A stretch of 64,000 bases of DNA from Candidatus Anstonellaceae archaeon. GTDB lineage: Archaea; Micrarchaeota; Micrarchaeia; Anstonellales; Anstonellaceae. Shown piece by piece: positions 1 through 64,000 of this stretch. The notes below the pieces were generated by a model. The model saw only the letters and a list, made by a program, of their open reading frames with translations, had not been told where the DNA came from and searched no databases. The stretch spans positions 2,221 through 66,220 of the forward strand of contig JAWAEW010000006.1 in assembly GCA_038891035.1 (NCBI GenBank), written 5' to 3'. Made by a program: the position numbers and the translations under genes. The number at the start of each line of letters is the position of its first letter. Positions within the stretch are counted from its first letter, which is position 1.

Positions 1-703
1 AAAAGAACAGCCTATTGCTGACTTTTACCTCAAGTATCTGGCCTTGGCTGAGGCTTCCCATTATTTTGCCATCTACGAAAAAGTGGGCTTTGGGATTTCC
101 TGAAAGATGAAGCTTGCACTTACTTGAAGGAGACAGAATTATAGGCTTAAAAGTTCGCCTGAACGGACAGATTGCGACTGCCTGATAAGAATTGCTTTCT
201 TTTGGCATTTGTTTACCGCCACAAGAATAGCAATATGCAGGAGAGCCTGTGGGCGTGGAAAAAAGAATTCCGTCTGCTCTGAACGCATATTTTTTCTTGC
301 CTACAAAAAGCTGAAAGGATAGAAGTTGGGGCTTTGTGCTTCTCACTCCAACCTCATTTAGAGCGGGTGGAAATTGTTTTTTGCCGATTTTTGCCTCAAG
401 AAGTATGCGTGGCTCCTTGCGGAAACCTTTCAACACACGCAAAAGCTTTTGCTTCCAGTCGGAGAAAGTTGCCTGACAAATAAAGCTTGTTTTGCTTCCA
501 ATCGAAAAGAAAGGTACGCCATAGTATTTTTTTGCAAAAAGCACCGTGCCATCTCCACCAACTGTGACCACAAGCTGTGGCAAGTTGTTTGTAATCAGGA
601 TATTGAAAGTGCTCAGAAACCTTTTCACCTGCTTTGCAATATCTTTTGCAGCCTGCTTTTTTGGATTCGAAATAATTACTGCCCGTCTCAACATTTTGCC
701 ACC

Positions 704-1600
704 TTAAAGTTTGAATTTACTCATAATGAATTTTCTTGAAGGCAAGGATTGCGCACCTTTGCGAAGTACTTTGGCTGCAGCTACTGCATTTGCAAATCTT
801 ACTGATTCAAAAAGCGAGCGCTTTTCCAAAATTCCTGCGATAAAGCCTGCACAAAAAGCATCACCTGCCCCCAAAGTATCTACGGCCTTTACCTTGAAAG
901 GCTCCACTGAAAATGATTGCCCGTGGTTAGTTTTGACTATTATTTCTTTGCCCCCCTGCTTTATCAGGCAAACCAGATTGAACTTTTTTGCAAGACGGCT
1001 TGCCTCGGCTTCCTCTCTGCTTCCAGTAAGTGCATAAAGCTCTTTGCGGTTAATGATAAGAAAGTCGCATCTTTTCAGCACTGAAGAAAGCATTCTTTCT
1101 CCAAAATGCGATGCAGACCTGCCAGGATCAAAGGATATAGGAAGCCCATACGAGTAGGCGATCTTGCTTGCAGACTCAAGAAGGTGCTTTGCACAGCCGC
1201 TTAGATGCACAAATTTTGCTTCTTTTATGTAATCTTTATCAATTGCCCTTTTTCTGTCTGCCACCCCATAATCTTCCAGAATCCTAACCTCGCCATGCGA
1301 ATCTATTATTATGACCGAAAGACCACTGATGCCATTGAAAACCCTCACTTGGGATGTATCTACTTTGAATCGCGCAAGCTCTTCGAGTAGGAATTTGCCA
1401 TGCCTATCTGAGCCGACATTGCCGATTACTCCAGAAGAGAAGCCCAGCTTGCGCAAATTTACTGCTATATTTGCTGCTGATCCCCCGCCTCCTACCTTTG
1501 GATGCATTCGCATTACAGCAGTTTGATCTGGCTGAGGAAATTCTACTACGTAATTTCTTATATCATAAATTATGTGGCCTACAGTCACTACATCAGGCAT
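704..1600 (-). CDS. PfkB-family carbohydrate kinase (ribokinase-like)
   Basis: 298 aa; N-terminal GG motif region 'VGGGGSAANIAVNL' and C-terminal 'DTLGAGDAFCAGF' anion-hole motif typical of ribokinase/PfkB superfamily. Confidence 0.75.
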   Translation of the reverse strand: MPDVVTVGHIIYDIRNYVVEFPQPDQTAVMRMHPKVGGGGSAANIAVNLRKLGFSSGVIGNVGSDRHGKFLLEELARFKVDTSQVRVFNGISGLSVIIIDSHGEVRILEDYGVADRKRAIDKDYIKEAKFVHLSGCAKHLLESASKIAYSYGLPISFDPGRSASHFGERMLSSVLKRCDFLIINRKELYALTGSREEAEASRLAKKFNLVCLIKQGGKEIIVKTNHGQSFSVEPFKVKAVDTLGAGDAFCAGFIAGILEKRSLFESVRFANAVAAAKVLRKGAQSLPSRKFIMSKFKL

Positions 1601-1650
1601 GCAGGTATGACTACTTTTACATTTTAAAATTTGGTGGCAAAAGCTTCAAT

Positions 1651-2610
1651 ATGGATATTGAAGCCCTCCTGCAGCAGCATCTTGGAAAAAAAACAGAAGA
1701 AGCAATTCGCCACAAGATCGAGGAGTTTGGAGGGCTGCTTACAAGAGAAGCGGCAATTAGGCTGCTTTGCAAACAACATGGAATATACATTCAAAATCCC
1801 ATCAAGCTTGCTGATGCAAGTAAGACTATTTTGCCTTTCAGCTTCCGTGCAAAAGTTAGAAGGATTTTTCCTGTTCAATATTACAATGACAAGGATTACT
1901 CCGTGAGAATACATGTATATGACCATACTGCTGAAGCTATTGTAATCTTGTGGAACGAACAGGCAAAGATTGCATTTGAGCTTTGCCAAAATGACGAAGT
2001 AGAAGGGAAAGAAGCATATTTCAGAAATGGCGAGATATGGATAGGAAAAACTGGCTTTTTGAGGCTGTTGCAGCCTGCGCCACGCATGCAGGTAGAGGAA
2101 CTTACTGCAGGAGTTTGCACTGTGGAAGGAAGAGTGGGCGAAATTGAGCCAGATTATTTTTATGTTGATAAAAAGACAGGAAAGGAAAGGAAGATGTCTT
2201 CTTTTCAGCTTTGTGGAAGACAGCAGTGCAGACGGGTGGTGATCTGGATAGATGATTTTGATTATTCTTCTTATGGACTTTCTGTTGGGGACTTTGTGGT
2301 GCTAGACGGAGTGATATTCAAAAGTGGAGAGATACACTTCAATTCTAAATCAAGGCTGATAAAAAATGCAAAACGCGAAGAAGGCAGGGTGAAATCAGTA
2401 TATGTTGAAGGCCAAGAATGCATACTTGAAATAGAGAATAAAAGATTCAAAATATCATTGCCGCAGGCTTTGCAGATCTTTGGCATAATGCAAGTTCCGC
2501 AAGGTGTAAGCCCACAGACACTTATTCAAATAAAAGGAAAAGCAATGCAAGGCAGACAAGTATTGTATACAGCAAAAGAAGAAAGGTTGATCTGGATAGG
2601 TGAAAAATAA
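1651..2610 (+). CDS. RPA-like single-stranded DNA-binding protein (three OB-fold-like segments)
   Basis: ORF track starts at 1471 but that overlaps the convergent kinase gene; internal ATG at 1651 (MDIEALLQ). N-terminus 'EEAIRHKIEEFGGLLTREAAIRLLCKQHG' and OB-fold signature 'FRAKVRRIFPV...VYDHTAEAIVILWNEQA' resemble euryarchaeal RPA. Confidence 0.55.
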   Translation: MDIEALLQQHLGKKTEEAIRHKIEEFGGLLTREAAIRLLCKQHGIYIQNPIKLADASKTILPFSFRAKVRRIFPVQYYNDKDYSVRIHVYDHTAEAIVILWNEQAKIAFELCQNDEVEGKEAYFRNGEIWIGKTGFLRLLQPAPRMQVEELTAGVCTVEGRVGEIEPDYFYVDKKTGKERKMSSFQLCGRQQCRRVVIWIDDFDYSSYGLSVGDFVVLDGVIFKSGEIHFNSKSRLIKNAKREEGRVKSVYVEGQECILEIENKRFKISLPQALQIFGIMQVPQGVSPQTLIQIKGKAMQGRQVLYTAKEERLIWIGEK

Positions 2611-2629
2611 AAAAAAGAAGAAGAGTTTT

Positions 2630-3091
2630 TTAGGAGTGGTATTTGCCAATCAGTGGCTTCATTCCGTATTGTGTTTGTGGGAGCCCGTTTGGAGTTGTGT
2701 AAGATATTCGTACATCATATTCGTATGTCCCACCTACAGAGCCAGCGCCCGCACCTGAAAGCGGAATTATCCTTTGGTCTCCAGATGCGAGTACTGTCGG
2801 AGTAGAATATGAAGCATTGCCAACTGTAATGTTGGTAATTGTAAGGGTGCCAGCTGCATCTCTGTTTACTATCAAGATGCTCCCATTTCCAGAAGAGTCA
2901 AACGAGTGCTCAAGAATTCCAAAAGGCATGGCTTCTCCGCGCCAGTATGCATTTGACTGCGTAATTTTTGCATCAGATGCAAGCCCTGGGAAAAACCCAA
3001 GAAGAGCTATTGACACCAGTGCAATTATCAAAACCACTGCAAGCAACACAAGATACTCAGTTGCACCTTGCCCTTTCATATGAATATTCAT
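2630..3091 (-). CDS. archaeal type IV pilin-like protein (class III signal peptide), putative major pilin
   Basis: N-terminus MNIHMKGQGATEYLVLLAVVLIIALVSIALLG = basic residue + G, Q at +1, then ~22 hydrophobic residues (prepilin peptidase substrate pattern); mature part beta-rich with N-x-S/T sequons (NITVGNASYS). Confidence 0.65.
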   Translation of the reverse strand: MNIHMKGQGATEYLVLLAVVLIIALVSIALLGFFPGLASDAKITQSNAYWRGEAMPFGILEHSFDSSGNGSILIVNRDAAGTLTITNITVGNASYSTPTVLASGDQRIIPLSGAGAGSVGGTYEYDVRISYTTPNGLPQTQYGMKPLIGKYHS

Positions 3092-3213
3092 CTCATCCCT
3101 CCTGTTCGCCTTCGGGTTTTTAACCCTCTGTAGCAACATTCGAAAGTAGAATATAAAAAGCTTTTCGTTTGTCTTCAGCCAAAATTAAATAATAGCATGC
3201 AAAAAAACAGCAC

Positions 3214-4482
3214 ATGAAATATTTGTTGATATTTGGTCTGTGCTTGCTGTTTTTTAGTGGATGGCTTCATGCAGGCTATACGCAAAAGCTGCTGGTGCAA
3301 GTTTTTGACCAAGCACTAAGACCAGTAAGTGGTGCAGAGGTATATGTGGAGTATCAAGTAAACTCAGTGATCGGCTATGCCAAAACAAAACCAAAACTTA
3401 CATCTGAAAATGGAACTGCTGAGATTACATTCACAAGCTGGGAAGAGCTTGAGTCTCAAACAAAATATACCTACACTTTGTATGTAAAGTATGGCAGTGA
3501 ACTTAAGACTGCTAATTTGGTGGTGGAAAAACCGCCAAGAGATAGGACCTATAGCATGCAAGTTACTGCGTTTTTTGCAGTTGTGCATGTGCGCGATCAG
3601 ACTGGCAAGCCTCTTTCTGCAAAAATTACCATAGGTAATAAGACATTGATGACTGGTATTGGAAAGGATGCTGTTTTTCAGCTTCCTCCAGGCAAGTACA
3701 ATGTGAGGGCGGAAATAGATGGGACTGTGAAAAATGCTGATCTTATTCTTGACAAGGACCAGACAGTGGTAATAGAGATCCCACGCTACAAACTTGAAGT
3801 GCAAGTATTGGATGATTTCGCAAGGCCGCTTGAGGCTGAAGTAGAGCTTGAGACACAAAAGAAAAACACTATAGAAGGGCTAGTACGGTTCGAAAACCTT
3901 ACAAACGAAAGACCGCAGCTTACTGTCCGCTATAACCAAAGTTTCAAGCGCATGACTCTTAATTTGAAGACCGATGACAAAGTGCAAATAGTATTTGATA
4001 GGACTGCACCGAAAATTGCAGACATGTATCATAGCATACAAAAAAGCGGGGAAGCTGTGGTGAATGTTTACGTGCAGGAGCCTGGATCAAAGGCAAGTGG
4101 AATTGCAACCGTAGTTTTGTATTATGAAATTGGGAACATCACGTCCTCGGTTTCAGCTTACACGATTGGCTATAATACATATGAAGCCAAGATTCCTCCT
4201 GTCCCAAAGGATATGCCTGTCAGATACACAGTAAAAGTCACTGATAGGGAAGGAAACGAAGGAATTGCAAGCGGAACTTACACAATCCCAACTGAAAAGA
4301 AGAAGGATGAGAAAAAGAAGGAGGAGGGCTTATTTGACATGAATTTTGGTCTTGAACATTATGGGGCAGCATTTCTTTTCGTGCTTGCCATCATGTATGT
4401 GATAAAATATTATCAGAAAAAGAAAAAAGAGAAAGAACTGGAAAGAGAAATGGCAGAGATAACCTCGCCTCCGCCATCCTAA
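3214..4482 (+). CDS. secreted cell-surface protein with Sec signal peptide and C-terminal TM anchor + lysine-rich tail
   Basis: N-term MKYLLIFGLCLLFFSGWLHA signal peptide; repeated beta-rich modules; C-term 'AAFLFVLAIMYVIKYYQKKKKEKELE' hydrophobic anchor followed by K/E-rich tail. Confidence 0.55.
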   Translation: MKYLLIFGLCLLFFSGWLHAGYTQKLLVQVFDQALRPVSGAEVYVEYQVNSVIGYAKTKPKLTSENGTAEITFTSWEELESQTKYTYTLYVKYGSELKTANLVVEKPPRDRTYSMQVTAFFAVVHVRDQTGKPLSAKITIGNKTLMTGIGKDAVFQLPPGKYNVRAEIDGTVKNADLILDKDQTVVIEIPRYKLEVQVLDDFARPLEAEVELETQKKNTIEGLVRFENLTNERPQLTVRYNQSFKRMTLNLKTDDKVQIVFDRTAPKIADMYHSIQKSGEAVVNVYVQEPGSKASGIATVVLYYEIGNITSSVSAYTIGYNTYEAKIPPVPKDMPVRYTVKVTDREGNEGIASGTYTIPTEKKKDEKKKEEGLFDMNFGLEHYGAAFLFVLAIMYVIKYYQKKKKEKELEREMAEITSPPPS

Positions 4483-4508
4483 TATTTTTTATGCTTCTAA
4501 ATATTTTT

Positions 4509-4617
4509 GCAGGGATGGCGGAGCCAGGTTTAACGCGCCAGACTCAAGATCTGCCTTATGGCAATAAGCAATCTGGTGACTTTAGGTCATCGGGAGTTCA
4601 AATCTCCCTCCCTGCAT
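4509..4617 (+). tRNA. tRNA-Leu (anticodon CAA) with ~22-nt intron adjacent to the anticodon loop
   Basis: Acceptor stem GCAGGGA/TCCCTGC, D-arm GCGGAGCCAGGTTTAACGC, anticodon stem CCAGA/TCTGG with loop CTCAAGA, long variable arm TGACTTTAGGTCA (class II tRNA), T-arm GGGAGTTCAAATCTCCC; extra CCTTATGGCAATAAGCAATCTG between anticodon loop and 3' anticodon stem consistent with archaeal bulge-helix-bulge intron. Confidence 0.7.
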
Positions 4618-4622
4618 TCCCT

Positions 4623-4670
4623 AGGGGGCACTAAGATAAACCTCAAAGCCCCCTGAGGGTTCACCCCCAA
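4623..4670. repeat. GC-rich inverted repeats / tRNA-like fragment immediately 3' of tRNA-Leu
   Basis: AGGGGGC(4623-4629)...GCCCCCT(4648-4654) inverted repeat followed by GAGGGTTCACCCCC (T-arm-like); direct repeat GGGCACTAA at 4626 and 4692. Confidence 0.3.
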
Positions 4671-4863
4671 AGGCAACCGCAAAAATTTTTTGGGCACTAA
4701 AAGAAACTTTATGGTTTTCTGAGAAATAACATTCAAAAGAGAACTGAAAGAGAGAAACGTCATTTAAAAATGAATAATTTTTCCTTCTTACTCTTAATGA
4801 ATATTCAGATGGAGGTAGTGTTCTTCTTCCTGTAAAACTTCAACCTTTTTGTGTTTGCTCTTC

Positions 4864-5430
4864 CTAACGCTTTGCAATTTTAAGAAAATTAGAGTATATC
4901 TGGCTTCCGTATTGTGTGTGTTCTACTTCTGGGTGGAATAGGCAGCCGTATATAGGGGCAGATAAGGATTTGAAAGCATGGTTAGAGCAGTCTTTTGAAT
5001 GAGCAAGTATGCGGAAATTAGGAGTATTTACTACTTCATCATTGTGGCTTGCCCAAACTGTAAATTTGGACGGGAGACCTTCGAAAATTTCATTGTGATC
5101 ATCTATGAAAAGCTCCACTTGTCCATATTCTGGAACTTTTGATTCTTGAGCGGTTCCTCCAAAATAAAGTCCTATAAATTGCTGGCCTGCACAGATCCCC
5201 ATTATTGGACCTTTAAACTCTTTCAAATATTTTGCGGCATTACCTGTTTGTGTTGCATCTCCCAGCGCTATTCTAATTGCACCTCCAGAAAAAATCAGAG
5301 CATCAAAATCCATGATCTTTTTTACAGGGGTAGTGACGGGGAGTATTTCCGAATTTGTATTCAGATATTTTAATGTGCGATGGATTCTGTGAGTCCATTG
5401 CGAGCCAAAATCTATGATTGCGACCTTCAT
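4864..5430 (-). CDS. guaAA: GMP synthase, glutamine amidotransferase subunit A (split archaeal type)
   Basis: 188 aa class I GATase; catalytic 'GICAGQQ' cysteine motif and C-terminal 'HPE' histidine; directly precedes ATP-pyrophosphatase subunit. Confidence 0.85.
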   Translation of the reverse strand: MKVAIIDFGSQWTHRIHRTLKYLNTNSEILPVTTPVKKIMDFDALIFSGGAIRIALGDATQTGNAAKYLKEFKGPIMGICAGQQFIGLYFGGTAQESKVPEYGQVELFIDDHNEIFEGLPSKFTVWASHNDEVVNTPNFRILAHSKDCSNHAFKSLSAPIYGCLFHPEVEHTQYGSQIYSNFLKIAKR

Positions 5431-5434
5431 GTTT

Positions 5435-6400
5435 TCACTCCCATTCTATTGTTGCAGGTGGCTTACTCGTAACATCAAAAACCACGCGATTGACATATTT
5501 TTTCAACTCGCGTGTTATCCTATTTGCGATTGATTCCAGCACTGCCGGCGGAAGTGGTGAGGCTTTTGCAGTCATTCCGTCTATGCTTTCTACAGCACGT
5601 ATTACAACGGTGTAACCATAAGCGCGGGCATCCCCAAGCACCCCAACTGATTTCATTGGGAGAAGCACTGCAAAATATTGCCACGGAAGCTGGATTGTTC
5701 CTTCTGATGCAGCTTTTTCAACTTCTTCTTCAACAATTGCACAAGCTTGTCTGATTATTTCGATTTTTTCTTGCGTGATTGGTCCTAAGATTCGCACTGC
5801 CAGACCGGGTCCTGGAAAAGGCTGACGCTTACATATTTTTTCAGGCAAGCCAAGCAAGAAAGCTACTTTCCTTACTTCATCTTTGTAAAGCTCACGGAGA
5901 GGTTCTATAAGGAACATGCCCATCTTTTTTGGCAACCCACCTACATTGTGATGAGACTTAATAGTGTCTCTAAGACCTGCTCCAGATTCTATCCAGTCAG
6001 GAGCAATCGTGCCTTGCACTAAGAATTTTGCCTTTACCTTTTTTGCTTCTGCCTCAAAGACTTTGATGAAAAGCTTACCTATTATTTTTCGCTTTTTTTC
6101 CGGGTCGGATACACCTTTTAGTGTCGCAAGAAACTTTTGGCTTGCATCGATTATCTTGACATTCACACCTGCTTCGGCAAGAGATGATTTGACTTCTTCT
6201 GCTTCATTTTTTCTCATTAGACCGGTATCTACAAAAATACAATGGACTTTTTTACCCAAGGCTCTTGTCGCAAGGACTGCAGCCACTGATGAGTCTACTC
6301 CTCCCGAAACTGCAATTATTGCAGTTCCGTCCTTTGCCGATTTCTTGATTTCTTGAATTGCTTCTTGGATGAAAGCCTCAGGATCAAACATTCGTTTCAC
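5435..6400 (-). CDS. guaAB: GMP synthase, ATP pyrophosphatase subunit B
   Basis: PP-loop 'VSGGVDSS' and GMP-synthase C-terminal dimerisation domain ending 'ATIEWE'; 4-nt gap to subunit A. Confidence 0.85.
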
Positions 6401-7518
6401 CTTTTGTGCTTCTTGTGGTGTTGCTTTCTTCTAAGTAAAAGTAAAAATGCTGCTATTGCAAAGAAAAGTCCTGCGCCAAGCAAGGCAAAAATCAAATTGC
6501 TTTCAATATCGGACTTTAACCTATTTTCCTTTGTTGGCTCCTGCTGCTGTTGCTGTGGCTGGGTTTGGTTTATTGCCAAGCTGTCTTTGTCGTTTGAGAT
6601 TTTGGATTCAGACATTGGTTCTGTAGCTTCGTTTTCTATTATTAGCTCGTAAGATAGGTTCTGATATGAAAAAATATATTTTCCTGCTTCTGCTGCATTC
6701 AGATACGCTGTTCCATTTGAAGATGTAGTTAGAAATATTTGCCCTGATGGAGTTTCTGCCTGGATTTTTTCGCCTTCAAGAGGCTTGCTTCCATTGAGAA
6801 GCTGTAATGCAATAAGTGAGTGCGTTTTGTTTTCAGATGTGACAATTAAGGCAATTTTTGGCGGCTCTTGCGGCTTTGCTTGCTCAAGCACTACATTAAG
6901 CTGTGCAAAATCTGACAAATAAAGCTGTTGAATTTCCTCTTTTGGAATAAAGCCTTCTGCTTCAAATGCTATCCTATATTGCCCCTCTGGCAAAAAAGAA
7001 ATTAGGAAATATCCGTCCTTGTTTGGAATATTGTCCTTTTTGTGGTTGAGTCTTGCTATCACTTTTGAATCGGAGTACAATGTGATTGAAGAATTGGAAA
7101 AGTCTTTGGGTCCTTCTATTCTGCCCCAAATACCTGCATATGCGATCTGCTCGCGCATGATATAGGTGATGTTTCTATTCATATCTATCTGAACGAGATG
7201 GACGTGGGTGGGGTATCCACCTCTTTTCAGAATTACAAAATAGCTCCCAGGCAATACTTCAAATGTGGCAGTTCCGTCTTTTCCTGCTTTTGAAGAGGCA
7301 ATTTCTACTCCTTCGTGAAGGATGGAAATATTTGTTCCAACTGCAATTGTGTCAGGAGGGACAAGGACTTTTATTTGGAGAGTGTAGGAAGAAACCAAGG
7401 ATAGAAGGCAAAGCACTAAAGTCACCCATAATCTATTCACGAAACCACCTATCGAATCTAATTGTGCAACCAATAAAAGGCTACTGCCTCCAACATGCAA
7501 TAGTAATTGCCTCTGCAT
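6397..7518 (-). CDS. secreted surface protein with carboxypeptidase-regulatory-like beta domains, Q-rich linker and C-terminal TM anchor + basic tail
   Basis: hydrophobic signal-like segment [16 protein letters not shown] (true start may be internal GTG near 7440); C-term '[32 protein letters not shown]'; co-directional and directly downstream of four pilin-like genes. Confidence 0.5.
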
Positions 7519-7822
7519 GGCTGTTTCTCCAAACTGGAAAAGTAATGCTGGTCTTGCTGCCTCCTAAGTACGCGCAGGTTGAAAGCTCTTCTGCTTGAAA
7601 GCAGATGCCAGAAAGATTGGAGATAAGATGGAGCCTTTCGTTCAGAACTGCTTCATCTGAGAAAGATGAGGAATCGATTAGCACTTGCACGGCATCAAAG
7701 CACAGGAAAAGGTCTGGCTCGCTGGCGGTTTTGGCTTCAAAGGTATGAAGTAAAAGGGCAGCCTGCACTAAAAGGATAAATGAGGCTACTGCTTCTAATG
7801 ACATTGCAAATGCTTTTTTCAT
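7481..7822 (-). CDS. pilin-like protein with class III-type signal peptide
   Basis: Preferred start MKKAFAMSLEAVASFILLVQAALLL (KKA then hydrophobic stretch with E at +6); ORF track start 7882 overlaps upstream gene. Confidence 0.4.
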   Translation of the reverse strand: MKKAFAMSLEAVASFILLVQAALLLHTFEAKTASEPDLFLCFDAVQVLIDSSSFSDEAVLNERLHLISNLSGICFQAEELSTCAYLGGSKTSITFPVWRNSHAEAITIACWRQ

Positions 7823-8274
7823 GACACACACACCGTAAGAAGTGCAATTTTTCCTGAAAGAAAGGCAAGCCTTTTTGTGCAATAAGCTTGTTTCCCGTCA
7901 TTACCCGCAACCCAATCCATCATTGTTTCATCCTCAAAAGCAAGGGAAGCTTTGACTGATGACAGACCAAATGCATCTCTTATAGGCCTCAAATCAAAGT
8001 CTGTCTTGCCTTCATAAAGAGAATCCAAAAGGACATACGAAATCCTTATCGAAAGTAAAGTGTATGATACTGAATTTGAGTAATATGAGAAACTTTCTGA
8101 AGCAAAATAGAGAAGCTGTAGGAATGTCAAAAAGATGATGAGCGTTGAGAGGAACGCAATCGAGGCATCCAAAGAAAAAAACGCTTTAATGAAGTTTGAT
8201 TTGCACATAAAGCTTTCCCTCCGCATCCACTGAAGCGTTGTGAAGGAGCCTCTCACTGACATTTTTGTTGCCAC
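7819..8274 (-). CDS. pilin-like protein (class III-type signal peptide), start uncertain
   Basis: N-terminal region ...MCKSNFIKAFFSLDASIAFLSTLIIFLTFLQLLYF: basic residue + A followed by ~25 hydrophobic residues; several alternative in-frame starts (8262, 8226, 8208). Confidence 0.4.
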   Translation of the reverse strand: MATKMSVRGSFTTLQWMRRESFMCKSNFIKAFFSLDASIAFLSTLIIFLTFLQLLYFASESFSYYSNSVSYTLLSIRISYVLLDSLYEGKTDFDLRPIRDAFGLSSVKASLAFEDETMMDWVAGNDGKQAYCTKRLAFLSGKIALLTVCVS

Positions 8275-8533
8275 AGTGAAAAATTTGGCTCATATTTATG
8301 CAAAGCCACGAAAAGTCTTCATATGACTTTATGTGCGCCTTTGAAACGGCAGCAGTATCAAGCAAGAAAGCAGCTTTGGCAAGCTGGATTTTTTGGTAAT
8401 TTGCATTTATCTTTTGGGCTTCGCTTTCTACAAGATGATTTGCTGAAAGAGAAAGTATAGAGATGGCTAAAAGTAGGGCAAAAAAAGAGACAAGGGCTTC
8501 AATTGAGGATTGGCCACGAAATGTTGGCTGCAT
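8186..8533 (-). CDS. pilin-like protein with class III signal peptide
   Basis: MQPTFRGQSSIEALVSFFALLLAISILSLSA: RG|Q cleavage-type motif, E at +5, 20-residue hydrophobic helix. Confidence 0.55.
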   Translation of the reverse strand: MQPTFRGQSSIEALVSFFALLLAISILSLSANHLVESEAQKINANYQKIQLAKAAFLLDTAAVSKAHIKSYEDFSWLCINMSQIFHCGNKNVSERLLHNASVDAEGKLYVQIKLH

Positions 8534-9083
8534 TAAAACTTACCTCCTCTTCCGGAAGGCGAAATGCTGCACCTTGCCCTAAATGTTCTACAAAAATGGA
8601 AAAACCAATCGAAGGAAGATGAATACTTTGCTGGCTTAAATCTATATAGATTGACTTTAGGCATTCGCTGCTTGAGATGTGATGGGTGCTTTTTGGTAGG
8701 ACTGGTTCTTTGAGGCTTTCCATTTCTTCTGACACTAGTCGAATTTCATCGAAAGAGGGTTGGCCGCACCAAAGCTTCACCGAAAAACCTGCTTGTATTA
8801 TTTCTTGCTCAAGATTTATGAGTGCTTGGTGCACTTGCTTTTTTGCTTCCGCATATGAGTCAGTTCTGGCGGCAAAGGAAATTAAGATGCCTTTTTCTGC
8901 AGCTTCCGATGCTGCAGCATATATTGCTTTTCTGATGGCAAATGCCTCAAGCTCCACTAATTTATATTTCTCAACAGAAAATGCTGGCTTTTTTGCCTGA
9001 AGCGACAGTGAAGCAAAAGAAAGCAAAGTGAATAGGAAGATAGAGGCAACAAAAAATGTAAACAGACCTCTTGTCATCTCCAA
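8499..9083 (-). CDS. pilin-like protein with class III-type signal peptide
   Basis: MEMTRGLFTFFVASIFLFTLLSFASL: RG followed by hydrophobic helix; first gene of a four-gene overlapping operon. Confidence 0.45.
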   Translation of the reverse strand: MEMTRGLFTFFVASIFLFTLLSFASLSLQAKKPAFSVEKYKLVELEAFAIRKAIYAAASEAAEKGILISFAARTDSYAEAKKQVHQALINLEQEIIQAGFSVKLWCGQPSFDEIRLVSEEMESLKEPVLPKSTHHISSSECLKSIYIDLSQQSIHLPSIGFSIFVEHLGQGAAFRLPEEEVSFNAANISWPILN

Positions 9084-9086
9084 CCT

Positions 9087-10127
9087 TTACGCAAGCTCTT
9101 CTACAAGCTTTATAAGATAAGAGATTGTTTTTTCTATATCTTCAATCGCGCATACTGCAACGTTTGAATGAATATAGCGTGTTGGGACATTAATTGAGAT
9201 TGAAGGTATCCCTCCTTTTTCTCCATATACTGAAGCCGCATCAGTTGCACCACCCTCAATAACTTCAATTTGGTATGGTATTTTGTTCTTCTTTGCAACA
9301 GAGATGCATTTTTCCTTCATAATTGCATCAGCAACGTTGCCTCTTCCTCCTGCTTCTACCAAGCAGATTGCCGGGCCTTTAAAGAGGTGTATTAGTGCTT
9401 CATCCTCTGTCATTTCTGGATGGTCTCCGGCAATTGCTGTGTCAATCGCAATAAATGCAGAAGGTTCGAGATTGTAGGCCGCAATCATCGCTCCTTTTCC
9501 GAAGGTTGATACTTCTTCTTGTGCTGTACCTACTAGGACTACGTTTTTGTGTTTGACTTTTTTGGCCACTTCAAGTAAAATATAGCATCCGACTCTGTCA
9601 TCGAGTGCCTTTCCTGTGACCAGCTTGTTGTTGAGCATTTTTGTGCTGATGTCAAAGCAGATTGGGTCGCCAATTTTGACGCCCATTTTTTCAGCTTCTT
9701 TTCTGTTTTTTGCCCCAATGTCGATAAAGAGGGATTTGTTATCATATGCCATTTTCATATCTTCTGGTTTTTGCATGTGAGGAGGCTTGCTTCCGATCAC
9801 GCCGTATATATTACCCTTTTCAGTTTGGATGACCACACGTTGGTTGACAAGCACGCGGTTGTCAATTCCACCTACTTTTATGAAGCGAATAAATCCCTTG
9901 TCATTGATGAATTTAACCAGCATACCTATTTCATCCATATGGGCACCAAGCATAAGCGGTTTTTTCTTTGCAGCTGGAGAATGCGCAATCACATTGCCGA
10001 ATCTGTCGATTTGCGCCTTATAGCCTAATTTTGAAAACTCAGAATGCATAAGGCTTGCAATTTCTTTTTCATTCCCAGGCACGCCGAAGGATTCAGTCAG
10101 TTTGCAAAGCAGGTCCATATCTATCAT
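9087..10127 (-). CDS. M42-family aminopeptidase (TET/FrvX-like)
   Basis: 346 aa from internal start MIDMDLL; motifs 'GAHMDEIG', 'ALDDRVG', 'GGATDA' typical of M42 glutamyl aminopeptidase family. Confidence 0.8.
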   Translation of the reverse strand: MIDMDLLCKLTESFGVPGNEKEIASLMHSEFSKLGYKAQIDRFGNVIAHSPAAKKKPLMLGAHMDEIGMLVKFINDKGFIRFIKVGGIDNRVLVNQRVVIQTEKGNIYGVIGSKPPHMQKPEDMKMAYDNKSLFIDIGAKNRKEAEKMGVKIGDPICFDISTKMLNNKLVTGKALDDRVGCYILLEVAKKVKHKNVVLVGTAQEEVSTFGKGAMIAAYNLEPSAFIAIDTAIAGDHPEMTEDEALIHLFKGPAICLVEAGGRGNVADAIMKEKCISVAKKNKIPYQIEVIEGGATDAASVYGEKGGIPSISINVPTRYIHSNVAVCAIEDIEKTISYLIKLVEELA

Positions 10128-10173
10128 AAAACCACCCGAATATGTGTGAAATGGCAAAGAAAGTTAAAAAACA

Positions 10174-11049
10174 CTAAAGCTGAATCCTCATGCCGTCGTA
10201 AGCAACCTCGGTTTCTGGGAATATTTTTCTTGCTTCTTCTACTAAAACTGATGGATCTTTGTAGCGCCCTGAAATGTGAGTAAGTATAAGTTTTTTTGCC
10301 CTCGATCTTTTTGCAATTGCAGCTGCTTCAGCTGAGGTTGAATGCTTCGCTTCCTTTGCCTCTTGCTGCAAATCTGAAGAGAAGGTGGCTTCGTGAATCA
10401 TTAAGTCTGAGTCTTTTGCAGCTTTTGCAAAATCCAAACATGGCGCCGTGTCTCCAGAGTAGGCTATTTTTTTGCCTTTTTGAACATAGGTTATATCTTT
10501 CAGCTTCACCTTTTTACCCGCAATCAAAAGTTCGCCTTTTGCTAATATATCGGAAAACATTTTTCCTCTAAGACCCGCAAGGTGTGCTTTTTCCTCATAA
10601 AATCTGATTTTTTCTTTTTCCTCAATGATAAAGCCTAGGGAATTTTCTGTATGAAGCACTGGGATGGCGCGCACCGTAAAGCTTCCAAAGTCAGCTACAA
10701 AGTTAGGAGAAATTTCGGTAATCTTTACAAATGGGTGAAACTCATATTTTGCACCTAGAGATTTCTTTATTCCTGACGGACCGAAAATTTCAATGGTTTC
10801 TTGCCTGCCGTTCAAAGCCATTGTTTCAATCAGCCCGAATATCCCTAAATAGTGGTCAAGGTGAAGATGTGAAATGAAAATCGCCCGGACTTTCATGTAA
10901 GATACTCCAAAGCACATCATTTGCCTTTGTGTCCCTTCACCGCAATCAAAAAGCAAAAGGACGTTTTCTCTTCTAATTGCAATTGCAGGCATCCCTCGTT
11001 GAGGGGTAGGAACACCAGATGAGGTGCCAATCATTGTGACTTCAAACAT
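10174..11049 (-). CDS. rnz: ribonuclease Z (tRNA 3' endonuclease)
   Basis: metallo-beta-lactamase motif 'ISHLHLDH', short-form RNase Z length (291 aa), 'LILTH' C-terminal motif. Confidence 0.85.
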   Translation of the reverse strand: MFEVTMIGTSSGVPTPQRGMPAIAIRRENVLLLFDCGEGTQRQMMCFGVSYMKVRAIFISHLHLDHYLGIFGLIETMALNGRQETIEIFGPSGIKKSLGAKYEFHPFVKITEISPNFVADFGSFTVRAIPVLHTENSLGFIIEEKEKIRFYEEKAHLAGLRGKMFSDILAKGELLIAGKKVKLKDITYVQKGKKIAYSGDTAPCLDFAKAAKDSDLMIHEATFSSDLQQEAKEAKHSTSAEAAAIAKRSRAKKLILTHISGRYKDPSVLVEEARKIFPETEVAYDGMRIQL

Positions 11050-11085
11050 AAAGAAAAGGATAGGTAGAATATGTTAAATAAATTG

Positions 11086-11766
11086 CTAATCTTTGGAATT
11101 GATAAGGTAGGCGCCCGTAATTAGGATCACTATTACAAGAGCTGTCAAGGACACGAGAGGATTTTCTTTCAAATATTCTATTGGATCCTTGTGGTTTCCT
11201 TGCGGCTTTAGAGCATCCAAAAAATCTGGGCTTGGATTTGGCTGGCTGGAAAAAATTTCGGGTGGTGAAGTAAAGTCAAGCTTGACTGATGTTACATTTT
11301 CGATATGCAAGTCAAACTTTGAATTTTCAATTTGCTCAGTAGGCAAAATTTCGGATTCGATTGAGATGCTTGCTGGTGTTGAATTCCCAACTGTAATTAT
11401 GGCAGGAACTTCTGAAAAAAGAACTGAATCGTTTGAGCAGCCGCTATTTTCTATTTTGCAAAAAAGAAATACCTCTGCCTGCTTGCTTTGCGTTGAATTA
11501 GTTATGAATTTTAGGGATTCTGAAGATGAACTAATTTTGACTTTTACTAATAGATTTTCTGACTGAAGCTTATGCAAAGATTGGTTTGGAATGGCCCAAT
11601 ATATTTTTACACTTCCGCTGTATGGCTGGTTTGGTATAAGACCTTCGTAAGCAAAATCAAGCTCATAGTCAACTAACTTATCTAATGAAGAGAAATTGAT
11701 TGCCGTTTCTGAGCTGAAAGAGGCAATCATAAGGTATGGGAGGAATAAGCTCGCTACACTGGTCAT
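11086..11766 (-). CDS. secreted protein with C-terminal TM anchor (hypothetical)
   Basis: Preferred start MTSVASLFLPYLMIASFSS (signal-like) avoids overlap with pheS stop; C-term 'LVSLTALVIVILITGAYLINSKD'; S/N-rich extracellular part. Confidence 0.45.
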   Translation of the reverse strand: MTSVASLFLPYLMIASFSSETAINFSSLDKLVDYELDFAYEGLIPNQPYSGSVKIYWAIPNQSLHKLQSENLLVKVKISSSSESLKFITNSTQSKQAEVFLFCKIENSGCSNDSVLFSEVPAIITVGNSTPASISIESEILPTEQIENSKFDLHIENVTSVKLDFTSPPEIFSSQPNPSPDFLDALKPQGNHKDPIEYLKENPLVSLTALVIVILITGAYLINSKD

Positions 11767-11791
11767 AATTGCTAAATTGCCTGATGAATAT

Positions 11792-13207
11792 TTAATAGTG
11801 CGCGTGCACTTTCTGCGACCTAAGCCATCCAACTTTGCTTTTGTAAAACTCACGAATATCATCTATATCATAAAGAAGCATAAGCGGTCTCTCAAGCGAA
11901 AGCCCCCAGGCTAAGACTGGATAGCGGTCGCAAAGAGGGATGGAAACTTCTGGTCTGAAAATTCCTGCACCGCCCAACTCAATCCACTGCCTCCTTTTTT
12001 CGAAATAAACAGAGATTTCAAGTGATGGCTCTGTGTAAGGGAAATATGATGGCTGAAAGCGAATTTTGTCAAATCCGAGCTTTCGATAGAATTCCTTTAA
12101 GCATCCCAGGAGATGTCGAAAGGTCGCCCCCTCCCAAACTACTATGCCTTCAACTTGGAAAAATTCTGCAAGATGCTTGTAGTCCGTTGCTTCGTTTCTG
12201 AAGACTTTTCCTATGCAGAAGTACTTCTTCGGCTGCTTTTCTTTGCAAAACTGATAAAGATAGTGGGCTGAAATTGAAGTGGTGTGGGTCCGCAATACGA
12301 GCTTTGAAGCAAGGGAAGGCTGCCAACTTCCACCCCAGTATTTCTCATGGACTTTTTTGACTCTTTGGACTAAATGTGGATCTGAGGGAAGCGCACCTTC
12401 TTCTTTTAGATAAAATGTGTCTGCGAGGTCTCTGGCAGGATGGTCCTGCGGCTGGAAAAGTGCGTCGAAATTCCAGAAGCTGGACTGGACTTCGTCACCT
12501 ATCATCTCCTCAAACCCCATTTGAGCAAAAATTAGGCTTATTTGCTTTCTGAGCTGCGATATTATGTGTCTGCAGGCTACAAATGGTATTTCTACAGGGG
12601 TATGAACATCGTAAGGTCTGAAAGTTGTGTTTTTCCAGCTTCCAGAAAGAAGCATCTCCCGAGTCAATGCATTAACTTGAGAGAGTGGCAGCTCCTGTGG
12701 AGGTTTTGCTGCCGTAGGCTCAAAAAATATCACTTTTGAGACTATAGTTTCCACGAGTTTTCTTTTTATTAGAATGTCAAGCTGTTGGGGATGTGGATTG
12801 AGGCCGAGCTTGGCCTGTTCTAATGCGTGCCTTGGAGGATATGGGCTTGGCGGGGAGGAGACCAGGATCAGTTTCTGCCCATCTATTTTTATCCATCCGT
12901 TTTTGATAGCCCATGGAAGCCCTATCGATTTTTCTTCTTCAGAAAGTGATGAAATCATTGTATTTTGCATTGCTTTTATTGCAACTTTTTCTTCTGGAAA
13001 TCCAAATGAAAGGAAGCTTTCCCCTTCCTTTGTAAGCCTTATGTGCTTTTGGGTTTGAACGGTTATTGAAACCAGGCCCTTTTCCTTGAGTACTTGGCCA
13101 AACGAAAGTATCGCGTCTTCTGGAAGTCCTGACTCTGCTGCAAGCTCCTTTGAGCTTTTCTTGCCAGAAAGCAAAGACAATATTTTAGATTCAATTTGAT
13201 GGAACAT
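11792..13207 (-). CDS. pheS: phenylalanine--tRNA ligase alpha subunit (archaeal type)
   Basis: class II aaRS motifs 'FRPE', 'GLSLERPLMLLYDIDDIREF'; N-terminal winged-helix region; preferred start MFHQIESKIL avoids overlap with downstream gene. Confidence 0.85.
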   Translation of the reverse strand: MFHQIESKILSLLSGKKSSKELAAESGLPEDAILSFGQVLKEKGLVSITVQTQKHIRLTKEGESFLSFGFPEEKVAIKAMQNTMISSLSEEEKSIGLPWAIKNGWIKIDGQKLILVSSPPSPYPPRHALEQAKLGLNPHPQQLDILIKRKLVETIVSKVIFFEPTAAKPPQELPLSQVNALTREMLLSGSWKNTTFRPYDVHTPVEIPFVACRHIISQLRKQISLIFAQMGFEEMIGDEVQSSFWNFDALFQPQDHPARDLADTFYLKEEGALPSDPHLVQRVKKVHEKYWGGSWQPSLASKLVLRTHTTSISAHYLYQFCKEKQPKKYFCIGKVFRNEATDYKHLAEFFQVEGIVVWEGATFRHLLGCLKEFYRKLGFDKIRFQPSYFPYTEPSLEISVYFEKRRQWIELGGAGIFRPEVSIPLCDRYPVLAWGLSLERPLMLLYDIDDIREFYKSKVGWLRSQKVHAHY

Positions 13208-13217
13208 GAAGATAGCC

Positions 13218-14069
13218 TCATTTTTCAAGCCGGTTGAAATAATATAAGCTTGATGCAGCTGCTGCAAAAAGCAGGAGTGCTGCAAGCCCGTCTGGCCCAA
13301 GGAAAAGCCGCAAGACCACTGCCTGGGCTTCCTTGAAGAATTCTATTGCTTCAGTTTCAAGTGGGAATTCAATTTCAAAGGTAAATTGGAATTTGGAAAG
13401 CATGTCCCCCTTCCAACTGAATACTCTTTCTTTGCCTATGTAATAGCGCAAATTGGAAGTATAATCATACCTGAATTGTGATTCGTCTTCTTCTGGCACA
13501 TTGGAAGGTAAGCTGGAAAAGTAAATCTTTTCTGCAAGTGGAGGTATTGCAAATGCAATGTTGGTGTTTGGTGGCAGAATCAAATCACCTGTTCTAGTTT
13601 GTTCAAAGGATAAAGCAGGAGTTTGTATAGAGTATTTGGCGGTTCTTGGTTTGTACCAATCAACTCGGACAAGGCCAGAGCCTTCTTTTGATGCAGGAAC
13701 CTCATAAGCCAAAATCAATGTTGCATGACATAAATCAAGGTATGGGTTGCAGCGCTCTATCGGTTGAGGAATCACACGCAGGTTCTTGATATCTGCATAG
13801 GCTCTGCTTATATGGTGCCTCATTTCTGAAAGGCCGGTTCTTTCTCTCCAAGTGGCCAAATCTGAAAATACTGCTCTTGTGTCTTCGTAGATCTGCCTGG
13901 AAGACCCATTCATCATAATTGCGAATTTTTCTTCTACATTTGCACTTCCATCCTGGTTTATTCTTATAAAAACTGAAATAGAGCGCATAGTAAAATCGGA
14001 ATGTATAGGTGAAAGGATGATTAATAAAAGTAGAAAGACTTTCACAAAAAGCTGGAATTTTTGCCTCAT
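13218..14069 (-). CDS. secreted protein with signal peptide and C-terminal TM anchor (hypothetical)
   Basis: N-term MRQKFQLFVKVFLLLLIILSPIHS; C-term 'GLAALLLFAAAASSLYYFNRLEK'. Confidence 0.45.
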   Translation of the reverse strand: MRQKFQLFVKVFLLLLIILSPIHSDFTMRSISVFIRINQDGSANVEEKFAIMMNGSSRQIYEDTRAVFSDLATWRERTGLSEMRHHISRAYADIKNLRVIPQPIERCNPYLDLCHATLILAYEVPASKEGSGLVRVDWYKPRTAKYSIQTPALSFEQTRTGDLILPPNTNIAFAIPPLAEKIYFSSLPSNVPEEDESQFRYDYTSNLRYYIGKERVFSWKGDMLSKFQFTFEIEFPLETEAIEFFKEAQAVVLRLFLGPDGLAALLLFAAAASSLYYFNRLEK

Positions 14070-14106
14070 GTAAGGACTATTGCCACTATTTATTTAAATT
14101 TGCGGC

Positions 14107-14793
14107 GTGCCAAATGCAACTGTGAGAGCCGTAACATACTTAGGACACAACTCATTCGAAGTGCGATTAGGCAATATAGTTATGCTTTTCAGCCCTGTGG
14201 TTGCAGAGCAGATAGGCCAGCACAGAAGACTGATCAAATCTGCTCTTAATCCAAGAAATGTAAGGGAATGTGATATGATTTTCCTCCCAAACGAGGAGCC
14301 GACGAACTGTGAGCCGCCTACGATAAAAGAGGTTGCTGAAAGATGCTTTTCGATTGTGATTGCCCCTAAGCCTGCACTTTCAAAAATCGACATATCAGAA
14401 AGGTTTAAGGTCGAAGTTCATGTGCAAGATAAATTTACTTTGAAAGGGATAGATGTAGAGGTTATTAGGGCAGTGCATCCCCAGTCTCAATATCCGGTTG
14501 GCTATCTTTTGAAAGGAGACGGACTGAGCCTTTATTATGCAGGCGACACCTACAGCTTTACGGACATGGGAAGAATTAGGTGTGATGTTGCAATTGTGCC
14601 TATTGGTGGCGGCGCGACTATGGACCCTTTTGCTGCAAGCAGTGCCGTAAAAGAAATGAGACCAAAAATTGCAATTCCCATGGGATACAACACGTTCGAG
14701 AAGAATATGCAAGAGCCCAGCGAATTTGCAGATGATTTGGGAAGCGGTACAAAAGGAGTGGTGCTAAAGGTTGGGCAGCAAGTTCGGCTTTGA
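14107..14793 (+). CDS. MBL-fold metal-dependent hydrolase (UPF0173/UlaG-like)
   Basis: 228 aa; 'YYAGDTYSF...AIVPIGG' pattern of beta-lactamase-fold hydrolases. Confidence 0.65.
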   Translation: MPNATVRAVTYLGHNSFEVRLGNIVMLFSPVVAEQIGQHRRLIKSALNPRNVRECDMIFLPNEEPTNCEPPTIKEVAERCFSIVIAPKPALSKIDISERFKVEVHVQDKFTLKGIDVEVIRAVHPQSQYPVGYLLKGDGLSLYYAGDTYSFTDMGRIRCDVAIVPIGGGATMDPFAASSAVKEMRPKIAIPMGYNTFEKNMQEPSEFADDLGSGTKGVVLKVGQQVRL

Positions 14794-14837
14794 TTTTTAA
14801 TATTTTGCATATCAATTCAGAACAAGAGGTTGGTTTT

Positions 14838-15242
14838 ATGATAACAGGAATAAAAATAAACAAAGTGGAAGCAAGGCGTGACAGCGAAAGCGAAATTATT
14901 GGGCTAAATATCAATATTACGATTGACTCGCTTAATGTAAAAAATAACCAAATTGAGATAGGCTTTACTTATTCTGCAGCTTATACAGAAGGCGTAGGGG
15001 AATTAAAAATGAGTGGCATCTTATATGCTACAGAGGAAGCAAAACTTGCCAAAGAGATAAGCGATAAATGGGTAAAGGAAAAAAGACTTCCAGACGCTTA
15101 TGCTGAAATGGTGCTGAATGCGCTTAATTATGCTTGTGGGACAAATGGAGTATTTGCAGTAAGAATAGTGAATCTTACTCCTCCTATTGTTCCTCCGAAG
15201 ATAACTCTTAATCCGCAGCCACCGCAACAGCCGAAGAAATAA
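14838..15242 (+). CDS. hypothetical protein
   Basis: ATG at 14838 preceded by GAGGT Shine-Dalgarno-like sequence; no recognisable family; Pro-rich C-terminus. Confidence 0.4.
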   Translation: MITGIKINKVEARRDSESEIIGLNINITIDSLNVKNNQIEIGFTYSAAYTEGVGELKMSGILYATEEAKLAKEISDKWVKEKRLPDAYAEMVLNALNYACGTNGVFAVRIVNLTPPIVPPKITLNPQPPQQPKK

Positions 15243-15243
15243 A

Positions 15244-16980
15244 TCAAAGCCTGCTGCCAACTGAAAATGCCTTAACACCAAGGAGCATGCTTCTTATTGC
15301 AAATGCAAATGAAGGAAGTGAAAGAATAATAGAAAGGGAAGGCGGTGCAAGGGTATAGGCAAGGGCGTACAGACCGGAAAGAAGTAGGAAGGAAAAGGCG
15401 CAAAGAAAATATATTAAAATTTCATATTTTTGGCCGGTGCTCGAGCGCCCAACCATCTTTGAAATCGACGAAAATGAAGAATATAAGTTGACTAGAAAGA
15501 CTGCAGAAAAAAAGAAAAAGAGCATGAAAAGGAAAATGAAAAATGAGCCGATTATGCTAAAATGTGGCTCTTGCATCAAAAATATCCCACCAAAGCAAAG
15601 TGAAGACAAAAGTCCTGCTATTGCAGCATTTTTAGAGGTAAGTGCAAGTTGCTCGCGAGTGGAGACTGCTCCTGAAAGCTGAGAAATTGAAGGAAGCTTT
15701 TCCACTACACGATAATAACGCGAGGATTCTGTAAATGCGCGCCTCATGCCTAATATTGTCATTCTTATCATGCGCATATTTTTGATTAAGAGTGGTGGGC
15801 TTAGGCGCAAAAGGACGCTGTAAATTTCGTTCTCTTTATTCAAAAGCCATGCTGAAAAAAATGAGGAAATAATTATTGAGAAACCAAAGACTCCAAGAAG
15901 CTGAGACTGCAAAATGCGATCTGACACTCCTTGGCTTATCAAAAGAAGCGAAAGCTCAGAAAGAGGTAGCATCACTGCTGAACAAAGACCTGCACTGCGA
16001 CCGGAAAAGCCGGCAAAATACGAAGAGATACCTGCCGAAATGAATCTTATGACTAGAGAGATAATAAGGAAAATTGAAAGCAGAAGCACGTCCGAAAATA
16101 GAGAAAAAAGATTTATCATCAAACCTATAGAAAAGAAGAAAAAGGATGCAAAAAGGAAGTTGAATGGCTTGATTTTTTCTTCTATTTTTCTTGATTCAAA
16201 TGAACCTGCGATTGTACTTCCAGCAAGGAAAGCACCTACAGAAAACGAAAGCCCGATTGCTTCTGAAATATAACCTATCATAAGTGCAAGACTTACTGTC
16301 CCTAAAATCAAAAGTTCATCTGAATGAGAAATCATGGAAAGGAAGCGGGAGATTATGCGCGAAAGGACTAGATATGCAAAAACAAAAGTTGCAATGACGC
16401 GTATGAGGGAAATTGCAAGGGCATAGTCGCTTTGTATTGTGGGCCTTGCAATCAGACCCAAGATAAAAACAGTGAGCAAGTCCTCTATTATAATGATTGA
16501 AAACACTAGAAGGGTTTCTGGTCTTCTCATCTTGCCTGCAGATTCAAGCAACTTGACTATTATTGGTGTAGATGAGAATGATAGCGCAATTGCGATTAGA
16601 GTGGAGGTCTGTGCTGGAAAACCTATCATAAGCATCAATGTATTAGTCACAATGTAAGTGATGCCTATTTTCAGTGCAGTTGCAAGGAAAACTAGCACGC
16701 CTGACTGTGTTAGGCGAACGATTGAGAATTCTAGCCCTATACCAAAAAGAATCAAAGCTGAGCCAATCACTGCAAATACTTCTACTGTGGCAGGATTTGA
16801 AATCAGAAGGCTGCTAAAGCGGAAGCCCATCCATTCTAATTCTGCAAGAGGGGAGTATGGGCCAACCAGCATTCCTGCTATAAGCACTCCCAAAATGAGA
16901 GGTAGACCTAGCCTCTCAAAGATCAAAGCAAAAAACATAATCACAGTAATGCTAATGCCTACTGCAAATGCAGGCTCCAT
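15244..16980 (-). CDS. cation:proton antiporter (CPA/Kef-NapA-type Na+/H+ exchanger family) membrane protein
   Basis: 578 aa, >12 predicted TM helices; N-terminal 'GLPLILGVLIAGMLVGP' motif typical of CPA2 exchangers. Confidence 0.65.
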   Translation of the reverse strand: MEPAFAVGISITVIMFFALIFERLGLPLILGVLIAGMLVGPYSPLAELEWMGFRFSSLLISNPATVEVFAVIGSALILFGIGLEFSIVRLTQSGVLVFLATALKIGITYIVTNTLMLMIGFPAQTSTLIAIALSFSSTPIIVKLLESAGKMRRPETLLVFSIIIIEDLLTVFILGLIARPTIQSDYALAISLIRVIATFVFAYLVLSRIISRFLSMISHSDELLILGTVSLALMIGYISEAIGLSFSVGAFLAGSTIAGSFESRKIEEKIKPFNFLFASFFFFSIGLMINLFSLFSDVLLLSIFLIISLVIRFISAGISSYFAGFSGRSAGLCSAVMLPLSELSLLLISQGVSDRILQSQLLGVFGFSIIISSFFSAWLLNKENEIYSVLLRLSPPLLIKNMRMIRMTILGMRRAFTESSRYYRVVEKLPSISQLSGAVSTREQLALTSKNAAIAGLLSSLCFGGIFLMQEPHFSIIGSFFIFLFMLFFFFSAVFLVNLYSSFSSISKMVGRSSTGQKYEILIYFLCAFSFLLLSGLYALAYTLAPPSLSIILSLPSFAFAIRSMLLGVKAFSVGSRL

Positions 16981-17020
16981 AGCATTAGGTTAAATATCAA
17001 AAATTTAAAAACAGGCTGAA

Positions 17021-17350
17021 TTAGCATGAGATGGTAGTTCCAGGTGGAGCAAGAAGTTGCAAGACTTTGGGGGAGACAGTTGCAATCAAAATGCCTATCA
17101 AAGCTCCTGTAAGGCAAGAGGTTGCCCACACATTTGCGCGAGCCCGCGTTTCTGCTCCCATCATTTGACCTGTTGCATAAATGACTGCAGAAAGAACAAT
17201 CATCGTCATGGCGGCAATAGGTATTAAGTCTTTAATTCCGGTGCAAAGTTGCTGTAAGGCGTCTTTGAGTTTCTGTGTGGGTGGTTGAGAGGTAGCAACG
17301 ATAGTTGCCACTAAAAAAACCAATATGATAGCTAACACTTTTTGACGCAT
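17021..17350 (-). CDS. small secreted membrane protein, VirB2/TrbC-pilin-like topology
   Basis: 109 aa: signal peptide MRQKVLAIILVFLVATIVATS, then two hydrophobic helices separated by short polar loop (GQMMGAETRARAN). Confidence 0.4.
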   Translation of the reverse strand: MRQKVLAIILVFLVATIVATSQPPTQKLKDALQQLCTGIKDLIPIAAMTMIVLSAVIYATGQMMGAETRARANVWATSCLTGALIGILIATVSPKVLQLLAPPGTTISC

Positions 17351-17411
17351 TTATACACCAATTGTGTGTTGGAAAAAACAGTTTTTAAAGTATGAAGTCT
17401 GAGGTTAAGCT

Positions 17412-18161
17412 ATGAAAGTCAAGCTCGATATAAGAAAGAGCCTTCAAGAAAACGCCGCAGTGTATTTTGAGCTTGCAAAATCCTTTGCAAAGAAAGCAGA
17501 TGGTGTAAAAAAAGCAATTGTAGAGACTGAAAAAAAGCTTTCTCAATCAATTTCTGAAAAGGAGATTTTGCAGGCTCCAAAGATGAAGAGAAAGAAAGAT
17601 TGGTATGAGAAATACCATTGGTTTTTCACTTCTGAAAAAAAGCTGGTAGTTGCAGGGAGAGATGCAAAGCAAAACGACCAGCTTGTTTTATCGGTGATGA
17701 AGGGGCAGGACTTGTTTTTCCATGCAGATATCCAGGGGGCTCCTGCAACTATACTTTTTGATGGGAAAAATTCTTCTGAACAAGAAAAAAGAGAGACCGC
17801 ACAATTTGCAGCATCCCATTCATCTGCCTGGAAAATAGGTGCTGCGTCTGTTGATGTCTATTTTGTGCAAAAAGAGCAGCTTTCCAAAGCAGCACATGGT
17901 GGGTATGTTGGAAAGGGAGGGTTTGCAATAAGCGGAAAAAGAGAGTGGATTCGCGCTGTTCCATTGGGACTGGCGATTGTTGCACAAGAAAACAGAGCAG
18001 TGTGTTTACCACTGTGTCATCCTGAAGCAAGGAAAGGTGTGGTGGTTTTGCCAGGCAAAACAGAGAAAGGCAAAGCTGCAGAAACCATAGCAAAGCTGAT
18101 TGGTGTGGAAAAAGAAGAGATTTTGCTGGTTTTGCCAGCAGGCAAATTCTCAATAAAGTGA
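17412..18161 (+). CDS. NFACT-R (DUF814) domain protein, RqcH/Tae2 C-terminal-like
   Basis: 'YHWFFTSEKKLVVAGRDAKQNDQLV...LFFHADIQGAPATIL' matches NFACT-R_1 signature. Confidence 0.65.
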   Translation: MKVKLDIRKSLQENAAVYFELAKSFAKKADGVKKAIVETEKKLSQSISEKEILQAPKMKRKKDWYEKYHWFFTSEKKLVVAGRDAKQNDQLVLSVMKGQDLFFHADIQGAPATILFDGKNSSEQEKRETAQFAASHSSAWKIGAASVDVYFVQKEQLSKAAHGGYVGKGGFAISGKREWIRAVPLGLAIVAQENRAVCLPLCHPEARKGVVVLPGKTEKGKAAETIAKLIGVEKEEILLVLPAGKFSIK

Positions 18162-18165
18162 GAGG

Positions 18166-18705
18166 ATGTTTGAAAGGATAGAGAGGGATACGTACATGCT
18201 TTCTTCCAAAGGCAGGTTGTGCAGCACAATTTATCTAATCCAAGAAGACAAAAGACGCATTTTGATTGATTCTGGTGATGGTTGGGTTCATCTTGATTTT
18301 GTACCTGATTTATGCATTCTTACGCACGGACACTTTGACCATACTGGAGGAGTTAAAAAAAATTGGAAGAGGGTGCTTATTCATAGGGATGAATTTGGTT
18401 TTTCTGGCCCTTATATTAGGATTCCGCCAAATGCTGTACCAAATCCCATGAGGCCTATTAGGTTTGGTTCGCATCTTTTGGAGTTTATCCACACACCAGG
18501 GCATACTGCAGGAAGCATATGCATATTTGACAGAAGCACTGGTGTTCTTTTTTCAGGTGATACGAAGTTTGCTGAAGGTGGATTTGGAAGGGTGGATTTA
18601 GGAGGTAACTGGGAGAAACTTCAGAAAAGTCTGCAAAAGATTGAAAAGATACCCTACAGGCTCCTTTGCCCTGGCCACGGAGATGTGGAGGAGAGACATG
18701 ATTGA
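18166..18705 (+). CDS. MBL-fold metallo-hydrolase (glyoxalase II-like)
   Basis: 'LTHGHFDHTGG' metal-binding motif, 'TPGHTAGS'. Confidence 0.7.
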   Translation: MFERIERDTYMLSSKGRLCSTIYLIQEDKRRILIDSGDGWVHLDFVPDLCILTHGHFDHTGGVKKNWKRVLIHRDEFGFSGPYIRIPPNAVPNPMRPIRFGSHLLEFIHTPGHTAGSICIFDRSTGVLFSGDTKFAEGGFGRVDLGGNWEKLQKSLQKIEKIPYRLLCPGHGDVEERHD

Positions 18706-19321
18706 AGGATATTTCAAAAAAAGAAAGCGTATATTGGAGCGCATTTCACAGTTTCGCAGTATGAAGAAAGCAGGCCCAAAAAAATTGTTTGAGGAGCTTG
18801 CTTTTTGTATATTGACCCCTCAAAGCAAAGCGCTCCTGTGTCATCAGGCGATTTTGGAGCTTAAAAAGAGAGGATTGTTGTTTGGAGGTAGTGAGGAAGA
18901 GATTGCCAAAGTCCTGAAAGGAAAGGTAAGATTTCACAACAACAAGGCCAAGTTTTTGGTCGCTGCGAGAGAACTTTTCAGAAAGGATAAGTTTAAGAGT
19001 CTCAAAGAAATCACATTTATGCAAAACAATAAGAAGGCAAGAGAAAAGCTTGTTGAGAAAGTAAAGGGAATTGGTTTGAAGGAAGCGACTCACTATTTGA
19101 GGAATGTCGGACGTGGTAAGGGACTTGCAATATTGGATAGGCACATACTCAAAAACCTCTTTTTGCATAAGGTAATAAAGGAAGTGCCAAAGAATCTGAC
19201 AAAATCAAGATACATAAAAATAGAGAAAAGGATGGCCTCTTTTTGCAAGAAGAACAGAATTCCAATTGAGCATGCTGATTTGCTGTTTTGGGCGAAAGAA
19301 ACGGGCTTCATCTTCAAATGA
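18698..19321 (+). CDS. ogg: N-glycosylase/DNA lyase (archaeal Ogg-type HhH-GPD glycosylase)
   Basis: 'FCILTPQSKA' and 'VKGIGLKEATHYLRNVG' helix-hairpin-helix with catalytic-lysine context; 8-nt overlap with upstream gene when started at MIEGYF. Confidence 0.6.
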   Translation: MIEGYFKKRKRILERISQFRSMKKAGPKKLFEELAFCILTPQSKALLCHQAILELKKRGLLFGGSEEEIAKVLKGKVRFHNNKAKFLVAARELFRKDKFKSLKEITFMQNNKKAREKLVEKVKGIGLKEATHYLRNVGRGKGLAILDRHILKNLFLHKVIKEVPKNLTKSRYIKIEKRMASFCKKNRIPIEHADLLFWAKETGFIFK

Positions 19322-19428
19322 CAAGCAAAGATTTAACAATTGTTATGTGAATATGCAAGATTATGCTGCCTTGCTCTGAGGTTCATTGGAAGATACTGCC
19401 AGCAATCTCCAGACATGTGGCAGTTGCA

Positions 19429-19695
19429 ATGGAAAAGGAGGGAATAAGCAGATCTGAAATTGCTCGGCTTCTTGGCACCACAGAAGCAGCAATATCACAA
19501 TATATTAACAGAAAGCGCGGTACAGCAAAGATATCCGATGCGGTCAAGCAGGCTTGCATCCGCCTTGCAAGAAAAGCGGCAAAAGGCAAAATGAATCCTT
19601 CTGCAGTTGACTTGGAGCTGGCAAAGATAGTTGGGCTTGCAAAAAAATTAAGGAAGACTTCTAAAAATCTCTGTCTGTTTTGTGTGAAGTGGTAA
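19429..19695 (+). CDS. HTH transcriptional regulator (possible Suf operon regulator)
   Basis: 'ISRSEIARLLGTTEAAISQYINRKRG' helix-turn-helix; C-terminal CxxC; immediately upstream of sufC with 1-nt spacing. Confidence 0.45.
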   Translation: MEKEGISRSEIARLLGTTEAAISQYINRKRGTAKISDAVKQACIRLARKAAKGKMNPSAVDLELAKIVGLAKKLRKTSKNLCLFCVKW

Positions 19696-19696
19696 T

Positions 19697-20440
19697 ATGA
19701 CTTTGATGAAGCTGGAAAATTTTTGTGTTTTTGCAGGTGAAAAGCAAATAGTAAAAGATGTCTCGCTTGAAATTGGTGAGGGAGAAGTTCATGTAATAAT
19801 GGGGCAAAACGGCGCAGGCAAGACTACGCTTCTTTCTGCATTGGCAGGAAATCCAAAATTTTATACACAAGGCACTGCAAATTTCGACGGAAGAGATTTG
19901 GCTTTGATGAAGCCTCATGAGAGGGCAAAGGCCGGGTTGTTGATGGCCTTTCAATCACCGTATGAAGTCCCTGGTGTCCCATTTGCATCTTTTCTGCGTC
20001 GAGCTTATGTGGAACGCTTTGGAAAGGAAATTTCAGTTTCTGATTTCCAAATGCTTCTTTCTGAAAAAATGAAGATGCTTGAGATGAGCGAGGAGTTCGC
20101 TGAGAGAGCCTTGAATGAAGGCTTTTCAGGAGGAGAAAAAAAGAAAAGTGAGCTTTTGCAGCTTGCAGTCCTTGAGCCAAGGCTTGCGTTGATAGACGAG
20201 CTTGATTCTGGATTAGATGTAGATGGTGTGAAAAAAATCTCAGAAATGCTTGGGAAAATAAAAAAAGAGAGCAATTCTCTTTTGATTGTTACGCATTATG
20301 CACGTCTACTTCGAAATCTCAAGCTTGATGCGGTCCATGTTATGAGGCATGGTAAAATAGTGCTTTCAGGAGACGAACGGCTTGCAAAGAAAATTGATGA
20401 AGAAGGCTATGGGTGGGTGAATAGAAGTGTCTGGGACTGA
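19697..20440 (+). CDS. sufC: Fe-S cluster assembly ATPase SufC
   Basis: Walker A 'GQNGAGKTT', ABC signature 'LNEGFSGGEKKKSELLQL', Walker B 'LIDELDSGLD'. Confidence 0.9.
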   Translation: MTLMKLENFCVFAGEKQIVKDVSLEIGEGEVHVIMGQNGAGKTTLLSALAGNPKFYTQGTANFDGRDLALMKPHERAKAGLLMAFQSPYEVPGVPFASFLRRAYVERFGKEISVSDFQMLLSEKMKMLEMSEEFAERALNEGFSGGEKKKSELLQLAVLEPRLALIDELDSGLDVDGVKKISEMLGKIKKESNSLLIVTHYARLLRNLKLDAVHVMRHGKIVLSGDERLAKKIDEEGYGWVNRSVWD

Positions 20441-21860
20441 AAAAAAGTTTGAACAAGAAAATAAAGAAGATGAAATGTCTGAGGCGTTTGTGAAGCAGCT
20501 TAGTGTAGGCTACAAGGCAAGCCAAATTGGTCTGACGCTTGATGTAGTGAATGAGATTTCAGATGTGAAAGGTGAACCGGATTGGATGAGGAAAAAAAGG
20601 ATTGAGTCCTTCAAAATATTTCAAAGCAAACCTATGCCATCTTGGGGCCCAAGCCTAAGCGGCCTGGATTTTGGGCAACTTGTGGGATTTGTAAGGCCGC
20701 ATGGAAAAACGCCCGGGCAGCAGATAAACAGCTGGGAGGATGTGCCTGAAAGCATAAAGGAAACCTTTGAAAGGCTCGGAATTCCTGAAGCTGAAAGAAA
20801 ATATCTTGCAGGTGTCTCTACTCAGTACGATTCAGAAGTGCTTTACAAAAGCATAAGGAAAAATTTGGAAAGCATTGGCGTGATTTTTACCGATATGGAT
20901 AGTGCAGTGCAAGAATATCCTGAATTAGTGAAAAAATACTTCATGACTTCTTGCGTTCCACCCTCAGACAACAAATTTGCTGCTCTGCATGGGGCATTTT
21001 GGTCTGGAGGAAGCTTTGTTTATGTGCCAGCTGGAGTTGTGGTTCCACAGCCTCTGCACATTTATTTCATGATGAATTATCCTGGATTTGGGCAGTTTGA
21101 ACACACGCTCATAATTGCTGAAGAAGGTAGCCAAGTGCAATACATTGAAGGCTGCTCAGCCCCGCGCTACACTAAAAATTCACTGCATTCTGCTGTTGTG
21201 GAGATATTTGCAAAGAAAGAAAGCAGAGTACAGTACATCTCTATACAAAATTGGAGCAAAAACGTCTATAACTTGAATACAAAAAGAGCCATAGTAGAGG
21301 AGAACGCAACTATGGAGTGGGTTTCTGGAAGCTTGGGTTCAGGTACTACTATGCTTTATCCTTGCAGCGTTCTTGCAGGAAAAGGCGCACGCGCAGAGCA
21401 CCTCTCAATTGCTCTTGCAGGTGAAGGACAGGTTAAAGACACTGGCGCAAAAGTTATACATCTTGCAGAAAATACAGCTAGCAAAGTGTTAAGTAAAAGC
21501 ATTTGCTATTCTGGAGGAGTAGTACGGTATCGCGGTCTGGTGCATGTTTCAAAAGAAGCACATGGAACAAAATGCAGTGTGAGATGCGACAGTATGATGG
21601 CAGATAGCCTCTCTAAGGCTGAAACTGTTCCTGTAATGGACATCAAAAACTCAAATTGCACAGTAGCACATGAAGCCTTTGTTGGAAGGATATCCGAAGA
21701 GCAACTTTTCTATCTTCAAAGCAGAGGGATAAAACCTGATGAAGCAGTAGGAATGCTTGTGCGAGGCTTTGTAGAGCCTATAGTAAGGCATCTTCCTTTG
21801 GAATACGCTGTTGAACTTGACAAGCTAATTGAGATGGAAATGGAAGGTGCGGTAGGATGA
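20427..21860 (+). CDS. sufB: Fe-S cluster assembly protein SufB
   Basis: 477 aa; SufB/SufD beta-helix core; GTG start overlapping sufC (alternative ATG at 20475). Confidence 0.9.
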   Translation: MSGTEKKFEQENKEDEMSEAFVKQLSVGYKASQIGLTLDVVNEISDVKGEPDWMRKKRIESFKIFQSKPMPSWGPSLSGLDFGQLVGFVRPHGKTPGQQINSWEDVPESIKETFERLGIPEAERKYLAGVSTQYDSEVLYKSIRKNLESIGVIFTDMDSAVQEYPELVKKYFMTSCVPPSDNKFAALHGAFWSGGSFVYVPAGVVVPQPLHIYFMMNYPGFGQFEHTLIIAEEGSQVQYIEGCSAPRYTKNSLHSAVVEIFAKKESRVQYISIQNWSKNVYNLNTKRAIVEENATMEWVSGSLGSGTTMLYPCSVLAGKGARAEHLSIALAGEGQVKDTGAKVIHLAENTASKVLSKSICYSGGVVRYRGLVHVSKEAHGTKCSVRCDSMMADSLSKAETVPVMDIKNSNCTVAHEAFVGRISEEQLFYLQSRGIKPDEAVGMLVRGFVEPIVRHLPLEYAVELDKLIEMEMEGAVG

Positions 21861-22996
21861 AAATGCCGCTGAACCAGCAGGCAGAGGCCATTTCATCTTT
21901 TCTTGGTGAGCCTGAATGGATAAGAGCAAAAAGGCTGCAAGCAGTACAATTGCTTCAGAAAAGGAAGGGAAGAGGCGAAGTTGAAGGCTTTAGGATGGAA
22001 AAGGGAGATGTAAGTGTAAGTGCCGAATGTGAAGGTCGATGTAGAGTTCTTTCTTTCGAAGAGGCAATTTCTGAAGGAAATGCGCTCAAGGAGCAACTTT
22101 CACGGCCGTTTGACAGGCAAGCTCCGGATAATTACCTTTTGTCTTTTGCACTTTTTACTGATGCTGCTGTGGTGGCTTGTGGAGAAGGCAAAAACAAAGC
22201 AAGGATAAGATATTCTGGGAGGCCTTCAGAATATTTTGCCTGGTTTTTCCTTTTTGAAGATGCAGCGGAGGCAGAAATTATTTTTGAAAGCACAATCCAG
22301 TCTGATGTTTCTGACTGCAGGTCTTTTTTTGTAGGCCAAAAAGCAAAGCTTGAGTTGGCCATGATACATCAAGAAGCCGAGGCCAGTAAAATTGAAATTG
22401 CGAATGTGTTTTTGCTGGGCAAAACAAGCCAGGTAAAAATTTTTGATTTTGATCTTGGGGCATCTGAGAGACTGCACAAAGAAGTAATTTTCCAAGAAAA
22501 GGAAGAAAGCCGGTGTGAGAGGCACGGACTTTCTGTGATGGCCGGGAAGCAGAACTTCAAAAAAGAGATTCAAATAAACCATTTGGCAAGAAACACCTTT
22601 TCACGGACAAATTTGAAGCATATCTGTAGCGGCAGCTCGAACAGCTATGTTGAAGGTAAAGTTTTTATATCGCAGGACGCAGAGGATGCAGACGCGTTCT
22701 TTCTTGCAAGGTCTTTGCTTGCATCAAGCCAAGCAACTTCCAAGCTTTCCCCACAAATTTTTGTGCATAACAATCAGGTGAATGCATCGCATGGCTCTAG
22801 CGTCTTTTCATTTGATCCTGATTGGCTTTTTTATCTTCAAAGCAGAGGACTACCAGAAATCGAAGCAAAAAAAGCCGTCATTGAAGGGTTTGGAATGGAA
22901 ATACTTGGCAAAGCAAGTCAATTTGTCTTCAAAAATGCCGAAACTAAAATACTCGAAAAAATTGAGCTTGCTTGCAAAGAGGTAGAATATGATTGA
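21857..22996 (+). CDS. sufD: Fe-S cluster assembly protein SufD-like
   Basis: 379 aa SufBD-family paralog following sufB with ATGA overlap. Confidence 0.7.
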   Translation: MKMPLNQQAEAISSFLGEPEWIRAKRLQAVQLLQKRKGRGEVEGFRMEKGDVSVSAECEGRCRVLSFEEAISEGNALKEQLSRPFDRQAPDNYLLSFALFTDAAVVACGEGKNKARIRYSGRPSEYFAWFFLFEDAAEAEIIFESTIQSDVSDCRSFFVGQKAKLELAMIHQEAEASKIEIANVFLLGKTSQVKIFDFDLGASERLHKEVIFQEKEESRCERHGLSVMAGKQNFKKEIQINHLARNTFSRTNLKHICSGSSNSYVEGKVFISQDAEDADAFFLARSLLASSQATSKLSPQIFVHNNQVNASHGSSVFSFDPDWLFYLQSRGLPEIEAKKAVIEGFGMEILGKASQFVFKNAETKILEKIELACKEVEYD

Positions 22997-24200
22997 TGTG
23001 TTAGAAATAAGGAGTGACTTCCCGATTTTGAAAAGAAAAATTAATGGGAAGCCTCTCGTTTATCTTGACAACGCAGCAACCACTCAAAAACCAAAGCAAG
23101 TGATAGAGGCCATTAGAAGATACTATATGGACTGCAATGCCAATGTCCATCGTTCCTCTTATCAGCTTTCGGTTGAGGCAACAGGTAAATATGAACAGGC
23201 AAGAAAGAAAGTGGCGGAATTCATTGGGGCAAATGCGGACGAGATCATTTTCACCCGTAACACAACTGAATCGCTGAATGCAGTTTCTTATATGATAAGA
23301 AAGAGGCTTTCGAAAAAAACTAAGATACTCTTGACAAAGATGGAACACCACAGCAATATTGTTCCTTGGCAGGCGGCTGCAAAAGCAACTGGAGCAAAGG
23401 TGGATTATGTTGGAATTGGATTAGATTGGAAGATAGACAGCGCTGAAGCAAAAGAAAAGCTGGAAGAAGAATGTGCTATTTTTTCATTTACCCACGCATC
23501 AAACGTAATTGGGATTGAAAACGACGTAAAGGTGCTTTGCAGGCTGGCAAGGAAGGCAGGTGCGTACAGTTGTGTTGATGCTGCTCAAAGTGTACCGCAC
23601 TTCGCATTAAATGTGAAGGAAATTGGCTGTGATTTTCTTGCTTTTTCTGGCCATAAAATGTGCGGACCGATGGGAATAGGTGTGCTTTATATAAGAAAGG
23701 AGATTCAGCAACAGCTGGAGCCTTTTTTGTTTGGAGGCAACATGATAAAAAATGTCGATCTGCATCACACTGAATTTGCAGATTCAGTGCAACGGTTTGA
23801 AGCTGGAACGCAGAATGTGGCGGGTGCTGTTGGGTTGGCTGCTGCTATAGACTATTTGAAAAAAATCGGCATGCAAAACATTTCCAAGCACGCAAATTCC
23901 CTTGCTGAAGCATTTGCAGAAAGAATAGAAAAGATTCCAAAGATAAAAATATATGGACCAAAAAGAAAGGATGCTGGCCTTGTTTCCTTTAATATAGGTA
24001 AAATTCATCCGCACGATGTGGCTGAGTTTGCAAATATGGAAGGGATTTGCATAAGGGCAGGGCACCACTGCTCTCAGCCACTGCTTGCCGCTTTAGGGGA
24101 AAACGCAAGCTGCCGAGCTAGCTTTTATATTTACAATACAGAAGAAGAAGCAGAAAAACTTGCTTGTGTCTTGGAAAAATGCAAAAATGCTTTAGGGTAA
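22989..24200 (+). CDS. sufS: cysteine desulfurase SufS (class V aminotransferase fold)
   Basis: 'YLDNAATTQKP', PLP-lysine region 'FLAFSGHKMCGPMGIG', catalytic Cys 'RAGHHCSQP'. Confidence 0.85.
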   Translation: MIDVLEIRSDFPILKRKINGKPLVYLDNAATTQKPKQVIEAIRRYYMDCNANVHRSSYQLSVEATGKYEQARKKVAEFIGANADEIIFTRNTTESLNAVSYMIRKRLSKKTKILLTKMEHHSNIVPWQAAAKATGAKVDYVGIGLDWKIDSAEAKEKLEEECAIFSFTHASNVIGIENDVKVLCRLARKAGAYSCVDAAQSVPHFALNVKEIGCDFLAFSGHKMCGPMGIGVLYIRKEIQQQLEPFLFGGNMIKNVDLHHTEFADSVQRFEAGTQNVAGAVGLAAAIDYLKKIGMQNISKHANSLAEAFAERIEKIPKIKIYGPKRKDAGLVSFNIGKIHPHDVAEFANMEGICIRAGHHCSQPLLAALGENASCRASFYIYNTEEEAEKLACVLEKCKNALG

Positions 24201-24204
24201 AAAT

Positions 24205-24588
24205 ATGACATTAAGTCGCAATCTTTATGAGGAAAATATTATTGACCACTATAAGCGACCAAGAAACCACAAAGTTTTGGATTCTTATTCTGTAGAAGCA
24301 TCTGATGAGAATTTACTTTGCGGAGATAAAGTAAAAGTACAGCTGAAGATTGAGGGTGGTAAGATAGCAGATATAGGGTTTCAGACAGAAGGCTGTGCCA
24401 TCTGCACTGCTGCTGCATCTATGTTTTCTGAAGAAATGATTGGAAAAAGTCTAAAGGAGGCGGAAGTCGCAGATCAAAAGCTGGTGTTGAAGCTGCTTGG
24501 AATTGAGCCTGGCCCTGCAAGAATGGGTTGTGCTCTCTTGCCGCTAAAGGTTTTCAAGCTGGCTCTTCACAAATTCGGCAGGAAGTGA
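24205..24588 (+). CDS. sufU: SUF-system NifU-like sulfur-transfer protein SufU
   Basis: 127 aa; conserved Cys in 'LCGDKV', 'TEGCAICTAAAS', and C-terminal 'GCALLP'. Confidence 0.75.
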   Translation: MTLSRNLYEENIIDHYKRPRNHKVLDSYSVEASDENLLCGDKVKVQLKIEGGKIADIGFQTEGCAICTAAASMFSEEMIGKSLKEAEVADQKLVLKLLGIEPGPARMGCALLPLKVFKLALHKFGRK

Positions 24589-24592
24589 GTAT

Positions 24593-25435
24593 ATGGACGA
24601 AGTTGAATTTGGGCCTGCAGGCATACCCATTCAAACTCCTGCTCCAGCAGGCACTGCAGAAGGGATAGCATACTGCAGGAAGCTTGGATTGGGAGCTATG
24701 GAGGTGGAATTCGTACATGGTGTGAGGATGTTAAAAGAAAAGGCAGAGGAAGCCCACAAAGCAGCAATCAAAAGCAATGTCCGGCTCTCTTGCCATGCAC
24801 CGTATTACATCAACTGTTGTGCAAAAGAGCAACACAAAGTAGAGGCAAGCATCAGATATATTGTTTCTACTGCCCAGGCTGCTTTCTGGCTTGGAGCTTC
24901 GCCTATCGTTATACACAGCGGCCATTATATGGGCAGGCCTGCGCAGGAGTGCCGCAAGCAGGTCATTGCTACCTATCAAAGATGCTTGGAGGAGATGGAG
25001 TCGCTTGGGATAAAGGGTGTGGCGCTTGGAGCTGAGCTTACTGGCAAGCCAACAGCTTATGGTTCGCTTGAAGAGATCATAGATTTGTCTGAGTATTTTG
25101 GGCAAGAGAAAGTAGTGCCTGTAATAGATTATGCTCATTACCATGCAAGGCAAGCAAGGCTGCAAACAAAAGAAGATTACTTGAAAATATTGGAAACTGT
25201 TGAAAAGAGGCTTGGATCCAAGGCTGCGAAGGATTTTCATTGCCACTTTTCAGGTATAGAATTCACTCCGAAAGGTGAAAAAAATCACCTGTCAATTTCA
25301 TCTGATTCCCCGCCTTTCAAGCCACTTGCGCAGGCTTGGAAAGAGAATGGTTGGAAAGGGAGGGTGATTTGCGAATCCCCTCTTCTTGAAAAGGACGCCA
25401 TAGTGCTCAAAGAGATGTATCAGAAGGCAAGGTAG
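24593..25435 (+). CDS. nfo: endonuclease IV (AP endonuclease family 2)
   Basis: 'SCHAPYYIN' and 'IVIHSGHY' metal-binding motifs of Nfo TIM barrel. Confidence 0.7.
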   Translation: MDEVEFGPAGIPIQTPAPAGTAEGIAYCRKLGLGAMEVEFVHGVRMLKEKAEEAHKAAIKSNVRLSCHAPYYINCCAKEQHKVEASIRYIVSTAQAAFWLGASPIVIHSGHYMGRPAQECRKQVIATYQRCLEEMESLGIKGVALGAELTGKPTAYGSLEEIIDLSEYFGQEKVVPVIDYAHYHARQARLQTKEDYLKILETVEKRLGSKAAKDFHCHFSGIEFTPKGEKNHLSISSDSPPFKPLAQAWKENGWKGRVICESPLLEKDAIVLKEMYQKAR

Positions 25436-25510
25436 GCTATTTTAAACCTTCTTCGAGAAAATAATGACACTTTGATCAGTTGCTTTGCTGCACGAGTTGT
25501 AGGTGGCATT

Positions 25511-26074
25511 ATGTATTATGTTCTAAAGTGTAAGGATAAGGTCCGCCTTCCACCTCAGTTCTTTTCTATGAAACTGGAGGATGCTCTGACTCAGATACTG
25601 CGAGAGCAATATGAAAGGAGAATAGATAAAGATGCTGGAGTCGTACTTGCTGTCTGGAATGCAAAGGCGGTAGGGGACGGAGTAGTAGTACCTGGCGACA
25701 ATGCTGCATATTATGAGGTTGAGTTTGACGTTTTGACTTATCTTCCTCAGATAAATGAAGTGATTGAATCTGAGGTTTCAGAAGTTGTAGAGTTCGGCGT
25801 TTTTCTTTCTCTTGGTCCGCTTGAAGGATTGGTCCATTTGTCTCAGATTGCAAATGATTTCCTAAACTATAACAAAAAAAGTATGTCATTCACTGGAAAG
25901 GAGAGTAAAAAAACCCTAAAGAAAGGGGACCGTGTATTTGCCAAGATTTCAACTGTTAGCCTAAAAGGGAGCATACCTGAAAGCAAAATAGGTCTTACCA
26001 TGAGGCCTGAAGGGCTAGGCAAAGATGAATGGTTGGCTGCTGCATCAGCCTCCAAGAAGGAGGAGAAAAAATGA
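25511..26074 (+). CDS. rpoE: DNA-directed RNA polymerase subunit E' (Rpo7) with S1 domain
   Basis: start MYYVLKCKDKVRLPP typical Rpo7 N-terminus; C-terminal S1-like domain. Confidence 0.75.
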   Translation: MYYVLKCKDKVRLPPQFFSMKLEDALTQILREQYERRIDKDAGVVLAVWNAKAVGDGVVVPGDNAAYYEVEFDVLTYLPQINEVIESEVSEVVEFGVFLSLGPLEGLVHLSQIANDFLNYNKKSMSFTGKESKKTLKKGDRVFAKISTVSLKGSIPESKIGLTMRPEGLGKDEWLAAASASKKEEKK

Positions 26075-26256
26075 AGGCCTGCAAGAAATGTAAATTGCTT
26101 GTTGAGAGTAACATTTGCCCGGTCTGCCAAAGCAGTGACCTTACTGAGAAGTTTTCTGGCCAGCTAATTGTGCTTGACCCGGAAAAGTCAAGCATTGCAC
26201 AAAAGCTTGGCGCAAAAGCAGTTGGGCGGTATGCTATAAAAATTAGAGAGAAGTGA
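26071..26256 (+). CDS. spt4: transcription elongation factor Spt4 (RpoE'')
   Basis: 61 aa, zinc ribbon 'CKKCKLL...CPVC'; ATGA overlap with rpoE stop. Confidence 0.65.
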   Translation: MKACKKCKLLVESNICPVCQSSDLTEKFSGQLIVLDPEKSSIAQKLGAKAVGRYAIKIREK

Positions 26257-26261
26257 GTTAT

Positions 26262-26555
26262 ATGGCAAGCAAAAAAAGAGGAAGGGAAAGACTCGTTACT
26301 TGTGCAGCTTGCGGCAGGACTATGCCAAAAGATAAGGCAGTGAAATTTGGAAAGGTTACCGTGTTTTCAACAGAACTTAAGACTGGGGACGATGTTAAAA
26401 CTACCACCTTCATTGAGAACTATTATTGCATTTCATGTGGCAAGCACAGAAGGATATTTGAAAAGCTGAAAAGCAAAGCTGCAAGGCAGGCGGCAAATAG
26501 GGATGGTAATTTCAGGCCGCCTACCGATAGGTGGAATTCTGGTCCAAGATGGTAA
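26262..26555 (+). CDS. rps26e: 30S ribosomal protein S26e
   Basis: 'CAACGRTMPKDKAVKF' and 'YYCISCGKHRR' match S26e 'C..C..VPKDKAIKKF / YCVSCAIH' signature. Confidence 0.6.
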   Translation: MASKKRGRERLVTCAACGRTMPKDKAVKFGKVTVFSTELKTGDDVKTTTFIENYYCISCGKHRRIFEKLKSKAARQAANRDGNFRPPTDRWNSGPRW

Positions 26556-26576
26556 AGCTTTGCTGGGGGCGAAGCT

Positions 26577-26864
26577 ATGGAGGAGAAGCTTACTTTTGAA
26601 GGGAGAGAATACATAGGCTTGAGCTTTCCACTTGGCAATGTGCCACTTTTGATTGTCAAGGCAAAAAAAGGGTATGTTGCCTGTGGGTACATTTCAAAGG
26701 AGGCCGCTGAAAAATATGGAGATATTGCTGCTTTTGTAACAGGGGTTAAAAATTTTGACGAATTTTTCAAGGCGAAGATAAAGTATTTTACAAGTTGGGC
26801 AGATGACCTGGGGATAAGAGAGGGGATGTCTGTAAAGAAGGCACTTGAGCTTATGGATGAGTAA
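26577..26864 (+). CDS. DUF1805 (YunC-like) domain protein
   Basis: 95 aa; 'PLLIVKAKKGYVACGY' pattern. Confidence 0.5.
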   Translation: MEEKLTFEGREYIGLSFPLGNVPLLIVKAKKGYVACGYISKEAAEKYGDIAAFVTGVKNFDEFFKAKIKYFTSWADDLGIREGMSVKKALELMDE

Positions 26865-27372
26865 GCCGAAGTGCCTCGGCTGCAAGCCTTTTTGCGCTTT
26901 TTGATTTTATTTGCAAGAGTGCGCTCTTGACGAATTGATCTGTTTTGGCTCCAGAGGCTTTATAGGACAATGCTTGAAAGAGCATATCAAGCTTGTCTGC
27001 ATCAGTGCAAAGCTGAAGCAGCCTATCAGGATAAGTGGCAGTTATCTCATCTTCAAGCACTGTGCCTAAAAGCATGGAGGATTTTGCTTTCTTTGTGTCT
27101 GCATTCACAAAGGCTTTCTGCAGCTTGGACAAATCGCCTGTTTTTGCCTCGGCCAAATCATGCAAAATCGCCAATTTAAGAAGATCTGCCTCGCTGCTTT
27201 TGTCTAGATTTTCCATCTTTGAAAGAACAAGAGCTATCAAAGCAGTGCCAAAAGAGTGGTCAGCCACCGATTCTGCAGGGAATGCAAAGTCAAGCCAGCC
27301 TGTCCTTGGCAGCTTTTTGAGGCGAAGCGACTCGAAAATCATCTGGGCAGTTTTCTTTGCAGAAGGCACCAT
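26851..27372 (-). CDS. HD-domain phosphohydrolase (YfbR-like 5'-deoxynucleotidase family)
   Basis: 'VADHSFGTALIA' (H..HD metal site) and 'ILHDLAEAKTGD'. Confidence 0.65.
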   Translation of the reverse strand: MVPSAKKTAQMIFESLRLKKLPRTGWLDFAFPAESVADHSFGTALIALVLSKMENLDKSSEADLLKLAILHDLAEAKTGDLSKLQKAFVNADTKKAKSSMLLGTVLEDEITATYPDRLLQLCTDADKLDMLFQALSYKASGAKTDQFVKSALLQIKSKSAKRLAAEALRLTHP

Positions 27373-28593
27373 TTACCCACCAGATTCTATAATTGTAAAG
27401 TTCTTTTCTATTATCTTTTTTATGTCAGCAGGGGGATAACCTATCCTTATAAGCCGAGTCCTTCCGCGCATACCTGCGCCGGATTCCAAAGTAGTGATTA
27501 GACCAAGCATCTCAAGGTCGTTTAGGTACTCTCGATGCCATCGGGTTGAGCGGCGTGGCTTGTGGTATTTCTTTGCAACCCTGCAATATTCTTCATACAC
27601 TTCCCCAGAAGTCAAAAAGAAATCATCTTCGGAAGAAGGGTCTGAAAGGCGTGTGTTTTTGCTTTTGTCCAAGGAGAGGTTGGCTATTGCAAGCAAAACA
27701 AGTTGTTGATGGTCAGGGAGGGTGCAAATTGCATCAAATGCCACATCTCTGTCAACTGAACGGCGGGCTTCTTCCACCTCCTTGTCTGAAATTTTGCTTA
27801 CTCCTTTTTCATCTGCAATCTCTCCAGATTTTATCAGAAGCCGTAGGGCATATCTAGCATCGCCGGACTCTTGAGCAGTAATTGCTGCAATCAAGTTGAT
27901 TGCGGACTCTTCAACTGCTCCTGGCTTGAACCCGATTTTTGCTCTTTGAGCCAGAATTGCTTGAAGCTGGGGTGCCGTGTAGGCCGGAAAGACAAATTCG
28001 TTTTCGCAAAGTGAGCTTCGCGAGCGTGGGTCCAGCTGGTCTTTGAACGAAAGCTTGTTTGATATGCCGATGATTGAAACGCTTCCTGCTGAAAGCTCAT
28101 CATTTGTGCGTGTAAGCGTGTAAAGCAGGTCATCTAGGTCTTTTACCATATCCACTTCATCAAGCACCACTACGAGGTGAAGCTTTCTTTGGTTTATCTC
28201 TTCTTTCATCTTTTCATAAAGCAAAGCAAGGCCAAAGCCCATTGAATCTATTTGAGGCAAAAGATCTTTCGTTATTTTTTGCACCACGCGATAGCGTGAA
28301 TTATACATGCGGCAGTTGATATAAACAGCTTTCGCAGAAACATGGTTCTGATTGTATGCCTCAAATTTTGCAATCACGTGTTTGACCGAGGCAGTTTTTC
28401 CGGTGCCTGTTTTTCCATAAAGGAACATATTCCTTGGCCTTTGGTTCGTCAATGCAGGTGAAAGGCCCTCCATAATTTTGAGGATTTCAGCCTCACGGAA
28501 AGGCAGTGTTTCTGGCACATAGTGCGGTGAGAGCACATTCCTATCTGCAAAGACCGTAGGCTTGGAAAGTATTTCTGAGAAGGACTGCGGCAT
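27373..28593 (-). CDS. cdc6: Orc1/Cdc6 replication initiator
   Basis: AAA+ Walker A 'YGKTGTGKTA', Walker B 'LVVVLDEVD', sensor motifs and C-terminal winged helix. Confidence 0.9.
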   Translation of the reverse strand: MPQSFSEILSKPTVFADRNVLSPHYVPETLPFREAEILKIMEGLSPALTNQRPRNMFLYGKTGTGKTASVKHVIAKFEAYNQNHVSAKAVYINCRMYNSRYRVVQKITKDLLPQIDSMGFGLALLYEKMKEEINQRKLHLVVVLDEVDMVKDLDDLLYTLTRTNDELSAGSVSIIGISNKLSFKDQLDPRSRSSLCENEFVFPAYTAPQLQAILAQRAKIGFKPGAVEESAINLIAAITAQESGDARYALRLLIKSGEIADEKGVSKISDKEVEEARRSVDRDVAFDAICTLPDHQQLVLLAIANLSLDKSKNTRLSDPSSEDDFFLTSGEVYEEYCRVAKKYHKPRRSTRWHREYLNDLEMLGLITTLESGAGMRGRTRLIRIGYPPADIKKIIEKNFTIIESGG

Positions 28594-28686
28594 AGCCTCA
28601 CTTTTGCAGGGATTTGATGGGAAGAATAAGCCTTATTAAACTATACTTCGAATAAACAGCGATGTTACAATTATTGAGGTGAGAGG

Positions 28687-29052
28687 ATGGGCATACTCGA
28701 AAAGATAACAAAAAGCATTGGGCTTGGCAAGGAAATAAACCTTGAAGAGTACATGAATGCAGTTGAGATGGAGAATGTTGATGTTCTTCACGAGGCTGCC
28801 GACTTTTATGTGAAGCCTATTGCCCTTGAGAAAGAAGAGGATGTAAATGTGATTATGGACGAGCTGAAGGCGAAAAATATCATACTTTTGAACGTCAGCC
28901 CCATGAGCAAACAGCCAAATAAGCTGCGCCAGATAATTGACAACATAAAAATGCACATTACCAAGATAAATGGAGACATTGCAAGGATAGACAATGACAA
29001 AATACTGCTCACGCCATCAAAAGTTAAGATAGTAAAAAGCAAGAAAAAGTGA
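28687..29052 (+). CDS. sepF: cell division protein SepF
   Basis: 121 aa; DUF552 signature 'IILLNVSPM...IDNIKMHITKINGDIARIDNDKILLTP'. Confidence 0.6.
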   Translation: MGILEKITKSIGLGKEINLEEYMNAVEMENVDVLHEAADFYVKPIALEKEEDVNVIMDELKAKNIILLNVSPMSKQPNKLRQIIDNIKMHITKINGDIARIDNDKILLTPSKVKIVKSKKK

Positions 29053-29757
29053 TCATTGTTCAAGCTCGCGCAGTGCCCTTTTTATTACCCCAAGCACTGC
29101 AGCACATTCTTTATCAGCAAGCATGGCTTTTCCGACCATTCTGCGGAAGGCCACTTTCGTTTTATTTGGGTTTCTAAGACTATCTTTATAGTGCTCAACC
29201 AAGGAAAAAAAGGCTTGCAAAAGCTGCTTCTTTTCTTTTTCACCTGCTGCATTGTAGCCTGCATATGGCAAATCTGAAAGCTCATAAAGCACTATTGCAA
29301 CTGCATGAGAAAGATTAAGTATTGGGTAATCTGGGTTTGTAGGGATTGTGACCAGCAAGTCGCAAGAAGAAATATCTCTTTCTGAAAGACCCCTTCCTTC
29401 ATTTCCAAAAACCAATGCCACCTTATAGTGCGGCTTTTCTGAGAGAAGCTTTTTGAACTGGATAAGTGAAAGCGGAAGGCGAAGGGTCTTGTGCCAATGC
29501 CGGTAAAGCACGCCAGATGTCCCTGCAACGATGCTGCAGCCTGTAACTGCCTCCTCAAACGAACCTTTAACTTGTGCTTTTTCAAGGATTTCGCGTGCAT
29601 GTTTTGAATGCTTGATGGCATCTATCCCAAGATAGTCGCATTTTGGATTAACTAAAAAAAGCTCAGAGAAGCCAAAATTTTTCATCACTCTTGCAACTGC
29701 CCCTACGTTGATTTGGTATTCTGGCTCAACTAAAACAACTCTGAACCTCTCACTCAT
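29053..29757 (-). CDS. SpoU/TrmH-family RNA 2'-O-methyltransferase
   Basis: SPOUT motifs 'VALVFGNEGRGLS' and 'LVTIP...LNLSHAVAIVLYE'. Confidence 0.75.
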   Translation of the reverse strand: MSERFRVVLVEPEYQINVGAVARVMKNFGFSELFLVNPKCDYLGIDAIKHSKHAREILEKAQVKGSFEEAVTGCSIVAGTSGVLYRHWHKTLRLPLSLIQFKKLLSEKPHYKVALVFGNEGRGLSERDISSCDLLVTIPTNPDYPILNLSHAVAIVLYELSDLPYAGYNAAGEKEKKQLLQAFFSLVEHYKDSLRNPNKTKVAFRRMVGKAMLADKECAAVLGVIKRALRELEQ

Positions 29758-30289
29758 TTTTCACAGCCTCAATCAGTGCAATTTTTTCAAAAAAGAAGCT
29801 TTCTTGAGCAACTATTTTTGAGTTGCCAAAATGCTTGTTGAGAGCTTTTGATGAGATCTCTATCCCATCTGCAAGTGAGCTTGCAATTATTGCAAGCCTG
29901 CCGCCTGCACGAAGGTAGCTTTCTGCTTGCATGCAAAACCGCAAGGTAACTTCAGTGCCTGATTTGCCACCATCAAACGCTTTGTTTTCTATGCCGCTGA
30001 GCCTTTCGCTTGGGTGGAGCGGAAGGTAGGGGGGGTTGAAAAGTATTGCGTCAAAAAGCATTTTCGGAATTTTTCTGAACAAATCGGACTGCACAAAAGT
30101 GCAATTGAGAAGCTTGTTTGCTTTAGCATTAAAAGTCGAACATGCCACTGCTGCTGGGTTTATATCTGCCCCAAATACCCTGTTGCGGAAATCTGCTGCA
30201 CCTGATGCTAAAGCTGCAATTCCGCAGCCGCATCCCATATCAAGTATTTTTATTCCTCCAACAAGCTTGGATGCATAATCTGCAAGCAT
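29750..30289 (-). CDS. class I SAM-dependent methyltransferase, Mtq2/HemK-like (release-factor glutamine N5-methyltransferase)
   Basis: SAM motif 'ILDMGCGCGIAAL' and substrate motif 'FNPPYL'. Confidence 0.65.
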   Translation of the reverse strand: MLADYASKLVGGIKILDMGCGCGIAALASGAADFRNRVFGADINPAAVACSTFNAKANKLLNCTFVQSDLFRKIPKMLFDAILFNPPYLPLHPSERLSGIENKAFDGGKSGTEVTLRFCMQAESYLRAGGRLAIIASSLADGIEISSKALNKHFGNSKIVAQESFFFEKIALIEAVKNE

Positions 30290-30384
30290 AAACGAATCCT
30301 CTGCAGGCTCATAAACCGTTGGGAAAATAGAAAGACGCAGGCTGCCAAACTCGACCTCTTTTATAAAATCACCAAGAAGATGAC

Positions 30385-31152
30385 TTAAAGTTTCTTTTTT
30401 CCTGCTTGATGGACTGCTTCTGCAAGCAGCCGCACTTTCTCTTTTGCTGATCCTTGTTCAATCGCAGTGCCTACCTGTACTGCATCTGCACCTGCAGAGA
30501 TCACCGAAGCTGCCTCTTTTGGCGTTTTTATTCCTCCCCCTACAATGTAAGGAATGGAAATTTGGCTTGAAACCGCACGGACAAGATCAAGAGGGACAGG
30601 GCCTGTGCGCGGATTGCTTCCACTATCTGTAAGGACAAATCGATGCCCAAGAAGCTGTGCTGAAAGAGCCAGTGCAGCAGCAATCTGAGGCCTGTCTCGT
30701 GGGACTAGGTTTGCATCCCCCACAAAGCCAACTGTTCCGCCAGGCTCCACAACAATATATCCGACAGGCAAAGCCTCAAGCCCCATTTTTTTTATGATGG
30801 GAGCTGCAAGCATTTGCGCCTGACTTATCCAATATGGGTTGCGGCTATTTAAAAGCGACATAAAGTAAAGCGCATCAGCATACTTGCTTACAGTTGCTAT
30901 ATTCCCAGGGAAGAGCACTACTGGAACTGAAGACTTTTCCTTTATCATTTTGCATACTGCATCCAGAAGCTCTCCTTGCGCCCCCATGCTTCCGCCGACT
31001 AAGATAATATCTGCTCCTGCTTCGCCTGCATTTATTCCTGCCTGTGCTGCAGCCTGCCCAGATTTGTAGTCTACAGGGTCAATTAAAGCAAAAAGCAAGC
31101 CGCCTTTGCGGGAAAGCTCATCTTTGATGTAGCGCTCTACCTTCCCTTCCAC
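30385..31152 (-). CDS. geranylgeranylglyceryl phosphate synthase
   Basis: PcrB/GGGPS TIM-barrel family: 'ADIILVGGS', 'IVGGGIKTPKEA'. Confidence 0.85.
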   Translation of the reverse strand: MEGKVERYIKDELSRKGGLLFALIDPVDYKSGQAAAQAGINAGEAGADIILVGGSMGAQGELLDAVCKMIKEKSSVPVVLFPGNIATVSKYADALYFMSLLNSRNPYWISQAQMLAAPIIKKMGLEALPVGYIVVEPGGTVGFVGDANLVPRDRPQIAAALALSAQLLGHRFVLTDSGSNPRTGPVPLDLVRAVSSQISIPYIVGGGIKTPKEAASVISAGADAVQVGTAIEQGSAKEKVRLLAEAVHQAGKKKL

Positions 31153-31161
31153 AAAACCACG

Positions 31162-32106
31162 CTATTTGCCTTGCACCTTCCATTTATATATTTTTATCAT
31201 TTGGGAAAGCCCTTGTAAGATACTCACTCTTGGCTGCCAGCCAAGCTCTTTTTTTGCTCGGGCGATTGAAAATGCGCGGTCAGATGAGAGCTGGTAGATA
31301 TTTTCGGCGTCAAAGGGAGGCTTTCCAAAAAGGCTCCAAGTATTCACAAAGAAAGAAAGCAAAAACGGTGGACAATGCAGACGCGGTGCTGGGGCATTGA
31401 GCTTGCTTGAAGCCGCACACAAAAGCTCCTTTTGCGTAGGCTGCTGCATGCCTACTATGTTGTATTCTCTACATGGAGGTGTCTTTTGTCTCATTGCACA
31501 AATGAAAGCAGAAACTACATCTGAAATATGCACAAGAGGGATTCGGTTGTTTGCATTGCCAACAAAAGGCATTTTGCCTTTTGAAAGAAGCTCAAAGACC
31601 TTGAAGTAGCCTTGCTCAAATCCAGGGCCATAAATCATTCCAATGCGAAGCAACACGATTGGCAATTTTGGGCAGAACAATCTTGCTGCATTTTCCCCTT
31701 CCAACTTGCTTTTGCCATATGGTGTCTTGGGATGCGTAGGGGATGATTCGTCTATGATTTTTCCTTCATGTAGCCCATAAACAGAAATCGAACTTGCAAT
31801 CACCACTTTTTTGACTGATGAAGGACAGGAAGAAAGAAGATTGTTTATTGTAATCACATTTGCCTGTCGAAGCTTTTCATAAGGGTGACTTCCAGTTAGA
31901 CCTGCTGCCCAAATAACAAAATCAACTCCAGAGAATGCGGATGGAGAGAGAATTGATTTTGAAAGGTCGCAAATAATAGTGTCTTTAGTCAGTTTATGTT
32001 TTTCATTTCTTACAACCGGCCTTACTTTGTATCCTTGCTCGAGTAGCTTGTCTGAAAGCGCTTTTCCAAGCCTGCCTGAGGCACCAACTAAAAGTACGGT
32101 TGCCAT
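31162..32106 (-). CDS. NAD-dependent epimerase/dehydratase (extended SDR)
   Basis: Rossmann 'VLLVGASGRLG' from start MATVLL; 'YGKSK' active-site YxxxK. Confidence 0.75.
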   Translation of the reverse strand: MATVLLVGASGRLGKALSDKLLEQGYKVRPVVRNEKHKLTKDTIICDLSKSILSPSAFSGVDFVIWAAGLTGSHPYEKLRQANVITINNLLSSCPSSVKKVVIASSISVYGLHEGKIIDESSPTHPKTPYGKSKLEGENAARLFCPKLPIVLLRIGMIYGPGFEQGYFKVFELLSKGKMPFVGNANNRIPLVHISDVVSAFICAMRQKTPPCREYNIVGMQQPTQKELLCAASSKLNAPAPRLHCPPFLLSFFVNTWSLFGKPPFDAENIYQLSSDRAFSIARAKKELGWQPRVSILQGLSQMIKIYKWKVQGK

Positions 32107-32140
32107 GCAAAAAAAATAGGAGAAGCACTTTAAAATTACA

Positions 32141-32758
32141 GTGCAACAAAATGGCATGCTTTTGGCCTTTGAAGGAATTGACGGCTCAGGTAAAGGGGAG
32201 CAGATAAGGTTGCTTGCTTCTTACTTGAGGCAGAAGAAAATAAGGTACAGAATCCACAAGTACCCTACCAAAAAAGCAAAGCAGGCTTTTTTGCATCTCA
32301 AGCGAAAAGCAAGCATACCTGCAGATCGCCTTGCAGAAATTTTCATTAAGGACATAATGGCTGGCCAAAAGAAAATAGAAAAAGAGCTTAATGCAGGCTT
32401 TGTAGTGATTTGCGATCGCTATTTGCATTCTACTCTTGCATATCAGGGGGTTGGTGTGGGCTATCGGGGACTTAGACAGATGATCTTGAGTTTGGGTGCG
32501 CACACACCCGATTTGGTTTTTGTGCTTGATCTTGATCCAACGATTGGAAAGAGGAGAAAATTTGCTCAAAAAGCACTGGATAGACATGAAAATGATGTAA
32601 AGTTTCTGGCTGAAGTAAGGAAAAACTACATGAAAATGGTACAAGATGGATTTCTTTCGTACGGATTCGCAGTTCTTGATGCAAGCAAACCAAAAGAAGA
32701 AGTATTTGCAAGCGTGCTTTCACATTTAGAGCCAATGATTACAAGGATGGGCCACTAA
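32141..32758 (+). CDS. tmk: thymidylate kinase
   Basis: P-loop 'FEGIDGSGKG', 'DRY' motif region 'CDRYLHSTLAYQ'. Confidence 0.8.
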   Translation: MQQNGMLLAFEGIDGSGKGEQIRLLASYLRQKKIRYRIHKYPTKKAKQAFLHLKRKASIPADRLAEIFIKDIMAGQKKIEKELNAGFVVICDRYLHSTLAYQGVGVGYRGLRQMILSLGAHTPDLVFVLDLDPTIGKRRKFAQKALDRHENDVKFLAEVRKNYMKMVQDGFLSYGFAVLDASKPKEEVFASVLSHLEPMITRMGH

Positions 32759-33117
32759 TGCCCTACCCTTTCACAGCGGAGATCTGCTTTAAGGTCATAT
32801 CTTTCTGCAATTGCTCCATCTGCTCCGAACCCAAAAATTGTAAGCCGGATCGTATAAGTATCAGGATAAGAGCCTGCGCCGCCATAAATCTTGACCTTTT
32901 TGCTTGCTTTGCCACCTGGAAGTGCTATTCCGACCCGCATTCTGCCTTTTGAAAGCTGCCTGTCTGGCGCAAGAGATATGGCCTCTGGAACAGATACATC
33001 ACATTCTACCCATCTGGGCTCTTGGCCTGAATTGTACACGCTTACTTCCATTTCAACCTCATTGCGTACATAAGCAACTAGCCGTATAGGATAAAAATGG
33101 GTTGTTGGGTTCAGCAT
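32755..33117 (-). CDS. hypothetical protein
   Basis: 120-aa ORF with ATGA-type overlap to tmk stop; no recognisable motifs. Confidence 0.35.
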   Translation of the reverse strand: MLNPTTHFYPIRLVAYVRNEVEMEVSVYNSGQEPRWVECDVSVPEAISLAPDRQLSKGRMRVGIALPGGKASKKVKIYGGAGSYPDTYTIRLTIFGFGADGAIAERYDLKADLRCERVGH

Positions 33118-33167
33118 GAGTGGATATTTACGTTGGAGTTTTTAACTTTTGGTGCCTACAGCAAAGC

Positions 33168-33641
33168 ATGGAAATACCAGAATCAAGGCTAATTCGTGGG
33201 GAATGTCTTGTTCGCGATTTGCAGCTTTCAGAAGAGGTAAAGCTGACGCGAAGAGGGCTTATTAGATATCTTGCTCTTTCGCTTGGATTAATTTACCCAA
33301 ATGAGTCCAGAACAGGACTTCTTGAAGTTTTGGAGGCTCTTCTTTTTTTCCACTATCAAAAAAGAGAAACGCATACTGATCCAGACATTCATCAAATAAT
33401 TGAGAAGATAGCCCAGATAAAAAAAAGCAACCCAAATCCTAAAGCAGTGCATTACCATTTGCTTCAGCTAAAAAAGCTGGGCATAATCGAGCAGAAAAAA
33501 AGAAGATATAGGTTTGTTCTCTCACCTATGCAAGAAAATGATGACCTTGCCGAAGGTCTTGCCTATGTCTTTCGGCAAAGATTCGAAGCTTCATTTGAAA
33601 AGATAAGAAAGGTCCTTTCTTTGATTGAAAAGAGCTTCTAA
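33168..33641 (+). CDS. hypothetical winged-helix protein
   Basis: C-terminal 'VHYHLLQLKKLGIIEQKKRRYRF' wHTH-like; start could be 33120. Confidence 0.4.
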   Translation: MEIPESRLIRGECLVRDLQLSEEVKLTRRGLIRYLALSLGLIYPNESRTGLLEVLEALLFFHYQKRETHTDPDIHQIIEKIAQIKKSNPNPKAVHYHLLQLKKLGIIEQKKRRYRFVLSPMQENDDLAEGLAYVFRQRFEASFEKIRKVLSLIEKSF

Positions 33642-33642
33642 T

Positions 33643-34080
33643 CTAAGCTAGTGCGGGCTCTGTCAGTGGATATTCTTTGTCAAAGGCTACTGCAAACGAA
33701 GAGATGCCTAATTTTTGAAGATAGCTTTTTGCAATCTTTAAAATGAGCCCTTCAAGTAAAGTTGCCTTCATTGTTGATTCTTTGGTTTCTTTATAAAAGA
33801 GGTTCTGCGAAAGATGCTGTAAAATTGCTTTTTTGTCTTTATCGATGAAAAATGTTACTGTGCCTATCTCATATATTCCTGCAGGCTTTGGAATGAACTT
33901 GGAAATCTCACTTGGAAAAGGTTCAGAGTAAAAAAGCTGCCCTTCCTTTACAAGCCAGGCTCCTGGTTTTTGCCTTTCTGATGAAAAAAATGTAAATGAT
34001 GCGTAGGAGCTTCCCCTAAAAACTGTTGCAGCAAGGAAAATCTGCTGCACCGAAGATTTGTTTTGCTGAAATTGCGCCAT
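33643..34080 (-). CDS. hypothetical protein
   Basis: 145-aa ORF; no confident family assignment. Confidence 0.35.
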   Translation of the reverse strand: MAQFQQNKSSVQQIFLAATVFRGSSYASFTFFSSERQKPGAWLVKEGQLFYSEPFPSEISKFIPKPAGIYEIGTVTFFIDKDKKAILQHLSQNLFYKETKESTMKATLLEGLILKIAKSYLQKLGISSFAVAFDKEYPLTEPALA

Positions 34081-34157
34081 ATGAATCGGAGGCTTTCTGC
34101 TGCATCTTTATTAAAAGCAATCTGTTTTATTTGAAACTAGATGTTTCTTAAGGAACA

Positions 34158-35156
34158 TTAAATGGTGTCTATGAATGAGAGGAAAACTTGTGCAGAAAAC
34201 AGCCTGTAAAGTTCAAGCGAAGCAATGGCGCATATTATAACAGATACAAGAGGATAAAAGATGAGGTCTATCTTTGCCATCCAGAGTGCATAGTTGCTTG
34301 TTGGGAAAATTATTTGCACTTTTCCTGGAAAGTCTCCTTCTGCCATTTGGCTTATCTTGGATTTCACTGCTGCAGGCTTGTCCAGCTCCAAAAGAGGCAG
34401 CGAAGCAAATGATTTGTTGAAGTTTTCTGCTACCTCTGTTGCCTGCCAAGTCGCCTCAAGTGCCTTGCTTATTTGGAATGAATGAAGAAAAATGAGAGGA
34501 TAGACCATATAGGCTGAAACCGAGAGTGCCATTACTGCTGCTCCTAGCCTGCGCGTGGCAAAAAAAGTTCGCAAAAGAAGGCCTGCAGGCAAAAACAAGG
34601 CAAGGGCAGAGTCGCGGACTGCGAGCGCGATTTCAAGTTCAAATGCAGCGATTGCTGCCGTAGTTGAAAATTCTGCTGCAAGCTCTGCCAGCTGCTGGGA
34701 GTAAGATCTTAATGCAAAGAAAGGTTCGAAAAGTATTTCCCCTGTTTTCAGTTGAATTGAGCCTGCAACCCCCGCAATATCTGCACATCTGTAAAGCTGA
34801 GCGGCCAAAGAGGAGAATGAATTAGCATAAGAGTAAAGGAAACATGAATAAAAGGAAAAAGGAGAACTTGTTGGGGCATGTATCGGAGGGCAGACAGGCA
34901 ATGCCTGCGCTGGTACCAGAGAGGAGACTGAAGCGTCCGCAATTGCTGCAAATGAGATGATGCCGCCAAGCATTGCAGCAGAAATGATTCCTTGGGCTAT
35001 CTCTTCTGCTCCAACCAGCCTTAACCTCTTTATGCCAAATCCTATTCCTATTCCAAAAACAATTCCGCCGATGAGTATAGAGATGGTTGCGGCGATTATA
35101 GCTATGTCAAAGCTGCCTGTTTGGATTTGAAAATCTTGCAGTAACGGCATAAACAT
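34158..35156 (-). CDS. polytopic membrane protein (hypothetical)
   Basis: 332 aa with N-terminal TM 'IAIIAATISILIGGIVFGIGIGFG' and several further hydrophobic helices separated by Ala-rich soluble segments. Confidence 0.45.
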   Translation of the reverse strand: MFMPLLQDFQIQTGSFDIAIIAATISILIGGIVFGIGIGFGIKRLRLVGAEEIAQGIISAAMLGGIISFAAIADASVSSLVPAQALPVCPPIHAPTSSPFSFYSCFLYSYANSFSSLAAQLYRCADIAGVAGSIQLKTGEILFEPFFALRSYSQQLAELAAEFSTTAAIAAFELEIALAVRDSALALFLPAGLLLRTFFATRRLGAAVMALSVSAYMVYPLIFLHSFQISKALEATWQATEVAENFNKSFASLPLLELDKPAAVKSKISQMAEGDFPGKVQIIFPTSNYALWMAKIDLIFYPLVSVIICAIASLELYRLFSAQVFLSFIDTI

Positions 35157-35675
35157 TTATTGGCTGATGAATTTTGCGACTATGACTGCGCCGATAGCCG
35201 CAAGTAATGTGTCAATGAATACCACCAGAGGCAGAAGCAAAAAGGACAATAAAGTTGAAATTCCTGCTCCAAATGGTGCAACTTTTGGGAAAAGTACCCA
35301 TGAAACGATAAGAAGCAGTGCAGAAAATGAAGACCCGAGAAATCCTGCCAAAGCTCCCGCTGCTGCGGCTTGCTTGAGTGTAATTGGCCTTTTTTTTATC
35401 TTTTCGAGTGCCAATGCAGCAATAGCCCCTGCTACCAAAGGCATGGCGCACACAATAGGAACAAATACTAAGGAAATGAGATCATATTTTGGAAAAAGCA
35501 ACACTGATAATTCAGAAATTGCAAAAAAGCCAGCTAACAAAATCGCACCTACAATACTTGCTACCAAATATTCTGCTATTTTTCTTAGCATGCCTGCAGG
35601 AATAAAAGAAAGCATTGATTCATCTGTGACCTGTTGCACTTTTATCGTCGGCAATTCAATCACCATACTTTGCAC
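35157..35675 (-). CDS. membrane protein (4 TM, hypothetical)
   Basis: 172 aa; four hydrophobic helices; adjacent (1-nt gap) to downstream membrane protein. Confidence 0.45.
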   Translation of the reverse strand: MQSMVIELPTIKVQQVTDESMLSFIPAGMLRKIAEYLVASIVGAILLAGFFAISELSVLLFPKYDLISLVFVPIVCAMPLVAGAIAALALEKIKKRPITLKQAAAAGALAGFLGSSFSALLLIVSWVLFPKVAPFGAGISTLLSFLLLPLVVFIDTLLAAIGAVIVAKFISQ

Positions 35676-35696
35676 AAAAACAAAGTATAAAAATGC

Positions 35697-36014
35697 TCAC
35701 TTTTTCTCTGAAGGTTTTTGCTCTTGCTGAGGCTGCTGCTTGCTTTCAAGCACTGCTGAGTCGCATCTTTTGATGAAATCGTCAAGAATAGATGCAATTT
35801 GTGCCCCTTTTTCTGTTAAGCGGTAAATTTTTTGCTTCCCTTTTTTTTCAAAGCTGATGATTCCAAACTTTTGCAGTTTGTTCAGTATTGCGACTGTGTA
35901 TACATAAGAGCAGTTTGCTCCCCTGGCAAGCTTTGATGGAAACCATTGTTGGCTAGAATCCTTCAGCAAAAGCAACATATTGGCTGGCTTGAGTTTGACG
36001 AAAAGTGACTTCAT
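35697..36014 (-). CDS. winged-helix transcriptional regulator (PadR/ArsR-like)
   Basis: 'YVYTVAILNKLQKFGIISFEKKGKQKIYRLTEKG' recognition helix + wing; Q/K/E-rich tail. Confidence 0.5.
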   Translation of the reverse strand: MKSLFVKLKPANMLLLLKDSSQQWFPSKLARGANCSYVYTVAILNKLQKFGIISFEKKGKQKIYRLTEKGAQIASILDDFIKRCDSAVLESKQQPQQEQKPSEKK

Positions 36015-36451
36015 CTAAACTCCTCGGGTGAAAACAGCCTTTCGCAATGCCTGCATCTTAATTTCGTGCCTTCCACGCTGAAAGTTGTTTTAGCAGGCTC
36101 GTGCGAAGTTATGCATTTGGGATTTGGGCAGGAAAGAAGGCCGGAAAGCACTTGTGGGAGCACCACCTTGTGCTTGTCCACCACTTTTCCTCCTTTTATG
36201 ATATTCATTGTTGCACTCGGCGCAATCAATGATATTCTGTTTGCGGTTTTCTCATCCACAAACACTCCTTCAAGCTTCACTATATCTTTTCGCCCAAGCT
36301 TTCTAGATGGAACGTTGATGATGAGAGCTGCAGCTTTTTGGATAGGGTATTTTTCAGAGATGATCTGCAAAACTTTCATGCCCATTCCTGCAGCAATGTG
36401 GTCCATAACTGTGCCTTCTTCTATCTTTTTTACTATCAGCGGCATATTCAT
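36011..36451 (-). CDS. pyrI: aspartate carbamoyltransferase regulatory subunit
   Basis: C-terminal zinc domain 'CPNPKCITSHEP...CRHCERLF'; ATGA overlap with pyrB stop at 36451. Confidence 0.85.
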   Translation of the reverse strand: MNMPLIVKKIEEGTVMDHIAAGMGMKVLQIISEKYPIQKAAALIINVPSRKLGRKDIVKLEGVFVDEKTANRISLIAPSATMNIIKGGKVVDKHKVVLPQVLSGLLSCPNPKCITSHEPAKTTFSVEGTKLRCRHCERLFSPEEFR

Positions 36452-37368
36452 CAACCATTTATGCAACGGTGCAGGACAGCCATCCTGACAGGAACACCGT
36501 TTCTTGCTTGATCAAAATATTTTGCATATGGCGTAAAATCAAGTTCAGCTGGAAGCTCATCCACTTTTGGCAGCGGATGGAGTATCGCAAGGTCTTTTTT
36601 TGCTTCTGAAAGCATAGCCATTTCTACTCTGAATTCTTTCTGCATCCTTTCAGCCTCATACTGATCGGAAAACCTTTCTTTTTGTATTCTGCAAACATAA
36701 AGCACATCGCAATCTTTTAGCTGGAGTTTGGAAGTTTGTACTGGCTTTACCCCGAATTTTTCATTTATCTCTGATAGGATTTCGCTGTCTATTCTGAGTG
36801 ATTCGGGAGAGCATAAAGTGACTTCTGCCTCGAACATCGCAAGGCCGTACAAAAGAGAGCGCATGGTTCTGGCATGCTTCAAATCACCAAGCAATGTCAC
36901 ATTAAGCCCGCTTATTTTACCTTTTAGCTTTGAGATAGTGTAAAGATCAATCAAAGTTTGTGTTGGATGCTGATTCCCACCATCGCCTGCATTGATCACA
37001 GGGTGCTCTGCAAGGTCTGCAGCAAGCCTGGCTGCACCTTCTAAAGAATGCCTTATTACCAATGCATCAGAATAGCCGTCCATCATGCGCACAGTATCAG
37101 AAAAAGTCTCGCCTTTTGCTGTCGAACTTGTAGAATGATGGAAGGTAAGCACTTTTGCCCCCAGCCTCTTTGCAGCTGCTTGGAAAGACATGTTAGTTCG
37201 CGTGGATGGCTCGAAAAACATAATTGAAACTATTTTTCCTTGGAGTAAGGAAAGCTGCCTTTTGGACAAAATAAGCTTCTCCATTTTTGCAGCTTCTCTC
37301 AGATATTTTTCTATTTGGTTTTTGTTAAGGTCGCGAATTGAGATCAGATCTTGCATTCCTCCCACCAC
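36451..37368 (-). CDS. pyrB: aspartate carbamoyltransferase catalytic subunit
   Basis: 'FFEPSTRTNMSF' carbamoyl-phosphate binding, 'HPTQTL', 'HPLP'. Confidence 0.9.
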   Translation of the reverse strand: MVGGMQDLISIRDLNKNQIEKYLREAAKMEKLILSKRQLSLLQGKIVSIMFFEPSTRTNMSFQAAAKRLGAKVLTFHHSTSSTAKGETFSDTVRMMDGYSDALVIRHSLEGAARLAADLAEHPVINAGDGGNQHPTQTLIDLYTISKLKGKISGLNVTLLGDLKHARTMRSLLYGLAMFEAEVTLCSPESLRIDSEILSEINEKFGVKPVQTSKLQLKDCDVLYVCRIQKERFSDQYEAERMQKEFRVEMAMLSEAKKDLAILHPLPKVDELPAELDFTPYAKYFDQARNGVPVRMAVLHRCING

Positions 37369-37388
37369 ATCAAATATGCCGCGAAGCT

Positions 37389-40300
37389 TTATAACTGTGG
37401 CTCATTTGCCTTTGGAAGCTGCTTTTTTTCCTTCTCCTTTCTTGAGCCTTCAAAAAATATCCAAGCAGCCAAGAGGATGAAAATGACTGATGCCAGTCCA
37501 AGGCCTATCGCTTTTATATCCAATTGTGGCTTTCTAGAGAGAATTGCATTTGCTGTTCGGATGGCTTTTTCGGAGGAGACTAACGAGTCAGCATAAAGCC
37601 CTGCTTCAAAAAACTCTTCTGATTTTGAAAGCTCTTGCTTCAATTGAACTACTTCGTCTTCCCTGGCAGATCCGCTTGCCTCCTCAACTGCAAGCTGTGC
37701 TACTTGCAGAGATGACTGTGCTGAAGATTTTAGCTGAAGCAGTGCCTTGTCAATCGTCTCCTCAAGTTGCAAGATTTCCTGCAAGGAAAGATTCACCTCT
37801 GAGAGGACTTTGAATGGATCTTTCTGCTTTGCAGAGATTCTTTTTTGGGCTGCATCCAATTTCTCTTGTGCATCGGAAGGCATGATGGAAAGTTTGCGCT
37901 TTGTTTGCGAGGAAAGAGAAGAATATTGTTGGGCATACTGCAAAAGTTTTTCTTCTATTGCGCTTTTGCGCTTTGTAAATTCGGCTTTCAAAACTTCAGC
38001 CTCTTCTGCTGCAGCTTGCAGTTTTAACTGCTCAATTTTTTCTGAATTTTCTATCAGCACTGCTGCAAGGGCCGCTCGCTCAAAGGATGAAAGAAAATCA
38101 CCTTTTGTATAAAGCACGAATGCTTCGCTTATTTGCTCTTGGGCCTGTGCTGGAGGACTTTTCATGGAAGATAGCGCCTGTGCAGTAGAAGAAGCTGTTT
38201 TTGATGCAAGGGTTGCAATTGATGAAGTAAATTGGTTGTATGATTTGCGAAGAGTTGATACTGCTTCACCTGCTTTGCCTTGGTCAAACAATAGCTGGGC
38301 CTGGTTTTTGGCATCAGACAATGCAAAAATAAGCGAGGACAGCTGTGCGGCCTTAGAAGTTGCATTTGCTGAAAGTAGTCTGTTTATAGACTCGTTAGCA
38401 ATAGATAGAGCTTGTGCTATTTTGGCGCTTTCACTTTCAAATTCAAAATGCATTGGGATTTCGATGGATCGGGGCATGAGTAAAAGAAGTGAGAGGGCCT
38501 CTTCGGTCTTGTTTTGCTGTAAAAGAAGCTTTGCCTGAGAAAGAATTGTCTGTAGGCTGCTTTTGTTGGAAAAGGTTGTCTGAAGCTCTGCTTGCAGCAA
38601 AGCCTCATCTGCAGCTGAAGCAAGACTGTTTATAGTGAAAGTTGCAAGGAATTGTAAGCTTTGGCTGCTTTGTGGTAATTCAAATGAAAAGCTTGCTTGG
38701 GTATTTCCTCCAAAAGAGACAAAATTCTGTTTTGAAATTTTATGCGTGCCGATTGGAACAATTGAGAAATTAGAGGCGCTAAACGGCTCGTGAAGGAGGA
38801 CGGTTGCCTCTTCACAGCCAATGGCAATGTCACGCACTTCAACCACATATGAAATTTTTGCTGCGGTGCTGCTTTTTTCAAATGAACTTTCCTTTTTTAT
38901 GACTTTGAAAGGCTCGAGCAGATAGTACTTTATAGTAAGCAAGTGTTGTCCTGCAGGGACTCTTTCTATTTTGCCATAAATTTGTGGATGTGGCACATTT
39001 ACAGACTCAAGCCTATAGGAAGTTCCTGAAAAGTGGGCGTATGCCTCTTTGGAAGGGCCAGCTGTGCTTTCTTGGATGAAAAGAACGGGTAGAAAAGAGG
39101 ATGCAGAAAAGCTTATTGAAAGCTCGATTTCTGCCTCTTGTGGAAATGCTTTCTTGCATTTTTGAAAAGATGAGGTCTTTTTTGTTGGAGAATACTCTTT
39201 TTCGAAACGGAAGAAAAATGACTGTTGCGGCGAGACGGAAGGGACCACTATAGTGGTTTGACCGTCCTTGTAAAATGCATCAAGTAAGGTACCTTCTGTT
39301 GCTTCTGAGGAGTAAAGCGGTATGCTGGTTTTGGCTGAAAAAGAAATTGGAGCTGTTGATGAGAAGTTAGACGGGTTTGAAGTAAGTAGTGCTATCTGGG
39401 CTTTTTGGGTTTGTCCAAGCACAGGGGGCGGGATTAGCTCTAATGGTTTGACATTTTGTGAAAGCATAAAAGAAAGGAAATCCGGTATTCTGTTTTGTTT
39501 TTTTGCCTTCAACTTGGTCAATTCAGCTTGGATTTCTTTGAGTTTTCCTGCGGCTTTTTCGAACTTACAGTTGCAGCCATCAAAGTATAAACCAATTGAA
39601 TCTATTTCTTGCAACGCAAATGCGTCCTGCTGCCTCAAAACAGCAGCATCCTGAAGCAAGCGGCAGTAATCTTCTTCTATATGACTGTAGTGCGCCTCAA
39701 GTAACAAAAGAACCTCGTTTTTTTGCTCATAAAGTAGTTTAAGTAGTTTGTCGTGAAGTTCTTCTTTTGCTGTTAAAAGGAGGGAGGACTTGAAAAGACC
39801 TTCCAGCTCTCTCAGCTGCTCCTTATAGTAAGAAACATCCAATCCGTCTTTTTCTGCCGCATTTAGTAAGTCTTTAAGCTGGGTGAATGCTTGCCTAACT
39901 GTATTGCTGGTGTCTGCAATCTGGCTGCTTTCGGCAAGCAAAATGGCTCTTGATGCGGATTCGACTGCAGATGCGTAGGCCTTGTATTTTTTGCCCAAGG
40001 TCTGTTCAAGAGATGCCTGGGCGTATGCCTTCTTTGCTTCTTCCAGAGCTTTTAATGACTGAAAAGAAAGGCTAGAGGCTTCAAGAGAGCTTACTGAAAA
40101 GTTGATTTTTGATTCTGCCTCTGAAATTGCCTTTTCTGCAATCTTTTTTTCTTCATCTACAGCAGCAACTGCAGCTGAATGGACTTTGGAAAGTGAAAGG
40201 ATTGCGTTCGCAGCTATTGCTTCGGAATCTTTTGCTGACTTTATGGCAATTGCAAGGTAATCTTTCATTTTTGATGATTTTGCCTTTTGAGCCTCTTGAT

Positions 40301-41408
40301 ACATTTGCTTTGCCTTTTCATACTGGGCCTCGGCTTGAATCAGCCCGGCTGCGACTCCCGAAAATTCTGGGCCGACAACCATTTTATCTGCTGCAAAAGC
40401 AGGCTCTCCGATTAGAACAATTTCTTCCTTTTTGAGCTCATTAATTTTTGCTGAAAGCTGCTGCAGTGAAGCTTCTGCTGCAAACTCTGTATTGAGATAT
40501 TCAGACTCCATTTCTTTTTTTGCTTGCGACAGTTCCTTGTAAATTTTGAGGAGAGACCATACTGCAGAATATTCTCCATCACCTGCAGTAATCTGAAGAT
40601 AGGATCCGAAGCTGATGTTTGAAAAATCAGGCATATGTGGCTTGGATGCAAAGTATTCAACTATAGCATCTGAAGATTTTTTCTGGCGTTGGCAGAAGTT
40701 TGAAAGAGAGGTGGATTTGGACTTTGCATGAAGGAAAGGATCTTTTGCTGCTCCAGAGTACTTTGGACTGCCTGCTCCAGCATGCTCCAGCTCGTCCAGA
40801 AGACTTTGGGCTAGAAAGGCTGCTTCTAAGGCTGCGGCATTTGCATTTTCATATGCATCAGCGGCTTTGCTGAGTGTGGCTGAGTAATAAATTGGGAAGT
40901 AGAATGAATAAACGGATACATCTGCAAGCCGTATAGCTTTGTAAGCCAAAGCTGCCTCAAAAAGAAATGGAAAGGCTGGAAGGTAAATAAAAGTAAATGA
41001 AAAGAGTGCGATGTTTTCCAAATTGTATTCCACTTCTTTTAATGCATCTTTTGCACTTTTCCAGTAATTGTAAGAAATTGCGTACGCCTCTTTTGCATCT
41101 GCGATTGCCTGAGAAGCCGCCTCCATCTTTACTTTTACTTTTTCAACTTCGCGCGAGTTTTCCAAGGAAAGAGAAGAGCGCAGCTTTTCCCATCCCACCA
41201 ACGAAACATTTGATATCTCTAGCGTTTTTGTAGAATTAAAAAACTCAAGCGAATAGAACTTTAGTCCGCCGAAGTCATAAATGTAAGGGTTTGAGTTAAT
41301 ATATGAAGAAAGAGTCCAAAACCTTTCAAGCGGTGATGGGTTTATGCACTCTGTCAGGCTGGCAAATGAAATGCAAGAAAGGAAAATGAAAAGCCAAGCC
41401 CATTTCAT
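37389..41408 (-). CDS. giant (about 1340 aa) secreted Ala-rich coiled-coil surface protein with C-terminal TM anchor
   Basis: N-term MKWAWLFIFLSCISFASL signal peptide; >1000 residues of Ala/Leu/Glu/Lys/Ser-rich predicted coiled coil with beta-rich central region; C-term 'AIGLGLASVIFILLAAWIFFEGSRKEKEKKQLPK'. Confidence 0.6.
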   Translation of the reverse strand: MKWAWLFIFLSCISFASLTECINPSPLERFWTLSSYINSNPYIYDFGGLKFYSLEFFNSTKTLEISNVSLVGWEKLRSSLSLENSREVEKVKVKMEAASQAIADAKEAYAISYNYWKSAKDALKEVEYNLENIALFSFTFIYLPAFPFLFEAALAYKAIRLADVSVYSFYFPIYYSATLSKAADAYENANAAALEAAFLAQSLLDELEHAGAGSPKYSGAAKDPFLHAKSKSTSLSNFCQRQKKSSDAIVEYFASKPHMPDFSNISFGSYLQITAGDGEYSAVWSLLKIYKELSQAKKEMESEYLNTEFAAEASLQQLSAKINELKKEEIVLIGEPAFAADKMVVGPEFSGVAAGLIQAEAQYEKAKQMYQEAQKAKSSKMKDYLAIAIKSAKDSEAIAANAILSLSKVHSAAVAAVDEEKKIAEKAISEAESKINFSVSSLEASSLSFQSLKALEEAKKAYAQASLEQTLGKKYKAYASAVESASRAILLAESSQIADTSNTVRQAFTQLKDLLNAAEKDGLDVSYYKEQLRELEGLFKSSLLLTAKEELHDKLLKLLYEQKNEVLLLLEAHYSHIEEDYCRLLQDAAVLRQQDAFALQEIDSIGLYFDGCNCKFEKAAGKLKEIQAELTKLKAKKQNRIPDFLSFMLSQNVKPLELIPPPVLGQTQKAQIALLTSNPSNFSSTAPISFSAKTSIPLYSSEATEGTLLDAFYKDGQTTIVVPSVSPQQSFFFRFEKEYSPTKKTSSFQKCKKAFPQEAEIELSISFSASSFLPVLFIQESTAGPSKEAYAHFSGTSYRLESVNVPHPQIYGKIERVPAGQHLLTIKYYLLEPFKVIKKESSFEKSSTAAKISYVVEVRDIAIGCEEATVLLHEPFSASNFSIVPIGTHKISKQNFVSFGGNTQASFSFELPQSSQSLQFLATFTINSLASAADEALLQAELQTTFSNKSSLQTILSQAKLLLQQNKTEEALSLLLLMPRSIEIPMHFEFESESAKIAQALSIANESINRLLSANATSKAAQLSSLIFALSDAKNQAQLLFDQGKAGEAVSTLRKSYNQFTSSIATLASKTASSTAQALSSMKSPPAQAQEQISEAFVLYTKGDFLSSFERAALAAVLIENSEKIEQLKLQAAAEEAEVLKAEFTKRKSAIEEKLLQYAQQYSSLSSQTKRKLSIMPSDAQEKLDAAQKRISAKQKDPFKVLSEVNLSLQEILQLEETIDKALLQLKSSAQSSLQVAQLAVEEASGSAREDEVVQLKQELSKSEEFFEAGLYADSLVSSEKAIRTANAILSRKPQLDIKAIGLGLASVIFILLAAWIFFEGSRKEKEKKQLPKANEPQL

Positions 41409-41422
41409 ATTAAATTCGCCGA

Positions 41423-42055
41423 TCATACAAGCGGAGAGAGGATGCGCACATCTACTTTTCCGCCCGTTTTCTCTTCTACAGCCAGCTTGAATTTTTCTGG
41501 GTCTGCTTTAAGTTCTTTCAGATAGTTGTAGTGGATTGGGATTACGATTTTTGGCATTATTGCTGCCGCTGCTTGGGCAGCTTCAATCTCATTCATAGTG
41601 TAAGTTCCACCTATTGGCAAAAGCGCAATGTCGCATTTATAGCTTGACATTTCAGGAATGAAGTCTGTGTCACCTGCAAAATACACGGATGCCGATTTGA
41701 ACCTTACGATATAGCCTGCTCCTGCACCTTTTGGATGGAAAGGTTTGTTTATGTTGTATGCATGAACAGCTTCGATTGTTGCGTTTCCCACATTTTCTTT
41801 TTGGCCTATTTCAATTACCCTGCACGGGAGCTTGCATCCATGCCCTATCAGAACTGTGCTTGGTTTAGTGATGGATGGCGCTTGAACACAGTGATCAAAA
41901 TGGCCGTGGGAGTAAAGAATGACATCCGCAGGCTTAGCTCCTTTTGGAAGGACAAACGGGTCAATGTATATGGCCATGCCTTCTGCTTCAATCAAAACAG
42001 ATGCATGACCAAGCCAAGTAATCTTAACACCTGAAAAAGAGGTGCTGCTTGCCAT
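41423..42055 (-). CDS. MBL-fold metal-dependent hydrolase
   Basis: 'ILYSHGHFDHC' metal-binding motif; 210 aa. Confidence 0.7.
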   Translation of the reverse strand: MASSTSFSGVKITWLGHASVLIEAEGMAIYIDPFVLPKGAKPADVILYSHGHFDHCVQAPSITKPSTVLIGHGCKLPCRVIEIGQKENVGNATIEAVHAYNINKPFHPKGAGAGYIVRFKSASVYFAGDTDFIPEMSSYKCDIALLPIGGTYTMNEIEAAQAAAAIMPKIVIPIHYNYLKELKADPEKFKLAVEEKTGGKVDVRILSPLV

Positions 42056-42124
42056 AAAAGAAAAGTGAACATAGAGTTTTTTAGCCTTTAGTGCTTACAA
42101 AAACCAAGTCTTGAAGGTGCAAAT

Positions 42125-43351
42125 ATGACAGAAGAGATACTTTATGACGCAATTGTGGTTGGTGGTGGGCCTGCCGGCTCAACTGCCGCAGCCTTTTTGT
42201 CAAGGAAAGGCAGGAAAGTGCTTTTGCTTGAAAAGGAGGCCTGGCCGCGCAACAAAACTTGTGGGGATGCAATCTCTGGAAAATCAGTTGGGGTTTTGCG
42301 AGAACTAGGTCTGACTGAAGAGCTTGAAAAGGCAGACCATGGAGAAGTGACCGGCTTAACTTTTTCATCCCCTAACGGTACTGTGGTGACCATACCTTTC
42401 AAAGGAAGCGATGGGCAAATAGCCAAAGGGTATGTTTGCAGAAGAATGGTTTATGACCACATTCTTTGGAATTGTGCAAAGAGTACTTGCGATGCATATG
42501 ATGGGACAGCAGTTGTGGGAGTTATAAAAAATAATGGAAAGATTGTTGGCGTAAAAGCGAAGGATAAAAGTGGCAGGGAAATGGAATTCCAAGGAAAGAT
42601 AATTATTGGAGCAGATGGTGTTTCTTCATTGATTGCAAGGGAAATACGTGGAAGTGAAGTAGATCCTCAGCATACATGCATAGCCTATCGGGCTTACTAC
42701 AGCGGGATAACAGGCATGAACTCGACTTTGGAGATACATTTCGTAAAGTCAATAATGCCTGGCTATTTCTGGATATTCCCGCTTGAAAAAGGTCTTGCAA
42801 ATGTTGGGGTCGGGATGGTAATGAGCGATATGAAGAAAGGGAATGTGAACTTGCATCAGGCAATGTTAGATATTATCCAGAAAAACCCACTTTTCAAGGA
42901 GAGGTTCGCGACTGCAACACAGGCTTCGCCCATAAGTGCATGGTCCTTGCCTTTTGGCTCAAAAAGAAGAAAAGTAAGCGGCGAGGGCGTGCTTTTGGTG
43001 GGCGATGCTGCAGGCTTGGTAGATCCTTTTTCTGGGGAAGGTATAGGAAATGCAATGACTTCGGGTAAAATTGCAGCAGCAATTGCTGACGAGGCGCTTT
43101 CAAAAGGTGATACCAGCGCAGAAGCGCTGGCAAAATATGATCAAGCTCTTTGGAATGAGATAGGTAATGAGCTGCAAACAAGCTATGCCATGCAGAAGCT
43201 TGGGAGGATTGAGTGGCTTTTGAATTTTGTGGTCAACAAGGCTGCAACAAGCCCGAAAGCACGAGAAGCAATTGCTGGCACATTTTCAAATGAGGAAGCA
43301 AAAAGAGACTATATGTCTCCGCTTTTTTACCTTCGCTTGCTATTCCTTTGA
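42125..43351 (+). CDS. geranylgeranyl reductase family FAD-dependent oxidoreductase (ether-lipid saturation)
   Basis: FAD motif 'YDAIVVGGGPAGSTAA', 'CGDAIS', 'GDAAG' motif 'LLVGDAAGLVDPFSGEGI'. Confidence 0.85.
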   Translation: MTEEILYDAIVVGGGPAGSTAAAFLSRKGRKVLLLEKEAWPRNKTCGDAISGKSVGVLRELGLTEELEKADHGEVTGLTFSSPNGTVVTIPFKGSDGQIAKGYVCRRMVYDHILWNCAKSTCDAYDGTAVVGVIKNNGKIVGVKAKDKSGREMEFQGKIIIGADGVSSLIAREIRGSEVDPQHTCIAYRAYYSGITGMNSTLEIHFVKSIMPGYFWIFPLEKGLANVGVGMVMSDMKKGNVNLHQAMLDIIQKNPLFKERFATATQASPISAWSLPFGSKRRKVSGEGVLLVGDAAGLVDPFSGEGIGNAMTSGKIAAAIADEALSKGDTSAEALAKYDQALWNEIGNELQTSYAMQKLGRIEWLLNFVVNKAATSPKAREAIAGTFSNEEAKRDYMSPLFYLRLLFL

Positions 43352-44296
43352 GGCGGGTTTCTTCTCTTTCTTTTCTATTATTGCAATTTGGTCAAGGGTA
43401 ACCGTGTCCTCGTAATTGCCCATATATTTTGAAAGCTGCTTTTTGCGGAGACGCTCGTTTTCTTCCTTTACCCTTTGCTTGAGTTGCTCCAACCTTTTTT
43501 GCTGCTCTTGTTTTCTTCTTTCCTGAGCCTCCTTTCGCTCAGCAAGCACTTCTGCATATTTTTGGTCGCATGCCTTGCGCACGGAAGCAAGCTCGTGCTC
43601 AAGCGCCTTTATTTCTGCGACTATCTCTTTTAGCATTCGCCGCTGCTCGTGGAATTTATTTCGAAGCTCATCCACTTCCTTGTTTTTTGCAATTTGCTCA
43701 TTGAGTTCCTTTATTTTCTTTATCATTTCTTTCTCTTTTTTGGGAGTGTACGCTTCTGTTGCTATTGCAAATTCAAGCCTTTCGACTTCGGCGATCAGCC
43801 TTGGGGTTTTACTTCCGCCTTTGACTGAAATTAGGCTTTTGATTTGCGCTATTTCCTTTCTGCATGTGGTAGCCTGTTGGTTCTTGGCTTTCAGCTGTTG
43901 AATGATTTGCTTTCTTTTTTGTACAAGTGTGTCCAGTTCTTGCTCCTTTTGGGTTCTTGGCCGCTTAGGCTTTGTAGAAGGCTGCGACTGCTGCTGTGGA
44001 CTTGGTGGGAGCTTAGCAATCTCTCTAAGCCCTTGTGGAAGGTCTGAAACACTTGGTGTCTGATTTTCTGTCTGGTCCAAAAAATTACCTTTTGATAAAT
44101 TATTTTGATGTTTTATTATCTTTTGTTGTTTTTCGTGTTCATTTATATAGAAAGATTTATATATTAGACTCCTGCAAAATCTAACAGGAAATGCCCGTCT
44201 TCTGTTCTGTCTGACGACAGAAAACTGGTCGCCTTGCCTGCGCGAGGAGCGCAGGCCTACTTTTATTATAACTTCTTTGCCTGTAACAATAGCCAC
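43340..44296 (-). CDS. coiled-coil protein (hypothetical); N-terminal ~70 codons probably not translated
   Basis: C-terminal 220 residues are K/E/R/Q-rich heptad coiled coil; upstream part of ORF overlaps hairpins and TATA-like AT-rich DNA (44140-44170), in-frame TTG at 44080 is a candidate start. Confidence 0.4.
   Translation of the reverse strand: MAIVTGKEVIIKVGLRSSRRQGDQFSVVRQNRRRAFPVRFCRSLIYKSFYINEHEKQQKIIKHQNNLSKGNFLDQTENQTPSVSDLPQGLREIAKLPPSPQQQSQPSTKPKRPRTQKEQELDTLVQKRKQIIQQLKAKNQQATTCRKEIAQIKSLISVKGGSKTPRLIAEVERLEFAIATEAYTPKKEKEMIKKIKELNEQIAKNKEVDELRNKFHEQRRMLKEIVAEIKALEHELASVRKACDQKYAEVLAERKEAQERRKQEQQKRLEQLKQRVKEENERLRKKQLSKYMGNYEDTVTLDQIAIIEKKEKKPASKE
44205..44256. promoter_or_regulatory. 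two adjacent perfect hairpins in 340-bp intergenic region
   Basis: TTCTGTC-TGAC-GACAGAA (44205-44222) and GCCTGCGC-GAGGA-GCGCAGGC (44236-44256) followed by T-rich CTACTTTTATT. Confidence 0.4.
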
Positions 44297-44440
44297 TCCC
44301 TAATTTGTGCTATCAAAAGCAGGCAGATAATTGCTGCCAGCCGAACTGTCTTATCCTGGCTTTCAAGCACCAAGAAAATGCAAAATGCGGCAGGGAGAAG
44401 CAGGAACATTCTCCCAGCAAAAATTTTTTTTATATCCATT

Positions 44441-45484
44441 TCAAATCATCTTTAGGGTCATATCTATCATCCTGTTTGAAAAGCCCCATTCGTTGTCATA
44501 CCAGGCAAGAGTCTTTGCTTGCTTGCCTATCACTTTTGTTGAAAGCGCATCAAAAATCGAGCTTGCTGGATTGTGGACTATATCTTGCGATACTATTGGG
44601 TCCTCGGTATATTCTAAAATGCCTTTCATCTTGCCTTCTGCTGCTTTTTTGACTGCATTGTTTATTTCTTCTGCTGTAGCTTCTTTCTTGAGAATGCAAG
44701 TTAGGTCGTTTACTGAGCCCGTCGGCACTGGTACACGCAGCGCAATTCCGTCCATCTTGCCTTTTAGTTTCGGCAGCACTTCACCTATTGCTTTGGCTGC
44801 CCCTGTTGAAGTTGGAATAATGTTTATTGCGCCTGCTCTTGCTCTGCGGAAGTCTTTGTGATAAGCGTCCAGTATCATCTGGTCGTTGGTGTATGCATGA
44901 CAAGTAGTCATAAATCCGCTTTCAATCCCGAATGCATCATCTAATACTTTTGCAACAGGAGCAAGACAGTTTGTGGTGCACGAACCAATTGATACGATTT
45001 TATGCTTATTTTTGTCATACATTTTGTCGTTTACTCCTATCACGATGGTTGCATCTGCTTCCCCGCCCTTACAAGGAGCGGAGATCAGCACTTTCTTTGC
45101 GCCGGCTTGAAGATGTTTGGATGCTCCTGCTCGATCTGTAAATGCGCCTGTGCATTCTAAAACTACATCTACTTCCATCGCTTTCCAGTCAAGTGTGGAT
45201 GGGTCTCTGGAGGAAACAAGTGGGATTTCATAGCCTTCTATCGTGAGTGTTGCCACGTGGCCGGGCACCTTGGGCTTGCCTGAAAGCGGTTCTCCTTTTA
45301 CAGAGCCTGCAAATTTTCCTTGAGTGGAGTCATATTTGAAAAGATGTGCTGCTAGGCGCGGATCATGAGTATCATTAATTGCGACTATGTCAAATGCTTT
45401 CCCTACCAATCCGCGCTCGAATGCTGCGCGGACGACCAACTTGCCAATTCTTCCAAAACCATTCACTGCAATTTTTGGAGCCAT
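44441..45484 (-). CDS. gap: glyceraldehyde-3-phosphate dehydrogenase, type I (bacterial/eukaryotic type)
   Basis: 'VNGFGRIGK', active site 'SCTTNCLAP', C-terminal 'WYDNEWGFS' are type I GapA hallmarks (archaeal type II lacks them). Confidence 0.85.
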   Translation of the reverse strand: MAPKIAVNGFGRIGKLVVRAAFERGLVGKAFDIVAINDTHDPRLAAHLFKYDSTQGKFAGSVKGEPLSGKPKVPGHVATLTIEGYEIPLVSSRDPSTLDWKAMEVDVVLECTGAFTDRAGASKHLQAGAKKVLISAPCKGGEADATIVIGVNDKMYDKNKHKIVSIGSCTTNCLAPVAKVLDDAFGIESGFMTTCHAYTNDQMILDAYHKDFRRARAGAINIIPTSTGAAKAIGEVLPKLKGKMDGIALRVPVPTGSVNDLTCILKKEATAEEINNAVKKAAEGKMKGILEYTEDPIVSQDIVHNPASSIFDALSTKVIGKQAKTLAWYDNEWGFSNRMIDMTLKMI

Positions 45485-45546
45485 CAAACACACCTCTTTC
45501 ACTACACACTCAAGCTAATTAATTAATCCTTGCGTAAAATAGTGCG

Positions 45547-47949
45547 ATGGAGATTGTGACAAGAAGGGCAATGCTTTTAGATGCGGATTATACGATAGTT
45601 GAAGGCAGGACTGTTGTTAGGCTGTTGATGAAAGGAAAACGTTTTTTTCGGCTTTATGACTATTATTTGCCTTATTTTTACTTGGATGCCCCAAAAAATG
45701 CTGAAGAGCTGATAAGAAAGGTTCGCGTTCAAAATGAAGGAAGACAAGTCACTCCAGTAAAACTTGAATGGGTTAAAAAAAGCGTTTTTGGCCAGGAGCG
45801 TGACATCTGGAAAGTGTACTGCGAGAGGCCTTCGGATGTGCCGAAAATAAGCAAAGCACTGCCTTATCCTTCTTATGAAAACGCAATTCCATTCGGAAGG
45901 AGATATTTGATTGATAAGGGGCTCTCTCCATTTACTACACTAGTTTACAAAAGGAAGGGGAAGTTTCTCATTGAGATAAAGAAAATTCTTGACAGAAAGG
46001 TCCCGCTTAGGACCATGTCTTTTGACATAGAAACCTACAATCCGCAGGGAACTCCACGGCCCGACCAAGACGAAGTGATTATGATAAGCTATGAAATTGG
46101 GCATACGGGGGAAAGAAAGGTAATCACCAGCAAAGACGTCAAAAGAGATTTTGCAATCGTATGCAAGGATGAAAGGCAGATGATTGAAAAGTTTCTTCAA
46201 GTGATCAGGGAAAATGACATTGAAGTGCTGTTTGGTTACAACAGCACTGTGTTTGATTTGCCATATCTTAAGGCAAGAGCAGATGCTAACGGATTGAATT
46301 TTGGGATTGGACGGGATGGTGGACCTTTTAGGATGAGAAAGCATGGGATAAGGAATGTTGCAAAAATCGTAGGCAGGATACATGTGGATCTTTATCCACT
46401 TGTCCGATTTATGGGTTTTATAGGAGCATTCAAGGTGAGCAAATATAGCTTGGAAAATGCGTATGAAGAACTAACTGGAAAAAAGAAGTTGATGGTTCAG
46501 AAACTGGATATTTGGAAGATGTGGGAGGACGAAAATCTTGTAGGCAAGCTTGCAGACTATTCGCTTTTTGATGCGCAGGCAACCATGGAGATAGGTAAGA
46601 TTTTGCTTCCACTGGAAATAGAAATGAGTAATTTGACTCGACTGCCTCTTTTTGACACAGTAAATGCAACGGCTGGCCAGCTTGTCGAATCTTTGTTGAT
46701 GCACAAAAGCACACAGAATAATGCAATAATTCCTAACAAGCCTGAGGATGCAGTTGCGCATGAAAGAGAGCTTGGTCCAATAAAGGGGGCTTTTGTCAAA
46801 ATCCCGCAGCCCGGGATTTATGAGAATCTAGTAGTGTTTGACTTTAGAGGTCTTTACCCTTCTATTATCACCTCACACAATATTGACCCTTTTACCTTGA
46901 ATCCACCAAGCTCGGTTCCGGACTCTGACTGCTATATTGCACCGAATGGAAGTCGCTTTTTGAAGAGCCCGAAAGGACTTATTCCTATGGTGCTTGAGGA
47001 ATTGATAGAGATGAGAAGCAAGCTCAAAAAGCGGTTGAAAGAGATTCAAAAAGACACACCGGAATACGAAATGCTTTTTGCACGTGTGCAGTCGCTAAAA
47101 ATACTTGCAAATTCATATTATGGATATCTGGCTTATCCGCGCTCAAGATGGTATTCCAGAGAATGTGGAGAGGCAGTGACGGCCTGGGGAAGGCATTACA
47201 TTCAAGATACTATAAGAAAAGCAACGGAAGCGGGTTTCGAAGTGCTATACAGTGATACTGACTCTGTTTTTCTTTTGCTTGGGAAAAGAATGAGAGAGGA
47301 TGCTCTTTCCTTTATGGAAAGCATCAATAGGCAGTTGCCTAAGGATATGGAATTGGAGCTTGAGGGATTTTATCCGAGGGGGCTTTTTGTAACTAAGAAA
47401 AATGCAGAAGGCGAAGGAGCCAAGAAAAAATATGCTTTAATAGGGGAGGATGGAAGGATAAAAATACGTGGCTTTGAGCTTGTGAGACGCGATTGGTCGA
47501 ATATAGCAAAGACAACACAAAAAAGAGTGCTTGAGGCAATTTTGAAGCATGGTAGCAAGGAAATGGCTGTTAAGATTGTGAAAGAGACGATCGAACAGCT
47601 GAAAAAAGGAAATGTTCCGATCGATGATCTGGTAATTTATACACAAATACGTAAAGACCCTCGGAAATACGATGTTAAATCTCCTGAGCTTTCTGCAGCA
47701 CAAAAGGCAATAGCTGCAGGCATTCCGATAGAAAAGGGGAGTGTAATTGGATATGTGATTACAAGAAGAGGGACGAGCATCTCGGAGAAAGCAACCCTTG
47801 CAGAGCTTGCAACAGATTATGATCCAAACTATTATATACAAAACCAGGTGCTTCCTGCAGTAATGAAGATATTGCAGGAGCTAGGATACAGCGAGGATGA
47901 TTTGAAATTTGGCGGGAAGCAGACCGGCCTCTCCTCTTTCTTAGAATAA
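45547..47949 (+). CDS. polB: DNA polymerase, family B
   Basis: exo motifs 'FDIET' and 'YNSTVFDLPYL', polymerase motifs 'SYYGY' region and 'YSDTDSVFL'; 800 aa, no intein. Confidence 0.9.
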   Translation: MEIVTRRAMLLDADYTIVEGRTVVRLLMKGKRFFRLYDYYLPYFYLDAPKNAEELIRKVRVQNEGRQVTPVKLEWVKKSVFGQERDIWKVYCERPSDVPKISKALPYPSYENAIPFGRRYLIDKGLSPFTTLVYKRKGKFLIEIKKILDRKVPLRTMSFDIETYNPQGTPRPDQDEVIMISYEIGHTGERKVITSKDVKRDFAIVCKDERQMIEKFLQVIRENDIEVLFGYNSTVFDLPYLKARADANGLNFGIGRDGGPFRMRKHGIRNVAKIVGRIHVDLYPLVRFMGFIGAFKVSKYSLENAYEELTGKKKLMVQKLDIWKMWEDENLVGKLADYSLFDAQATMEIGKILLPLEIEMSNLTRLPLFDTVNATAGQLVESLLMHKSTQNNAIIPNKPEDAVAHERELGPIKGAFVKIPQPGIYENLVVFDFRGLYPSIITSHNIDPFTLNPPSSVPDSDCYIAPNGSRFLKSPKGLIPMVLEELIEMRSKLKKRLKEIQKDTPEYEMLFARVQSLKILANSYYGYLAYPRSRWYSRECGEAVTAWGRHYIQDTIRKATEAGFEVLYSDTDSVFLLLGKRMREDALSFMESINRQLPKDMELELEGFYPRGLFVTKKNAEGEGAKKKYALIGEDGRIKIRGFELVRRDWSNIAKTTQKRVLEAILKHGSKEMAVKIVKETIEQLKKGNVPIDDLVIYTQIRKDPRKYDVKSPELSAAQKAIAAGIPIEKGSVIGYVITRRGTSISEKATLAELATDYDPNYYIQNQVLPAVMKILQELGYSEDDLKFGGKQTGLSSFLE

Positions 47950-48813
47950 ATATGTCAAGATGTCCCCAAAGAGCAAGGCAAAAAGAAGACCAAGCAAAAG
48001 ATGTGGGAGAAAAAATGGCATTTTTGTATAGACAATCACTTCTCTTATACGGGCTGCTTTAAGCTTGGCAATTTGTTCTTTTGTAATCACAGGCTTAAGC
48101 GAAAGCTTTCTTACAAGTTGCTGATTCATAAGCTCAAGCGCAAGCACGTCTTCCTCTTGCAGCAAAGAGACTTTCACTCTTTGTGCCATTGCTTCCTTGA
48201 TTTCTTTTTTGAAGAATGAGAAAAAAAGCAAGCTTACGAAAAGGAAAGCGATCAACAAAATAAATGCTTGAGAGATTCTGCCTGGCAACATGAACAAAGC
48301 GATGTTGAAGGCGGCAAATGACAAGGATAACGCAGCAAGCCCAACAAATTTTTCAAGCGAAAAGGTGATTTTGCCTTTCTTTGCAAGCTCTGTGACATAT
48401 GGAAGAAAACGTAAAAGCATATGCAAAATGAAAAATATGCTTGCCGGGACAAGCACTGAGATGATAAATGGATATGGTGCGGTTTTTCCTTCTGCAAAAA
48501 AGGGCTGTGGAGCATATGGCAAGGCAATAGCAATTGCTGAAAGCACAAACATGTCTGCGCCCCCGATTTGACCTGCTTTGTAAAGGAGGAAAGAGAGAGC
48601 AAAAATTGCGGCACCAAACGCAAAAGCATGAAAGGTGGCTGGACTGAAAAATATAAAGTTCAAAAATATCGCAGCCGCTAAAAAAGCGTAGACCAAGTTG
48701 TTTGGAACCCATTTGTTGTTAAATAAGTCAAAATAAGCAGATGCTGCAGTGAACAAAACAGAAACAATTACCCTAATTTCAATGCCTGGAATTTGGCTTG
48801 GCGAAGAAAACAT
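47941..48813 (-). CDS. prepilin/preflagellin peptidase (A24 family, PibD/FlaK/EppA-like)
   Basis: 290 aa polytopic membrane protein with the two catalytic Asp contexts 'SAYFDLFNNKWVPN' and 'GQIGGADMFVL'. Confidence 0.6.
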   Translation of the reverse strand: MFSSPSQIPGIEIRVIVSVLFTAASAYFDLFNNKWVPNNLVYAFLAAAIFLNFIFFSPATFHAFAFGAAIFALSFLLYKAGQIGGADMFVLSAIAIALPYAPQPFFAEGKTAPYPFIISVLVPASIFFILHMLLRFLPYVTELAKKGKITFSLEKFVGLAALSLSFAAFNIALFMLPGRISQAFILLIAFLFVSLLFFSFFKKEIKEAMAQRVKVSLLQEEDVLALELMNQQLVRKLSLKPVITKEQIAKLKAARIREVIVYTKMPFFLPHLLLGLLFALLFGDILTYLF

Positions 48814-48843
48814 GCAACAGAGACTGCAGTAAGATATTTAACA

Positions 48844-50022
48844 TCAAACGTCAACTGTTTGGAGGAAGTAGTCATGCACTGCTATGAGGTCTAGTTCTTC
48901 ACATACTGCATTGCATTCAAGTACAGCAGAAATGCTTGGCTTGGTCCTCCCCCTATCCGAAGAGATGAATTCCTTTATGTATGTGCCGGCTTCTGCGACG
49001 ATGTGTAGCTTAAGTTTTTCATTTGGAAGGCAGGCTGCAGAAATTGAAAATATCTTTCTTTTTCTTTCCAAATCAGACCTTCTTGAGAGTACCCGAAGTG
49101 GCGTTTGCTGGGTTAGAAGCACCCCGGACAAACCTTCGACTTTCTTTGCATCTTGTTGACCTAAAGGGCGGTCGGCAGCCACAATCGCAATATATTCTTT
49201 TGTAAAATGTGAATTGCACACGAGATCAATGAAATTTTTTTTCACTTGGCGAAGCCCTATTGCCTTGATTGGTGATTCTGATGGGAGCGATATTTCCGAA
49301 ATGCTTCTTTTCTTCGGAGCTACCAACTCGAGCACAAAAGGCCTTCCGGTTCCTATGCAGCGGACATCGACATCTTCCCTTCCGCTTGCATGCAAAATGC
49401 AATCTTGCGCCTGCAGCCCTTGAACAAAAGGCTTTCCAAGTTCCTCTTCTATTGAAGGATAGTTTTTGCCTGCCCAACTGCACTTGTTGCAGCCTTTTCC
49501 CTTGCAAAAATTACAGTGCCATCTGCTTTGGCAGAAATTCCTTGAAAGCTTCAAGTAATGTCCGAATATATACAAGTTTGAAGGAGATGCTTTGGCTTCT
49601 TTAGTCTGGAAATTGAACTCAAAAACTGCATCAGGAAATCTTGGATCATGTGATTTGGAAGAATGTCTTTGTATAAGGCTTATCAGTTTTGCATTTATGA
49701 CGTTCTTTAAAGAACTGAATTGGCCGGGTTGGCAAAAATCCCATATTTGCTGCTCTGCTATGAGGAAACTTTTTGGCACTGAAGACGAAACTGAAAAGCT
49801 TTCCCACTCAAACTCTTTTGAAGAGGAGATTGCATGCGAAACCATTTGAGGAATCTGGCTGAAAGCACCTTTACATATGAAGCAACTAACAGGCTCTGGA
49901 GCACTTTGGACAAAAGGAAGGTGCGCAAAACACTCCCTGCATACTGAGCAAAGACGGAATGCCATATTCAAAGCACCTAAGCAAGACGAGCAAGTGCAAC
50001 GGCAGACATTTAAATCTTGCAA
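48844..50022 (-). CDS. pus10: tRNA pseudouridine(54/55) synthase Pus10
   Basis: N-terminal Cys-rich zinc ribbon, central Cys cluster 'CNFCKGKGCNKC', catalytic 'GREDVDVRCIGTGRPF' motif. Confidence 0.7.
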   Translation of the reverse strand: MQDLNVCRCTCSSCLGALNMAFRLCSVCRECFAHLPFVQSAPEPVSCFICKGAFSQIPQMVSHAISSSKEFEWESFSVSSSVPKSFLIAEQQIWDFCQPGQFSSLKNVINAKLISLIQRHSSKSHDPRFPDAVFEFNFQTKEAKASPSNLYIFGHYLKLSRNFCQSRWHCNFCKGKGCNKCSWAGKNYPSIEEELGKPFVQGLQAQDCILHASGREDVDVRCIGTGRPFVLELVAPKKRSISEISLPSESPIKAIGLRQVKKNFIDLVCNSHFTKEYIAIVAADRPLGQQDAKKVEGLSGVLLTQQTPLRVLSRRSDLERKRKIFSISAACLPNEKLKLHIVAEAGTYIKEFISSDRGRTKPSISAVLECNAVCEELDLIAVHDYFLQTVDV

Positions 50023-50122
50023 ACTTACTTTAACTCTTCTGAGGAGGATGATTGAAAAAGTATTATAAATAAGATGGATTAAAGAAAAAATGGTAAAATG
50101 TGGTTTTTATCAGGGTGAAGGT

Positions 50123-50872
50123 ATGCCTCGTGGAAAGCGAATTGTTATAGAAAAGACAATTAAGGATCCTGTTATAGCCAAATTGAAGGCAACAAAAATA
50201 TCCGAGATAAAAGCCAGGCGCATGCAACAGGAAAAAGAACTTCATGAAAGCATTCAGGAAATTGTAAACAAAGCAAAGGAGCTTTATGCTCAGGATAAAC
50301 TTGAGAAGGACCGGCTCAAAAATCTTGGCCTTTATACGCTTGACGAAGCATATGAGGAATTGAAGCGCGGCGGAATTGCCCTTTCCTTCAGGGCTTTTGG
50401 CGGAAGAGTAGAGAGACGCTCTATTTATTCTGAAAAAATAGGAAACAAAAGGCTTATTCCCAAGCCTGTGATTTCTGATTGGATTGCACTTGCAAATGAA
50501 TACTATACTGTAAAGCAGGCATATGAAGAGCTGAAAAAATATGAGAAGTTGAATTTGAGGGCATTTATTGGGCGGATTGAAAAGAATTCTATTCCTTCTT
50601 TGAAGATCGGGACCCAGCGCTGGATCCCAAAGTCGGCAATAGAAGGCTTAGTGCATATTGCAAAAAACTATTACGATGTAAGCCAAGCGATGGAGGTTTT
50701 AGCACAACGTGGGATAAAAATAAAGAGGAATGCGTTTGAAAGGAGGCTAGATCGCAATCGCATACCTCATGAAAAAATCGGGGGGAGACGGATTATTGCA
50801 AAGGAAGTGCTTGAGGAGCTCATAGCAAAAGAGCTTGCCCTTGCAAAGGGTCAGGAGCTTGTAAAGCGTTAG
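50123..50872 (+). CDS. protein with three tandem excisionase/MerR-type (HTH_17-like) DNA-binding repeats
   Basis: three ~55-aa repeats (YTLDEAYEEL...NKRLIPKPVISDWI / YTVKQAYEEL...TQRWIPKSAIEGLV / YDVSQAMEVL...GRRIIAKEVLEEL) each matching helix-turn-helix + 'RW/RL-IP' wing of excisionase-family domains. Confidence 0.5.
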   Translation: MPRGKRIVIEKTIKDPVIAKLKATKISEIKARRMQQEKELHESIQEIVNKAKELYAQDKLEKDRLKNLGLYTLDEAYEELKRGGIALSFRAFGGRVERRSIYSEKIGNKRLIPKPVISDWIALANEYYTVKQAYEELKKYEKLNLRAFIGRIEKNSIPSLKIGTQRWIPKSAIEGLVHIAKNYYDVSQAMEVLAQRGIKIKRNAFERRLDRNRIPHEKIGGRRIIAKEVLEELIAKELALAKGQELVKR

Positions 50873-50873
50873 G

Positions 50874-52202
50874 CTAGTTGTTGATGAATTTTCCCATGTC
50901 GATGTTCATTCCTTTGAGCATCTTTTCCATTTTTTTTCTTAAGCCCCTATTCTTTTTGAACTGATTGAAAAGGGAGCTTACTTTTTCAAAGTGATCAAGA
51001 AGTTGCCGTACATCCTGTTCAGTTGTGCCGGACCCTTTTGCAATGCGCTCAATGCGGGATTTTTGCTTGCGCAAAAGAGAAGCATCCTGGCGCTCTTGAG
51101 GGGTCATGGAAGAGATAATTGCTTCGAACTTTTTCAGTTTGTCTTGACTTGCCTGAAGAAGTTCTGCTGGCATGTCCGAGGCTCCAAGCATGGAGAAAAC
51201 AGATGAGAGTGGCCCAAGCTTTTTTGCTGCGCGCAACTGCTGATAAAAAACTTCTAACGTGAGTTTGTCTGGCTCAGTTTCGGCAAGCTTTTCTTCTTCT
51301 GCAATCTTTTTTATTTTCTCGAGTAAAGTTTTGATGTCCGGAAAGCCTAGAAGTCTGCCTACAAATTTTTGCGCATCGAAAGGTTCGATTGCGTCTATTT
51401 TTTCGCCTGTTCCAATGAAGGCAACTTTTGCTCCTGAAGCAGCAACTGCAGAAAGGGCTCCCCCGCCTTTTCCGCTGCCGTCCATTTTGGTGATGACCAC
51501 ACCTGAAAGCCCCACTGCCTGGTGAAATTGGGCGGCCTGCTTGCCTGCAACTTGGCCAATGTCTGCAGAAACGACAAGGAATTTTTCCTCTGGCTGAGCA
51601 ATTTGAGCAATTTGCTTCAGCTGCTCGACCAAATCAGGCTCAAAAGCGCTTCGGCCTGCGGAGTCGATTATGATTATGTCTTCTTTCCAAGTGGGCATGG
51701 TTTGCTGTAGTATCTTTTGCACATCTTTCTCATTGGGTATGCCTATGAATCTTGCCCCTGCCTGGGACGCCACTTGCTTCAGCTGCTCATATGCTGCCGG
51801 TCTATCTGTGTCGCAGCATACTACTGCTACTGACAGGCCTCTTGTTTTGTAAAAATGAGCAATCTTGCCTGCAGTGGTGGTTTTGCCACTTCCATAAAGC
51901 CCCAAAAGAAGGATTTTGTGTGGGGAGATTTTTGGCGTAAAGCTTTCGCCCAGCATTCCCACAAGCTCCTCATAAAGCACTTTTACAACATGCTCTCTTA
52001 AGGAAAGCCCAGGTGGAAGCTTTGAATCAAGAGATCTTGATTCAATTTTTTTTGTAAGCTCGAAAACCAGCTTTACGTTTACATCTGAAGAAATTAATAT
52101 CCTTTGAAGCTCTCGGCACAAGGCTTTTACTGCTTTTTCGTCAGCAACAGGTGCGCCCGTAAATCTTGCAAGTGCCTGGCGCAAGCTCCGCCCCAAGTCC
52201 AT
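50874..52202 (-). CDS. srp54: signal recognition particle protein SRP54
   Basis: N domain, G domain 'GLYGSGKTTTAGK', 'DTAGR'-like 'DSAGR', C-terminal Met-rich M domain. Confidence 0.9.
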   Translation of the reverse strand: MDLGRSLRQALARFTGAPVADEKAVKALCRELQRILISSDVNVKLVFELTKKIESRSLDSKLPPGLSLREHVVKVLYEELVGMLGESFTPKISPHKILLLGLYGSGKTTTAGKIAHFYKTRGLSVAVVCCDTDRPAAYEQLKQVASQAGARFIGIPNEKDVQKILQQTMPTWKEDIIIIDSAGRSAFEPDLVEQLKQIAQIAQPEEKFLVVSADIGQVAGKQAAQFHQAVGLSGVVITKMDGSGKGGGALSAVAASGAKVAFIGTGEKIDAIEPFDAQKFVGRLLGFPDIKTLLEKIKKIAEEEKLAETEPDKLTLEVFYQQLRAAKKLGPLSSVFSMLGASDMPAELLQASQDKLKKFEAIISSMTPQERQDASLLRKQKSRIERIAKGSGTTEQDVRQLLDHFEKVSSLFNQFKKNRGLRKKMEKMLKGMNIDMGKFINN

Positions 52203-52243
52203 AAATAAAAAAAGGAGGAAAAATTAAAGAAGAGGACGGCTTT

Positions 52244-53524
52244 TCAGCTTTTCAACTCATAGTAAATTGGAAGCAAATCCGCTACTGGGGCTGGAAGATT
52301 TTCTGCACCGACAAGAGGCACTGCATATTCTGAGAATTTTTTGATTTCAAGAAGGCAGCCTGAGTAAGTGATGAAATCTTTGGGCATTTCACGCTTACCT
52401 GTGCCTACTAGTTGCAATGGGAGGAGTACTGTTGATGTGTCTGAGCCTGGTGCAGTCAGTGCTACGCTGCCTGCCCCAAAACCTTGGATTGTATAGCGGA
52501 CGGCTTCCCGCCCGACTGTCCAAGCATCTAGCGCATCTTGGTTTGAAACCAAAGCAGGAAATGATCTTTGTGGATATCCTAGTGTGGTTGAGCGGACGTC
52601 GGTTTTGAGTGTAGATTTTACCAAATTGACAAGGAAATCTCCTAGAGAAGTCCCTCTGCTTAGGCTGATTCCACCGAAATTGTCTCCTATTACTGTGTCT
52701 CCTTTGTTTTCAAGAACGTATTTCAAAAGTGGGACTCTTTTTTTTGCTTCAGAAGAAACCGTCGTTATGCCTATGCCTTCAGAAACTACTACTAATGCTC
52801 TGCCAAATTTTTCGAATATTTCAGAAACTTTACCAGTAAAGTTATTCACAAAGTACTGAATGCTGAAGTATTCATGTTCTGGAAGGAAAAATGCGTGTGG
52901 GCCGCTTTTTTCATCGTGCTTTGCAAGCGAGGCAGAGGCCGCAAGATAACCTGCATCTTTACCCATGCAAACTACGATCTGCACGCCCCCTATTGAGCGA
53001 TTATCTGCCTCGATTCCTTGGACCACGTGGGCAACGTAAAGTGCTGCACTTCCAAAACCAGGGGTATGGTGATGGCCATTTAAGTCATTGTCAATCGTCT
53101 TTGCAACATGAAAAGTTGAAATCTCATAATTGCATGCGTTAGCAGCCACTTGCAATTGTAAGCAAACACTTGCAGTGTCATCTCCTCCTATCATGTAAAA
53201 GTAGCGTATATCATTTTTCTTCAGAAGCTCAAGCAGCCTTTCTGGCTCGCCCTTGGCCTCATTAAGTTTTCTTCTTGCAGTACCTGAAACGGCGCCTGCT
53301 TGGTTTGCAATTTTGTGTAAAAGAGCGTCGGGCTGGCGTGACAAGTCGTACACTTTTGGAGGGCATTCATCCAAAAGACCTCGAAGGCCAAAGGGAGGAG
53401 AATAAATTCTTTTTACACCCGACTTTTTCAAGTTCAAAACGAGCGAAGAAAAAGTCCTATTCACGACACGGGAAGGGCCACCGCCGAAAGCAACCAGCGC
53501 TCCGCCACTTTCAAGCTGCTTCAT
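52244..53524 (-). CDS. pfp: pyrophosphate-dependent 6-phosphofructokinase (PfkA family)
   Basis: 'MIGGDDTASV' (Asp at the GGDG position) and 'AKTIDNDL' (Lys at the PGTIDND Gly position) are the PPi-specificity determinants; preferred start MKQLESGGALVAFGGG. Confidence 0.75.
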   Translation of the reverse strand: MKQLESGGALVAFGGGPSRVVNRTFSSLVLNLKKSGVKRIYSPPFGLRGLLDECPPKVYDLSRQPDALLHKIANQAGAVSGTARRKLNEAKGEPERLLELLKKNDIRYFYMIGGDDTASVCLQLQVAANACNYEISTFHVAKTIDNDLNGHHHTPGFGSAALYVAHVVQGIEADNRSIGGVQIVVCMGKDAGYLAASASLAKHDEKSGPHAFFLPEHEYFSIQYFVNNFTGKVSEIFEKFGRALVVVSEGIGITTVSSEAKKRVPLLKYVLENKGDTVIGDNFGGISLSRGTSLGDFLVNLVKSTLKTDVRSTTLGYPQRSFPALVSNQDALDAWTVGREAVRYTIQGFGAGSVALTAPGSDTSTVLLPLQLVGTGKREMPKDFITYSGCLLEIKKFSEYAVPLVGAENLPAPVADLLPIYYELKS

Positions 53525-53690
53525 CAGACCACCTTCCAAAATCTGAGTAGATGTGTTTAAAGTATTTGCGCAAAAACCAGGCCGAGTGCCTTGGTTTTGG
53601 CCAGGTAAGCATCCCAACGAAGATATCTTTATAAATTATGCCGACGAAGACACGTCGTGAATCCCATACCTATTTTGGAGGTGTTTGTAG

Positions 53691-53906
53691 ATGGGACAAA
53701 AAGTTGGAACTGAAAAGATACAGCGCGAGGAGGGCTACCTCTATTATATCGGGAAGGATGGATATGTTTGGAAAGCGCCGATGAAACACAACAAGCGCGG
53801 CAAAAAGGCGCGTGTTGGCACTGAAAAGATAACCAAGCAAGAAGGATATATGTACTACCTTGGCAAGGACGGATACGTCTATAAGGCAAAGCTGAAGAAT
53901 GCTTAA
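53691..53906 (+). CDS. small lysine-rich protein made of two tandem ~33-aa repeats
   Basis: GGAGGTG Shine-Dalgarno 7 nt upstream of ATG, TTTATAAATT TATA-like box at ~53660; repeats (V)GTEKI-x-EEGY-x-YY-x-GKDGYV-x-KA. Confidence 0.5.
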   Translation: MGQKVGTEKIQREEGYLYYIGKDGYVWKAPMKHNKRGKKARVGTEKITKQEGYMYYLGKDGYVYKAKLKNA

Positions 53907-53924
53907 ACTGTCCATTTGATTTTT

Positions 53925-53969
53925 GGGCCTGGCTCGGACGTGAAGCTGGGCCCTTCTGTTTTTGTTTCG
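53925..53969 (+). terminator. GC hairpin + T-tract downstream of small repeat-protein gene
   Basis: GGGCC(53925-53929)...GGCCC(53949-53953) stem followed by TTCTGTTTTTGTTTCG. Confidence 0.4.
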
Positions 53970-54003
53970 ATAGGAATTAAAAAAACAAACGAGTAGTTGT
54001 AGC

Positions 54004-56328
54004 ATGGGCTGCAGAGCAGAATATAGCGGAAGCAGGCTGGTGATGGATTGCCCGACCTGCGGGCTTGGACTTTCTACTCCTCAATGCATAAACTCGCATC
54101 TTAGAGTTCTTTCTACTCTTCCTCGACCTTGGCGCACAATGCGCTATGAGGAAGAGATGGTAGTTGACTTGGATGAGGAAAAAAGCGCAATACTGCAAGA
54201 ATATGCAGGCCTTATTAGACAAGTTGAAGCCATAATGCTCAATCCGAAAGTTTATGGTAGGCCTGAGGATGATTATTATTTGCAGCGGAAAAAACTGCTC
54301 AAGGACTTTTATGAGTATATGTTCATGAATCCGTTGGTAGCTGCACAAGTGCTCAAAGAATATAATGAGCCTTATCCTCAAAAGGCAGTTTTTGTAGAGG
54401 GGTATCGTACATTCCAAGCTTGGGTAAATGGGATATTGGATGCCTATACGAAGTCTTCACTATACATTCTTTGCCAAAAGACAGGTGACTTGAGGGCTGC
54501 TTTCCTTGCACTTCTTGGCCTCAAAAGCGTGCTTTTCCTGCAAAACATAATTCTGTCGGTCCCAAAAGACGCAGTTGAAATAGAAGGTCCTGATGCAAAT
54601 TATGATCTTCCTTATGGGCTAAAAGTAAAGATTTATGATCTGCCTTCTGGTGAAGCGAGGCTTTACACAATACACGACCCGGTAATAGAAAACCTTTCCC
54701 CTCAATTGCAGGAGATGCTTAAGAACGCCATACAGGAAGGTATGAAGGAACTGAGGCAGGTTGAAGATTATACAACCTTATTTGACGAAAAAAGTAGAGA
54801 ATATGCGCAACGTTTCATAGACAAGGCTACGCTTGAAAATATCCCTATTACTCAAAAGGAAGCTGTTGCGATGGGAAGGGAGGCAGCATGTTGGGTGGTT
54901 GGTCTTGGCTCGCCTATAGAAAATATGGCCTTGGACAAAGACAACATAACAGATATTTACATCGATGCCGAGAATTCGCCAATATATATTGAACATGCGA
55001 AATTTGGCCTCTGCCACACCCTCTGGAGATACAACAGGGAAATGCTTGAGAATGTCTTCAAAAACATCATCGCATCTGCGCCAGGGGCGCGGAAATTTGA
55101 TAAAAACACTCCTGTGATTGATGTAGTTCTAAGTCGCCTTGCGATGAGGTGCCATCTGCAGCGCCCACCTGCGACCTTTGGCGAGCTTCAAGCTGCTTTG
55201 AGATTGATGAGGGATCAGCCGTTTACTTATCCAATGTACCTTAAGCTCAAATCGATGAGCCCGTTTTTTGCAGGCTATGACGACGTTATGGTTTCGCTTG
55301 GTTGCTCTGAAGCAGTGCTTGGGCTAAAAGGAGTAGGCAAAACCGCATTTACCTCAGCCAAGATTGCAGCAATAGGAACAAAAAAGAGGATATTGCCCAT
55401 TCAAGACATAGAGGAAATTCCTACTCGAGCATATCGAAAAAGAGGGTTCCACATAGGTGCTGTGCAAGTGCAGTCTTCTGAGATAGAGGATGTCGGCAAA
55501 ACACCTGAACTTGACTTGGTTTCGATGACGAATGCGGCTTTGCGTATGGGAGACGCTTGTGTCATAATCAACGAAATACGTTCCAGGCTTGCAATACAGG
55601 GTGTCATCAACATGCTCAATACTCAGCCCGGAATTTTCCTGCTTTATAACTTGCATGCACAGTCCCTTAAAGATGTGCAAGACCGGCTTGAGCTTGTATT
55701 TGGTGTCCCTGCCGCTTCAATGTTTTCAACAGACAGATATACTTTTCTCAAAAAAGTAAGGTTTGGCAGGAAAAGTAGAATATACAGAATGGTCGGATTC
55801 CAATACGAAACGGATATCTCTGAGCATAAATTTGTTCAGGTATTTTTGCTTGACAGAGCTGAAAGCGTAGAAAAGACGCGCCTTAGATGCTTGTTTTTGG
55901 ATATGCCCGAAGCCGAGGCAGAATCGCTTGCTGATGTAGATTTGGGCAAGCTTGCAAAAAATATGAAGATAAAGTTTTTGCCTCCTGCATTGGTCAGAAG
56001 ATCTGATGAAACCGGTCTTTCCCCGCAACAGTATATAATGGAGGCTTTCTTCAAAGGTAAAATGTATTCTCAGATTGCAGAATGTGCGGATAAATACAAC
56101 CATCCACAATTTGTTGAGCTGGATTTTGTATTGAGGTGCAACACTGCTGCAAACAATCTGCTAAGAAAGCTTGAAAGCGAAGAAAATGAAATTGACTGGA
56201 AGGCTGCAGATAAAGAGTGGCAAAGGATATTTGAGCAATTAGTTCAAAAAGAGCTTGCAGAAGCAAAGCTGGAAGAAGAAAAAAAGAAAGGAGGAAAAAG
56301 ACCTAAAGCCGAGACGCAAACTCCTTGA
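54004..56328 (+). CDS. atypical large secretion/pilus-assembly ATPase of the VirB11/FlaI/PilT superfamily with N-terminal Zn-ribbon extension
   Basis: 774 aa; 'ITDIYIDAENSPIYIEHAKFGL' (T2SS-E N-domain), Walker A 'GLKGVGKT', Asp box 'RILPIQDIEEIP', Walker B/His-box region 'AALRMGDACVIINEIRSRLAIQGVINMLNTQPG...LHAQSLKD'; N-term 'CPTCG'; ~300-aa N- and ~170-aa C-extensions. Confidence 0.6.
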   Translation: MGCRAEYSGSRLVMDCPTCGLGLSTPQCINSHLRVLSTLPRPWRTMRYEEEMVVDLDEEKSAILQEYAGLIRQVEAIMLNPKVYGRPEDDYYLQRKKLLKDFYEYMFMNPLVAAQVLKEYNEPYPQKAVFVEGYRTFQAWVNGILDAYTKSSLYILCQKTGDLRAAFLALLGLKSVLFLQNIILSVPKDAVEIEGPDANYDLPYGLKVKIYDLPSGEARLYTIHDPVIENLSPQLQEMLKNAIQEGMKELRQVEDYTTLFDEKSREYAQRFIDKATLENIPITQKEAVAMGREAACWVVGLGSPIENMALDKDNITDIYIDAENSPIYIEHAKFGLCHTLWRYNREMLENVFKNIIASAPGARKFDKNTPVIDVVLSRLAMRCHLQRPPATFGELQAALRLMRDQPFTYPMYLKLKSMSPFFAGYDDVMVSLGCSEAVLGLKGVGKTAFTSAKIAAIGTKKRILPIQDIEEIPTRAYRKRGFHIGAVQVQSSEIEDVGKTPELDLVSMTNAALRMGDACVIINEIRSRLAIQGVINMLNTQPGIFLLYNLHAQSLKDVQDRLELVFGVPAASMFSTDRYTFLKKVRFGRKSRIYRMVGFQYETDISEHKFVQVFLLDRAESVEKTRLRCLFLDMPEAEAESLADVDLGKLAKNMKIKFLPPALVRRSDETGLSPQQYIMEAFFKGKMYSQIAECADKYNHPQFVELDFVLRCNTAANNLLRKLESEENEIDWKAADKEWQRIFEQLVQKELAEAKLEEEKKKGGKRPKAETQTP

Positions 56329-57616
56329 GGAAGTCTTCCAACCTGTCTGCTGGGATTGTTGCACCTGCTGCAATGTTGTGCCCTCCTCCACTTCCGCCAA
56401 CTGCGGCACATGCTTGAGAAAGAACTACTCCTAAGTTAAGTCCTGCCTCCACTAATTCTTTGCTTCCCCGAGTGGAAATTTTTATCATACCGGGGCTTTC
56501 ATCTGCAATTGCAAGAACTGGCTTGCTTTTACCACCTGGGTAAAGCATGCCTGCAATCACTCCAATTATAGTATCTTTTATTGCTCCCCGCCCGTCCAAA
56601 AAGAAAAATTTCCCAAAATCCTGTGTATTCTTTAAAGCAAAGGCAAGGCCTTCTCTTAAGTTTTTCCTGTGCTGTGCAAGCAAAATCTTCGCCTTTTCAT
56701 ACGCATTTTCTTTTGAAAGACATACTGCAACCCCAAGCCCATACTGGCCGTTTCTGCCGCAAGCATTCAATAAGGTTGAGAATTCTGAGGCATCTGCAAG
56801 CTCAGTTTTCTGTGGCTTTTTTGGGAAGATGTAGACTTCTCCTACGAGCTTTTCTGCTGCCTGTGGGGAGATCCTTGCAGAAAGCAAATCTGCAAGCGCG
56901 GATACCAGCTTTTGCTTCTCATTCTCACTCAAATCAGAATAACATCTCCACTCTGAGTTGTCTTTCAGCGGAATATTCAGCTGTGAAAGGAAAGAGGCAC
57001 ATGCTTCTTCATTTCCTGTGAGGCCTGGGAGATAAGGGTCGTCTGCATATGAAAGAAGTTGAATCAATGGTCTGCTGTTTCTTCCAAAAAGCCGCAAGTC
57101 TATTTTGGCTTCTGCCAACCCTGCCTGCTGGGCCTCGTGAAGCATTATACGGTTGAGGCTTTGTAGGGGATATTGGATGTCTCCTACTGCGCCAGTTATG
57201 CCAATCTCTGGCGCTTGTCTGAAAACAAAATAAGCGCATGCGGAGGCTGAAGCTTCGCTTCCGCCGTCAAAACCAAAGAAATGAGGATTTGCTTGAAGAT
57301 GGGCTTTTGATTGGGGCTGGTGGTGGTCGATTATTATGATGTTTGAAGAAAGCTGATCGATAGAAGGTGTGCTACTTCCTAAATCAACAAAAATTAAATT
57401 TGGCTCATTTTTGAGGCTAGAGATTATTTGTTCGTCAAGCTTCTTTACAGTTAGCATTCTGTATTTTGCCTTGCGCAATTCAAACCATGAAGCAACTATT
57501 GAACCGGAAGAAATTCCATCGCAGTCATAATGATGGACTATGAGCGGGTCTTGCATTCTTTCTGCAACTTCCAGTGCTTCACTGCAGCGCTCAAAGAAGG
57601 CATTTTGGTTTTTCAT
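56303..57616 (-). CDS. DHH-family phosphoesterase, archaeal RecJ/GAN-like nuclease
   Basis: DHH motifs 'HHYDCDGISS', 'IIIDHH', DHHA1-type C-terminal domain 'GGGHNIAAG'. Confidence 0.7.
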   Translation of the reverse strand: MKNQNAFFERCSEALEVAERMQDPLIVHHYDCDGISSGSIVASWFELRKAKYRMLTVKKLDEQIISSLKNEPNLIFVDLGSSTPSIDQLSSNIIIIDHHQPQSKAHLQANPHFFGFDGGSEASASACAYFVFRQAPEIGITGAVGDIQYPLQSLNRIMLHEAQQAGLAEAKIDLRLFGRNSRPLIQLLSYADDPYLPGLTGNEEACASFLSQLNIPLKDNSEWRCYSDLSENEKQKLVSALADLLSARISPQAAEKLVGEVYIFPKKPQKTELADASEFSTLLNACGRNGQYGLGVAVCLSKENAYEKAKILLAQHRKNLREGLAFALKNTQDFGKFFFLDGRGAIKDTIIGVIAGMLYPGGKSKPVLAIADESPGMIKISTRGSKELVEAGLNLGVVLSQACAAVGGSGGGHNIAAGATIPADRLEDFLKEFASRL

Positions 57617-57667
57617 ACAGCAAGAAATAGCAGAAGACGTATAAAAGGCATTGTGGAAAACGAAACC

Positions 57668-58087
57668 ATGGAATTTGAGCATGCGTCAGATGTCCAGCAG
57701 AAGGTTGAGGAGATTGTATCTGTTTTGTCTTCAAGCTCAAAAGTAGCTGAATTTAGGCATATTAATCAATTCAGAATAATTTGCATGCGATCCAGAGGTT
57801 CAAAGGCAAATGCTTATGCAAGGATTTGGAACCTGCCTATGATCTGGCAAAAGGCACTTTCGGTTGGAGCATTTTACATAATAGAAGTAATAAGCGATCA
57901 TTATGATTCTCTTGATGAAGAGCAAAAAGAGAAAGTCCTTTTACACGAACTTATGCATATTCCAAAGACATTTTCAGGTGCGCTTCGGCCTCATAATGGC
58001 AAAGTAAAAATTAACCGTCAAACTGTGGAGAAGCTTTATAGGATATATCTAAAAGAAAAAACGGCTGAAGCGGTGGGTTCAAAATGA
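57668..58087 (+). CDS. putative Zn-metallopeptidase (HExxH; SprT/DUF45-like)
   Basis: 'VLLHELMHI' zinc-binding motif in 139-aa protein. Confidence 0.45.
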   Translation: MEFEHASDVQQKVEEIVSVLSSSSKVAEFRHINQFRIICMRSRGSKANAYARIWNLPMIWQKALSVGAFYIIEVISDHYDSLDEEQKEKVLLHELMHIPKTFSGALRPHNGKVKINRQTVEKLYRIYLKEKTAEAVGSK

Positions 58088-58827
58088 AGATCGGATTAAT
58101 CGGCTTTGGAGTGATAGGAAGCAGAATAGGAAAAGCGTTCAAGCGAGACATAAAATGGGTAGTGGATATTAGAGATGTTTCTGAGAAGATGCACAATGCA
58201 GGAGTGTTCTGTCCTCTTCTTCCAACTATTCCGCGCAGATGTGGTGGGGTGGATTTGGTGGTGGAGGCAGCAAGCCAGGAAGCAGTTGCCCAAGTGGCAC
58301 ACTGCCTGCGCTATGCAGATTTGATGATAATGTCTGTTGGGGCGCTGTCGGATGAGAGAGTCTTGGCGTCGCTTGTGGCAAATGCAAAAAAATATGGGCA
58401 TAAGGTGTTTATTCCTTCAGGTGCAATTGGTGGTTTGGACGCAGTTTCTGCTGTTGCAGAAAGTGCAAAGGAAGTGATACTTGAGACCCTCAAGCCGCCT
58501 TCTTCTCTTGGAAGATCAGATAAAAAAAGGAAGGTGATATTCGAAGGGACGGCAAGAGATGCCTGCAGGCTTTTCCCGCAAAATATCAATGTATCTGCCA
58601 CTCTTGCCCTTGCAGGGATAGGATTTGAAAGGACAAAGGTGAGGATAATAAGTGATCCTGCTCAAAAGAGAAATTTGCACAAAATCACAATAATATCTGA
58701 TGCTAGCAGGATGGTTTTTGAGTTTGACAATTACCCATCTGCACAAAATCCAAAAACATCCGAACTTGCTGCACTTTCTGCTGTAGAGAGGATAAAAAAA
58801 ATAAACAAAATTTTCCAAATTGGCTGA
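58084..58827 (+). CDS. nadX: L-aspartate dehydrogenase
   Basis: 'MKIGLIGFGVIG' Rossmann start, DUF108 central domain, 247 aa typical of NadX. Confidence 0.7.
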   Translation: MKIGLIGFGVIGSRIGKAFKRDIKWVVDIRDVSEKMHNAGVFCPLLPTIPRRCGGVDLVVEAASQEAVAQVAHCLRYADLMIMSVGALSDERVLASLVANAKKYGHKVFIPSGAIGGLDAVSAVAESAKEVILETLKPPSSLGRSDKKRKVIFEGTARDACRLFPQNINVSATLALAGIGFERTKVRIISDPAQKRNLHKITIISDASRMVFEFDNYPSAQNPKTSELAALSAVERIKKINKIFQIG

Positions 58828-59644
58828 AGGTGATTTTCTGATAATTGGAGCTATGAATAATCCTTGGGAAGAGACTGCTGCTCAGATAAGAGAATTTGGA
58901 GAAATGGGGTTTGATTTTTTCGAGCTGACAGTTGAGCCGCCGTATGCTACACCTGATAAGTTGAAAGACTTAAAAAGAGAGATAGACGATGCCTTGTCCT
59001 CGTACAATTTTGGTGTGATTGCACATTGTCCTTGGTATTTTTCTGTTGCGCACCCTTATTCTTCTGTCCAAAAGGCGATTAATGCTGAGTTTAAGAGGGC
59101 GTTTGAGGCAGCAGCTTTGTTTGGGGCAAAAAAGATCACTGTCCATACAGAATGGATGCCTCCGCATCTTCAAGAAAGGCAGCTAATGGTAGCAAAAACT
59201 ATTGAAACGTTGGAATGGCTAGCTGGAGTTGCCCAAGAGCAGGGAATGAGACTTTTGGTTGAAAACATAAACTCTTTTTCCTTTTGCATACGAGATTTTG
59301 AAGTGGTATTTTCTAAAGTAGATGCAGGACTGACACTTGACGTAGGGCATGCATGTATTGAGGGAGAATTCGAAAATTACATCAAAAAACTCAGAAAAAA
59401 AGTAGAGCATATTCATCTGCATGATAACGACAAAAGATCTGACCTACATCTTCCACTTGGAGCAGGCAGGATGGGAATTGCAGGAGTTGTAAGGCGGCTC
59501 AAAGAGTTTTACAGCGGAACCATAACACTAGAGGTTCATTCAGAAGATGCTGAATACTTGAAGTTTAGCAGAGACAAATTGGAAATTCTTTGGTATGGGA
59601 GAAAAAAGCATTTGGAAAATAAAAAGTACATGGGATTGGGTTAG
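58820..59644 (+). CDS. sugar phosphate isomerase/epimerase (xylose-isomerase-like TIM barrel)
   Basis: 'LLVENINS', 'LTLDVGHA', 'HIHLHDND' metal-binding pattern. Confidence 0.65.
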   Translation: MAEGDFLIIGAMNNPWEETAAQIREFGEMGFDFFELTVEPPYATPDKLKDLKREIDDALSSYNFGVIAHCPWYFSVAHPYSSVQKAINAEFKRAFEAAALFGAKKITVHTEWMPPHLQERQLMVAKTIETLEWLAGVAQEQGMRLLVENINSFSFCIRDFEVVFSKVDAGLTLDVGHACIEGEFENYIKKLRKKVEHIHLHDNDKRSDLHLPLGAGRMGIAGVVRRLKEFYSGTITLEVHSEDAEYLKFSRDKLEILWYGRKKHLENKKYMGLG

Positions 59645-61473
59645 GATTTTTTGAAGAACTCTTTGGCTTCTGAAGCATCTACCCTTAGCCGATATTTCTC
59701 CATCAATCGCTTGAAGTCTAGTCCCTCTTGTTGGATGAGCTGCTTAAGCTGTGCGCCACTGATTTTATTTAATTTAAGCTCTTCGGCGGCCTGAATTGGT
59801 GTGCTGCCATGCATGCACATGTGCTTGAGAATATCAGGACCTGCTGCTTTTGCAAATACTCCTTGCTTAAATGCAGAAAAAAATGAAAGAAGCTTTGGCT
59901 CGTCCAGTTTTTTTGTATCTATTCCTTCGCGTTTCAATGACTGCAAGGTGTTGGTAAGGGTGGTTGCAACAAATGATGGGTCAACGCCGTCTTTGACGGC
60001 TGCTGCAAAAACCGAAAGCTCTGGAGTAGCAAAAGATAGAGAAAAATCTGGATTGTGCATGATTGTTCCTCTTTGCTGCGAAAGTTGCGCTGCAAGCTCT
60101 TGATTGATGTTGGAGAGAAGTTCTGAAAGGTCGCGCTGGGCTTGTTTGAATTTTTTTACCTCATGCTGAACCTGCAAAAGCAATTCTTCTGAGATTTTGA
60201 TTGAGGGTATGTCTGTTTCTGGGTACATTCTTGCCCTTCCTGGCAGCGGGCGCATGAAAGAGGATGTGCCATCTGGATTTGCTCTTCTGGTTTCAGGCGG
60301 CACTCCAAGAAAAGACGCCCTATCCAGAACCTGTGAAAGAGCGACTTTGACCCTCTGTGGCTCACCAAAACACAGCACAAACGCATCTTGAGGATTTACG
60401 GAAAGTGCCGCCTTTGTCTCTAAAACCTCATCATCCGAAATACCATATTCTGACAAGTCTTCATCTGAATGTAACAGGCCTCTGACACCTACCGCACGGG
60501 CATAGTCGGCAAGCTCGGTGCCATACCTCCGGTTCGGAGCAATTTGCTTTCCTAAAAACCCTGCGTGTTCGGGCAGTCTAAGGCCGAATATTCTGCCTCC
60601 GCTTTTTAGAGCCTTGCCAACCAGGGAGGAATTTGTTTCCTTGAAAATTTCAGTTAAATCGACAAATTCTTGGACGAATTGATTCCCTGCCAGCCTGTTT
60701 TTGATTTGGCTTGTAATTTGTAGCAAATTTTTCTGTCTTTCCACTTCTACTTGAATTGTGGTGGCCACCATAGAGATCTCTTGCACGCCTTTTATTTCAA
60801 CTCTTGCTCCGTTTGGAACTGATATGTTTAGGTCTTGTCTAATTGTTCCAATTCCTCTTTGTACGAGTCCTGTTTTTCTCAGAAGCGAACCTATCTCCAA
60901 TGCCGCTTCTTGTGCTTGCTTGCCATCCTCAAACACTGGTTCGGTTGCGATTTCAACTAATGGGATTCCTAACCGTGAAAGATCAAACTCCAAACCATCA
61001 ATTATACCTGCACTTTCTTCTTCTATGCAGACACTTTGGATTCCCACCTTGCCAAAACTTGTCTGGATGTACCCACCTAATCCAACAACAGCAGTTCGTT
61101 GAAATCCAGATGTGTTGCTTCCATCTATTACTGTTTTTCTCATTATTTGGACTTCATCTACAATGTTGCTTTCCAGCAGCTTGCAAAAGACCAATGTTGC
61201 TTTAAGGGTATCCAAATCCATCAAAGCAGGCGGTTCTTCGTCTGCCTCAACGAGACAGGAGTGTTTTTTTGGGGCTTTGTAATGCATGGTTTTTTGCCTT
61301 AAAGCCTCCATTTGTGCAGCTGCATCGGCCTCGCCAAGCTCAGAAGGTACAGGATGAAGCTTCCTTGTAAATGAGACCGTTTCTTCTTGTTGCCTTTCTT
61401 CTGTCGGCTGAGGGCAGCCGCAAAAAAGCTTTTTTCCTGCAATCCTCTGGTGGATTTCAATTCCGCATTTCAT
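59641..61473 (-). CDS. gatE: Glu-tRNA(Gln) amidotransferase subunit E
   Basis: 610 aa; N-terminal 'MKCGIEIHQRI...CGCP' GatB/E core plus AspRS-like insertion. Confidence 0.9.
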   Translation of the reverse strand: MKCGIEIHQRIAGKKLFCGCPQPTEERQQEETVSFTRKLHPVPSELGEADAAAQMEALRQKTMHYKAPKKHSCLVEADEEPPALMDLDTLKATLVFCKLLESNIVDEVQIMRKTVIDGSNTSGFQRTAVVGLGGYIQTSFGKVGIQSVCIEEESAGIIDGLEFDLSRLGIPLVEIATEPVFEDGKQAQEAALEIGSLLRKTGLVQRGIGTIRQDLNISVPNGARVEIKGVQEISMVATTIQVEVERQKNLLQITSQIKNRLAGNQFVQEFVDLTEIFKETNSSLVGKALKSGGRIFGLRLPEHAGFLGKQIAPNRRYGTELADYARAVGVRGLLHSDEDLSEYGISDDEVLETKAALSVNPQDAFVLCFGEPQRVKVALSQVLDRASFLGVPPETRRANPDGTSSFMRPLPGRARMYPETDIPSIKISEELLLQVQHEVKKFKQAQRDLSELLSNINQELAAQLSQQRGTIMHNPDFSLSFATPELSVFAAAVKDGVDPSFVATTLTNTLQSLKREGIDTKKLDEPKLLSFFSAFKQGVFAKAAGPDILKHMCMHGSTPIQAAEELKLNKISGAQLKQLIQQEGLDFKRLMEKYRLRVDASEAKEFFKKS

Positions 61474-61481
61474 AGCAACAC

Positions 61482-62789
61482 TTAATACTGAAGTATTTCT
61501 GTCCTTGATGAAATTTCTCCTGTAAGGTTAGATTCCATCAGTTGCTTGACTTTTTTTGGATCTTTTTCATGACCCAGTACCCACATAAGCTTTACGTATG
61601 CCGTTTCTGGAGTCATGTCACAGCGGTTCCCCATCACTCCTTTTTCTGCAAGGACTCTGCCATTTGAGTAAACGTCCATATTCACTCTGCCGTATATACA
61701 TTGCGAAGCAAGATATACATGTACTCCGGATTCTATAAGCTGACATACTTCGTTAAAAATTGGTATTGAAAGCGGATCGTTTCCTAAATTTGTTGGCACA
61801 TGTCCCAAGCCCATGCCAACAAGAACGACACCATCATACACAGAAAGTGCAGAAATTGCAGAGGGCTTTATGCCAGGATAAATATATTGGATTGCAACAT
61901 TTGTATTGATGCGAGTATCAAGCTGAAGTGGTATGTTTTGCCTTGGCTTTGCGTTGAGCCGCTCTACTTTCCCTGTTTCTGTACTGATTCTTGCTGCAAT
62001 GGGAGCATTTATTGAGCGGAATGCGTCCCTTCTGCTTGTATGCATTTTTCTTGCTTTTGTTCCGAGAATCAGGCTACAGAATTCGTCTGACAGGCCTTCG
62101 TGCATACATATGAATACACCTGAGAGGTCTGCTTTTGCTGCGGAGATTGCACAAAAAAGGTTGATGGGAGCATCCGAAGAACCTCGATCAGAGCTTCTTT
62201 GACTTCCTGTCAAGACAATAGGGCAGGGAAGACTGGGAAGCATGAAGGAAAGTGCGGCAGAAGTATAATGCATGGTATCAGTCCCATGCGTGATTACTAC
62301 GCCCTGCGCGCCTTCTTTTATTGCAGCTGCTGCCTCTTTGGCAAGCTCCACCCAATGTGCAGGAGACATGTCCTCAGACGCGATTGAAAATAGGATTTTG
62401 GGGGCGACTGAACTGACTACGCTTGGATGAAGACCTGCCAACACTTCCTGCACACTTTTTGCAGGATAGACTGCGCCTGTTCGATAATCAACTTTGTTTA
62501 CAATAGTGCCTCCGCAAGCAAGTAGAGCAACTTTACCTGAAAATGAAATTGCCTTGCTTTTTTTGACCTGTGAAGTAAATGAAGCTGCATCTTTTTGGAG
62601 AACTTCGAAGTTGGAAATTTTTTCAGTGTTGATACCTATATTGTAGCCCGAATCAAGCTTGATGGTTATGTATCCATCATCAGATGGGCGGGGGAGAAGA
62701 ATGCCGATGTAAGAGGTGTTTTGGCAGACTACTTTTACTTTGTCTCCTGGCTTTGCCTGTTTGAGGGATGCAAGGCTGTGCTTTGGCAT
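61482..62789 (-). CDS. gatD: Glu-tRNA(Gln) amidotransferase subunit D
   Basis: asparaginase-type domain 'LLACGGTI', 'ITHGTDTM'; upstream of gatE. Confidence 0.9.
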   Translation of the reverse strand: MPKHSLASLKQAKPGDKVKVVCQNTSYIGILLPRPSDDGYITIKLDSGYNIGINTEKISNFEVLQKDAASFTSQVKKSKAISFSGKVALLACGGTIVNKVDYRTGAVYPAKSVQEVLAGLHPSVVSSVAPKILFSIASEDMSPAHWVELAKEAAAAIKEGAQGVVITHGTDTMHYTSAALSFMLPSLPCPIVLTGSQRSSDRGSSDAPINLFCAISAAKADLSGVFICMHEGLSDEFCSLILGTKARKMHTSRRDAFRSINAPIAARISTETGKVERLNAKPRQNIPLQLDTRINTNVAIQYIYPGIKPSAISALSVYDGVVLVGMGLGHVPTNLGNDPLSIPIFNEVCQLIESGVHVYLASQCIYGRVNMDVYSNGRVLAEKGVMGNRCDMTPETAYVKLMWVLGHEKDPKKVKQLMESNLTGEISSRTEILQY

Positions 62790-62841
62790 GGATTTATTTA
62801 AAGAATCGAGAATTAAAAGGGTTTTGTACTTTGATTAGATT

Positions 62842-63930
62842 ATGGGGTTGGAAGAGAAGCTTCGTTTGCTTGAAGAGGAGCTGGCCCGCACACAAAAAAA
62901 CAAGGCGACAGAATACCACATAGGTCTTCTTAAGGCAAAGATTGCAAAAATTAAGCGAGAGCTTGCAACCCCAAAAAAAGCCGGAGGAGGCGGCGGATTT
63001 GATGTAAGAAAGAGTGGGGACGCAACAGTGGTGCTGATAGGCTTGCCTTCAGTTGGAAAATCTACACTGCTTAATGCTTTGTGCAGCACGAAAAGTAAAA
63101 CCGCACCTTATGCATTCACTACACTTACATGCGTCCCTGGAACTTTGGAGTACAATGGGGCAAAAATTCAGATTTTGGATTTGCCTGGTATTTTGATTGG
63201 TGCACATGAAGGCCGAGGGAGGGGCAGGGAGGTGCTTGCAGTTGCAAGGAGTGCAGATTTAGTGCTGATAGTGTTGGATGTTTTTCAGCCAACTGTGCTT
63301 GAAAAGATAAAGGAGGAGCTTGCTGGGGCAGGAATAAGGTTGGATGAAGCTCCTCCTCGGATTCAAATAACAAAGAAGATGCGAGGAGGCATAGAGATAA
63401 ATTCTACTGTCCCACTCACAAAACTAGATGCACGCACTGTTGCAGCGGTGCTGGGAGAGTATGGGATACACAATGCAAGTATTGTATTTCACGAAGATGC
63501 AACGGTTGAGCGTCTTATTGATATCCTTGTAGGGAATAGGAAATACATAAAGTCCCTTGTTGCTTTGAATAAAGTGGATATGGTAAATGAGGAGTATTTG
63601 AAAGGCCTTAAATTTGATTTTGTGCCGATTTCTGCAGAAAGGCAAGTCAATATAGAAAAGCTTAAGGCAGAAATATTTTCTCGCCTTAATTTGATTCGAG
63701 TCTATACCAAGCCAAGGTTGGACGAGCCGGATTTGAAAGAGCCGCTTATGCTTAAAGCAGGAGCAACCATTGAAGATGCCTGCAGGAAGCTTCATCAAGA
63801 TCTGCTTTCCGAGTTTAGATATGCCCTGATTTGGGGTAAATCCGCTAAATTCCCCGGTCAAAAAGTAGGGCTTTCGCATGTGCTTGAAGATGGAGATATT
63901 TTTTCTGTTGTAAAAAGGCAAGGAAGATAA
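62842..63930 (+). CDS. developmentally regulated GTP-binding protein (DRG/Obg-like) with TGS domain
   Basis: G1 'GLPSVGKST', G3 'DLPG', 'NKVD', C-terminal TGS. Confidence 0.8.
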   Translation: MGLEEKLRLLEEELARTQKNKATEYHIGLLKAKIAKIKRELATPKKAGGGGGFDVRKSGDATVVLIGLPSVGKSTLLNALCSTKSKTAPYAFTTLTCVPGTLEYNGAKIQILDLPGILIGAHEGRGRGREVLAVARSADLVLIVLDVFQPTVLEKIKEELAGAGIRLDEAPPRIQITKKMRGGIEINSTVPLTKLDARTVAAVLGEYGIHNASIVFHEDATVERLIDILVGNRKYIKSLVALNKVDMVNEEYLKGLKFDFVPISAERQVNIEKLKAEIFSRLNLIRVYTKPRLDEPDLKEPLMLKAGATIEDACRKLHQDLLSEFRYALIWGKSAKFPGQKVGLSHVLEDGDIFSVVKRQGR

Positions 63931-63979
63931 TTACCTTTTGATTTTTACCGAAAAGTCATATAATTTGAATTTTTTTCCT

Positions 63980-63999
63980 TTTTGCACTCCGTGCAAAAG
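63980..63999. promoter_or_regulatory. perfect 8-bp palindrome TTTTGCAC-TCC-GTGCAAAA at window edge
   Basis: seen directly; 50 nt downstream of DRG stop in AT-rich DNA. Confidence 0.3.
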
Positions 64000-64000
64000 T

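Follow-up and report, generated by a model that had tools for sequence, protein, structure and literature searches.

Micrarchaeota, which are DPANN archaea of the ARMAN type, are dependent on touching the cells of their archaeal hosts. Electron microscopy has revealed pili-like connections, and their genomes have been found to contain type IV pilus loci. To our knowledge, no pilin has yet been assigned to the host-contact filaments of Micrarchaeota. In the micrarchaeon Mia14, two type IV pilus systems were described, one of them of the Methanococci/Thermococci type, together with a single FlaK-like peptidase, and the key components of the Mia14 pilus are common to many Micrarchaeota (PMC5498576). 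The processing of prepilins follows a few rules, namely a charged residue at position −2, Gly, Ala or Ser at −1, and a leader placed ahead of a hydrophobic domain (PMC4371748). The Epd pilins of Methanococcus maripaludis carry the sites KGQV, KGQI and KGQL and are cut by the dedicated peptidase EppA, which needs Gln at +1 (PMC4371748). Archaeal pilin genes that stand alone are typically those of major pilins and are prone to tandem duplication (PMC4858521). In Haloferax volcanii, the pilA genes are unlinked to pilB and pilC, and each of the PilA proteins is able to act as the major pilin (PMC4371748).

The gene considered here is located on the minus strand at 2630–3091 of a 64-kb stretch of Anstonellaceae DNA, which was analysed as a whole and is referred to below as the window; it encodes 153 amino acids and ends in a TAA stop codon (2632–2630). 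We are confident that its product belongs with the type IV pilin-like proteins. It is probably a type IV prepilin, and most likely provides the main structural subunit of a pilus that this Anstonellaceae archaeon would use for adhesion or host contact. The longest open reading frame on this strand spans 2630–3139 and comprises 169 amino acids counted from the first ATG, and the protein translated from the ATG at 3091 begins with MNIHMKGQGATEYLVLLAVVLIIALVSIALLG and reads MNIHMKGQGATEYLVLLAVVLIIALVSIALLGFFPGLASDAKITQSNAYWRGEAMPF from its first residue. The true start is likely 3091 rather than 3139, because a Shine-Dalgarno-like GGAGGG (3102–3097) lies 5 nt 5' of it, because the leader counted from this start agrees with the family, in which 93 of 146 members have leaders of 6–7 residues, and because a TATA-like TTTTTATAT (3159–3151) crowds the ATG at 3139, which is separated from the box by no more than some 12 nt and is a poor start since it is too near to follow the transcription start. 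The TATA-like box and the Shine-Dalgarno-like motif (3097–3159, minus strand) are putative signals, read from the sequence, that would drive expression of the prepilin; scanners for sigma-70 promoters are inapplicable to archaea. RNA structure at the 5' end of the window's own prepilin gene was not significant (z = −1.7). The upstream neighbour (3214–4482) is divergent and the downstream neighbour (1471–2610) convergent, so that the gene must be monocistronic, as the initial annotation had stated. Starting 13 nt past the stop codon, a T8-A-T5 run (2603–2616, minus strand) overlaps the end of the convergent gene and is likely an archaeal termination signal. An identical pilin ORF is present on a Logan contig from the run SRR27730023.

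The prepilin starts with MNIHMKG↓QGATEYLVLL (the arrow marks the predicted cleavage site), i.e. a leader of seven residues with Lys at −2 and Gly at −1, followed by Gln at +1 and Glu at +5. The leader MNIHMKG (3071–3091, minus strand) was assigned as a class III signal peptide based on its sequence, the processing rules (PMC4371748) and the statistics of the −2/−1 positions in the family, where 136 of 146 members carry KG (81) or RG (55). A prepilin peptidase is predicted to cut after Gly7, and the mature protein would begin at Gln8. Directly after the cleavage site follows a hydrophobic H-domain of about 20 residues, YLVLLAVVLIIALVSIALLGFF, that contains no charged residue and is helical in the AlphaFold model. 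According to the alignment and the model, the mature N-terminal module QGATEYLVLLAVVLIIALVSIALLGFFPG (2984–3070, minus strand), with Glu at +5, consists of the hydrophobic α1 helix and closes with a conserved GFFPG kink. Among 32 aligned homologues, 24 of the 29 residues of this module are invariant, and both Gln +1 and Glu +5 of the mature N-terminus Q-G-A-T-E are invariant in the same alignment, which is the pattern of EppA-type substrates. The description of this region in the initial annotation as an archaeal prepilin N-terminus with a class III signal peptide is thereby borne out, and the N-terminal sequence quoted there is found exactly as given when translation starts at 3091. A search against the class III signal family (DUF361) had also been suggested there: the Pfam model Class_IIIsignal (PF04021) does match the prepilin over profile positions 2–24 (E = 5e-4), but the score of 20.3 bits lies under the gathering score of 23.7. 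Several homologues of the prepilin carry precomputed PF04021 matches, and a search of NCBIfam with the prepilin gave no match.

The mature domain had furthermore been described as beta-rich and as carrying sequons in the string NITVGNASYS, and both statements hold. An AlphaFold2 model built from the 32-sequence alignment (pLDDT 80) has a "lollipop" shape made up of an N-terminal helix and a beta-sandwich, with helices at residues 8–33 and 35–49, a break between them that falls at the conserved GFFPG, and ten strands distributed across residues 57–150. The globular beta-sandwich domain (residues 51–153; 2633–2941, minus strand) is delimited by these strands, which are modelled with a pLDDT of about 85–90, and by Foldseek. 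The string itself is present and contains the sequons N87 (NIT, 2833–2831) and N92 (NAS, 2818–2816), to which N69 (NGS, 2887–2885) has to be added. Across the family, the globular domains contain a mean of 3.5 sequons compared to 1.8 expected from composition-preserving shuffles, a roughly two-fold enrichment that is consistent with selection for N-glycosylation. Judged from these motifs, the globular domain of the prepilin is probably N-glycosylated; no oligosaccharyltransferase was seen within the 64 kb of the window.

When the model was compared to the PDB with Foldseek, the type IV pilus subunit of Pyrobaculum calidifontis (8fk7) ranked first (E = 1.6e-4) and the pilin of Sulfolobus islandicus (6nav) third, and subunits of archaeal type IV pili or archaella took six more of the top 13 positions. 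The archaellins in the list, 9eq7 and 5tfy from H. salinarum and M. hungatei, ranked under the pilins, and the soluble domains of FlaF and FlaG (5tug, 4p94, 6pbk) ranked under the full-length pilin and archaellin chains. The TM-scores of these matches are low (0.3–0.4) because the helix of the model is kinked or differently oriented and because the fold they have in common is a generic beta-sandwich. A profile search of the PDB with the prepilin family returned only noise (fibronectin at E = 0.56) and detected no solved pilin.

At E ≤ 1e-3, homologues of the prepilin fall into 1,366 clusters when grouped at 90% identity and into 1,152 when grouped at 50%, and most family members are 147–175 amino acids long. 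The number of these clusters, the best homologue at E = 1e-92 and a dN/dS of 0.037 argue that the reading frame is not a chance one. All named protein matches come from Micrarchaeota or Anstonellaceae with the exception of one contig in a bacterial bin, and a scan in which each GTDB species was represented by a single genome yielded 79 loci, for which every title that names a phylum reads Micrarchaeota and a few say "archaeon". One NCBI record labels a homologue "class III signal peptide-containing protein", and the family is an uncharacterised one within a known protein class, the archaeal type IV pilins. In the alignment of 32 sequences, which are 51–82% identical to the query, nearly all residues from Q8 to P35 are invariant, as are D40, A41, Q45, Y49 and W50, and the beta domain is variable. 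Many genomes encode seven to nine proteins that have the N-terminal module (residues ~5–61) in common and differ in their C-terminal domains; in one subfamily among them, the mature protein measures about 200 amino acids. No other member of the family is as widespread or as well conserved as the form with a mature length of 146 amino acids, which often occurs in 2–4 tandem copies in relatives (loci L026, L032, L034 and L035).

The closest genome (locus L005) carries its pilin at 8001–8459. The two pilins are 98% identical in protein sequence, compared to 69–96% for the neighbouring genes, and 88–94% identical in nucleotide sequence over most of the gene, compared to about 80% in the flanks. 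The dS of the pilin gene is 0.32, about four times lower than that of seven neighbouring genes (1.07–1.59), and its dN/dS given above compares with 0.019–0.183 for the neighbouring genes. The prepilin gene is under strong purifying selection, and its low dS would fit either codon selection under very high expression or a recent recombination event. The order of the divergent neighbour, the pilin gene, the convergent gene, which encodes an OB-fold/RPA-like protein, and a PfkB gene is kept in about 20 loci, down to a pilin identity of about 50%. We infer the status as major subunit from the stand-alone gene, the high conservation, the tandem duplication in relatives and the low dS.

For the favoured reading as a type IV pilin precursor, the following course of events is proposed. 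The basic leader MNIHMKG and the hydrophobic helix would insert the prepilin into the membrane via SRP/Sec, and a membrane aspartyl prepilin peptidase would cut after Gly7 to yield a mature pilin beginning with QGATEY and carrying Glu at +5. The obvious candidate for this step is encoded at 47941–48813 (minus strand), a protein of 290 amino acids with about eight TM segments that matches Pfam Peptidase_A24 with 32.6 bits (gathering score 26.5) and carries the Asp motifs YFDL and IGGADMF; a sequence search of the PDB with this protein gave no match. An ATPase of the PilB/FlaI type together with a PilC/TadC platform would then pull the subunits out of the membrane, the invariant N-terminal helices would stack in the core of the filament and the variable, probably N-glycosylated beta-sandwich domain would be turned outwards. 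At 54004–56328 (plus strand), 51 kb from the prepilin gene, the window encodes a divergent ATPase of the secretion/pilus-assembly superfamily (774 amino acids) with the Walker A motif GLKGVGKT, a Cys-rich N-terminal segment and long extensions. It matches TadA (5.8e-17), FlaI (7.6e-11) and VirB11 in NCBIfam and CpaF (8e-11) and GspE of A. fulgidus (2oap, 9e-6) in a sequence search of the PDB, a search of Pfam returned nothing, and on the basis of these matches it is a possible pilus assembly motor. The ATPase gene stands alone, with no PilC-like partner adjacent, and no match to a PilC/TadC platform (T2SSF/TadC) was found among the tested ORFs of the window, in which two polytopic ORFs at 34158–35675 had no family match. 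A regular-expression search for Walker A motifs across 83 loci turned up no secretion ATPase in the 8 kb around any of the pilin paralogues.

The alternative that survives best, although we regard it as unlikely, is that the prepilin is a minor pilin or pseudopilin, i.e. a low-abundance primer or tip of a filament or a component of a short periplasmic piston for secretion or DNA uptake. It gains some weight from the seven to nine proteins per genome that share the N-terminal module, the subfamily of about 200 amino acids among them, since any of these could be the major subunit. Against this stands that it is the 146-amino-acid form which is the most widespread and conserved, syntenic in about 20 loci and tandemly amplified in relatives, and that the gene is separate from a four-gene cluster of minor-pilin-like appearance. 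This separation from a minor-pilin operon had been pointed out in the initial annotation and can be confirmed, as the four ORFs lie 4.4 kb away at 7481–9083 (minus strand). They encode the pilin-like N-termini MEMTRG↓LFTFF (8499–9083), MQPTFRG↓QSSIEAL (8186–8533), NFIKA↓FFSLDAS (7819–8274) and MKKAFA↓MSLEAV (7481–7882), the latter two preceded by further residues, and are followed downstream by a protein with a CarboxypepD_reg domain and a C-terminal TM helix (6397–7518, minus strand). The cluster as a whole (6397–9083, minus strand) was delimited by sequence and synteny; its pilin-like ORFs have no Pfam or NCBIfam match, co-occur in five to nine related loci and, from their sequences, look like a minor-pilin set.

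It is distinctly improbable that the prepilin is a surface protein outside any filament, which would use its class III signal for membrane insertion or anchoring only, or would be an S-layer-binding protein similar to FlaF or FlaG. Sugar-binding "bindosome" proteins of Sulfolobus use a class III signal, domains of FlaF and FlaG are among the Foldseek matches, no PilC was found nearby, and the conserved neighbour at 3214–4482 is a SlaB-like membrane stalk protein. However, a near-invariant N-terminal helix including Glu +5 is the signature of helix packing in a filament core and not of a simple anchor, the globular domain is too small for a substrate-binding protein, and full-length pilins and archaellins outrank FlaF and FlaG in Foldseek. 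That the protein is an archaellin is extremely improbable and was rejected. Archaellins likewise have a class III signal and a lollipop fold, and those of H. salinarum and M. hungatei appear in the Foldseek list, but the prepilin has no archaellin match in Pfam or NCBIfam, no arl or fla genes are present in the window, Gln at +1 and Glu at +5 form an Epd-type processing motif that is not processed by the flagellin peptidase FlaK (PMC4371748), and Micrarchaeota were reported to be without archaellum genes (PMC5498576).

The divergent neighbour of the pilin gene (3214–4482, plus strand) encodes 422 amino acids with weak Pfam matches to Big_1 and CarboxypepD_reg. The protein starts with a signal peptide and ends in a C-terminal TM helix with a Lys-rich tail; between them, the AlphaFold model (pLDDT 86) shows four Ig-like beta-sandwich domains in tandem, and Foldseek relates it to adhesin stalks and to the S-layer stalk protein SlaB (8qox_B). 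It might serve as an anchor or adhesin or as a stalk of the S-layer. A homologue adjoins the pilin orthologue in about 19 distinct contigs of Micrarchaeota, but this adjacency may reflect conserved gene order rather than a functional link, since the housekeeping PfkB and the OB-fold genes are equally syntenic. The two neighbours with CarboxypepD_reg domains (3214–4482 and 6397–7518) were considered as possible paralogues, which was rejected (BLASTP E = 0.21).

Several other features of the window deserve mention. At 4509–4616 (plus strand), Rfam recognises a tRNA of 108 nt (48 bits) that was missed by ARAGORN, presumably owing to an intron; identity to L005 reaches 93% in this region, compared to about 80% in the surroundings. 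The window includes housekeeping genes for a two-subunit GMP synthase, PheRS alpha, Cdc6, a family B DNA polymerase, Pus10, SRP54, GatD/GatE, GGGP synthase and the Suf system. Standing alone between the genes for a Na+/H+ exchanger and NFACT, a gene at 17021–17350 (minus strand) encodes 109 amino acids with three hydrophobic segments and weak matches to conjugative pilins of the VirB2/TrbC type (NCBIfam TrwL, 3.7e-6; Pfam TrbC, 5e-4), and its product may be a DNA-import pilin of the Ced/Ted type. An ORF of 1,345 amino acids at 37389–41426 (minus strand), with hydrophobic segments at its N- and C-terminus and without a Pfam match, probably encodes a giant surface or S-layer-type protein. Two plus-strand genes, at 57530–58087 and 50090–50872, encode a protein whose domain is named "putative phage metallopeptidase" (PF18894, 6.6e-23) and a small protein of the HTH_17 type; they sit among housekeeping genes and may be remnants of a mobile element.

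In relatives, the 5' end of pilin genes harbours an additional element. At least nine other metagenome-assembled genomes of Micrarchaeota carry an insert of 48, 51 (the commonest length), 54, 57 or 111 nt at the 5' end of pilin orthologues or paralogues, which doubles the codons of the cleavage site as direct repeats in the arrangement M..[KR]G-QGA(T/I)(Q/E)-[insert]-G-QGATEYL. The insert forms a pair of hairpins, and the real G-Q-G-A-T codons supply the 3' strand of the second one. In 16 sequences, 90% of the cells of this structure pair, compared to 36–43% for slid partners; double-sided changes occur in 11 of the 19 pairs, and none of 500 shuffles reached the observed covariation score. The lengths of the insert are always multiples of three and stop codons are lacking, so that it evidently undergoes translation, and the resulting peptide shows no conservation in sequence. 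Where orthologues that have the insert are compared to those that lack it, the difference is a clean indel of 51 nt, and single pilin genes sometimes contain copies in tandem. Examples are found at L013 7950–8021; L018 2311–2382 and 2992–3063; L053 2669–2800, 4212–4289 and 4905–4976; L055 1889–1959; L077 7944–8015, 11021–11095 and 11490–11561; L080 7788–8018 and 11088–11318; L108 10311–10382; and L142 1859–1927.

With a covariance model of the insert, 1 Mb of loci yielded 22 instances at E < 1e-4, and the 64-kb window yielded none at E ≤ 1. The insert also occurs in three other pilin-like families (RG↓QATIEML, RRA↓QAAVEML and G↓QSAMEYL), where the direct repeat matches the codons of each gene itself, and in two non-pilin genes, in-frame in a LeuRS gene and in a gene for a C-terminally anchored surface protein. 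Searching Rfam with the insert matched no family, and when metagenome contigs were scanned with a 14-base pattern, most matches were due to chance, and the covariance model confirmed only two of 80 loci. A canonical bulge-helix-bulge intron was rejected because two 3-nt bulges around a 4-bp helix could not be placed by hand, and because the multiples-of-three lengths and the lack of stops argue for translation. In-frame selfish palindromic elements are known from Rickettsia. The insert may be such an element, a repeat-flanked switch that can be excised, or a cis-regulatory RNA. A more far-reaching picture, to which we assign a low probability, would have the pilin as the host-contact filament subunit of a two-gene surface module, together with a stalk protein of the 3214–4482 type, and the output of the family switched by the insert, which would act either as an excisable phase-variation element or as an RNA masking the codons of the cleavage site. 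The insert is more unusual than the pilin gene of the window and merits a separate study.

With respect to the window's own gene, the family extends a known class and reveals no new mechanism. Being restricted nearly to one phylum and having a near-invariant N-terminus, it offers a concrete candidate for the subunit of the filaments of Micrarchaeota, and the search motif K/R-G↓QGATEYLVLLAVVLI could be used in proteomics, antibody work and cryo-EM of contacts between host and symbiont.

Compared to described families and systems, the likeness is of several kinds. The Q-x-S-x-E-x-x-x-L motif of PF04021 (formerly DUF361) is fitted by QGATEYLVL at all positions but +3, where Ala replaces Ser; the PF04021 model spans the signal region only, and no Pfam model spans the globular domain of the pilin. 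In structure, the flagellar-like pilus of P. calidifontis (8fk7) and the pilus of S. islandicus LAL14/1 (6nav) are built from subunits of similar size (131–136 residues) that likewise consist of a helix and an Ig-like beta-sandwich. Sequence identity to these subunits is, however, 18–19% at TM-scores of 0.3–0.4, sequence profiles do not detect them, and the GFFPG kink after the TM helix is a feature of the model of the Micrarchaeota pilin, unlike 8fk7 and 6nav. With PilA1–PilA6 of H. volcanii, the Micrarchaeota family shares the pattern of paralogues in which a near-identical hydrophobic N-terminal domain is combined with varied C-terminal domains. The PilA proteins belong to another lineage and are cleaved at D/R-A↓V-S, without Gln at +1 or Glu at +5. 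The Epd pilins of M. maripaludis, with EpdE (MMP1685) as the major pilin and EppA as the peptidase, differ in that the major pilins of this system are very small (about 70 amino acids; PMC4858521), whereas the mature Micrarchaeota pilin has 146 amino acids and a full beta-sandwich domain. The likeness in sequence that was found lies in the signal motif, and the candidate peptidase encoded in the window is an A24-family protein of 290 amino acids. Within that motif, the prepilin has the same K-G↓Q site with Gln at +1 and Glu at +5 as the Epd pilins, and in both systems the gene of the major pilin, as which the prepilin probably serves here, stands alone and away from the assembly genes, and its product carries N-glycosylation sequons (PMC4858521; PMC4371748).

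Follow-up and report, generated by a model that had tools for sequence, protein, structure and literature searches.

The window analysed here, that is the whole stretch of 64,000 nucleotides, originates from a MAG of Candidatus Anstonellaceae (Micrarchaeota, DPANN) and carries on its minus strand a block of five consecutive genes, designated A to E (Table 1). They were called independently on the source contig (Logan SRR27730023_47798) with the lengths given in the table, the longer one for E. This independent call and the same-order orthologues in related loci establish A to E as real genes. The frames of A and B overlap by 35 nt, those of B and C by 23 nt and those of C and D by 4 nt, the start of D overlapping the stop codon of C (ATGA). 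Shine-Dalgarno-like sequences are found 5' of A, B, C and E, including a GGAGG before the ATG of B, and only a weak one precedes D.

Table 1. Genes of the five-gene block and putative partner genes in the window
Feature	Coordinates	Strand	Description
Gene A	8499..9077	-	192 aa, ATG start, largest pilin-like protein
Gene B	8186..8533	-	115 aa, pilin-like
Gene C	7819..8208	-	129 aa, pilin-like
Gene D	7481..7822	-	113 aa, pilin-like
Gene E	6397..7440	-	347 aa from GTG 7440 (most likely start); 373 aa if from ATG 7518
Candidate major pilin	2630..3079	-	149 aa, PF04021-type; putative partner, outside the block
A24 prepilin (class III signal) peptidase	47941..48813	-	290 aa; putative processing enzyme of A to D and of the candidate major pilin

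A preliminary description of this DNA had delimited B and D as they are given here, but it started A at 9083, a TTG located two codons upstream of the ATG, and C at 8274. The ATG now retained for C is preceded by a GGAGGG Shine-Dalgarno sequence and places a K-A↓FFSLD motif at residue 9, and the gene caller and the orthologues concur on it. For E, the start formerly proposed at 7518 is merely that of the longest ORF. The GTG at 7440, preceded by AGGTGG, is most likely the genuine one when compared with the six orthologues, which all begin with a Sec-type signal peptide, and the overlap described between D and E is consequently replaced by a 40-nt gap. Nor is an operon terminating in E, as had been stated, demonstrable: the tightly packed co-directional run, housekeeping genes included, goes on from 14069 to 4864, and the start of guaA lies about 5 nt past the stop codon of E. 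As the block is comprised within this long conserved run, its tight spacing and conserved synteny argue only weakly for an operon of its own.

The five-gene block, for which a search in related genomes had been suggested, recurs in them. The order M42 peptidase-A-B-C-D-E-guaA is present in every related locus spanning it (the window, L005 and L012 to L016), including L016 where the upstream context is different, and the partial contigs L008, L010 and L011 display the matching portions of this order. The A-B-C-D-E succession, with overlapping or abutting frames, is kept across loci whose A proteins are just 24-31% identical. About 35 full-length homologues of A were retrieved, with E-values down to 1e-36, as well as 56 homologues of D, every one named "hypothetical" and every one from Micrarchaeota MAGs. 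Were the ORFs fortuitous, or mis-annotated in a compact genome rich in AT, this would account for the lack of database annotation and for nothing more; this explanation, to which we give practically no credence, is refuted by the conservation data, the maintained gene order, the Shine-Dalgarno-like sites and the confident AlphaFold2 (AF2) model of A described below.

The N-termini of A to D share the organization of class III signals. The succession of a basic residue, a G or A and a hydrophobic segment, previously noticed in this block, holds for all four proteins, the leaders having 4-9 residues and the hydrophobic stretch behind them 22-27 (maximal Kyte-Doolittle value of 2.1-2.6 over windows of 17-19 residues). 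Among 1546 candidate starts scanned for this pattern in stop-to-stop ORFs of at least 60 aa, it was retrieved only in A to D, in the candidate major pilin and in one antisense non-coding ORF. The leader of A (MTRG) precedes a 22-residue hydrophobic segment and an alpha/beta globular domain, those of B (MQPTFRG) and C (MCKSNFIKA) precede QSSIEAL and FFSLDAS, respectively, and that of D (MKKA) precedes FAMSLEAV. Archaeal prepilins are characterized by G, A or S at -1 and a charged residue at -2, and EppA-type substrates by Q at +1 and E at +5 (PMC4371748). The latter combination, part of an EppA/DUF361-like motif (Q+1, S/T+3, E+5), is displayed among the four by B only, A, C and D having F at +1.

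The alignments reveal a strict conservation around the putative cleavage site. In the A family, G or A occupies -1 in 34/34 sequences, with F at +1 and K/R at -2 in 29/34 each, and an acidic residue at +5 in none of the 34. The eight B orthologues are invariant for G/A at -1, Q at +1, S/T at +3 and E at +5 (8/8 each), seven of them having K/R at -2. Similarly, G/A at -1, F/Y at +1, S at +3 and D at +5 are found in all seven C orthologues, of which only 4/7 have K/R at -2, the remaining 3/7 having N, S or Q. In the 52-sequence alignment of D, the acidic residue is an invariant Glu located at +6, not +5 (52/52), and is accompanied by G/A at -1 (51/51) and F at +1 (49/51); position -2 is K/R in 32/51 and A, S, Q or T in 16/51. 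Where -2 is not K/R in the four families, K/R is often present at -3. A small residue at -1 is thus found in 100/100 sequences, and the remainder of the proteins is only 24-40% identical, a pattern indicating strong purifying selection on the surroundings of the cleavage site in each of the four families. In profile-profile comparison, B, C and D align mutually, in register, over their N-terminal ~30 residues only. Conserved cysteines are found further along A (two invariant, C104 and C139), C (two near the C-terminus) and D (four), and the Cys pairs support an extracellular location of these three proteins; N-X-S/T sequons occur in the window's own sequences of A, B and D.

These N-termini could also be read as uncleaved type II signal anchors (bitopic proteins) or as Sec signal peptides, the K/R-G/A context being a positive-inside n-region and A to D forming with E a Micrarchaeota-specific envelope complex, for example in S-layer anchoring, with no link to a type IV filament. 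We consider this quite improbable. An n-region needs no invariant small residue exactly where the hydrophobic segment begins, nor does it require that +1 be conserved as F or Q. An invariant acidic residue buried 5-6 positions into the membrane helix, in three independent families, also argues against it, the 22-27-residue hydrophobic segments exceed the length of a Sec h-region, and the N-terminus of B has the Q+1, S+3 and E+5 that mark EppA-type pilins (PMC4371748). On the other side, a possible signal-peptidase-I-like site (SLQA↓KK) lies behind the hydrophobic segment of A, and the outcome of the family searches is in agreement with such a complex, no pilin family model or solved pilin being matched significantly.

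Indeed, nothing significant was obtained for A to D and their orthologues against Pfam and NCBIfam. The gathering score of Pfam PF04021 (Class_IIIsignal, DUF361) was reached by none of A to D, the best match being that of one B orthologue (E 3.4), and the best NCBIfam match of B, to ComGE over the N-terminal 50 residues, was likewise non-significant (E 0.022, 14.8 bits for a cutoff of 49). Comparison with PDB profiles gave only non-significant matches (E 0.17-0.9), among which the top ones were archaeal flagellins aligned at the N-terminus for B (E 0.41-0.81) and the Iho670 filament subunit 5tfy for C (E 0.17). According to these searches, A to D are four Micrarchaeota-specific families with no sequence relative in Pfam, NCBIfam or PDB. 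The AF2 model of A (pLDDT 92.8) shows, besides a TM helix at the N-terminus, a second and long helix and a beta-sheet domain; its first helix is interrupted at residues 29-32, whereas alpha-1 of canonical pilins is continuous. The single-sequence structure model of B is unreliable (pLDDT 57).

Gene E encodes a protein of a different type, in which a Sec-type signal peptide is followed by CarboxypepD_reg-like beta-sandwich domains, a linker rich in Q, P and E, a C-terminal TM helix and a tail rich in His and Lys. It matches Pfam PF13620 (CarboxypepD_reg) with an E-value of 1.2e-10 (42.1 bits for a cutoff of 32.3) and contains eight N-X-S/T sequons. Its Sec-type N-terminus and its C-terminal TM with His/Lys tail are conserved in the six orthologues, and E is present 3' of D in every locus reaching that far. 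From these features, E is a Sec-exported CarboxypepD_reg beta-sandwich protein, predicted to be glycosylated, with a C-terminal membrane anchor. The C-anchored beta-rich surface protein of the preliminary description is thereby retained and refined by the PF13620 fold, the C-terminal TM and the basic tail; its start and 373-aa length are not. A sortase- or archaeosortase-type anchor (LPXTG, PGF-CTERM) was rejected, no recognisable sorting motif lying before the C-terminal TM: the LPXTG models remained below their cutoff (13.8 and 14.5 bits, E 0.04-0.06) and the PGF motif is absent from the sequence. The topology of E resembles that of an S-layer stalk protein, a point in favour of the signal-anchor complex considered above.

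Two genes elsewhere in the window, absent from the preliminary description, encode an A24 peptidase and a PF04021-type pilin. The peptidase matches Pfam Peptidase_A24 with 32.6 bits (cutoff 26.5) and has candidate catalytic Asp residues in YFD and GGAD motifs. The N-terminus of the candidate major pilin consists of MKG followed by QGATEYLVLLAVVLIIALVSIALLGFF, with the Q+1/E+5 motif of EppA-type substrates. It scores 20.4 bits against Pfam Class_IIIsignal and its four orthologues 20-24.4 bits, that of L005 (24.4) passing the cutoff of 23.7. Located 3.3 kb from the block, it is also its neighbour in L005, L012 and L013; its N-terminus is nearly identical in L012 and L013, and a tandem duplicate is present in L013. 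It forms with a CarboxypepD_reg C-anchored protein a second pair (2630-4482), conserved in the same three loci. An assembly ATPase and a TadC/FlaJ platform gene were found neither in the 64-kb window nor, in any of the related loci, in the 10 kb on either side of the block; the absence of these genes nearby, already noted for this DNA, therefore extends to the whole window, and it is likewise compatible with uncleaved signal anchors. Micrarchaeota have been described as possessing only one FlaK-like peptidase but two type IV pilus systems, of which one belongs to the Methanococcus (Epd) type (PMC5498576).

The core of the initial reading, four prepilin-like proteins and a C-anchored beta-rich surface protein encoded apart from ATPase and platform and read as a putative minor-pilin/adhesin module, is thus supported by comparative evidence: the conserved cleavage context, the A24 peptidase and pilin in the window and the recurrence of the block. 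We consider that A to D probably represent a lineage-specific set of type IV pilin-like proteins (minor pilins) priming or capping a filament whose motor is encoded elsewhere, with E as an S-layer-like partner. Each of the four would be inserted in the membrane with a short basic leader, which the A24 prepilin peptidase would cut after the K/R-G/A pair, and the mature proteins would remain anchored through their hydrophobic N-terminal helix. Packing of these helices could form a small hetero-oligomer that primes and/or caps a type IV filament, the latter being presumably composed mainly of the PF04021-type pilin and built by an ATPase and TadC platform encoded elsewhere in the genome. By comparison with bacterial pilins, the acidic residue at +5/+6 of B, C and D may neutralise the N-terminus of the adjacent subunit, and A, the largest subunit and the sole one never having an acidic +5, could by analogy be placed at the apex. 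What E would contribute, be it as an adhesin or as an S-layer-like partner in the envelope, is the part of this scheme of which we are least certain, and its own Sec signal and C-terminal anchor count against the scheme.

The four proteins could alternatively form a short pseudopilus embedded in the envelope, like the Sulfolobus bindosome BasABC or the bacterial T2SS, which would serve to place or display E and other surface proteins, or to cross the S-layer. The motif evidence for it equals that for the minor-pilin set, and by sequence alone such a structure is indistinguishable from a set forming the tip or base of a pilus. Small class III-signal proteins serving non-pilus envelope assemblies are described (bioRxiv 10.64898/2026.04.22.720090), and BasABC likewise consists of small class III-signal proteins not needing a long filament. 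The systematic co-occurrence of E, membrane-anchored instead of secreted, and the conserved second pair of a pilin and a C-anchored protein also fit with this possibility. However, BasABC is encoded with an ATPase and a membrane protein (BasEF) and serves class III-signal sugar-binding proteins; no class III-signal substrate-binding protein, dedicated ATPase or membrane protein is linked to the present block, and we regard a pseudopilus as unlikely.

The minor-pilin set that we favour has close parallels in other archaea, whose type IV pilus loci often group minor pilins into sets, the members of which evolve fast and have conserved cysteines, together with an S-layer-like protein whose only TM is C-terminal (PMC4858521). 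The block resembles these sets (Makarova, Koonin & Albers 2016, PMC4858521), for instance EpdA-D of Methanococcus maripaludis, by its adjacent small and fast-evolving class III-signal genes with conserved cysteines and by the secreted beta-rich protein encoded along with them, which has one TM, at the C-terminus. The Q+1/E+5 motif of EppA-type substrates is moreover found in B and in the candidate major pilin, and machinery of the Epd type (clade 1 or "system 1") is reported in Micrarchaeota (PMC5498576). It differs from them in that A to D match no pilin model of Pfam or NCBIfam and in that, in the loci seen, the block is flanked by the M42 aminopeptidase gene and guaA and never stands beside an ATPase, TadC or EppA gene; the A24 enzyme of the window, of 290 aa, has no assigned subtype. 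Because the architecture of minor pilins with an S-layer-like protein and of pilin genes detached from motor genes is already described in other archaea, the block extends known biology and does not constitute a new kind of system.

The Micrarchaeota, DPANN archaea of ultrasmall size, live fixed to archaeal hosts, a contact presumably mediated by pili. Apart from the ATPase, the platform and the major pilin, the parts of their pili lack annotation. The present analysis adds four "hypothetical" families, conserved throughout the lineage, which have no Pfam model, display the hallmarks of prepilins and are always accompanied by a putative surface glycoprotein. A to E are therefore concrete candidates for the priming, the tip or the adhesive end of the DPANN pilus.

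In bacteria, GspH-I-J-K, FimU-PilV-W-X and PilH-I-J-K represent the core quartet of minor (pseudo)pilins, which forms the tip initiation complex. That the block is an archaeal counterpart of this four-subunit complex, with A apical and B, C and D providing the acidic +5/+6 residues, and nucleates an Epd-type pilus in DPANN is a possibility that we put forward tentatively and by analogy. The likeness to GspHIJK and PilHIJK lies in four clustered pilin-like genes, one of which (A) has no acidic +5, homology to the quartet being undetectable by sequence comparison. The subunit devoid of the acidic residue is encoded first here and last in GspHIJK, the Glu of D is at +6, and E, a C-terminally anchored beta-sandwich, contrasts with the PilY1-type proteins, which are beta-propellers with a free C-terminal strand. 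Membership of the GspI, GspJ or GspK families was not supported, no sequence or structural homology to them and no H-I-J-K gene order being found. If this correspondence were true, the type IV filaments of Archaea and Bacteria would follow one principle, either ancestral or convergent, namely priming by a quartet of minor pilins, and the block would offer a handle on the pili by which Micrarchaeota contact their hosts. The locus would allow a shared, minor-pilin-primed assembly in Archaea and Bacteria to be tested.

A comparable arrangement exists in the Com pilus of Bacillus and Streptococcus. The ATPase, platform and major pilin that share the Com operon are absent from the present block, but in both cases four consecutive small pilin-like proteins (~110-190 aa), ComGD-GE-GF-GG and A to D, are encoded in overlapping frames.

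Four consecutive pilin-like genes, here called A, B, C and D, form a block with gene E, which follows them and encodes a C-terminally anchored surface protein. The evidence best supports reading this block as a set of four minor-pilin-like proteins, specific to Micrarchaeota, with an S-layer-like or adhesive partner. Independent gene calls on the same sequence as a 63.5-kb Logan contig (SRR27730023) gave products of 192, 115, 129, 113 and 373 aa at matching positions, in agreement with the five consecutive minus-strand genes of the preliminary description, and the coordinates listed here were set from the reading of the DNA and from orthologues. The end-to-start overlaps previously proposed hold for A/B (35 nt), B/C (23 nt) and C/D (4 nt), and the reading frames overlap in like manner in the related locus L005. 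Conversely, the overlap between D and E and the E start at 7518 are probably artefacts, because six of six E orthologues begin with an aligned Sec-type signal peptide, pointing to the GTG at 7440. The start formerly assigned to C, at 8274, was merely that of the longest ORF and is replaced by the ATG at 8208, with which the orthologues are in line. The G+C content is uniform at ~41-45%, so the A-E block is no compositional island. The window is archaeal in content, with genes for Cdc6/Orc1, a family B DNA polymerase, Spt4, PcrB, SepF and a geranylgeranyl reductase.

Features of the window (in the N-termini, a slash marks the predicted prepilin cleavage site)
Feature	Position	Strand	N-terminus	Remarks
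A	8499-9077	-	MTRG/LFTFFVASIFLFTLL	ATG start
B	8186-8533	-	MQPTFRG/QSSIEALVSFFALLL	Shine-Dalgarno GGAGG upstream
C	7819-8208	-	MCKSNFIKA/FFSLDASIAFLSTL	ATG preceded by GGAGGG
D	7481-7822	-	MKKA/FAMSLEAVASFILLV	ATGA overlap with C
E	6397-7440	-		GTG preceded by AGGTGG
M42 (TET-type) aminopeptidase	9087-10157	-		Immediately upstream of A
Pilin, 149 aa	2630-3079	-	MKG/QGATEYLVLLAVVLIIALVSIALLGFF	
Big_1/CarboxypepD_reg surface protein, 422 aa	3214-4482	+		C-terminal TM; divergent to the 149-aa pilin gene
A24 prepilin peptidase	47941-48813	-		Pfam 32.6 bits, cutoff 26.5
VirB2/TrbC-like conjugative-type pilin, 109 aa	17021-17350	-		
Secreted protein	11086-11862	-		C-terminal TM anchor
Secreted protein	13218-14069	-		C-terminal TM anchor
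Pair of neighbouring multi-pass membrane proteins (332 and 172 aa)	34158-35675	-		No significant Pfam match
Protein of 1345 aa	37389-41426	-		No Pfam match
Protein of 774 aa	54004-56328	+		No Pfam match

The class III (prepilin) N-terminal pattern noticed earlier in all four genes was upheld by a motif scan and by residue counts among orthologues. Among the 1546 candidate starts from all ORFs of at least 60 aa in the window, the combination of K/R-G/A/S in the first 14 residues with a subsequent strongly hydrophobic stretch holding at most one charge was found only in A, B, C, D, the 149-aa pilin and one antisense ORF, so the A-D cluster is not a chance feature. Archaeal prepilins are recognized by a charged residue at -2 followed by G, A or S at -1, and only some of them carry an acidic +5; EppA-type substrates conserve Q+1 and E+5 (Pohlschroder & Esquivel, PMC4371748), a signature that B fits.

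Conservation of the signal motif in the four families (positions relative to the predicted cleavage site)
Family	G/A at -1	K/R at -2	Residue at +1	Acidic residue
A	34/34	29/34	F 29/34	+5, 0/34
B	8/8	7/8	Q 8/8	E+5, 8/8
C	7/7	4/7	F/Y 7/7	D+5, 7/7
D	51/51	32/51	F 49/51	E+6, 52/52

The +5 residue of A is always A/V/I/L/F/M in the 34 sequences, and position +3 is S/T in 8/8 members of family B and S in 7/7 of family C. Identity outside the signal motif is only 24-40% in these families, whereas the aligned sequences show the motif itself to be under selection. A to D could otherwise be signal-anchor proteins that stay uncleaved and build, together with E, an envelope complex unrelated to type IV filaments, a reading that is disfavoured and which we judge distinctly improbable because the small residue at -1 is invariant, F or Q at +1 is conserved and the membrane-embedded acidic residue is invariant in three independent families.

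The A-D families have no annotation and are new to curated resources. In Pfam and NCBIfam scans the four proteins matched no family, nor did the orthologue sets of B, C and D in Pfam; A is titled [quoted passage not shown] at NCBI, and a word-indexed homologue search with A alone found only A itself. HMMER, run exhaustively against 1.84 billion representatives, gave about 35 full-length A homologues (23-40% identity, E down to 8.5e-36), with the family consensus M..KG/FLSFxLAAVFLLAL at the N-terminus and W103, C104, G105, P128, C139 and G158 invariant or nearly so. A seven-sequence D profile gathered 56 proteins (E 1e-46 to 6e-20) without a weak tail; those with a name are all called “hypothetical protein” and come from MAGs of Anstonellaceae, Micrarchaeota or Micrarchaeia. 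Recent duplication as the origin of A-D was rejected, as BLASTP detected no paralogy among them. With hhalign, B, C and D are related to one another only over the N-terminal ~30 residues, in register; relatedness confined to this region is usual for type IV pilins. No significant match came from PDB profile searches with the four proteins, among them one with a D profile of 52 sequences. For B and C the best matches, themselves not significant, were archaeal filament subunits that align at this N-terminal region: “flagellin” 9v95 and 7txi (E 0.4-0.8) for B, and the Ignicoccus Iho670 subunit 5tfy (E 0.17) for C. The AF2 model of A built on the 34-sequence alignment (pLDDT 92.8, pTM 0.78) predicts a helix at 3-28 that corresponds to the hydrophobic segment and, after a break at 29-32, helices at 33-70 and 74-95, with a remainder made of a beta-sheet and further helices at 109-122 and 137-142. 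The single-sequence model of B (pLDDT 57) was too poor for use.

The previous view of E as a beta-rich surface protein with a C-terminal TM anchor is substantiated by its CarboxypepD_reg domains (E 1.2e-10) and by a C-terminal TM helix followed by a conserved His/Lys tail, to which are added a Sec signal peptide, a Q/P/E-rich linker and eight N-glycosylation sequons. An LPXTG or PGF-CTERM anchor was discarded, neither motif being present in E.

A search for the same five-gene block in relatives, as formerly suggested, showed that the order M42 aminopeptidase-A-B-C-D-E-guaA-GATase recurs in L005, L006 and L007 (A 24% identical), in L012-L014, in L015 and in L016. L012-L014, from GTDB species representatives named Anstonellaceae and Micrarchaeota, were obtained by scanning genome contigs with a 10-sequence subset of the 34-sequence A alignment. 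Partial versions of the block are carried by three shorter contigs (L008, L010 and L011), and a further short ENA contig, available as gene calls only and not as DNA, has M42 directly upstream of an A homologue. The wider neighbourhood of the long loci other than L016 is also syntenic (VirB2-like pilin, NhaP, PheRS and an RNase-Z-like gene), so part of the conservation of the block stems from vertical descent in compact genomes rather than from a dedicated operon. The M42 gene adjoins A in all loci that reach far enough upstream, namely the window, L005, L010, L012-L016 and an additional contig, overlapping it by 4 nt in L005, and M42-ABCDE-guaA is intact in L016 despite a different farther-upstream context (CTP synthase, DEAD helicase and MscL). 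The aminopeptidase was weighed as a functional partner on account of this constant position and set aside, since it lacks a signal sequence and its enzyme family is cytosolic; the linkage is counted as synteny. In L015, a mobile-element-like island (13070-19533) encoding a nucleotidyltransferase, a reverse transcriptase domain, a ParE toxin and a phage-type integrase lies after the GATase gene, at the site occupied in other genomes by a pilin/surface-protein pair.

In the window, this pair consists of the 149-aa pilin gene back-to-back with the gene for a second CarboxypepD_reg, C-anchored protein, and constitutes a second unit of pilin plus anchored beta-sandwich protein near the A-E block. 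The divergent arrangement is kept in L005, L012 and L013, the pilin gene being duplicated in L013. The pilin N-terminus is almost invariant across genomes, and the pilin and four orthologues match PF04021 (Class_IIIsignal) with 20-24.4 bits, one of them above the cutoff.

The A24 peptidase, with candidate catalytic Asp residues within YFD and GGAD, would process A-D, and these would in turn serve a filament with motor genes located elsewhere. As had been noted, no ATPase or platform gene is nearby: neither a T2SSE-type ATPase nor a T2SSF/TadC/FlaJ platform was found in the whole window or within 10 kb on either side of the block in eight related loci. Micrarchaeota are reported to possess two type IV pilus systems, of which one is of Methanococcus type, together with only one FlaK-like peptidase (Golyshina et al., PMC5498576), making it plausible that the filament machinery is encoded elsewhere in this genome. 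Alternatively, A-D would form a short envelope pseudopilus (bindosome/T2SS-like) and not a pilus tip or base set, which we consider unlikely.

Pilin-like gene sets with an S-layer-like protein, as well as pilin genes detached from the motor locus, are already described for archaea. A more interesting reading than this known kind, although an unproven possibility drawn by analogy, is that the A-E block encodes an archaeal tip-initiation complex. An acidic +5/+6 residue is kept in three subunits (B, C and D) and the largest one (A) never has an acidic +5; in bacterial T4P/T2SS, the subunit GspK/PilK, which “invariably lacks” the +5 Glu, occupies the apex of a four-subunit tip-initiation complex (bioRxiv 10.64898/2026.02.14.705861). 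The parallel is one of analogy only: A-D are without detectable homology to the bacterial complex, the gene order differs, A, without the acidic residue, being encoded first, and the Glu of D stands at +6.

The VirB2/TrbC-like gene, kept at the same position in L005-L007, scores below all cutoffs (NCBIfam TrwL, E 3.7e-6; Pfam TrbC, 5e-4; T4SS_pilin, 9e-4) and, we assume, may belong to a Ced/Ted-like DNA-transfer apparatus. The two secreted proteins are without family assignment, and the anchor of the one at 11086-11862, NPLVSLTALVIVILITGAYLINSKD, is nearly identical in L012-L014. The 774-aa protein has a Cys-rich N-terminus with CxxC-like pairs and no signal peptide. The 1345-aa product begins with a Sec-type signal peptide, contains 11 sequons and has a TM helix with a basic tail at its C-terminus; it is probably a giant surface protein.

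What the first reader, a model, noticed from the sequence alone, without database searches (positions are those of the whole stretch)
44441..45484. Bacterial-type (type I) GAPDH in an archaeal gene neighbourhood
The SCTTNCLAP active site and the WYDNEWG C-terminus are diagnostic of type I GapA/GapC. Canonical archaeal GAPDH is type II. The gene sits beside the archaeal PolB and lipid genes, which implies horizontal acquisition or a lineage with bacterial-like glycolysis.
Basis: established knowledge. Interest (0 to 1): 0.55.

Follow-up and report, generated by a model that had tools for sequence, protein, structure and literature searches.

The report
Type I GAPDH in a Micrarchaeota genome
The gene is a real, intact bacterial-type (type I) glyceraldehyde-3-phosphate dehydrogenase in a DPANN (Micrarchaeota, Anstonellaceae-like) archaeal genome, but this enzyme type is shared and vertically inherited across that phylum and is already annotated and published, so the finding is correct but ordinary.

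Summary
A 347-aa ORF on the minus strand (44441-45484) has the SCTTNCLAP and WYDNEWG motifs. It scores 425 bits on the type I GAPDH equivalog (cutoff 367) and only 23 bits on the type II model.

The 64-kb window is clearly archaeal: PolB, Orc1/Cdc6, GGGP synthase, geranylgeranyl reductase, Pus10, GatD/E, archaeal RecJ and an intron-bearing tRNA.

It is neither a chimera nor a recent transfer:
- GC3 and codon usage are typical of the window.
- The PolB/gapA/DUF7121/GGR/MBL arrangement recurs in six independent assemblies.
- GAPDH identity falls in step with PolB and SRP54 across those genomes.
- pN/pS against the closest relative is about 0.05.

The closest homologues (94% down to about 60%) are nearly all labelled Micrarchaeota or Anstonellaceae. 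A 65-sequence clade has 100% bootstrap support. The deeper backbone is unresolved, so no donor can be named.

A 2025 reconciliation study already infers gapA, pfkA and pgk in the last common ancestor of Micrarchaeota. The most likely role is NAD+-dependent, ATP-yielding GAP oxidation in a fermentative Embden-Meyerhof pathway. Verdict: already known, low interest.

The parts
44441..45484 (-). gapA: type I (bacterial-type) phosphorylating GAPDH, 347 aa. It has the NGFGRIG Rossmann motif, Asp38 in AINDT, catalytic Cys169 in SCTTNC, His196 in TTCHAYTNDQ, and WYDNEWG near the C-terminus.
   Evidence: ORF and motifs. Pfam Gp_dh_N plus Gp_dh_C. TIGR01534 at 425 bits, above the 367 cutoff. Best solved relatives are 1vc2, 2ep7, 1cer, 1hdg and 1gd1; I recall these as Thermus, Aquifex, Thermotoga and Geobacillus GAPDHs, but the tool gives no organism (E 1e-105 to 1e-111). 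pN 0.030 against pS 0.637 versus L081.
45263..45295 (-). An 11-residue insertion (EPLSGKPKVPG, residues 64-74) in the NAD-binding domain. Within the 13-sequence alignment only the closest relatives share it (P0001 and P0002; P0003 has a longer version at the same site).
   Evidence: Alignments to the solved structures show the gap. The 13-sequence alignment and the segment-length census of 192 sequences show its distribution; 8 more distant unnamed sequences also have a lengthened segment here.
45485..45546 (.). A 62-bp divergent intergenic region between gapA and polB. An AT-rich near-palindrome, ATTAATTAATTA (45516-45527), is a candidate shared TATA element. A GAGGTG Shine-Dalgarno-like box (45491-45496) lies 6 nt before the gapA ATG.
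   Evidence: Sequence. Both elements keep their position in L081 and L083, and in degenerate form in L084 and L085. Promoter function is inferred, not shown.
44266..44439 (-). A conserved 57-aa ORF starting 1 nt after the gapA stop codon. It has two hydrophobic stretches, so I read it as a small membrane hairpin protein. It is possibly co-transcribed or translationally coupled with gapA.
   Evidence: ORF. Called at the same place in L081, L083, L085 and L086. 22 invariant residues across 5 sequences. pN 0.07 against pS 0.74 versus L081. Absent in L084. No function is known.
52244..53524 (-). A PfkA-family phosphofructokinase, most similar to the PPi-dependent subfamily PRK14072. It is a second bacterial-type Embden-Meyerhof enzyme in the same neighbourhood. 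The mechanical ORF extends to 53617 from a TTG; relatives are called at 426 aa.
   Evidence: NCBIfam PRK14072 at 275.7 bits against a cutoff of 273. PF00365 PFK genes sit at the syntenic position in L081 and L083. Codon usage is typical.

Best explanation
This is a functional NAD+-dependent, phosphorylating type I GAPDH (GapA, EC 1.2.1.12) that is a resident, vertically inherited gene of a Micrarchaeota (DPANN; Anstonellaceae-like) genome. It converts glyceraldehyde-3-phosphate, Pi and NAD+ to 1,3-bisphosphoglycerate and NADH through the Cys169 thiohemiacetal/thioester mechanism, with His196 as the base. Together with phosphoglycerate kinase this gives substrate-level ATP in a fermentative Embden-Meyerhof pathway that also uses a PfkA-type phosphofructokinase. 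The enzyme type entered the lineage long ago, at or before the Micrarchaeota common ancestor according to a published reconciliation. It has since co-evolved with the genome. It is not a recent transfer or an assembly artefact. SHOWN here: family membership, intact catalytic residues, purifying selection, host-like composition, conserved synteny, and a lineage-specific clade. INFERRED: NAD+ preference (from Asp38), the catabolic direction, the pairing with PGK and LDH (from the literature on related genomes), and a bacterial ultimate origin.
For: Type I membership: TIGR01534 scores 425 bits (cutoff 367) and type II scores 23 bits. Both Pfam domains are found. The best solved structures are all annotated as GAPDH; I recall the top ones as bacterial. 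The catalytic and binding residues are invariant in a 13-sequence alignment: C169, H196, T199, R213-R216 and R250. Selection: pN 0.030 against pS 0.637 versus L081. Host-like composition: GC3 is 0.404 against 0.390 +/- 0.036 for window genes, and codon-usage deviation ranks 27th of 50. Not chimeric: the PolB/gapA/DUF7121/GGR/MBL/~1340-aa order recurs in GCA_038887295.1, a Logan assembly, GCA_026413765.1, GCA_026413965.1, GCA_026414185.1 and JGI 3300017989. At 63% identity gapA is still near DUF7121, PolB, peptidase A24 and Pus10. Window 34402-55481 forms one collinear 21-kb alignment with L081 at 79.9% nucleotide identity. Co-divergence: GAPDH identity runs 93/87/81/78/74/63% against PolB 91/84/74/70/70/51% across the same genomes. 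Lineage clade: every named hit from 94% to 70% identity is Micrarchaeota, Anstonellaceae or 'uncultured archaeon'. The 65-sequence clade has 200/200 bootstraps. [quoted passage not shown] The EMP pathway is reported in Anstonellales and LDH in Anstonellaceae (PMC8561730). In haloarchaea the bacterial-type gapI is the catabolic enzyme and type II the gluconeogenic one (PMC10817205 and PMC12525153).
Against: No enzymology or expression data exist for this protein or any Micrarchaeota orthologue. Cofactor preference and direction rest on one residue and on analogy. No PGK, TIM, enolase or LDH gene lies in the 64-kb window, so the pathway context comes from published genomes, not from this sequence. 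I could not test whether the genome also carries type II GAPDH, GAPN or GAPOR. The union of the 65-sequence clade with the deeper Micrarchaeia sequences has only 48% bootstrap. One sequence labelled Micrarchaeia (P0101) groups elsewhere in the NJ tree, so a single acquisition is not proven by my tree. A bacterial origin is the conventional view but is not resolved here, since backbone nodes have 5% support or less.
Confidence: 0.85

Rival explanations
1. This organism or its genus acquired the gene recently from a bacterium.
For: The enzyme type is the one typical of bacteria. Bacterial sequences appear at about 58-61% identity.
Against: GC3 and codon usage cannot be told apart from neighbouring genes. 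All named hits at 70% identity or more are Micrarchaeota, and the 65-member clade has 100% bootstrap. Synteny with PolB holds down to 63% identity. Divergence tracks PolB and SRP54.
Confidence: 0.02
2. Assembly or binning artefact: a bacterial fragment was joined to an archaeal contig.
For: None beyond the bacterial-type family assignment.
Against: The same junctions (polB, 62-86 bp spacer, gapA, small ORF, DUF7121, GGR) occur in six independently assembled records from different samples. The window gives one uninterrupted 21-kb collinear alignment with L081. There is no compositional step.
Confidence: 0.01
3. The protein is a type I paralogue with a different role: erythrose-4-phosphate dehydrogenase (as some relatives are labelled), an ArsJ-associated GAPDH, or a GapB-like NADP-dependent gluconeogenic enzyme.
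For: NCBI labels three clade members 'D-erythrose-4-phosphate dehydrogenase [uncultured archaeon]' (P0033, P0062, P0080). Those models do give high partial scores. If no type II enzyme exists in the genome, this enzyme must also serve gluconeogenesis.
Against: The Epd models score 349 and 344 bits against cutoffs of 539 and 530. The ArsJ-type model scores 362 against 450. Only the general type I GAPDH equivalog passes its cutoff. No arsJ-like gene is adjacent. Asp38 in AINDT is invariant; in characterised type I enzymes this Asp disfavours the 2'-phosphate of NADP (established knowledge, not tested here). In deeper Micrarchaeia the gene is adjacent to pgk, which fits a GAPDH/PGK pair.
Confidence: 0.07
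4. Micrarchaeota did not take the gene directly from bacteria. It belongs to a type I lineage that has long circulated among archaea (Micrarchaeota, Brockarchaeota, Thermoproteota/Thermofilaceae, Hydrothermarchaeales and others).
For: Type I GAPDHs at 52-57% identity occur in at least six other archaeal groups. The loop after the first helix has the same length and a similar GK-x-F-[DE]-[IV]-V motif in Micrarchaeota and in the Brockarchaeota, Thermoproteota and Thermofilaceae sequences.
Against: In the NJ tree these archaeal sequences do not group with Micrarchaeota, and backbone support is essentially nil. Loop length varies widely among proteobacteria too, from 10 to 12 residues. Woesearchaeota and Bathyarchaeota sequences lack the motif.
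Confidence: 0.12

Closest known systems
Type I GAPDH of Micrarchaeota / Candidatus Anstonellaceae MAGs (for example P0001 from GCA_038887295.1 and P0002 from GCA_026413765.1); gapA inferred at the Micrarchaeota LCA in PMC12892359
   Same: 87-94% amino-acid identity, the same 347-aa length including the 11-residue insertion, and the same gene order on both sides.
   Different: The window is a different species. It shares about 80% nucleotide identity with the closest public genome over 21 kb.
Bacterial GapA structures: 1vc2, 2ep7, 1cer, 1hdg, 1gd1 (organism names Thermus thermophilus, Aquifex aeolicus, Thermus aquaticus, Thermotoga maritima and Geobacillus stearothermophilus are from my memory; the tool lists only the molecule name)
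   Same: Full-length alignment (E 1e-105 to 1e-111). Identical catalytic SCTTN-Cys, His, the TNDQ and RRARA segments, and the WYDNEWG tail.
   Different: The window protein has extra loops: LVGKA (about residues 25-29), the 11-residue insertion at 64-74, and a 2-residue KGGEAD insertion. It also has TTCH instead of TTVH.
Haloarchaeal gapI (bacterial-type catabolic GAPDH, usually in a gapI-pgk operon; Tastensen & Schonheit 2018, as cited in PMC10817205 and PMC12525153)
   Same: It is a type I enzyme in an archaeon, interpreted as giving the extra ATP of the GAPDH/PGK route. It is an ancient, lineage-wide acquisition rather than a strain-level one.
   Different: It is a different archaeal phylum and, as far as the data go, a separate clade. 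No haloarchaeal sequence appears among the 120 listed hits or the 80 loci. There is no adjacent pgk in this window, although pgk is adjacent in deeper Micrarchaeia. Coexistence with a type II enzyme was not tested here.
Archaeal type II GAPDH (PRK04207; anabolic, NADP(H)-preferring)
   Same: It carries out the same overall reaction and belongs to the same superfamily.
   Different: It scores only 23 bits against a cutoff of 185, so this protein is not a member.

Membership tests
Type I GAPDH (TIGR01534, GapA; EC 1.2.1.12) | Whole-protein score above the curated equivalog cutoff | tested here: met
   425.4 bits against a cutoff of 367.2, aligned over profile positions 1-330 of 330.
Type I GAPDH (TIGR01534, GapA; EC 1.2.1.12) | Two-domain architecture: an N-terminal NAD-binding Rossmann domain plus a C-terminal catalytic domain | tested here: met
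   PF00044 (residues 4-117) and PF02800 (residues 174-329).
Type I GAPDH (TIGR01534, GapA; EC 1.2.1.12) | Catalytic Cys in S-C-T-T-N, the catalytic His, and the WYDNEWG C-terminal motif | tested here: met
   S168-C169-T170-T171-N172, H196 and W328-G334. All are invariant across 13 aligned relatives, except N172, which is 90% or more conserved.
Type I GAPDH (TIGR01534, GapA; EC 1.2.1.12) | NAD+-dependent phosphorylating activity on glyceraldehyde-3-phosphate | not testable with these tools
   There are only sequence proxies: the NGFGRIG motif and Asp38 at the end of beta-2. An enzyme assay is needed.
Type II (archaeal) GAPDH (PRK04207) | Score above the curated cutoff | tested here: not met
   23.3 bits against a cutoff of 185.
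Erythrose-4-phosphate dehydrogenase (Epd; PRK13535 / TIGR01532) | Score above the curated cutoff | tested here: not met
   349.1 against 539 and 343.8 against 530.55. The 'E4P dehydrogenase' labels on P0033, P0062 and P0080 are therefore probably over-specific annotations.
ArsJ-associated GAPDH (NF033735) | Score above the cutoff and an adjacent arsJ transporter gene | tested here: not met
   362.4 against 450. The neighbours are polB, a 57-aa ORF and a DUF7121 protein.
Haloarchaeal-style gapI-pgk operon | gapI directly linked to pgk | tested here: not met
   No PGK domain appears in any annotated ORF of the window. PGK is adjacent or near in the deeper Micrarchaeia loci L087 and L088.
Micrarchaeota gapA clade (vertical inheritance) | Groups with Micrarchaeota sequences, with conserved flanking genes and co-divergence | tested here: met
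   200/200 bootstraps for the 65-sequence clade. Synteny. Parallel decline of identity with PolB and SRP54.

The most novel reading that the evidence does not exclude
The Micrarchaeota enzyme may not be a direct bacterial import. It could be part of an old type I GAPDH lineage exchanged among archaea (Micrarchaeota, Brockarchaeota, Thermoproteota/Thermofilaceae, Hydrothermarchaeales), marked by a shared GK-x-F-[DE]-[IV]-V loop. If so, 'bacterial-type' GAPDH would be far more deeply and widely rooted in Archaea than the current view that it is almost exclusive to haloarchaea. In this family it may also work with a conserved, translationally coupled 57-aa membrane protein.
Probability: 0.12. Interest if true: 0.4.

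Novelty: already known. Interest (0 to 1): 0.13.

Why it matters
It matters little beyond confirmation. It is one more species-level example that Micrarchaeota (DPANN) run the lower Embden-Meyerhof pathway with a bacterial-type, ATP-conserving GAPDH rather than the archaeal type II, GAPN or GAPOR enzymes. This fits the published picture of a gapA/pfkA/pgk core at the root of the phylum. One point has mild wider interest: statements that archaeal gapI is 'almost exclusively' haloarchaeal (PMC10817205) are outdated once uncultured lineages are counted. Type I genes turned up here in Micrarchaeota, Woesearchaeota, Bathyarchaeota, Brockarchaeota, Thermoproteota and Hydrothermarchaeales.

Tried and rejected
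It returned only 50-59% relatives and none of the close Micrarchaeota genomes. Close genomes were reached through the look-up of encoding contigs instead.
2. The NJ tree (Kimura-corrected distances, 192 sequences, 332 columns, 200 bootstraps) resolves the Micrarchaeota clade but not the backbone. No sister group or donor can be claimed. No maximum-likelihood program was available.
3. The indel signature (a 12-residue loop) looked like a possible shared archaeal character. Loop length also varies among proteobacteria, so it is only a weak hint.
4. I searched the supplements of PMC12892359 for K00134, K00150, gapA, gap2, K00131 and K11389, to learn whether Micrarchaeota also have type II GAPDH, GAPN or GAPOR. 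There were no occurrences in the files held.
5. Default ARAGORN found no tRNA. Rfam, and ARAGORN in intron mode, found one.
6. I looked for origin-like repeats around the Orc1/Cdc6 gene. Only short, chance-level repeats turned up.
7. I considered structure prediction and fold search and did not run them. Full-length sequence similarity to solved GAPDHs at E about 1e-110 makes them uninformative.

Full report
OBSERVATION. The coordinates 44441-45484 correspond exactly to a 347-codon ORF on the minus strand, ATG to stop. Pfam finds the two GAPDH domains: Gp_dh_N at 1.9e-29 and Gp_dh_C at 1.8e-66. NCBIfam's type I GAPDH equivalog TIGR01534 scores 425.4 bits against a cutoff of 367.2, over the whole profile. 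The archaeal type II model PRK04207 reaches only 23.3 bits against a cutoff of 185. The erythrose-4-phosphate dehydrogenase and ArsJ-associated GAPDH models stay well below their cutoffs. The best matches among solved structures are the GAPDH entries 1vc2, 2ep7, 1cer, 1hdg and 1gd1 (E 1e-105 to 1e-111, full length). From memory these are from Thermus, Aquifex, Thermotoga and Geobacillus; the tool does not give organisms. A longer ORF from a GTG at 45502 is mechanically possible, but three things favour the ATG at 45484. A GAGGTG Shine-Dalgarno-like box lies 6 nt upstream. That box keeps its position in relatives. The N-termini of the 347-aa homologues begin there.

THE GENOME IS ARCHAEAL, SPECIFICALLY MICRARCHAEOTA. 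The window encodes:
- family B DNA polymerase (45547-47949) and geranylgeranyl reductase (42125-43351);
- Pus10, SRP54, an archaeal RecJ, and GatD/GatE;
- Orc1/Cdc6, an Rpo7-like subunit, a GGGP synthase (PcrB), and the SUF system;
- PheRS alpha;
- a tRNA that only Rfam and ARAGORN in intron mode detect.
The closest GAPDH homologues are labelled 'Candidatus Anstonellaceae archaeon' (94%) and 'Candidatus Micrarchaeota archaeon' (87%, 82%, 78% and lower). Labelled Micrarchaeia sequences continue down to about 59% identity. The first labelled bacterial sequences appear at about 61%. Window 34402-55481 aligns as one collinear 21-kb block with contig JAWAKW010000001.1 of GCA_038887295.1 at 79.9% nucleotide identity. 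The window therefore comes from a different species of the same group.

IS IT FOREIGN AT THIS LOCUS? No, on four counts.
- Composition. GC3 of the gene is 0.404, against a mean of 0.390 +/- 0.036 for 68 window ORFs. Its synonymous-codon deviation from the rest of the window ranks 27th of 50 genes.
- Synteny. The arrangement polB, short spacer, gapA, (57-aa ORF), DUF7121, GGR, MBL-fold protein and a ~1340-aa protein recurs in GCA_038887295.1, a Logan assembly of SRR27730019, GCA_026413765.1, GCA_026413965.1, GCA_026414185.1 and JGI metagenome 3300017989. At 63% identity (GCA_027348425.1) gapA is still close to DUF7121, polB, peptidase A24 and Pus10, with pgk nearby. At 59% identity it lies next to pgk.
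- Co-divergence. Across these genomes GAPDH identity to the window protein is 93, 87, 81, 78, 74 and 63%. PolB identity is 91, 84, 74, 70, 70 and 51%. The gene has diverged together with its host genome.
- Selection. Against the closest relative, pN is 0.030 and pS is 0.637, a pN/pS of about 0.05. With Jukes-Cantor correction dN/dS is about 0.02, but dS is near saturation.
A chimeric contig and a recent transfer are therefore both rejected.

PHYLOGENY. I aligned 192 full-length sequences: the window protein, 111 database hits, and 80 proteins extracted from named genomes. I built NJ trees with 200 bootstraps. The window protein pairs with P0001 (98%) and then P0002 (100%). A 65-sequence clade, in which every named member is Micrarchaeota, Anstonellaceae or 'uncultured archaeon', has 100% support. 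Joining it to the 28 deeper sequences, which include labelled Micrarchaeota and Micrarchaeia and loci with archaeal neighbours, has 48% support. Everything deeper has 5% support or less. The nominal neighbours are Ignavibacteriales, Anaerolineales and Zixibacteria, then an actinobacterial group, then Bathyarchaeota, Brockarchaeota, Woesearchaeota, Thermoproteota and Hydrothermarchaeales. That order means nothing at this level of support, so no donor can be named. One sequence labelled Micrarchaeia (P0101) falls with the actinobacterial group, although it shares the Micrarchaeota-type loop. The tree therefore supports a lineage-specific clade within type I. It does not show when or from whom the gene came.

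SEQUENCE FEATURES AND LIKELY FUNCTION. The residues that define the mechanism are invariant in the 13-sequence alignment. These are the nucleophile Cys169 with Ser168 and Thr170, His196, the TNDQ segment, the RRARA segment, Arg250, the NGFGRIG dinucleotide-binding motif, and Asp38 at the end of the second strand. In characterised type I enzymes that Asp favours NAD+ over NADP+. This is established knowledge applied by inference and was not tested here. Lineage-specific details:
- a 3-5 residue longer loop (LVGKA) found throughout Micrarchaeota;
- a 2-residue insertion (KGGEAD) in the shallower part of the clade;
- an 11-residue insertion (EPLSGKPKVPG, residues 64-74). In the 13-sequence alignment only P0001, P0002 and, in longer form, P0003 share it. 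The length census shows 8 more distant unnamed sequences also have a lengthened segment there.
Upstream, an AT-rich near-palindrome, ATTAATTAATTA, sits about 26 nt from the polB ATG and about 37 nt from the gapA ATG. It is conserved in relatives. I infer a shared divergent archaeal TATA region.
A PfkA-family phosphofructokinase (PRK14072-like, 275.7 bits against a cutoff of 273) lies at 52244-53524 and is syntenic in relatives. The published genome analyses report an Embden-Meyerhof pathway in Anstonellales and LDH in Anstonellaceae (PMC8561730). Putting these together, the most likely role is the catabolic, ATP-conserving GAPDH/PGK step of a fermentative glycolysis. If no type II enzyme exists in the genome, the same enzyme would also have to serve gluconeogenesis. 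I could not test that.

COMPARISON WITH WHAT IS KNOWN. The functional precedent is the haloarchaeal gapI, a bacterial-type catabolic GAPDH that is usually co-transcribed with pgk. In those organisms the archaeal gapII works in gluconeogenesis (PMC10817205 and PMC12525153, citing Tastensen & Schonheit 2018). [quoted passage not shown] NCBI already annotates the orthologues as type I GAPDH. The finding is therefore a correct recognition of an already described lineage trait.

VERDICT. Novelty: already known. Interest is low, about 0.13. Three open points remain: (i) whether these genomes also have a type II, GAPN or GAPOR enzyme; (ii) the deep origin of archaeal type I GAPDHs, including a hinted but unsupported link to the type I enzymes of TACK-group archaea (Brockarchaeota, Thermoproteota); and (iii) a conserved 57-aa membrane-protein ORF abutting the gapA stop codon.

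Noticed in passing
window 44266-44439 (-): A 57-aa ORF with two hydrophobic stretches starts 1 nt after the gapA stop codon. It is called at the same position in four related loci, with 22 invariant residues (LLLP.AF.IF..L.SQD...RL.A...L....Q.REW.L). pN is 0.07 against pS 0.74 versus L081, so it is probably a real, possibly translationally coupled small membrane protein. It is absent in L084. No function is known.
   Followed up: partly
window 45263-45295 (-), residues 64-74 of the GAPDH: An 11-residue insertion (EPLSGKPKVPG) in the NAD-binding domain. Among the named close relatives only P0001, P0002 and P0003 share it, and the top solved GAPDH structures lack it. Its structural effect is unknown.
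   Followed up: partly
window 52244-53524 (-) (mechanical ORF to 53617): A PfkA-family phosphofructokinase that just passes the PRK14072 (PPi-dependent PFK subfamily) cutoff. It is a second bacterial-type glycolytic enzyme 7 kb from gapA and is syntenic in L081 and L083. The phosphoryl donor (ATP or PPi) was not examined.
   Followed up: partly
window 4509-4616 (+): An intron-containing tRNA. Rfam scores it at 48 bits. Default ARAGORN misses it. ARAGORN in intron mode calls tRNA-Val(CAC) with a 22-nt intron, but draws a rather odd 88-base structure.
   Followed up: partly
window 37389-41426 (-): A 1345-aa ORF with no Pfam or NCBIfam hit. It is syntenic in all close relatives (1333-1359 aa) but evolves fast: 77%, 43%, 32% and 29% identity where GAPDH keeps 93-78%.
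   Followed up: no
window 45516-45527: A near-palindromic AT-rich element, ATTAATTAATTA, lies in the 62-bp spacer between the divergent polB and gapA genes, about 26 nt from the polB ATG. It is conserved in L081 and L083. It could be a bidirectional TATA element with a leaderless polB mRNA.
   Followed up: partly
window 43340-44296 (-): The mechanical 318-aa ORF over-extends a roughly 250-aa lysine- and glutamate-rich protein that looks like a coiled coil. The orthologue is a 250-aa DUF7121 protein in L081. Pfam found nothing for the extended form.
   Followed up: no
P0033, P0062, P0080 (database hits): Three members of the Micrarchaeota GAPDH clade are labelled 'D-erythrose-4-phosphate dehydrogenase [uncultured archaeon]' in NCBI/nr. 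For the window protein the Epd models fall far below their cutoffs, so these labels look like annotation errors.
   Followed up: partly
L008, L015, L072 (Brockarchaeota, Thermoproteota, Thermofilaceae GAPDH loci) compared with window residues 22-33: These archaeal type I GAPDHs share with Micrarchaeota a 12-residue loop with a G/M-K-x-F-[DE]-[IV]-V motif. The Woesearchaeota, Bathyarchaeota and most bacterial sequences examined lack it. This may hint at archaeon-to-archaeon spread, but the tree does not support it.
   Followed up: partly
P0101 (labelled Micrarchaeia, 1.3-Mb contig): This GAPDH groups with an actinobacterial-type set in the NJ tree, yet it carries the Micrarchaeota-type loop and a unique 7-residue insertion near the C-terminus. 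It is either a tree artefact or a second acquisition.
   Followed up: no
window 704-1600 (-), 24593-25435 (+), 58820-59644 (+): The window also holds a PfkB-family sugar kinase and two xylose-isomerase-like TIM-barrel (AP_endonuc_2) proteins. They may belong to the organism's sugar metabolism.
   Followed up: no
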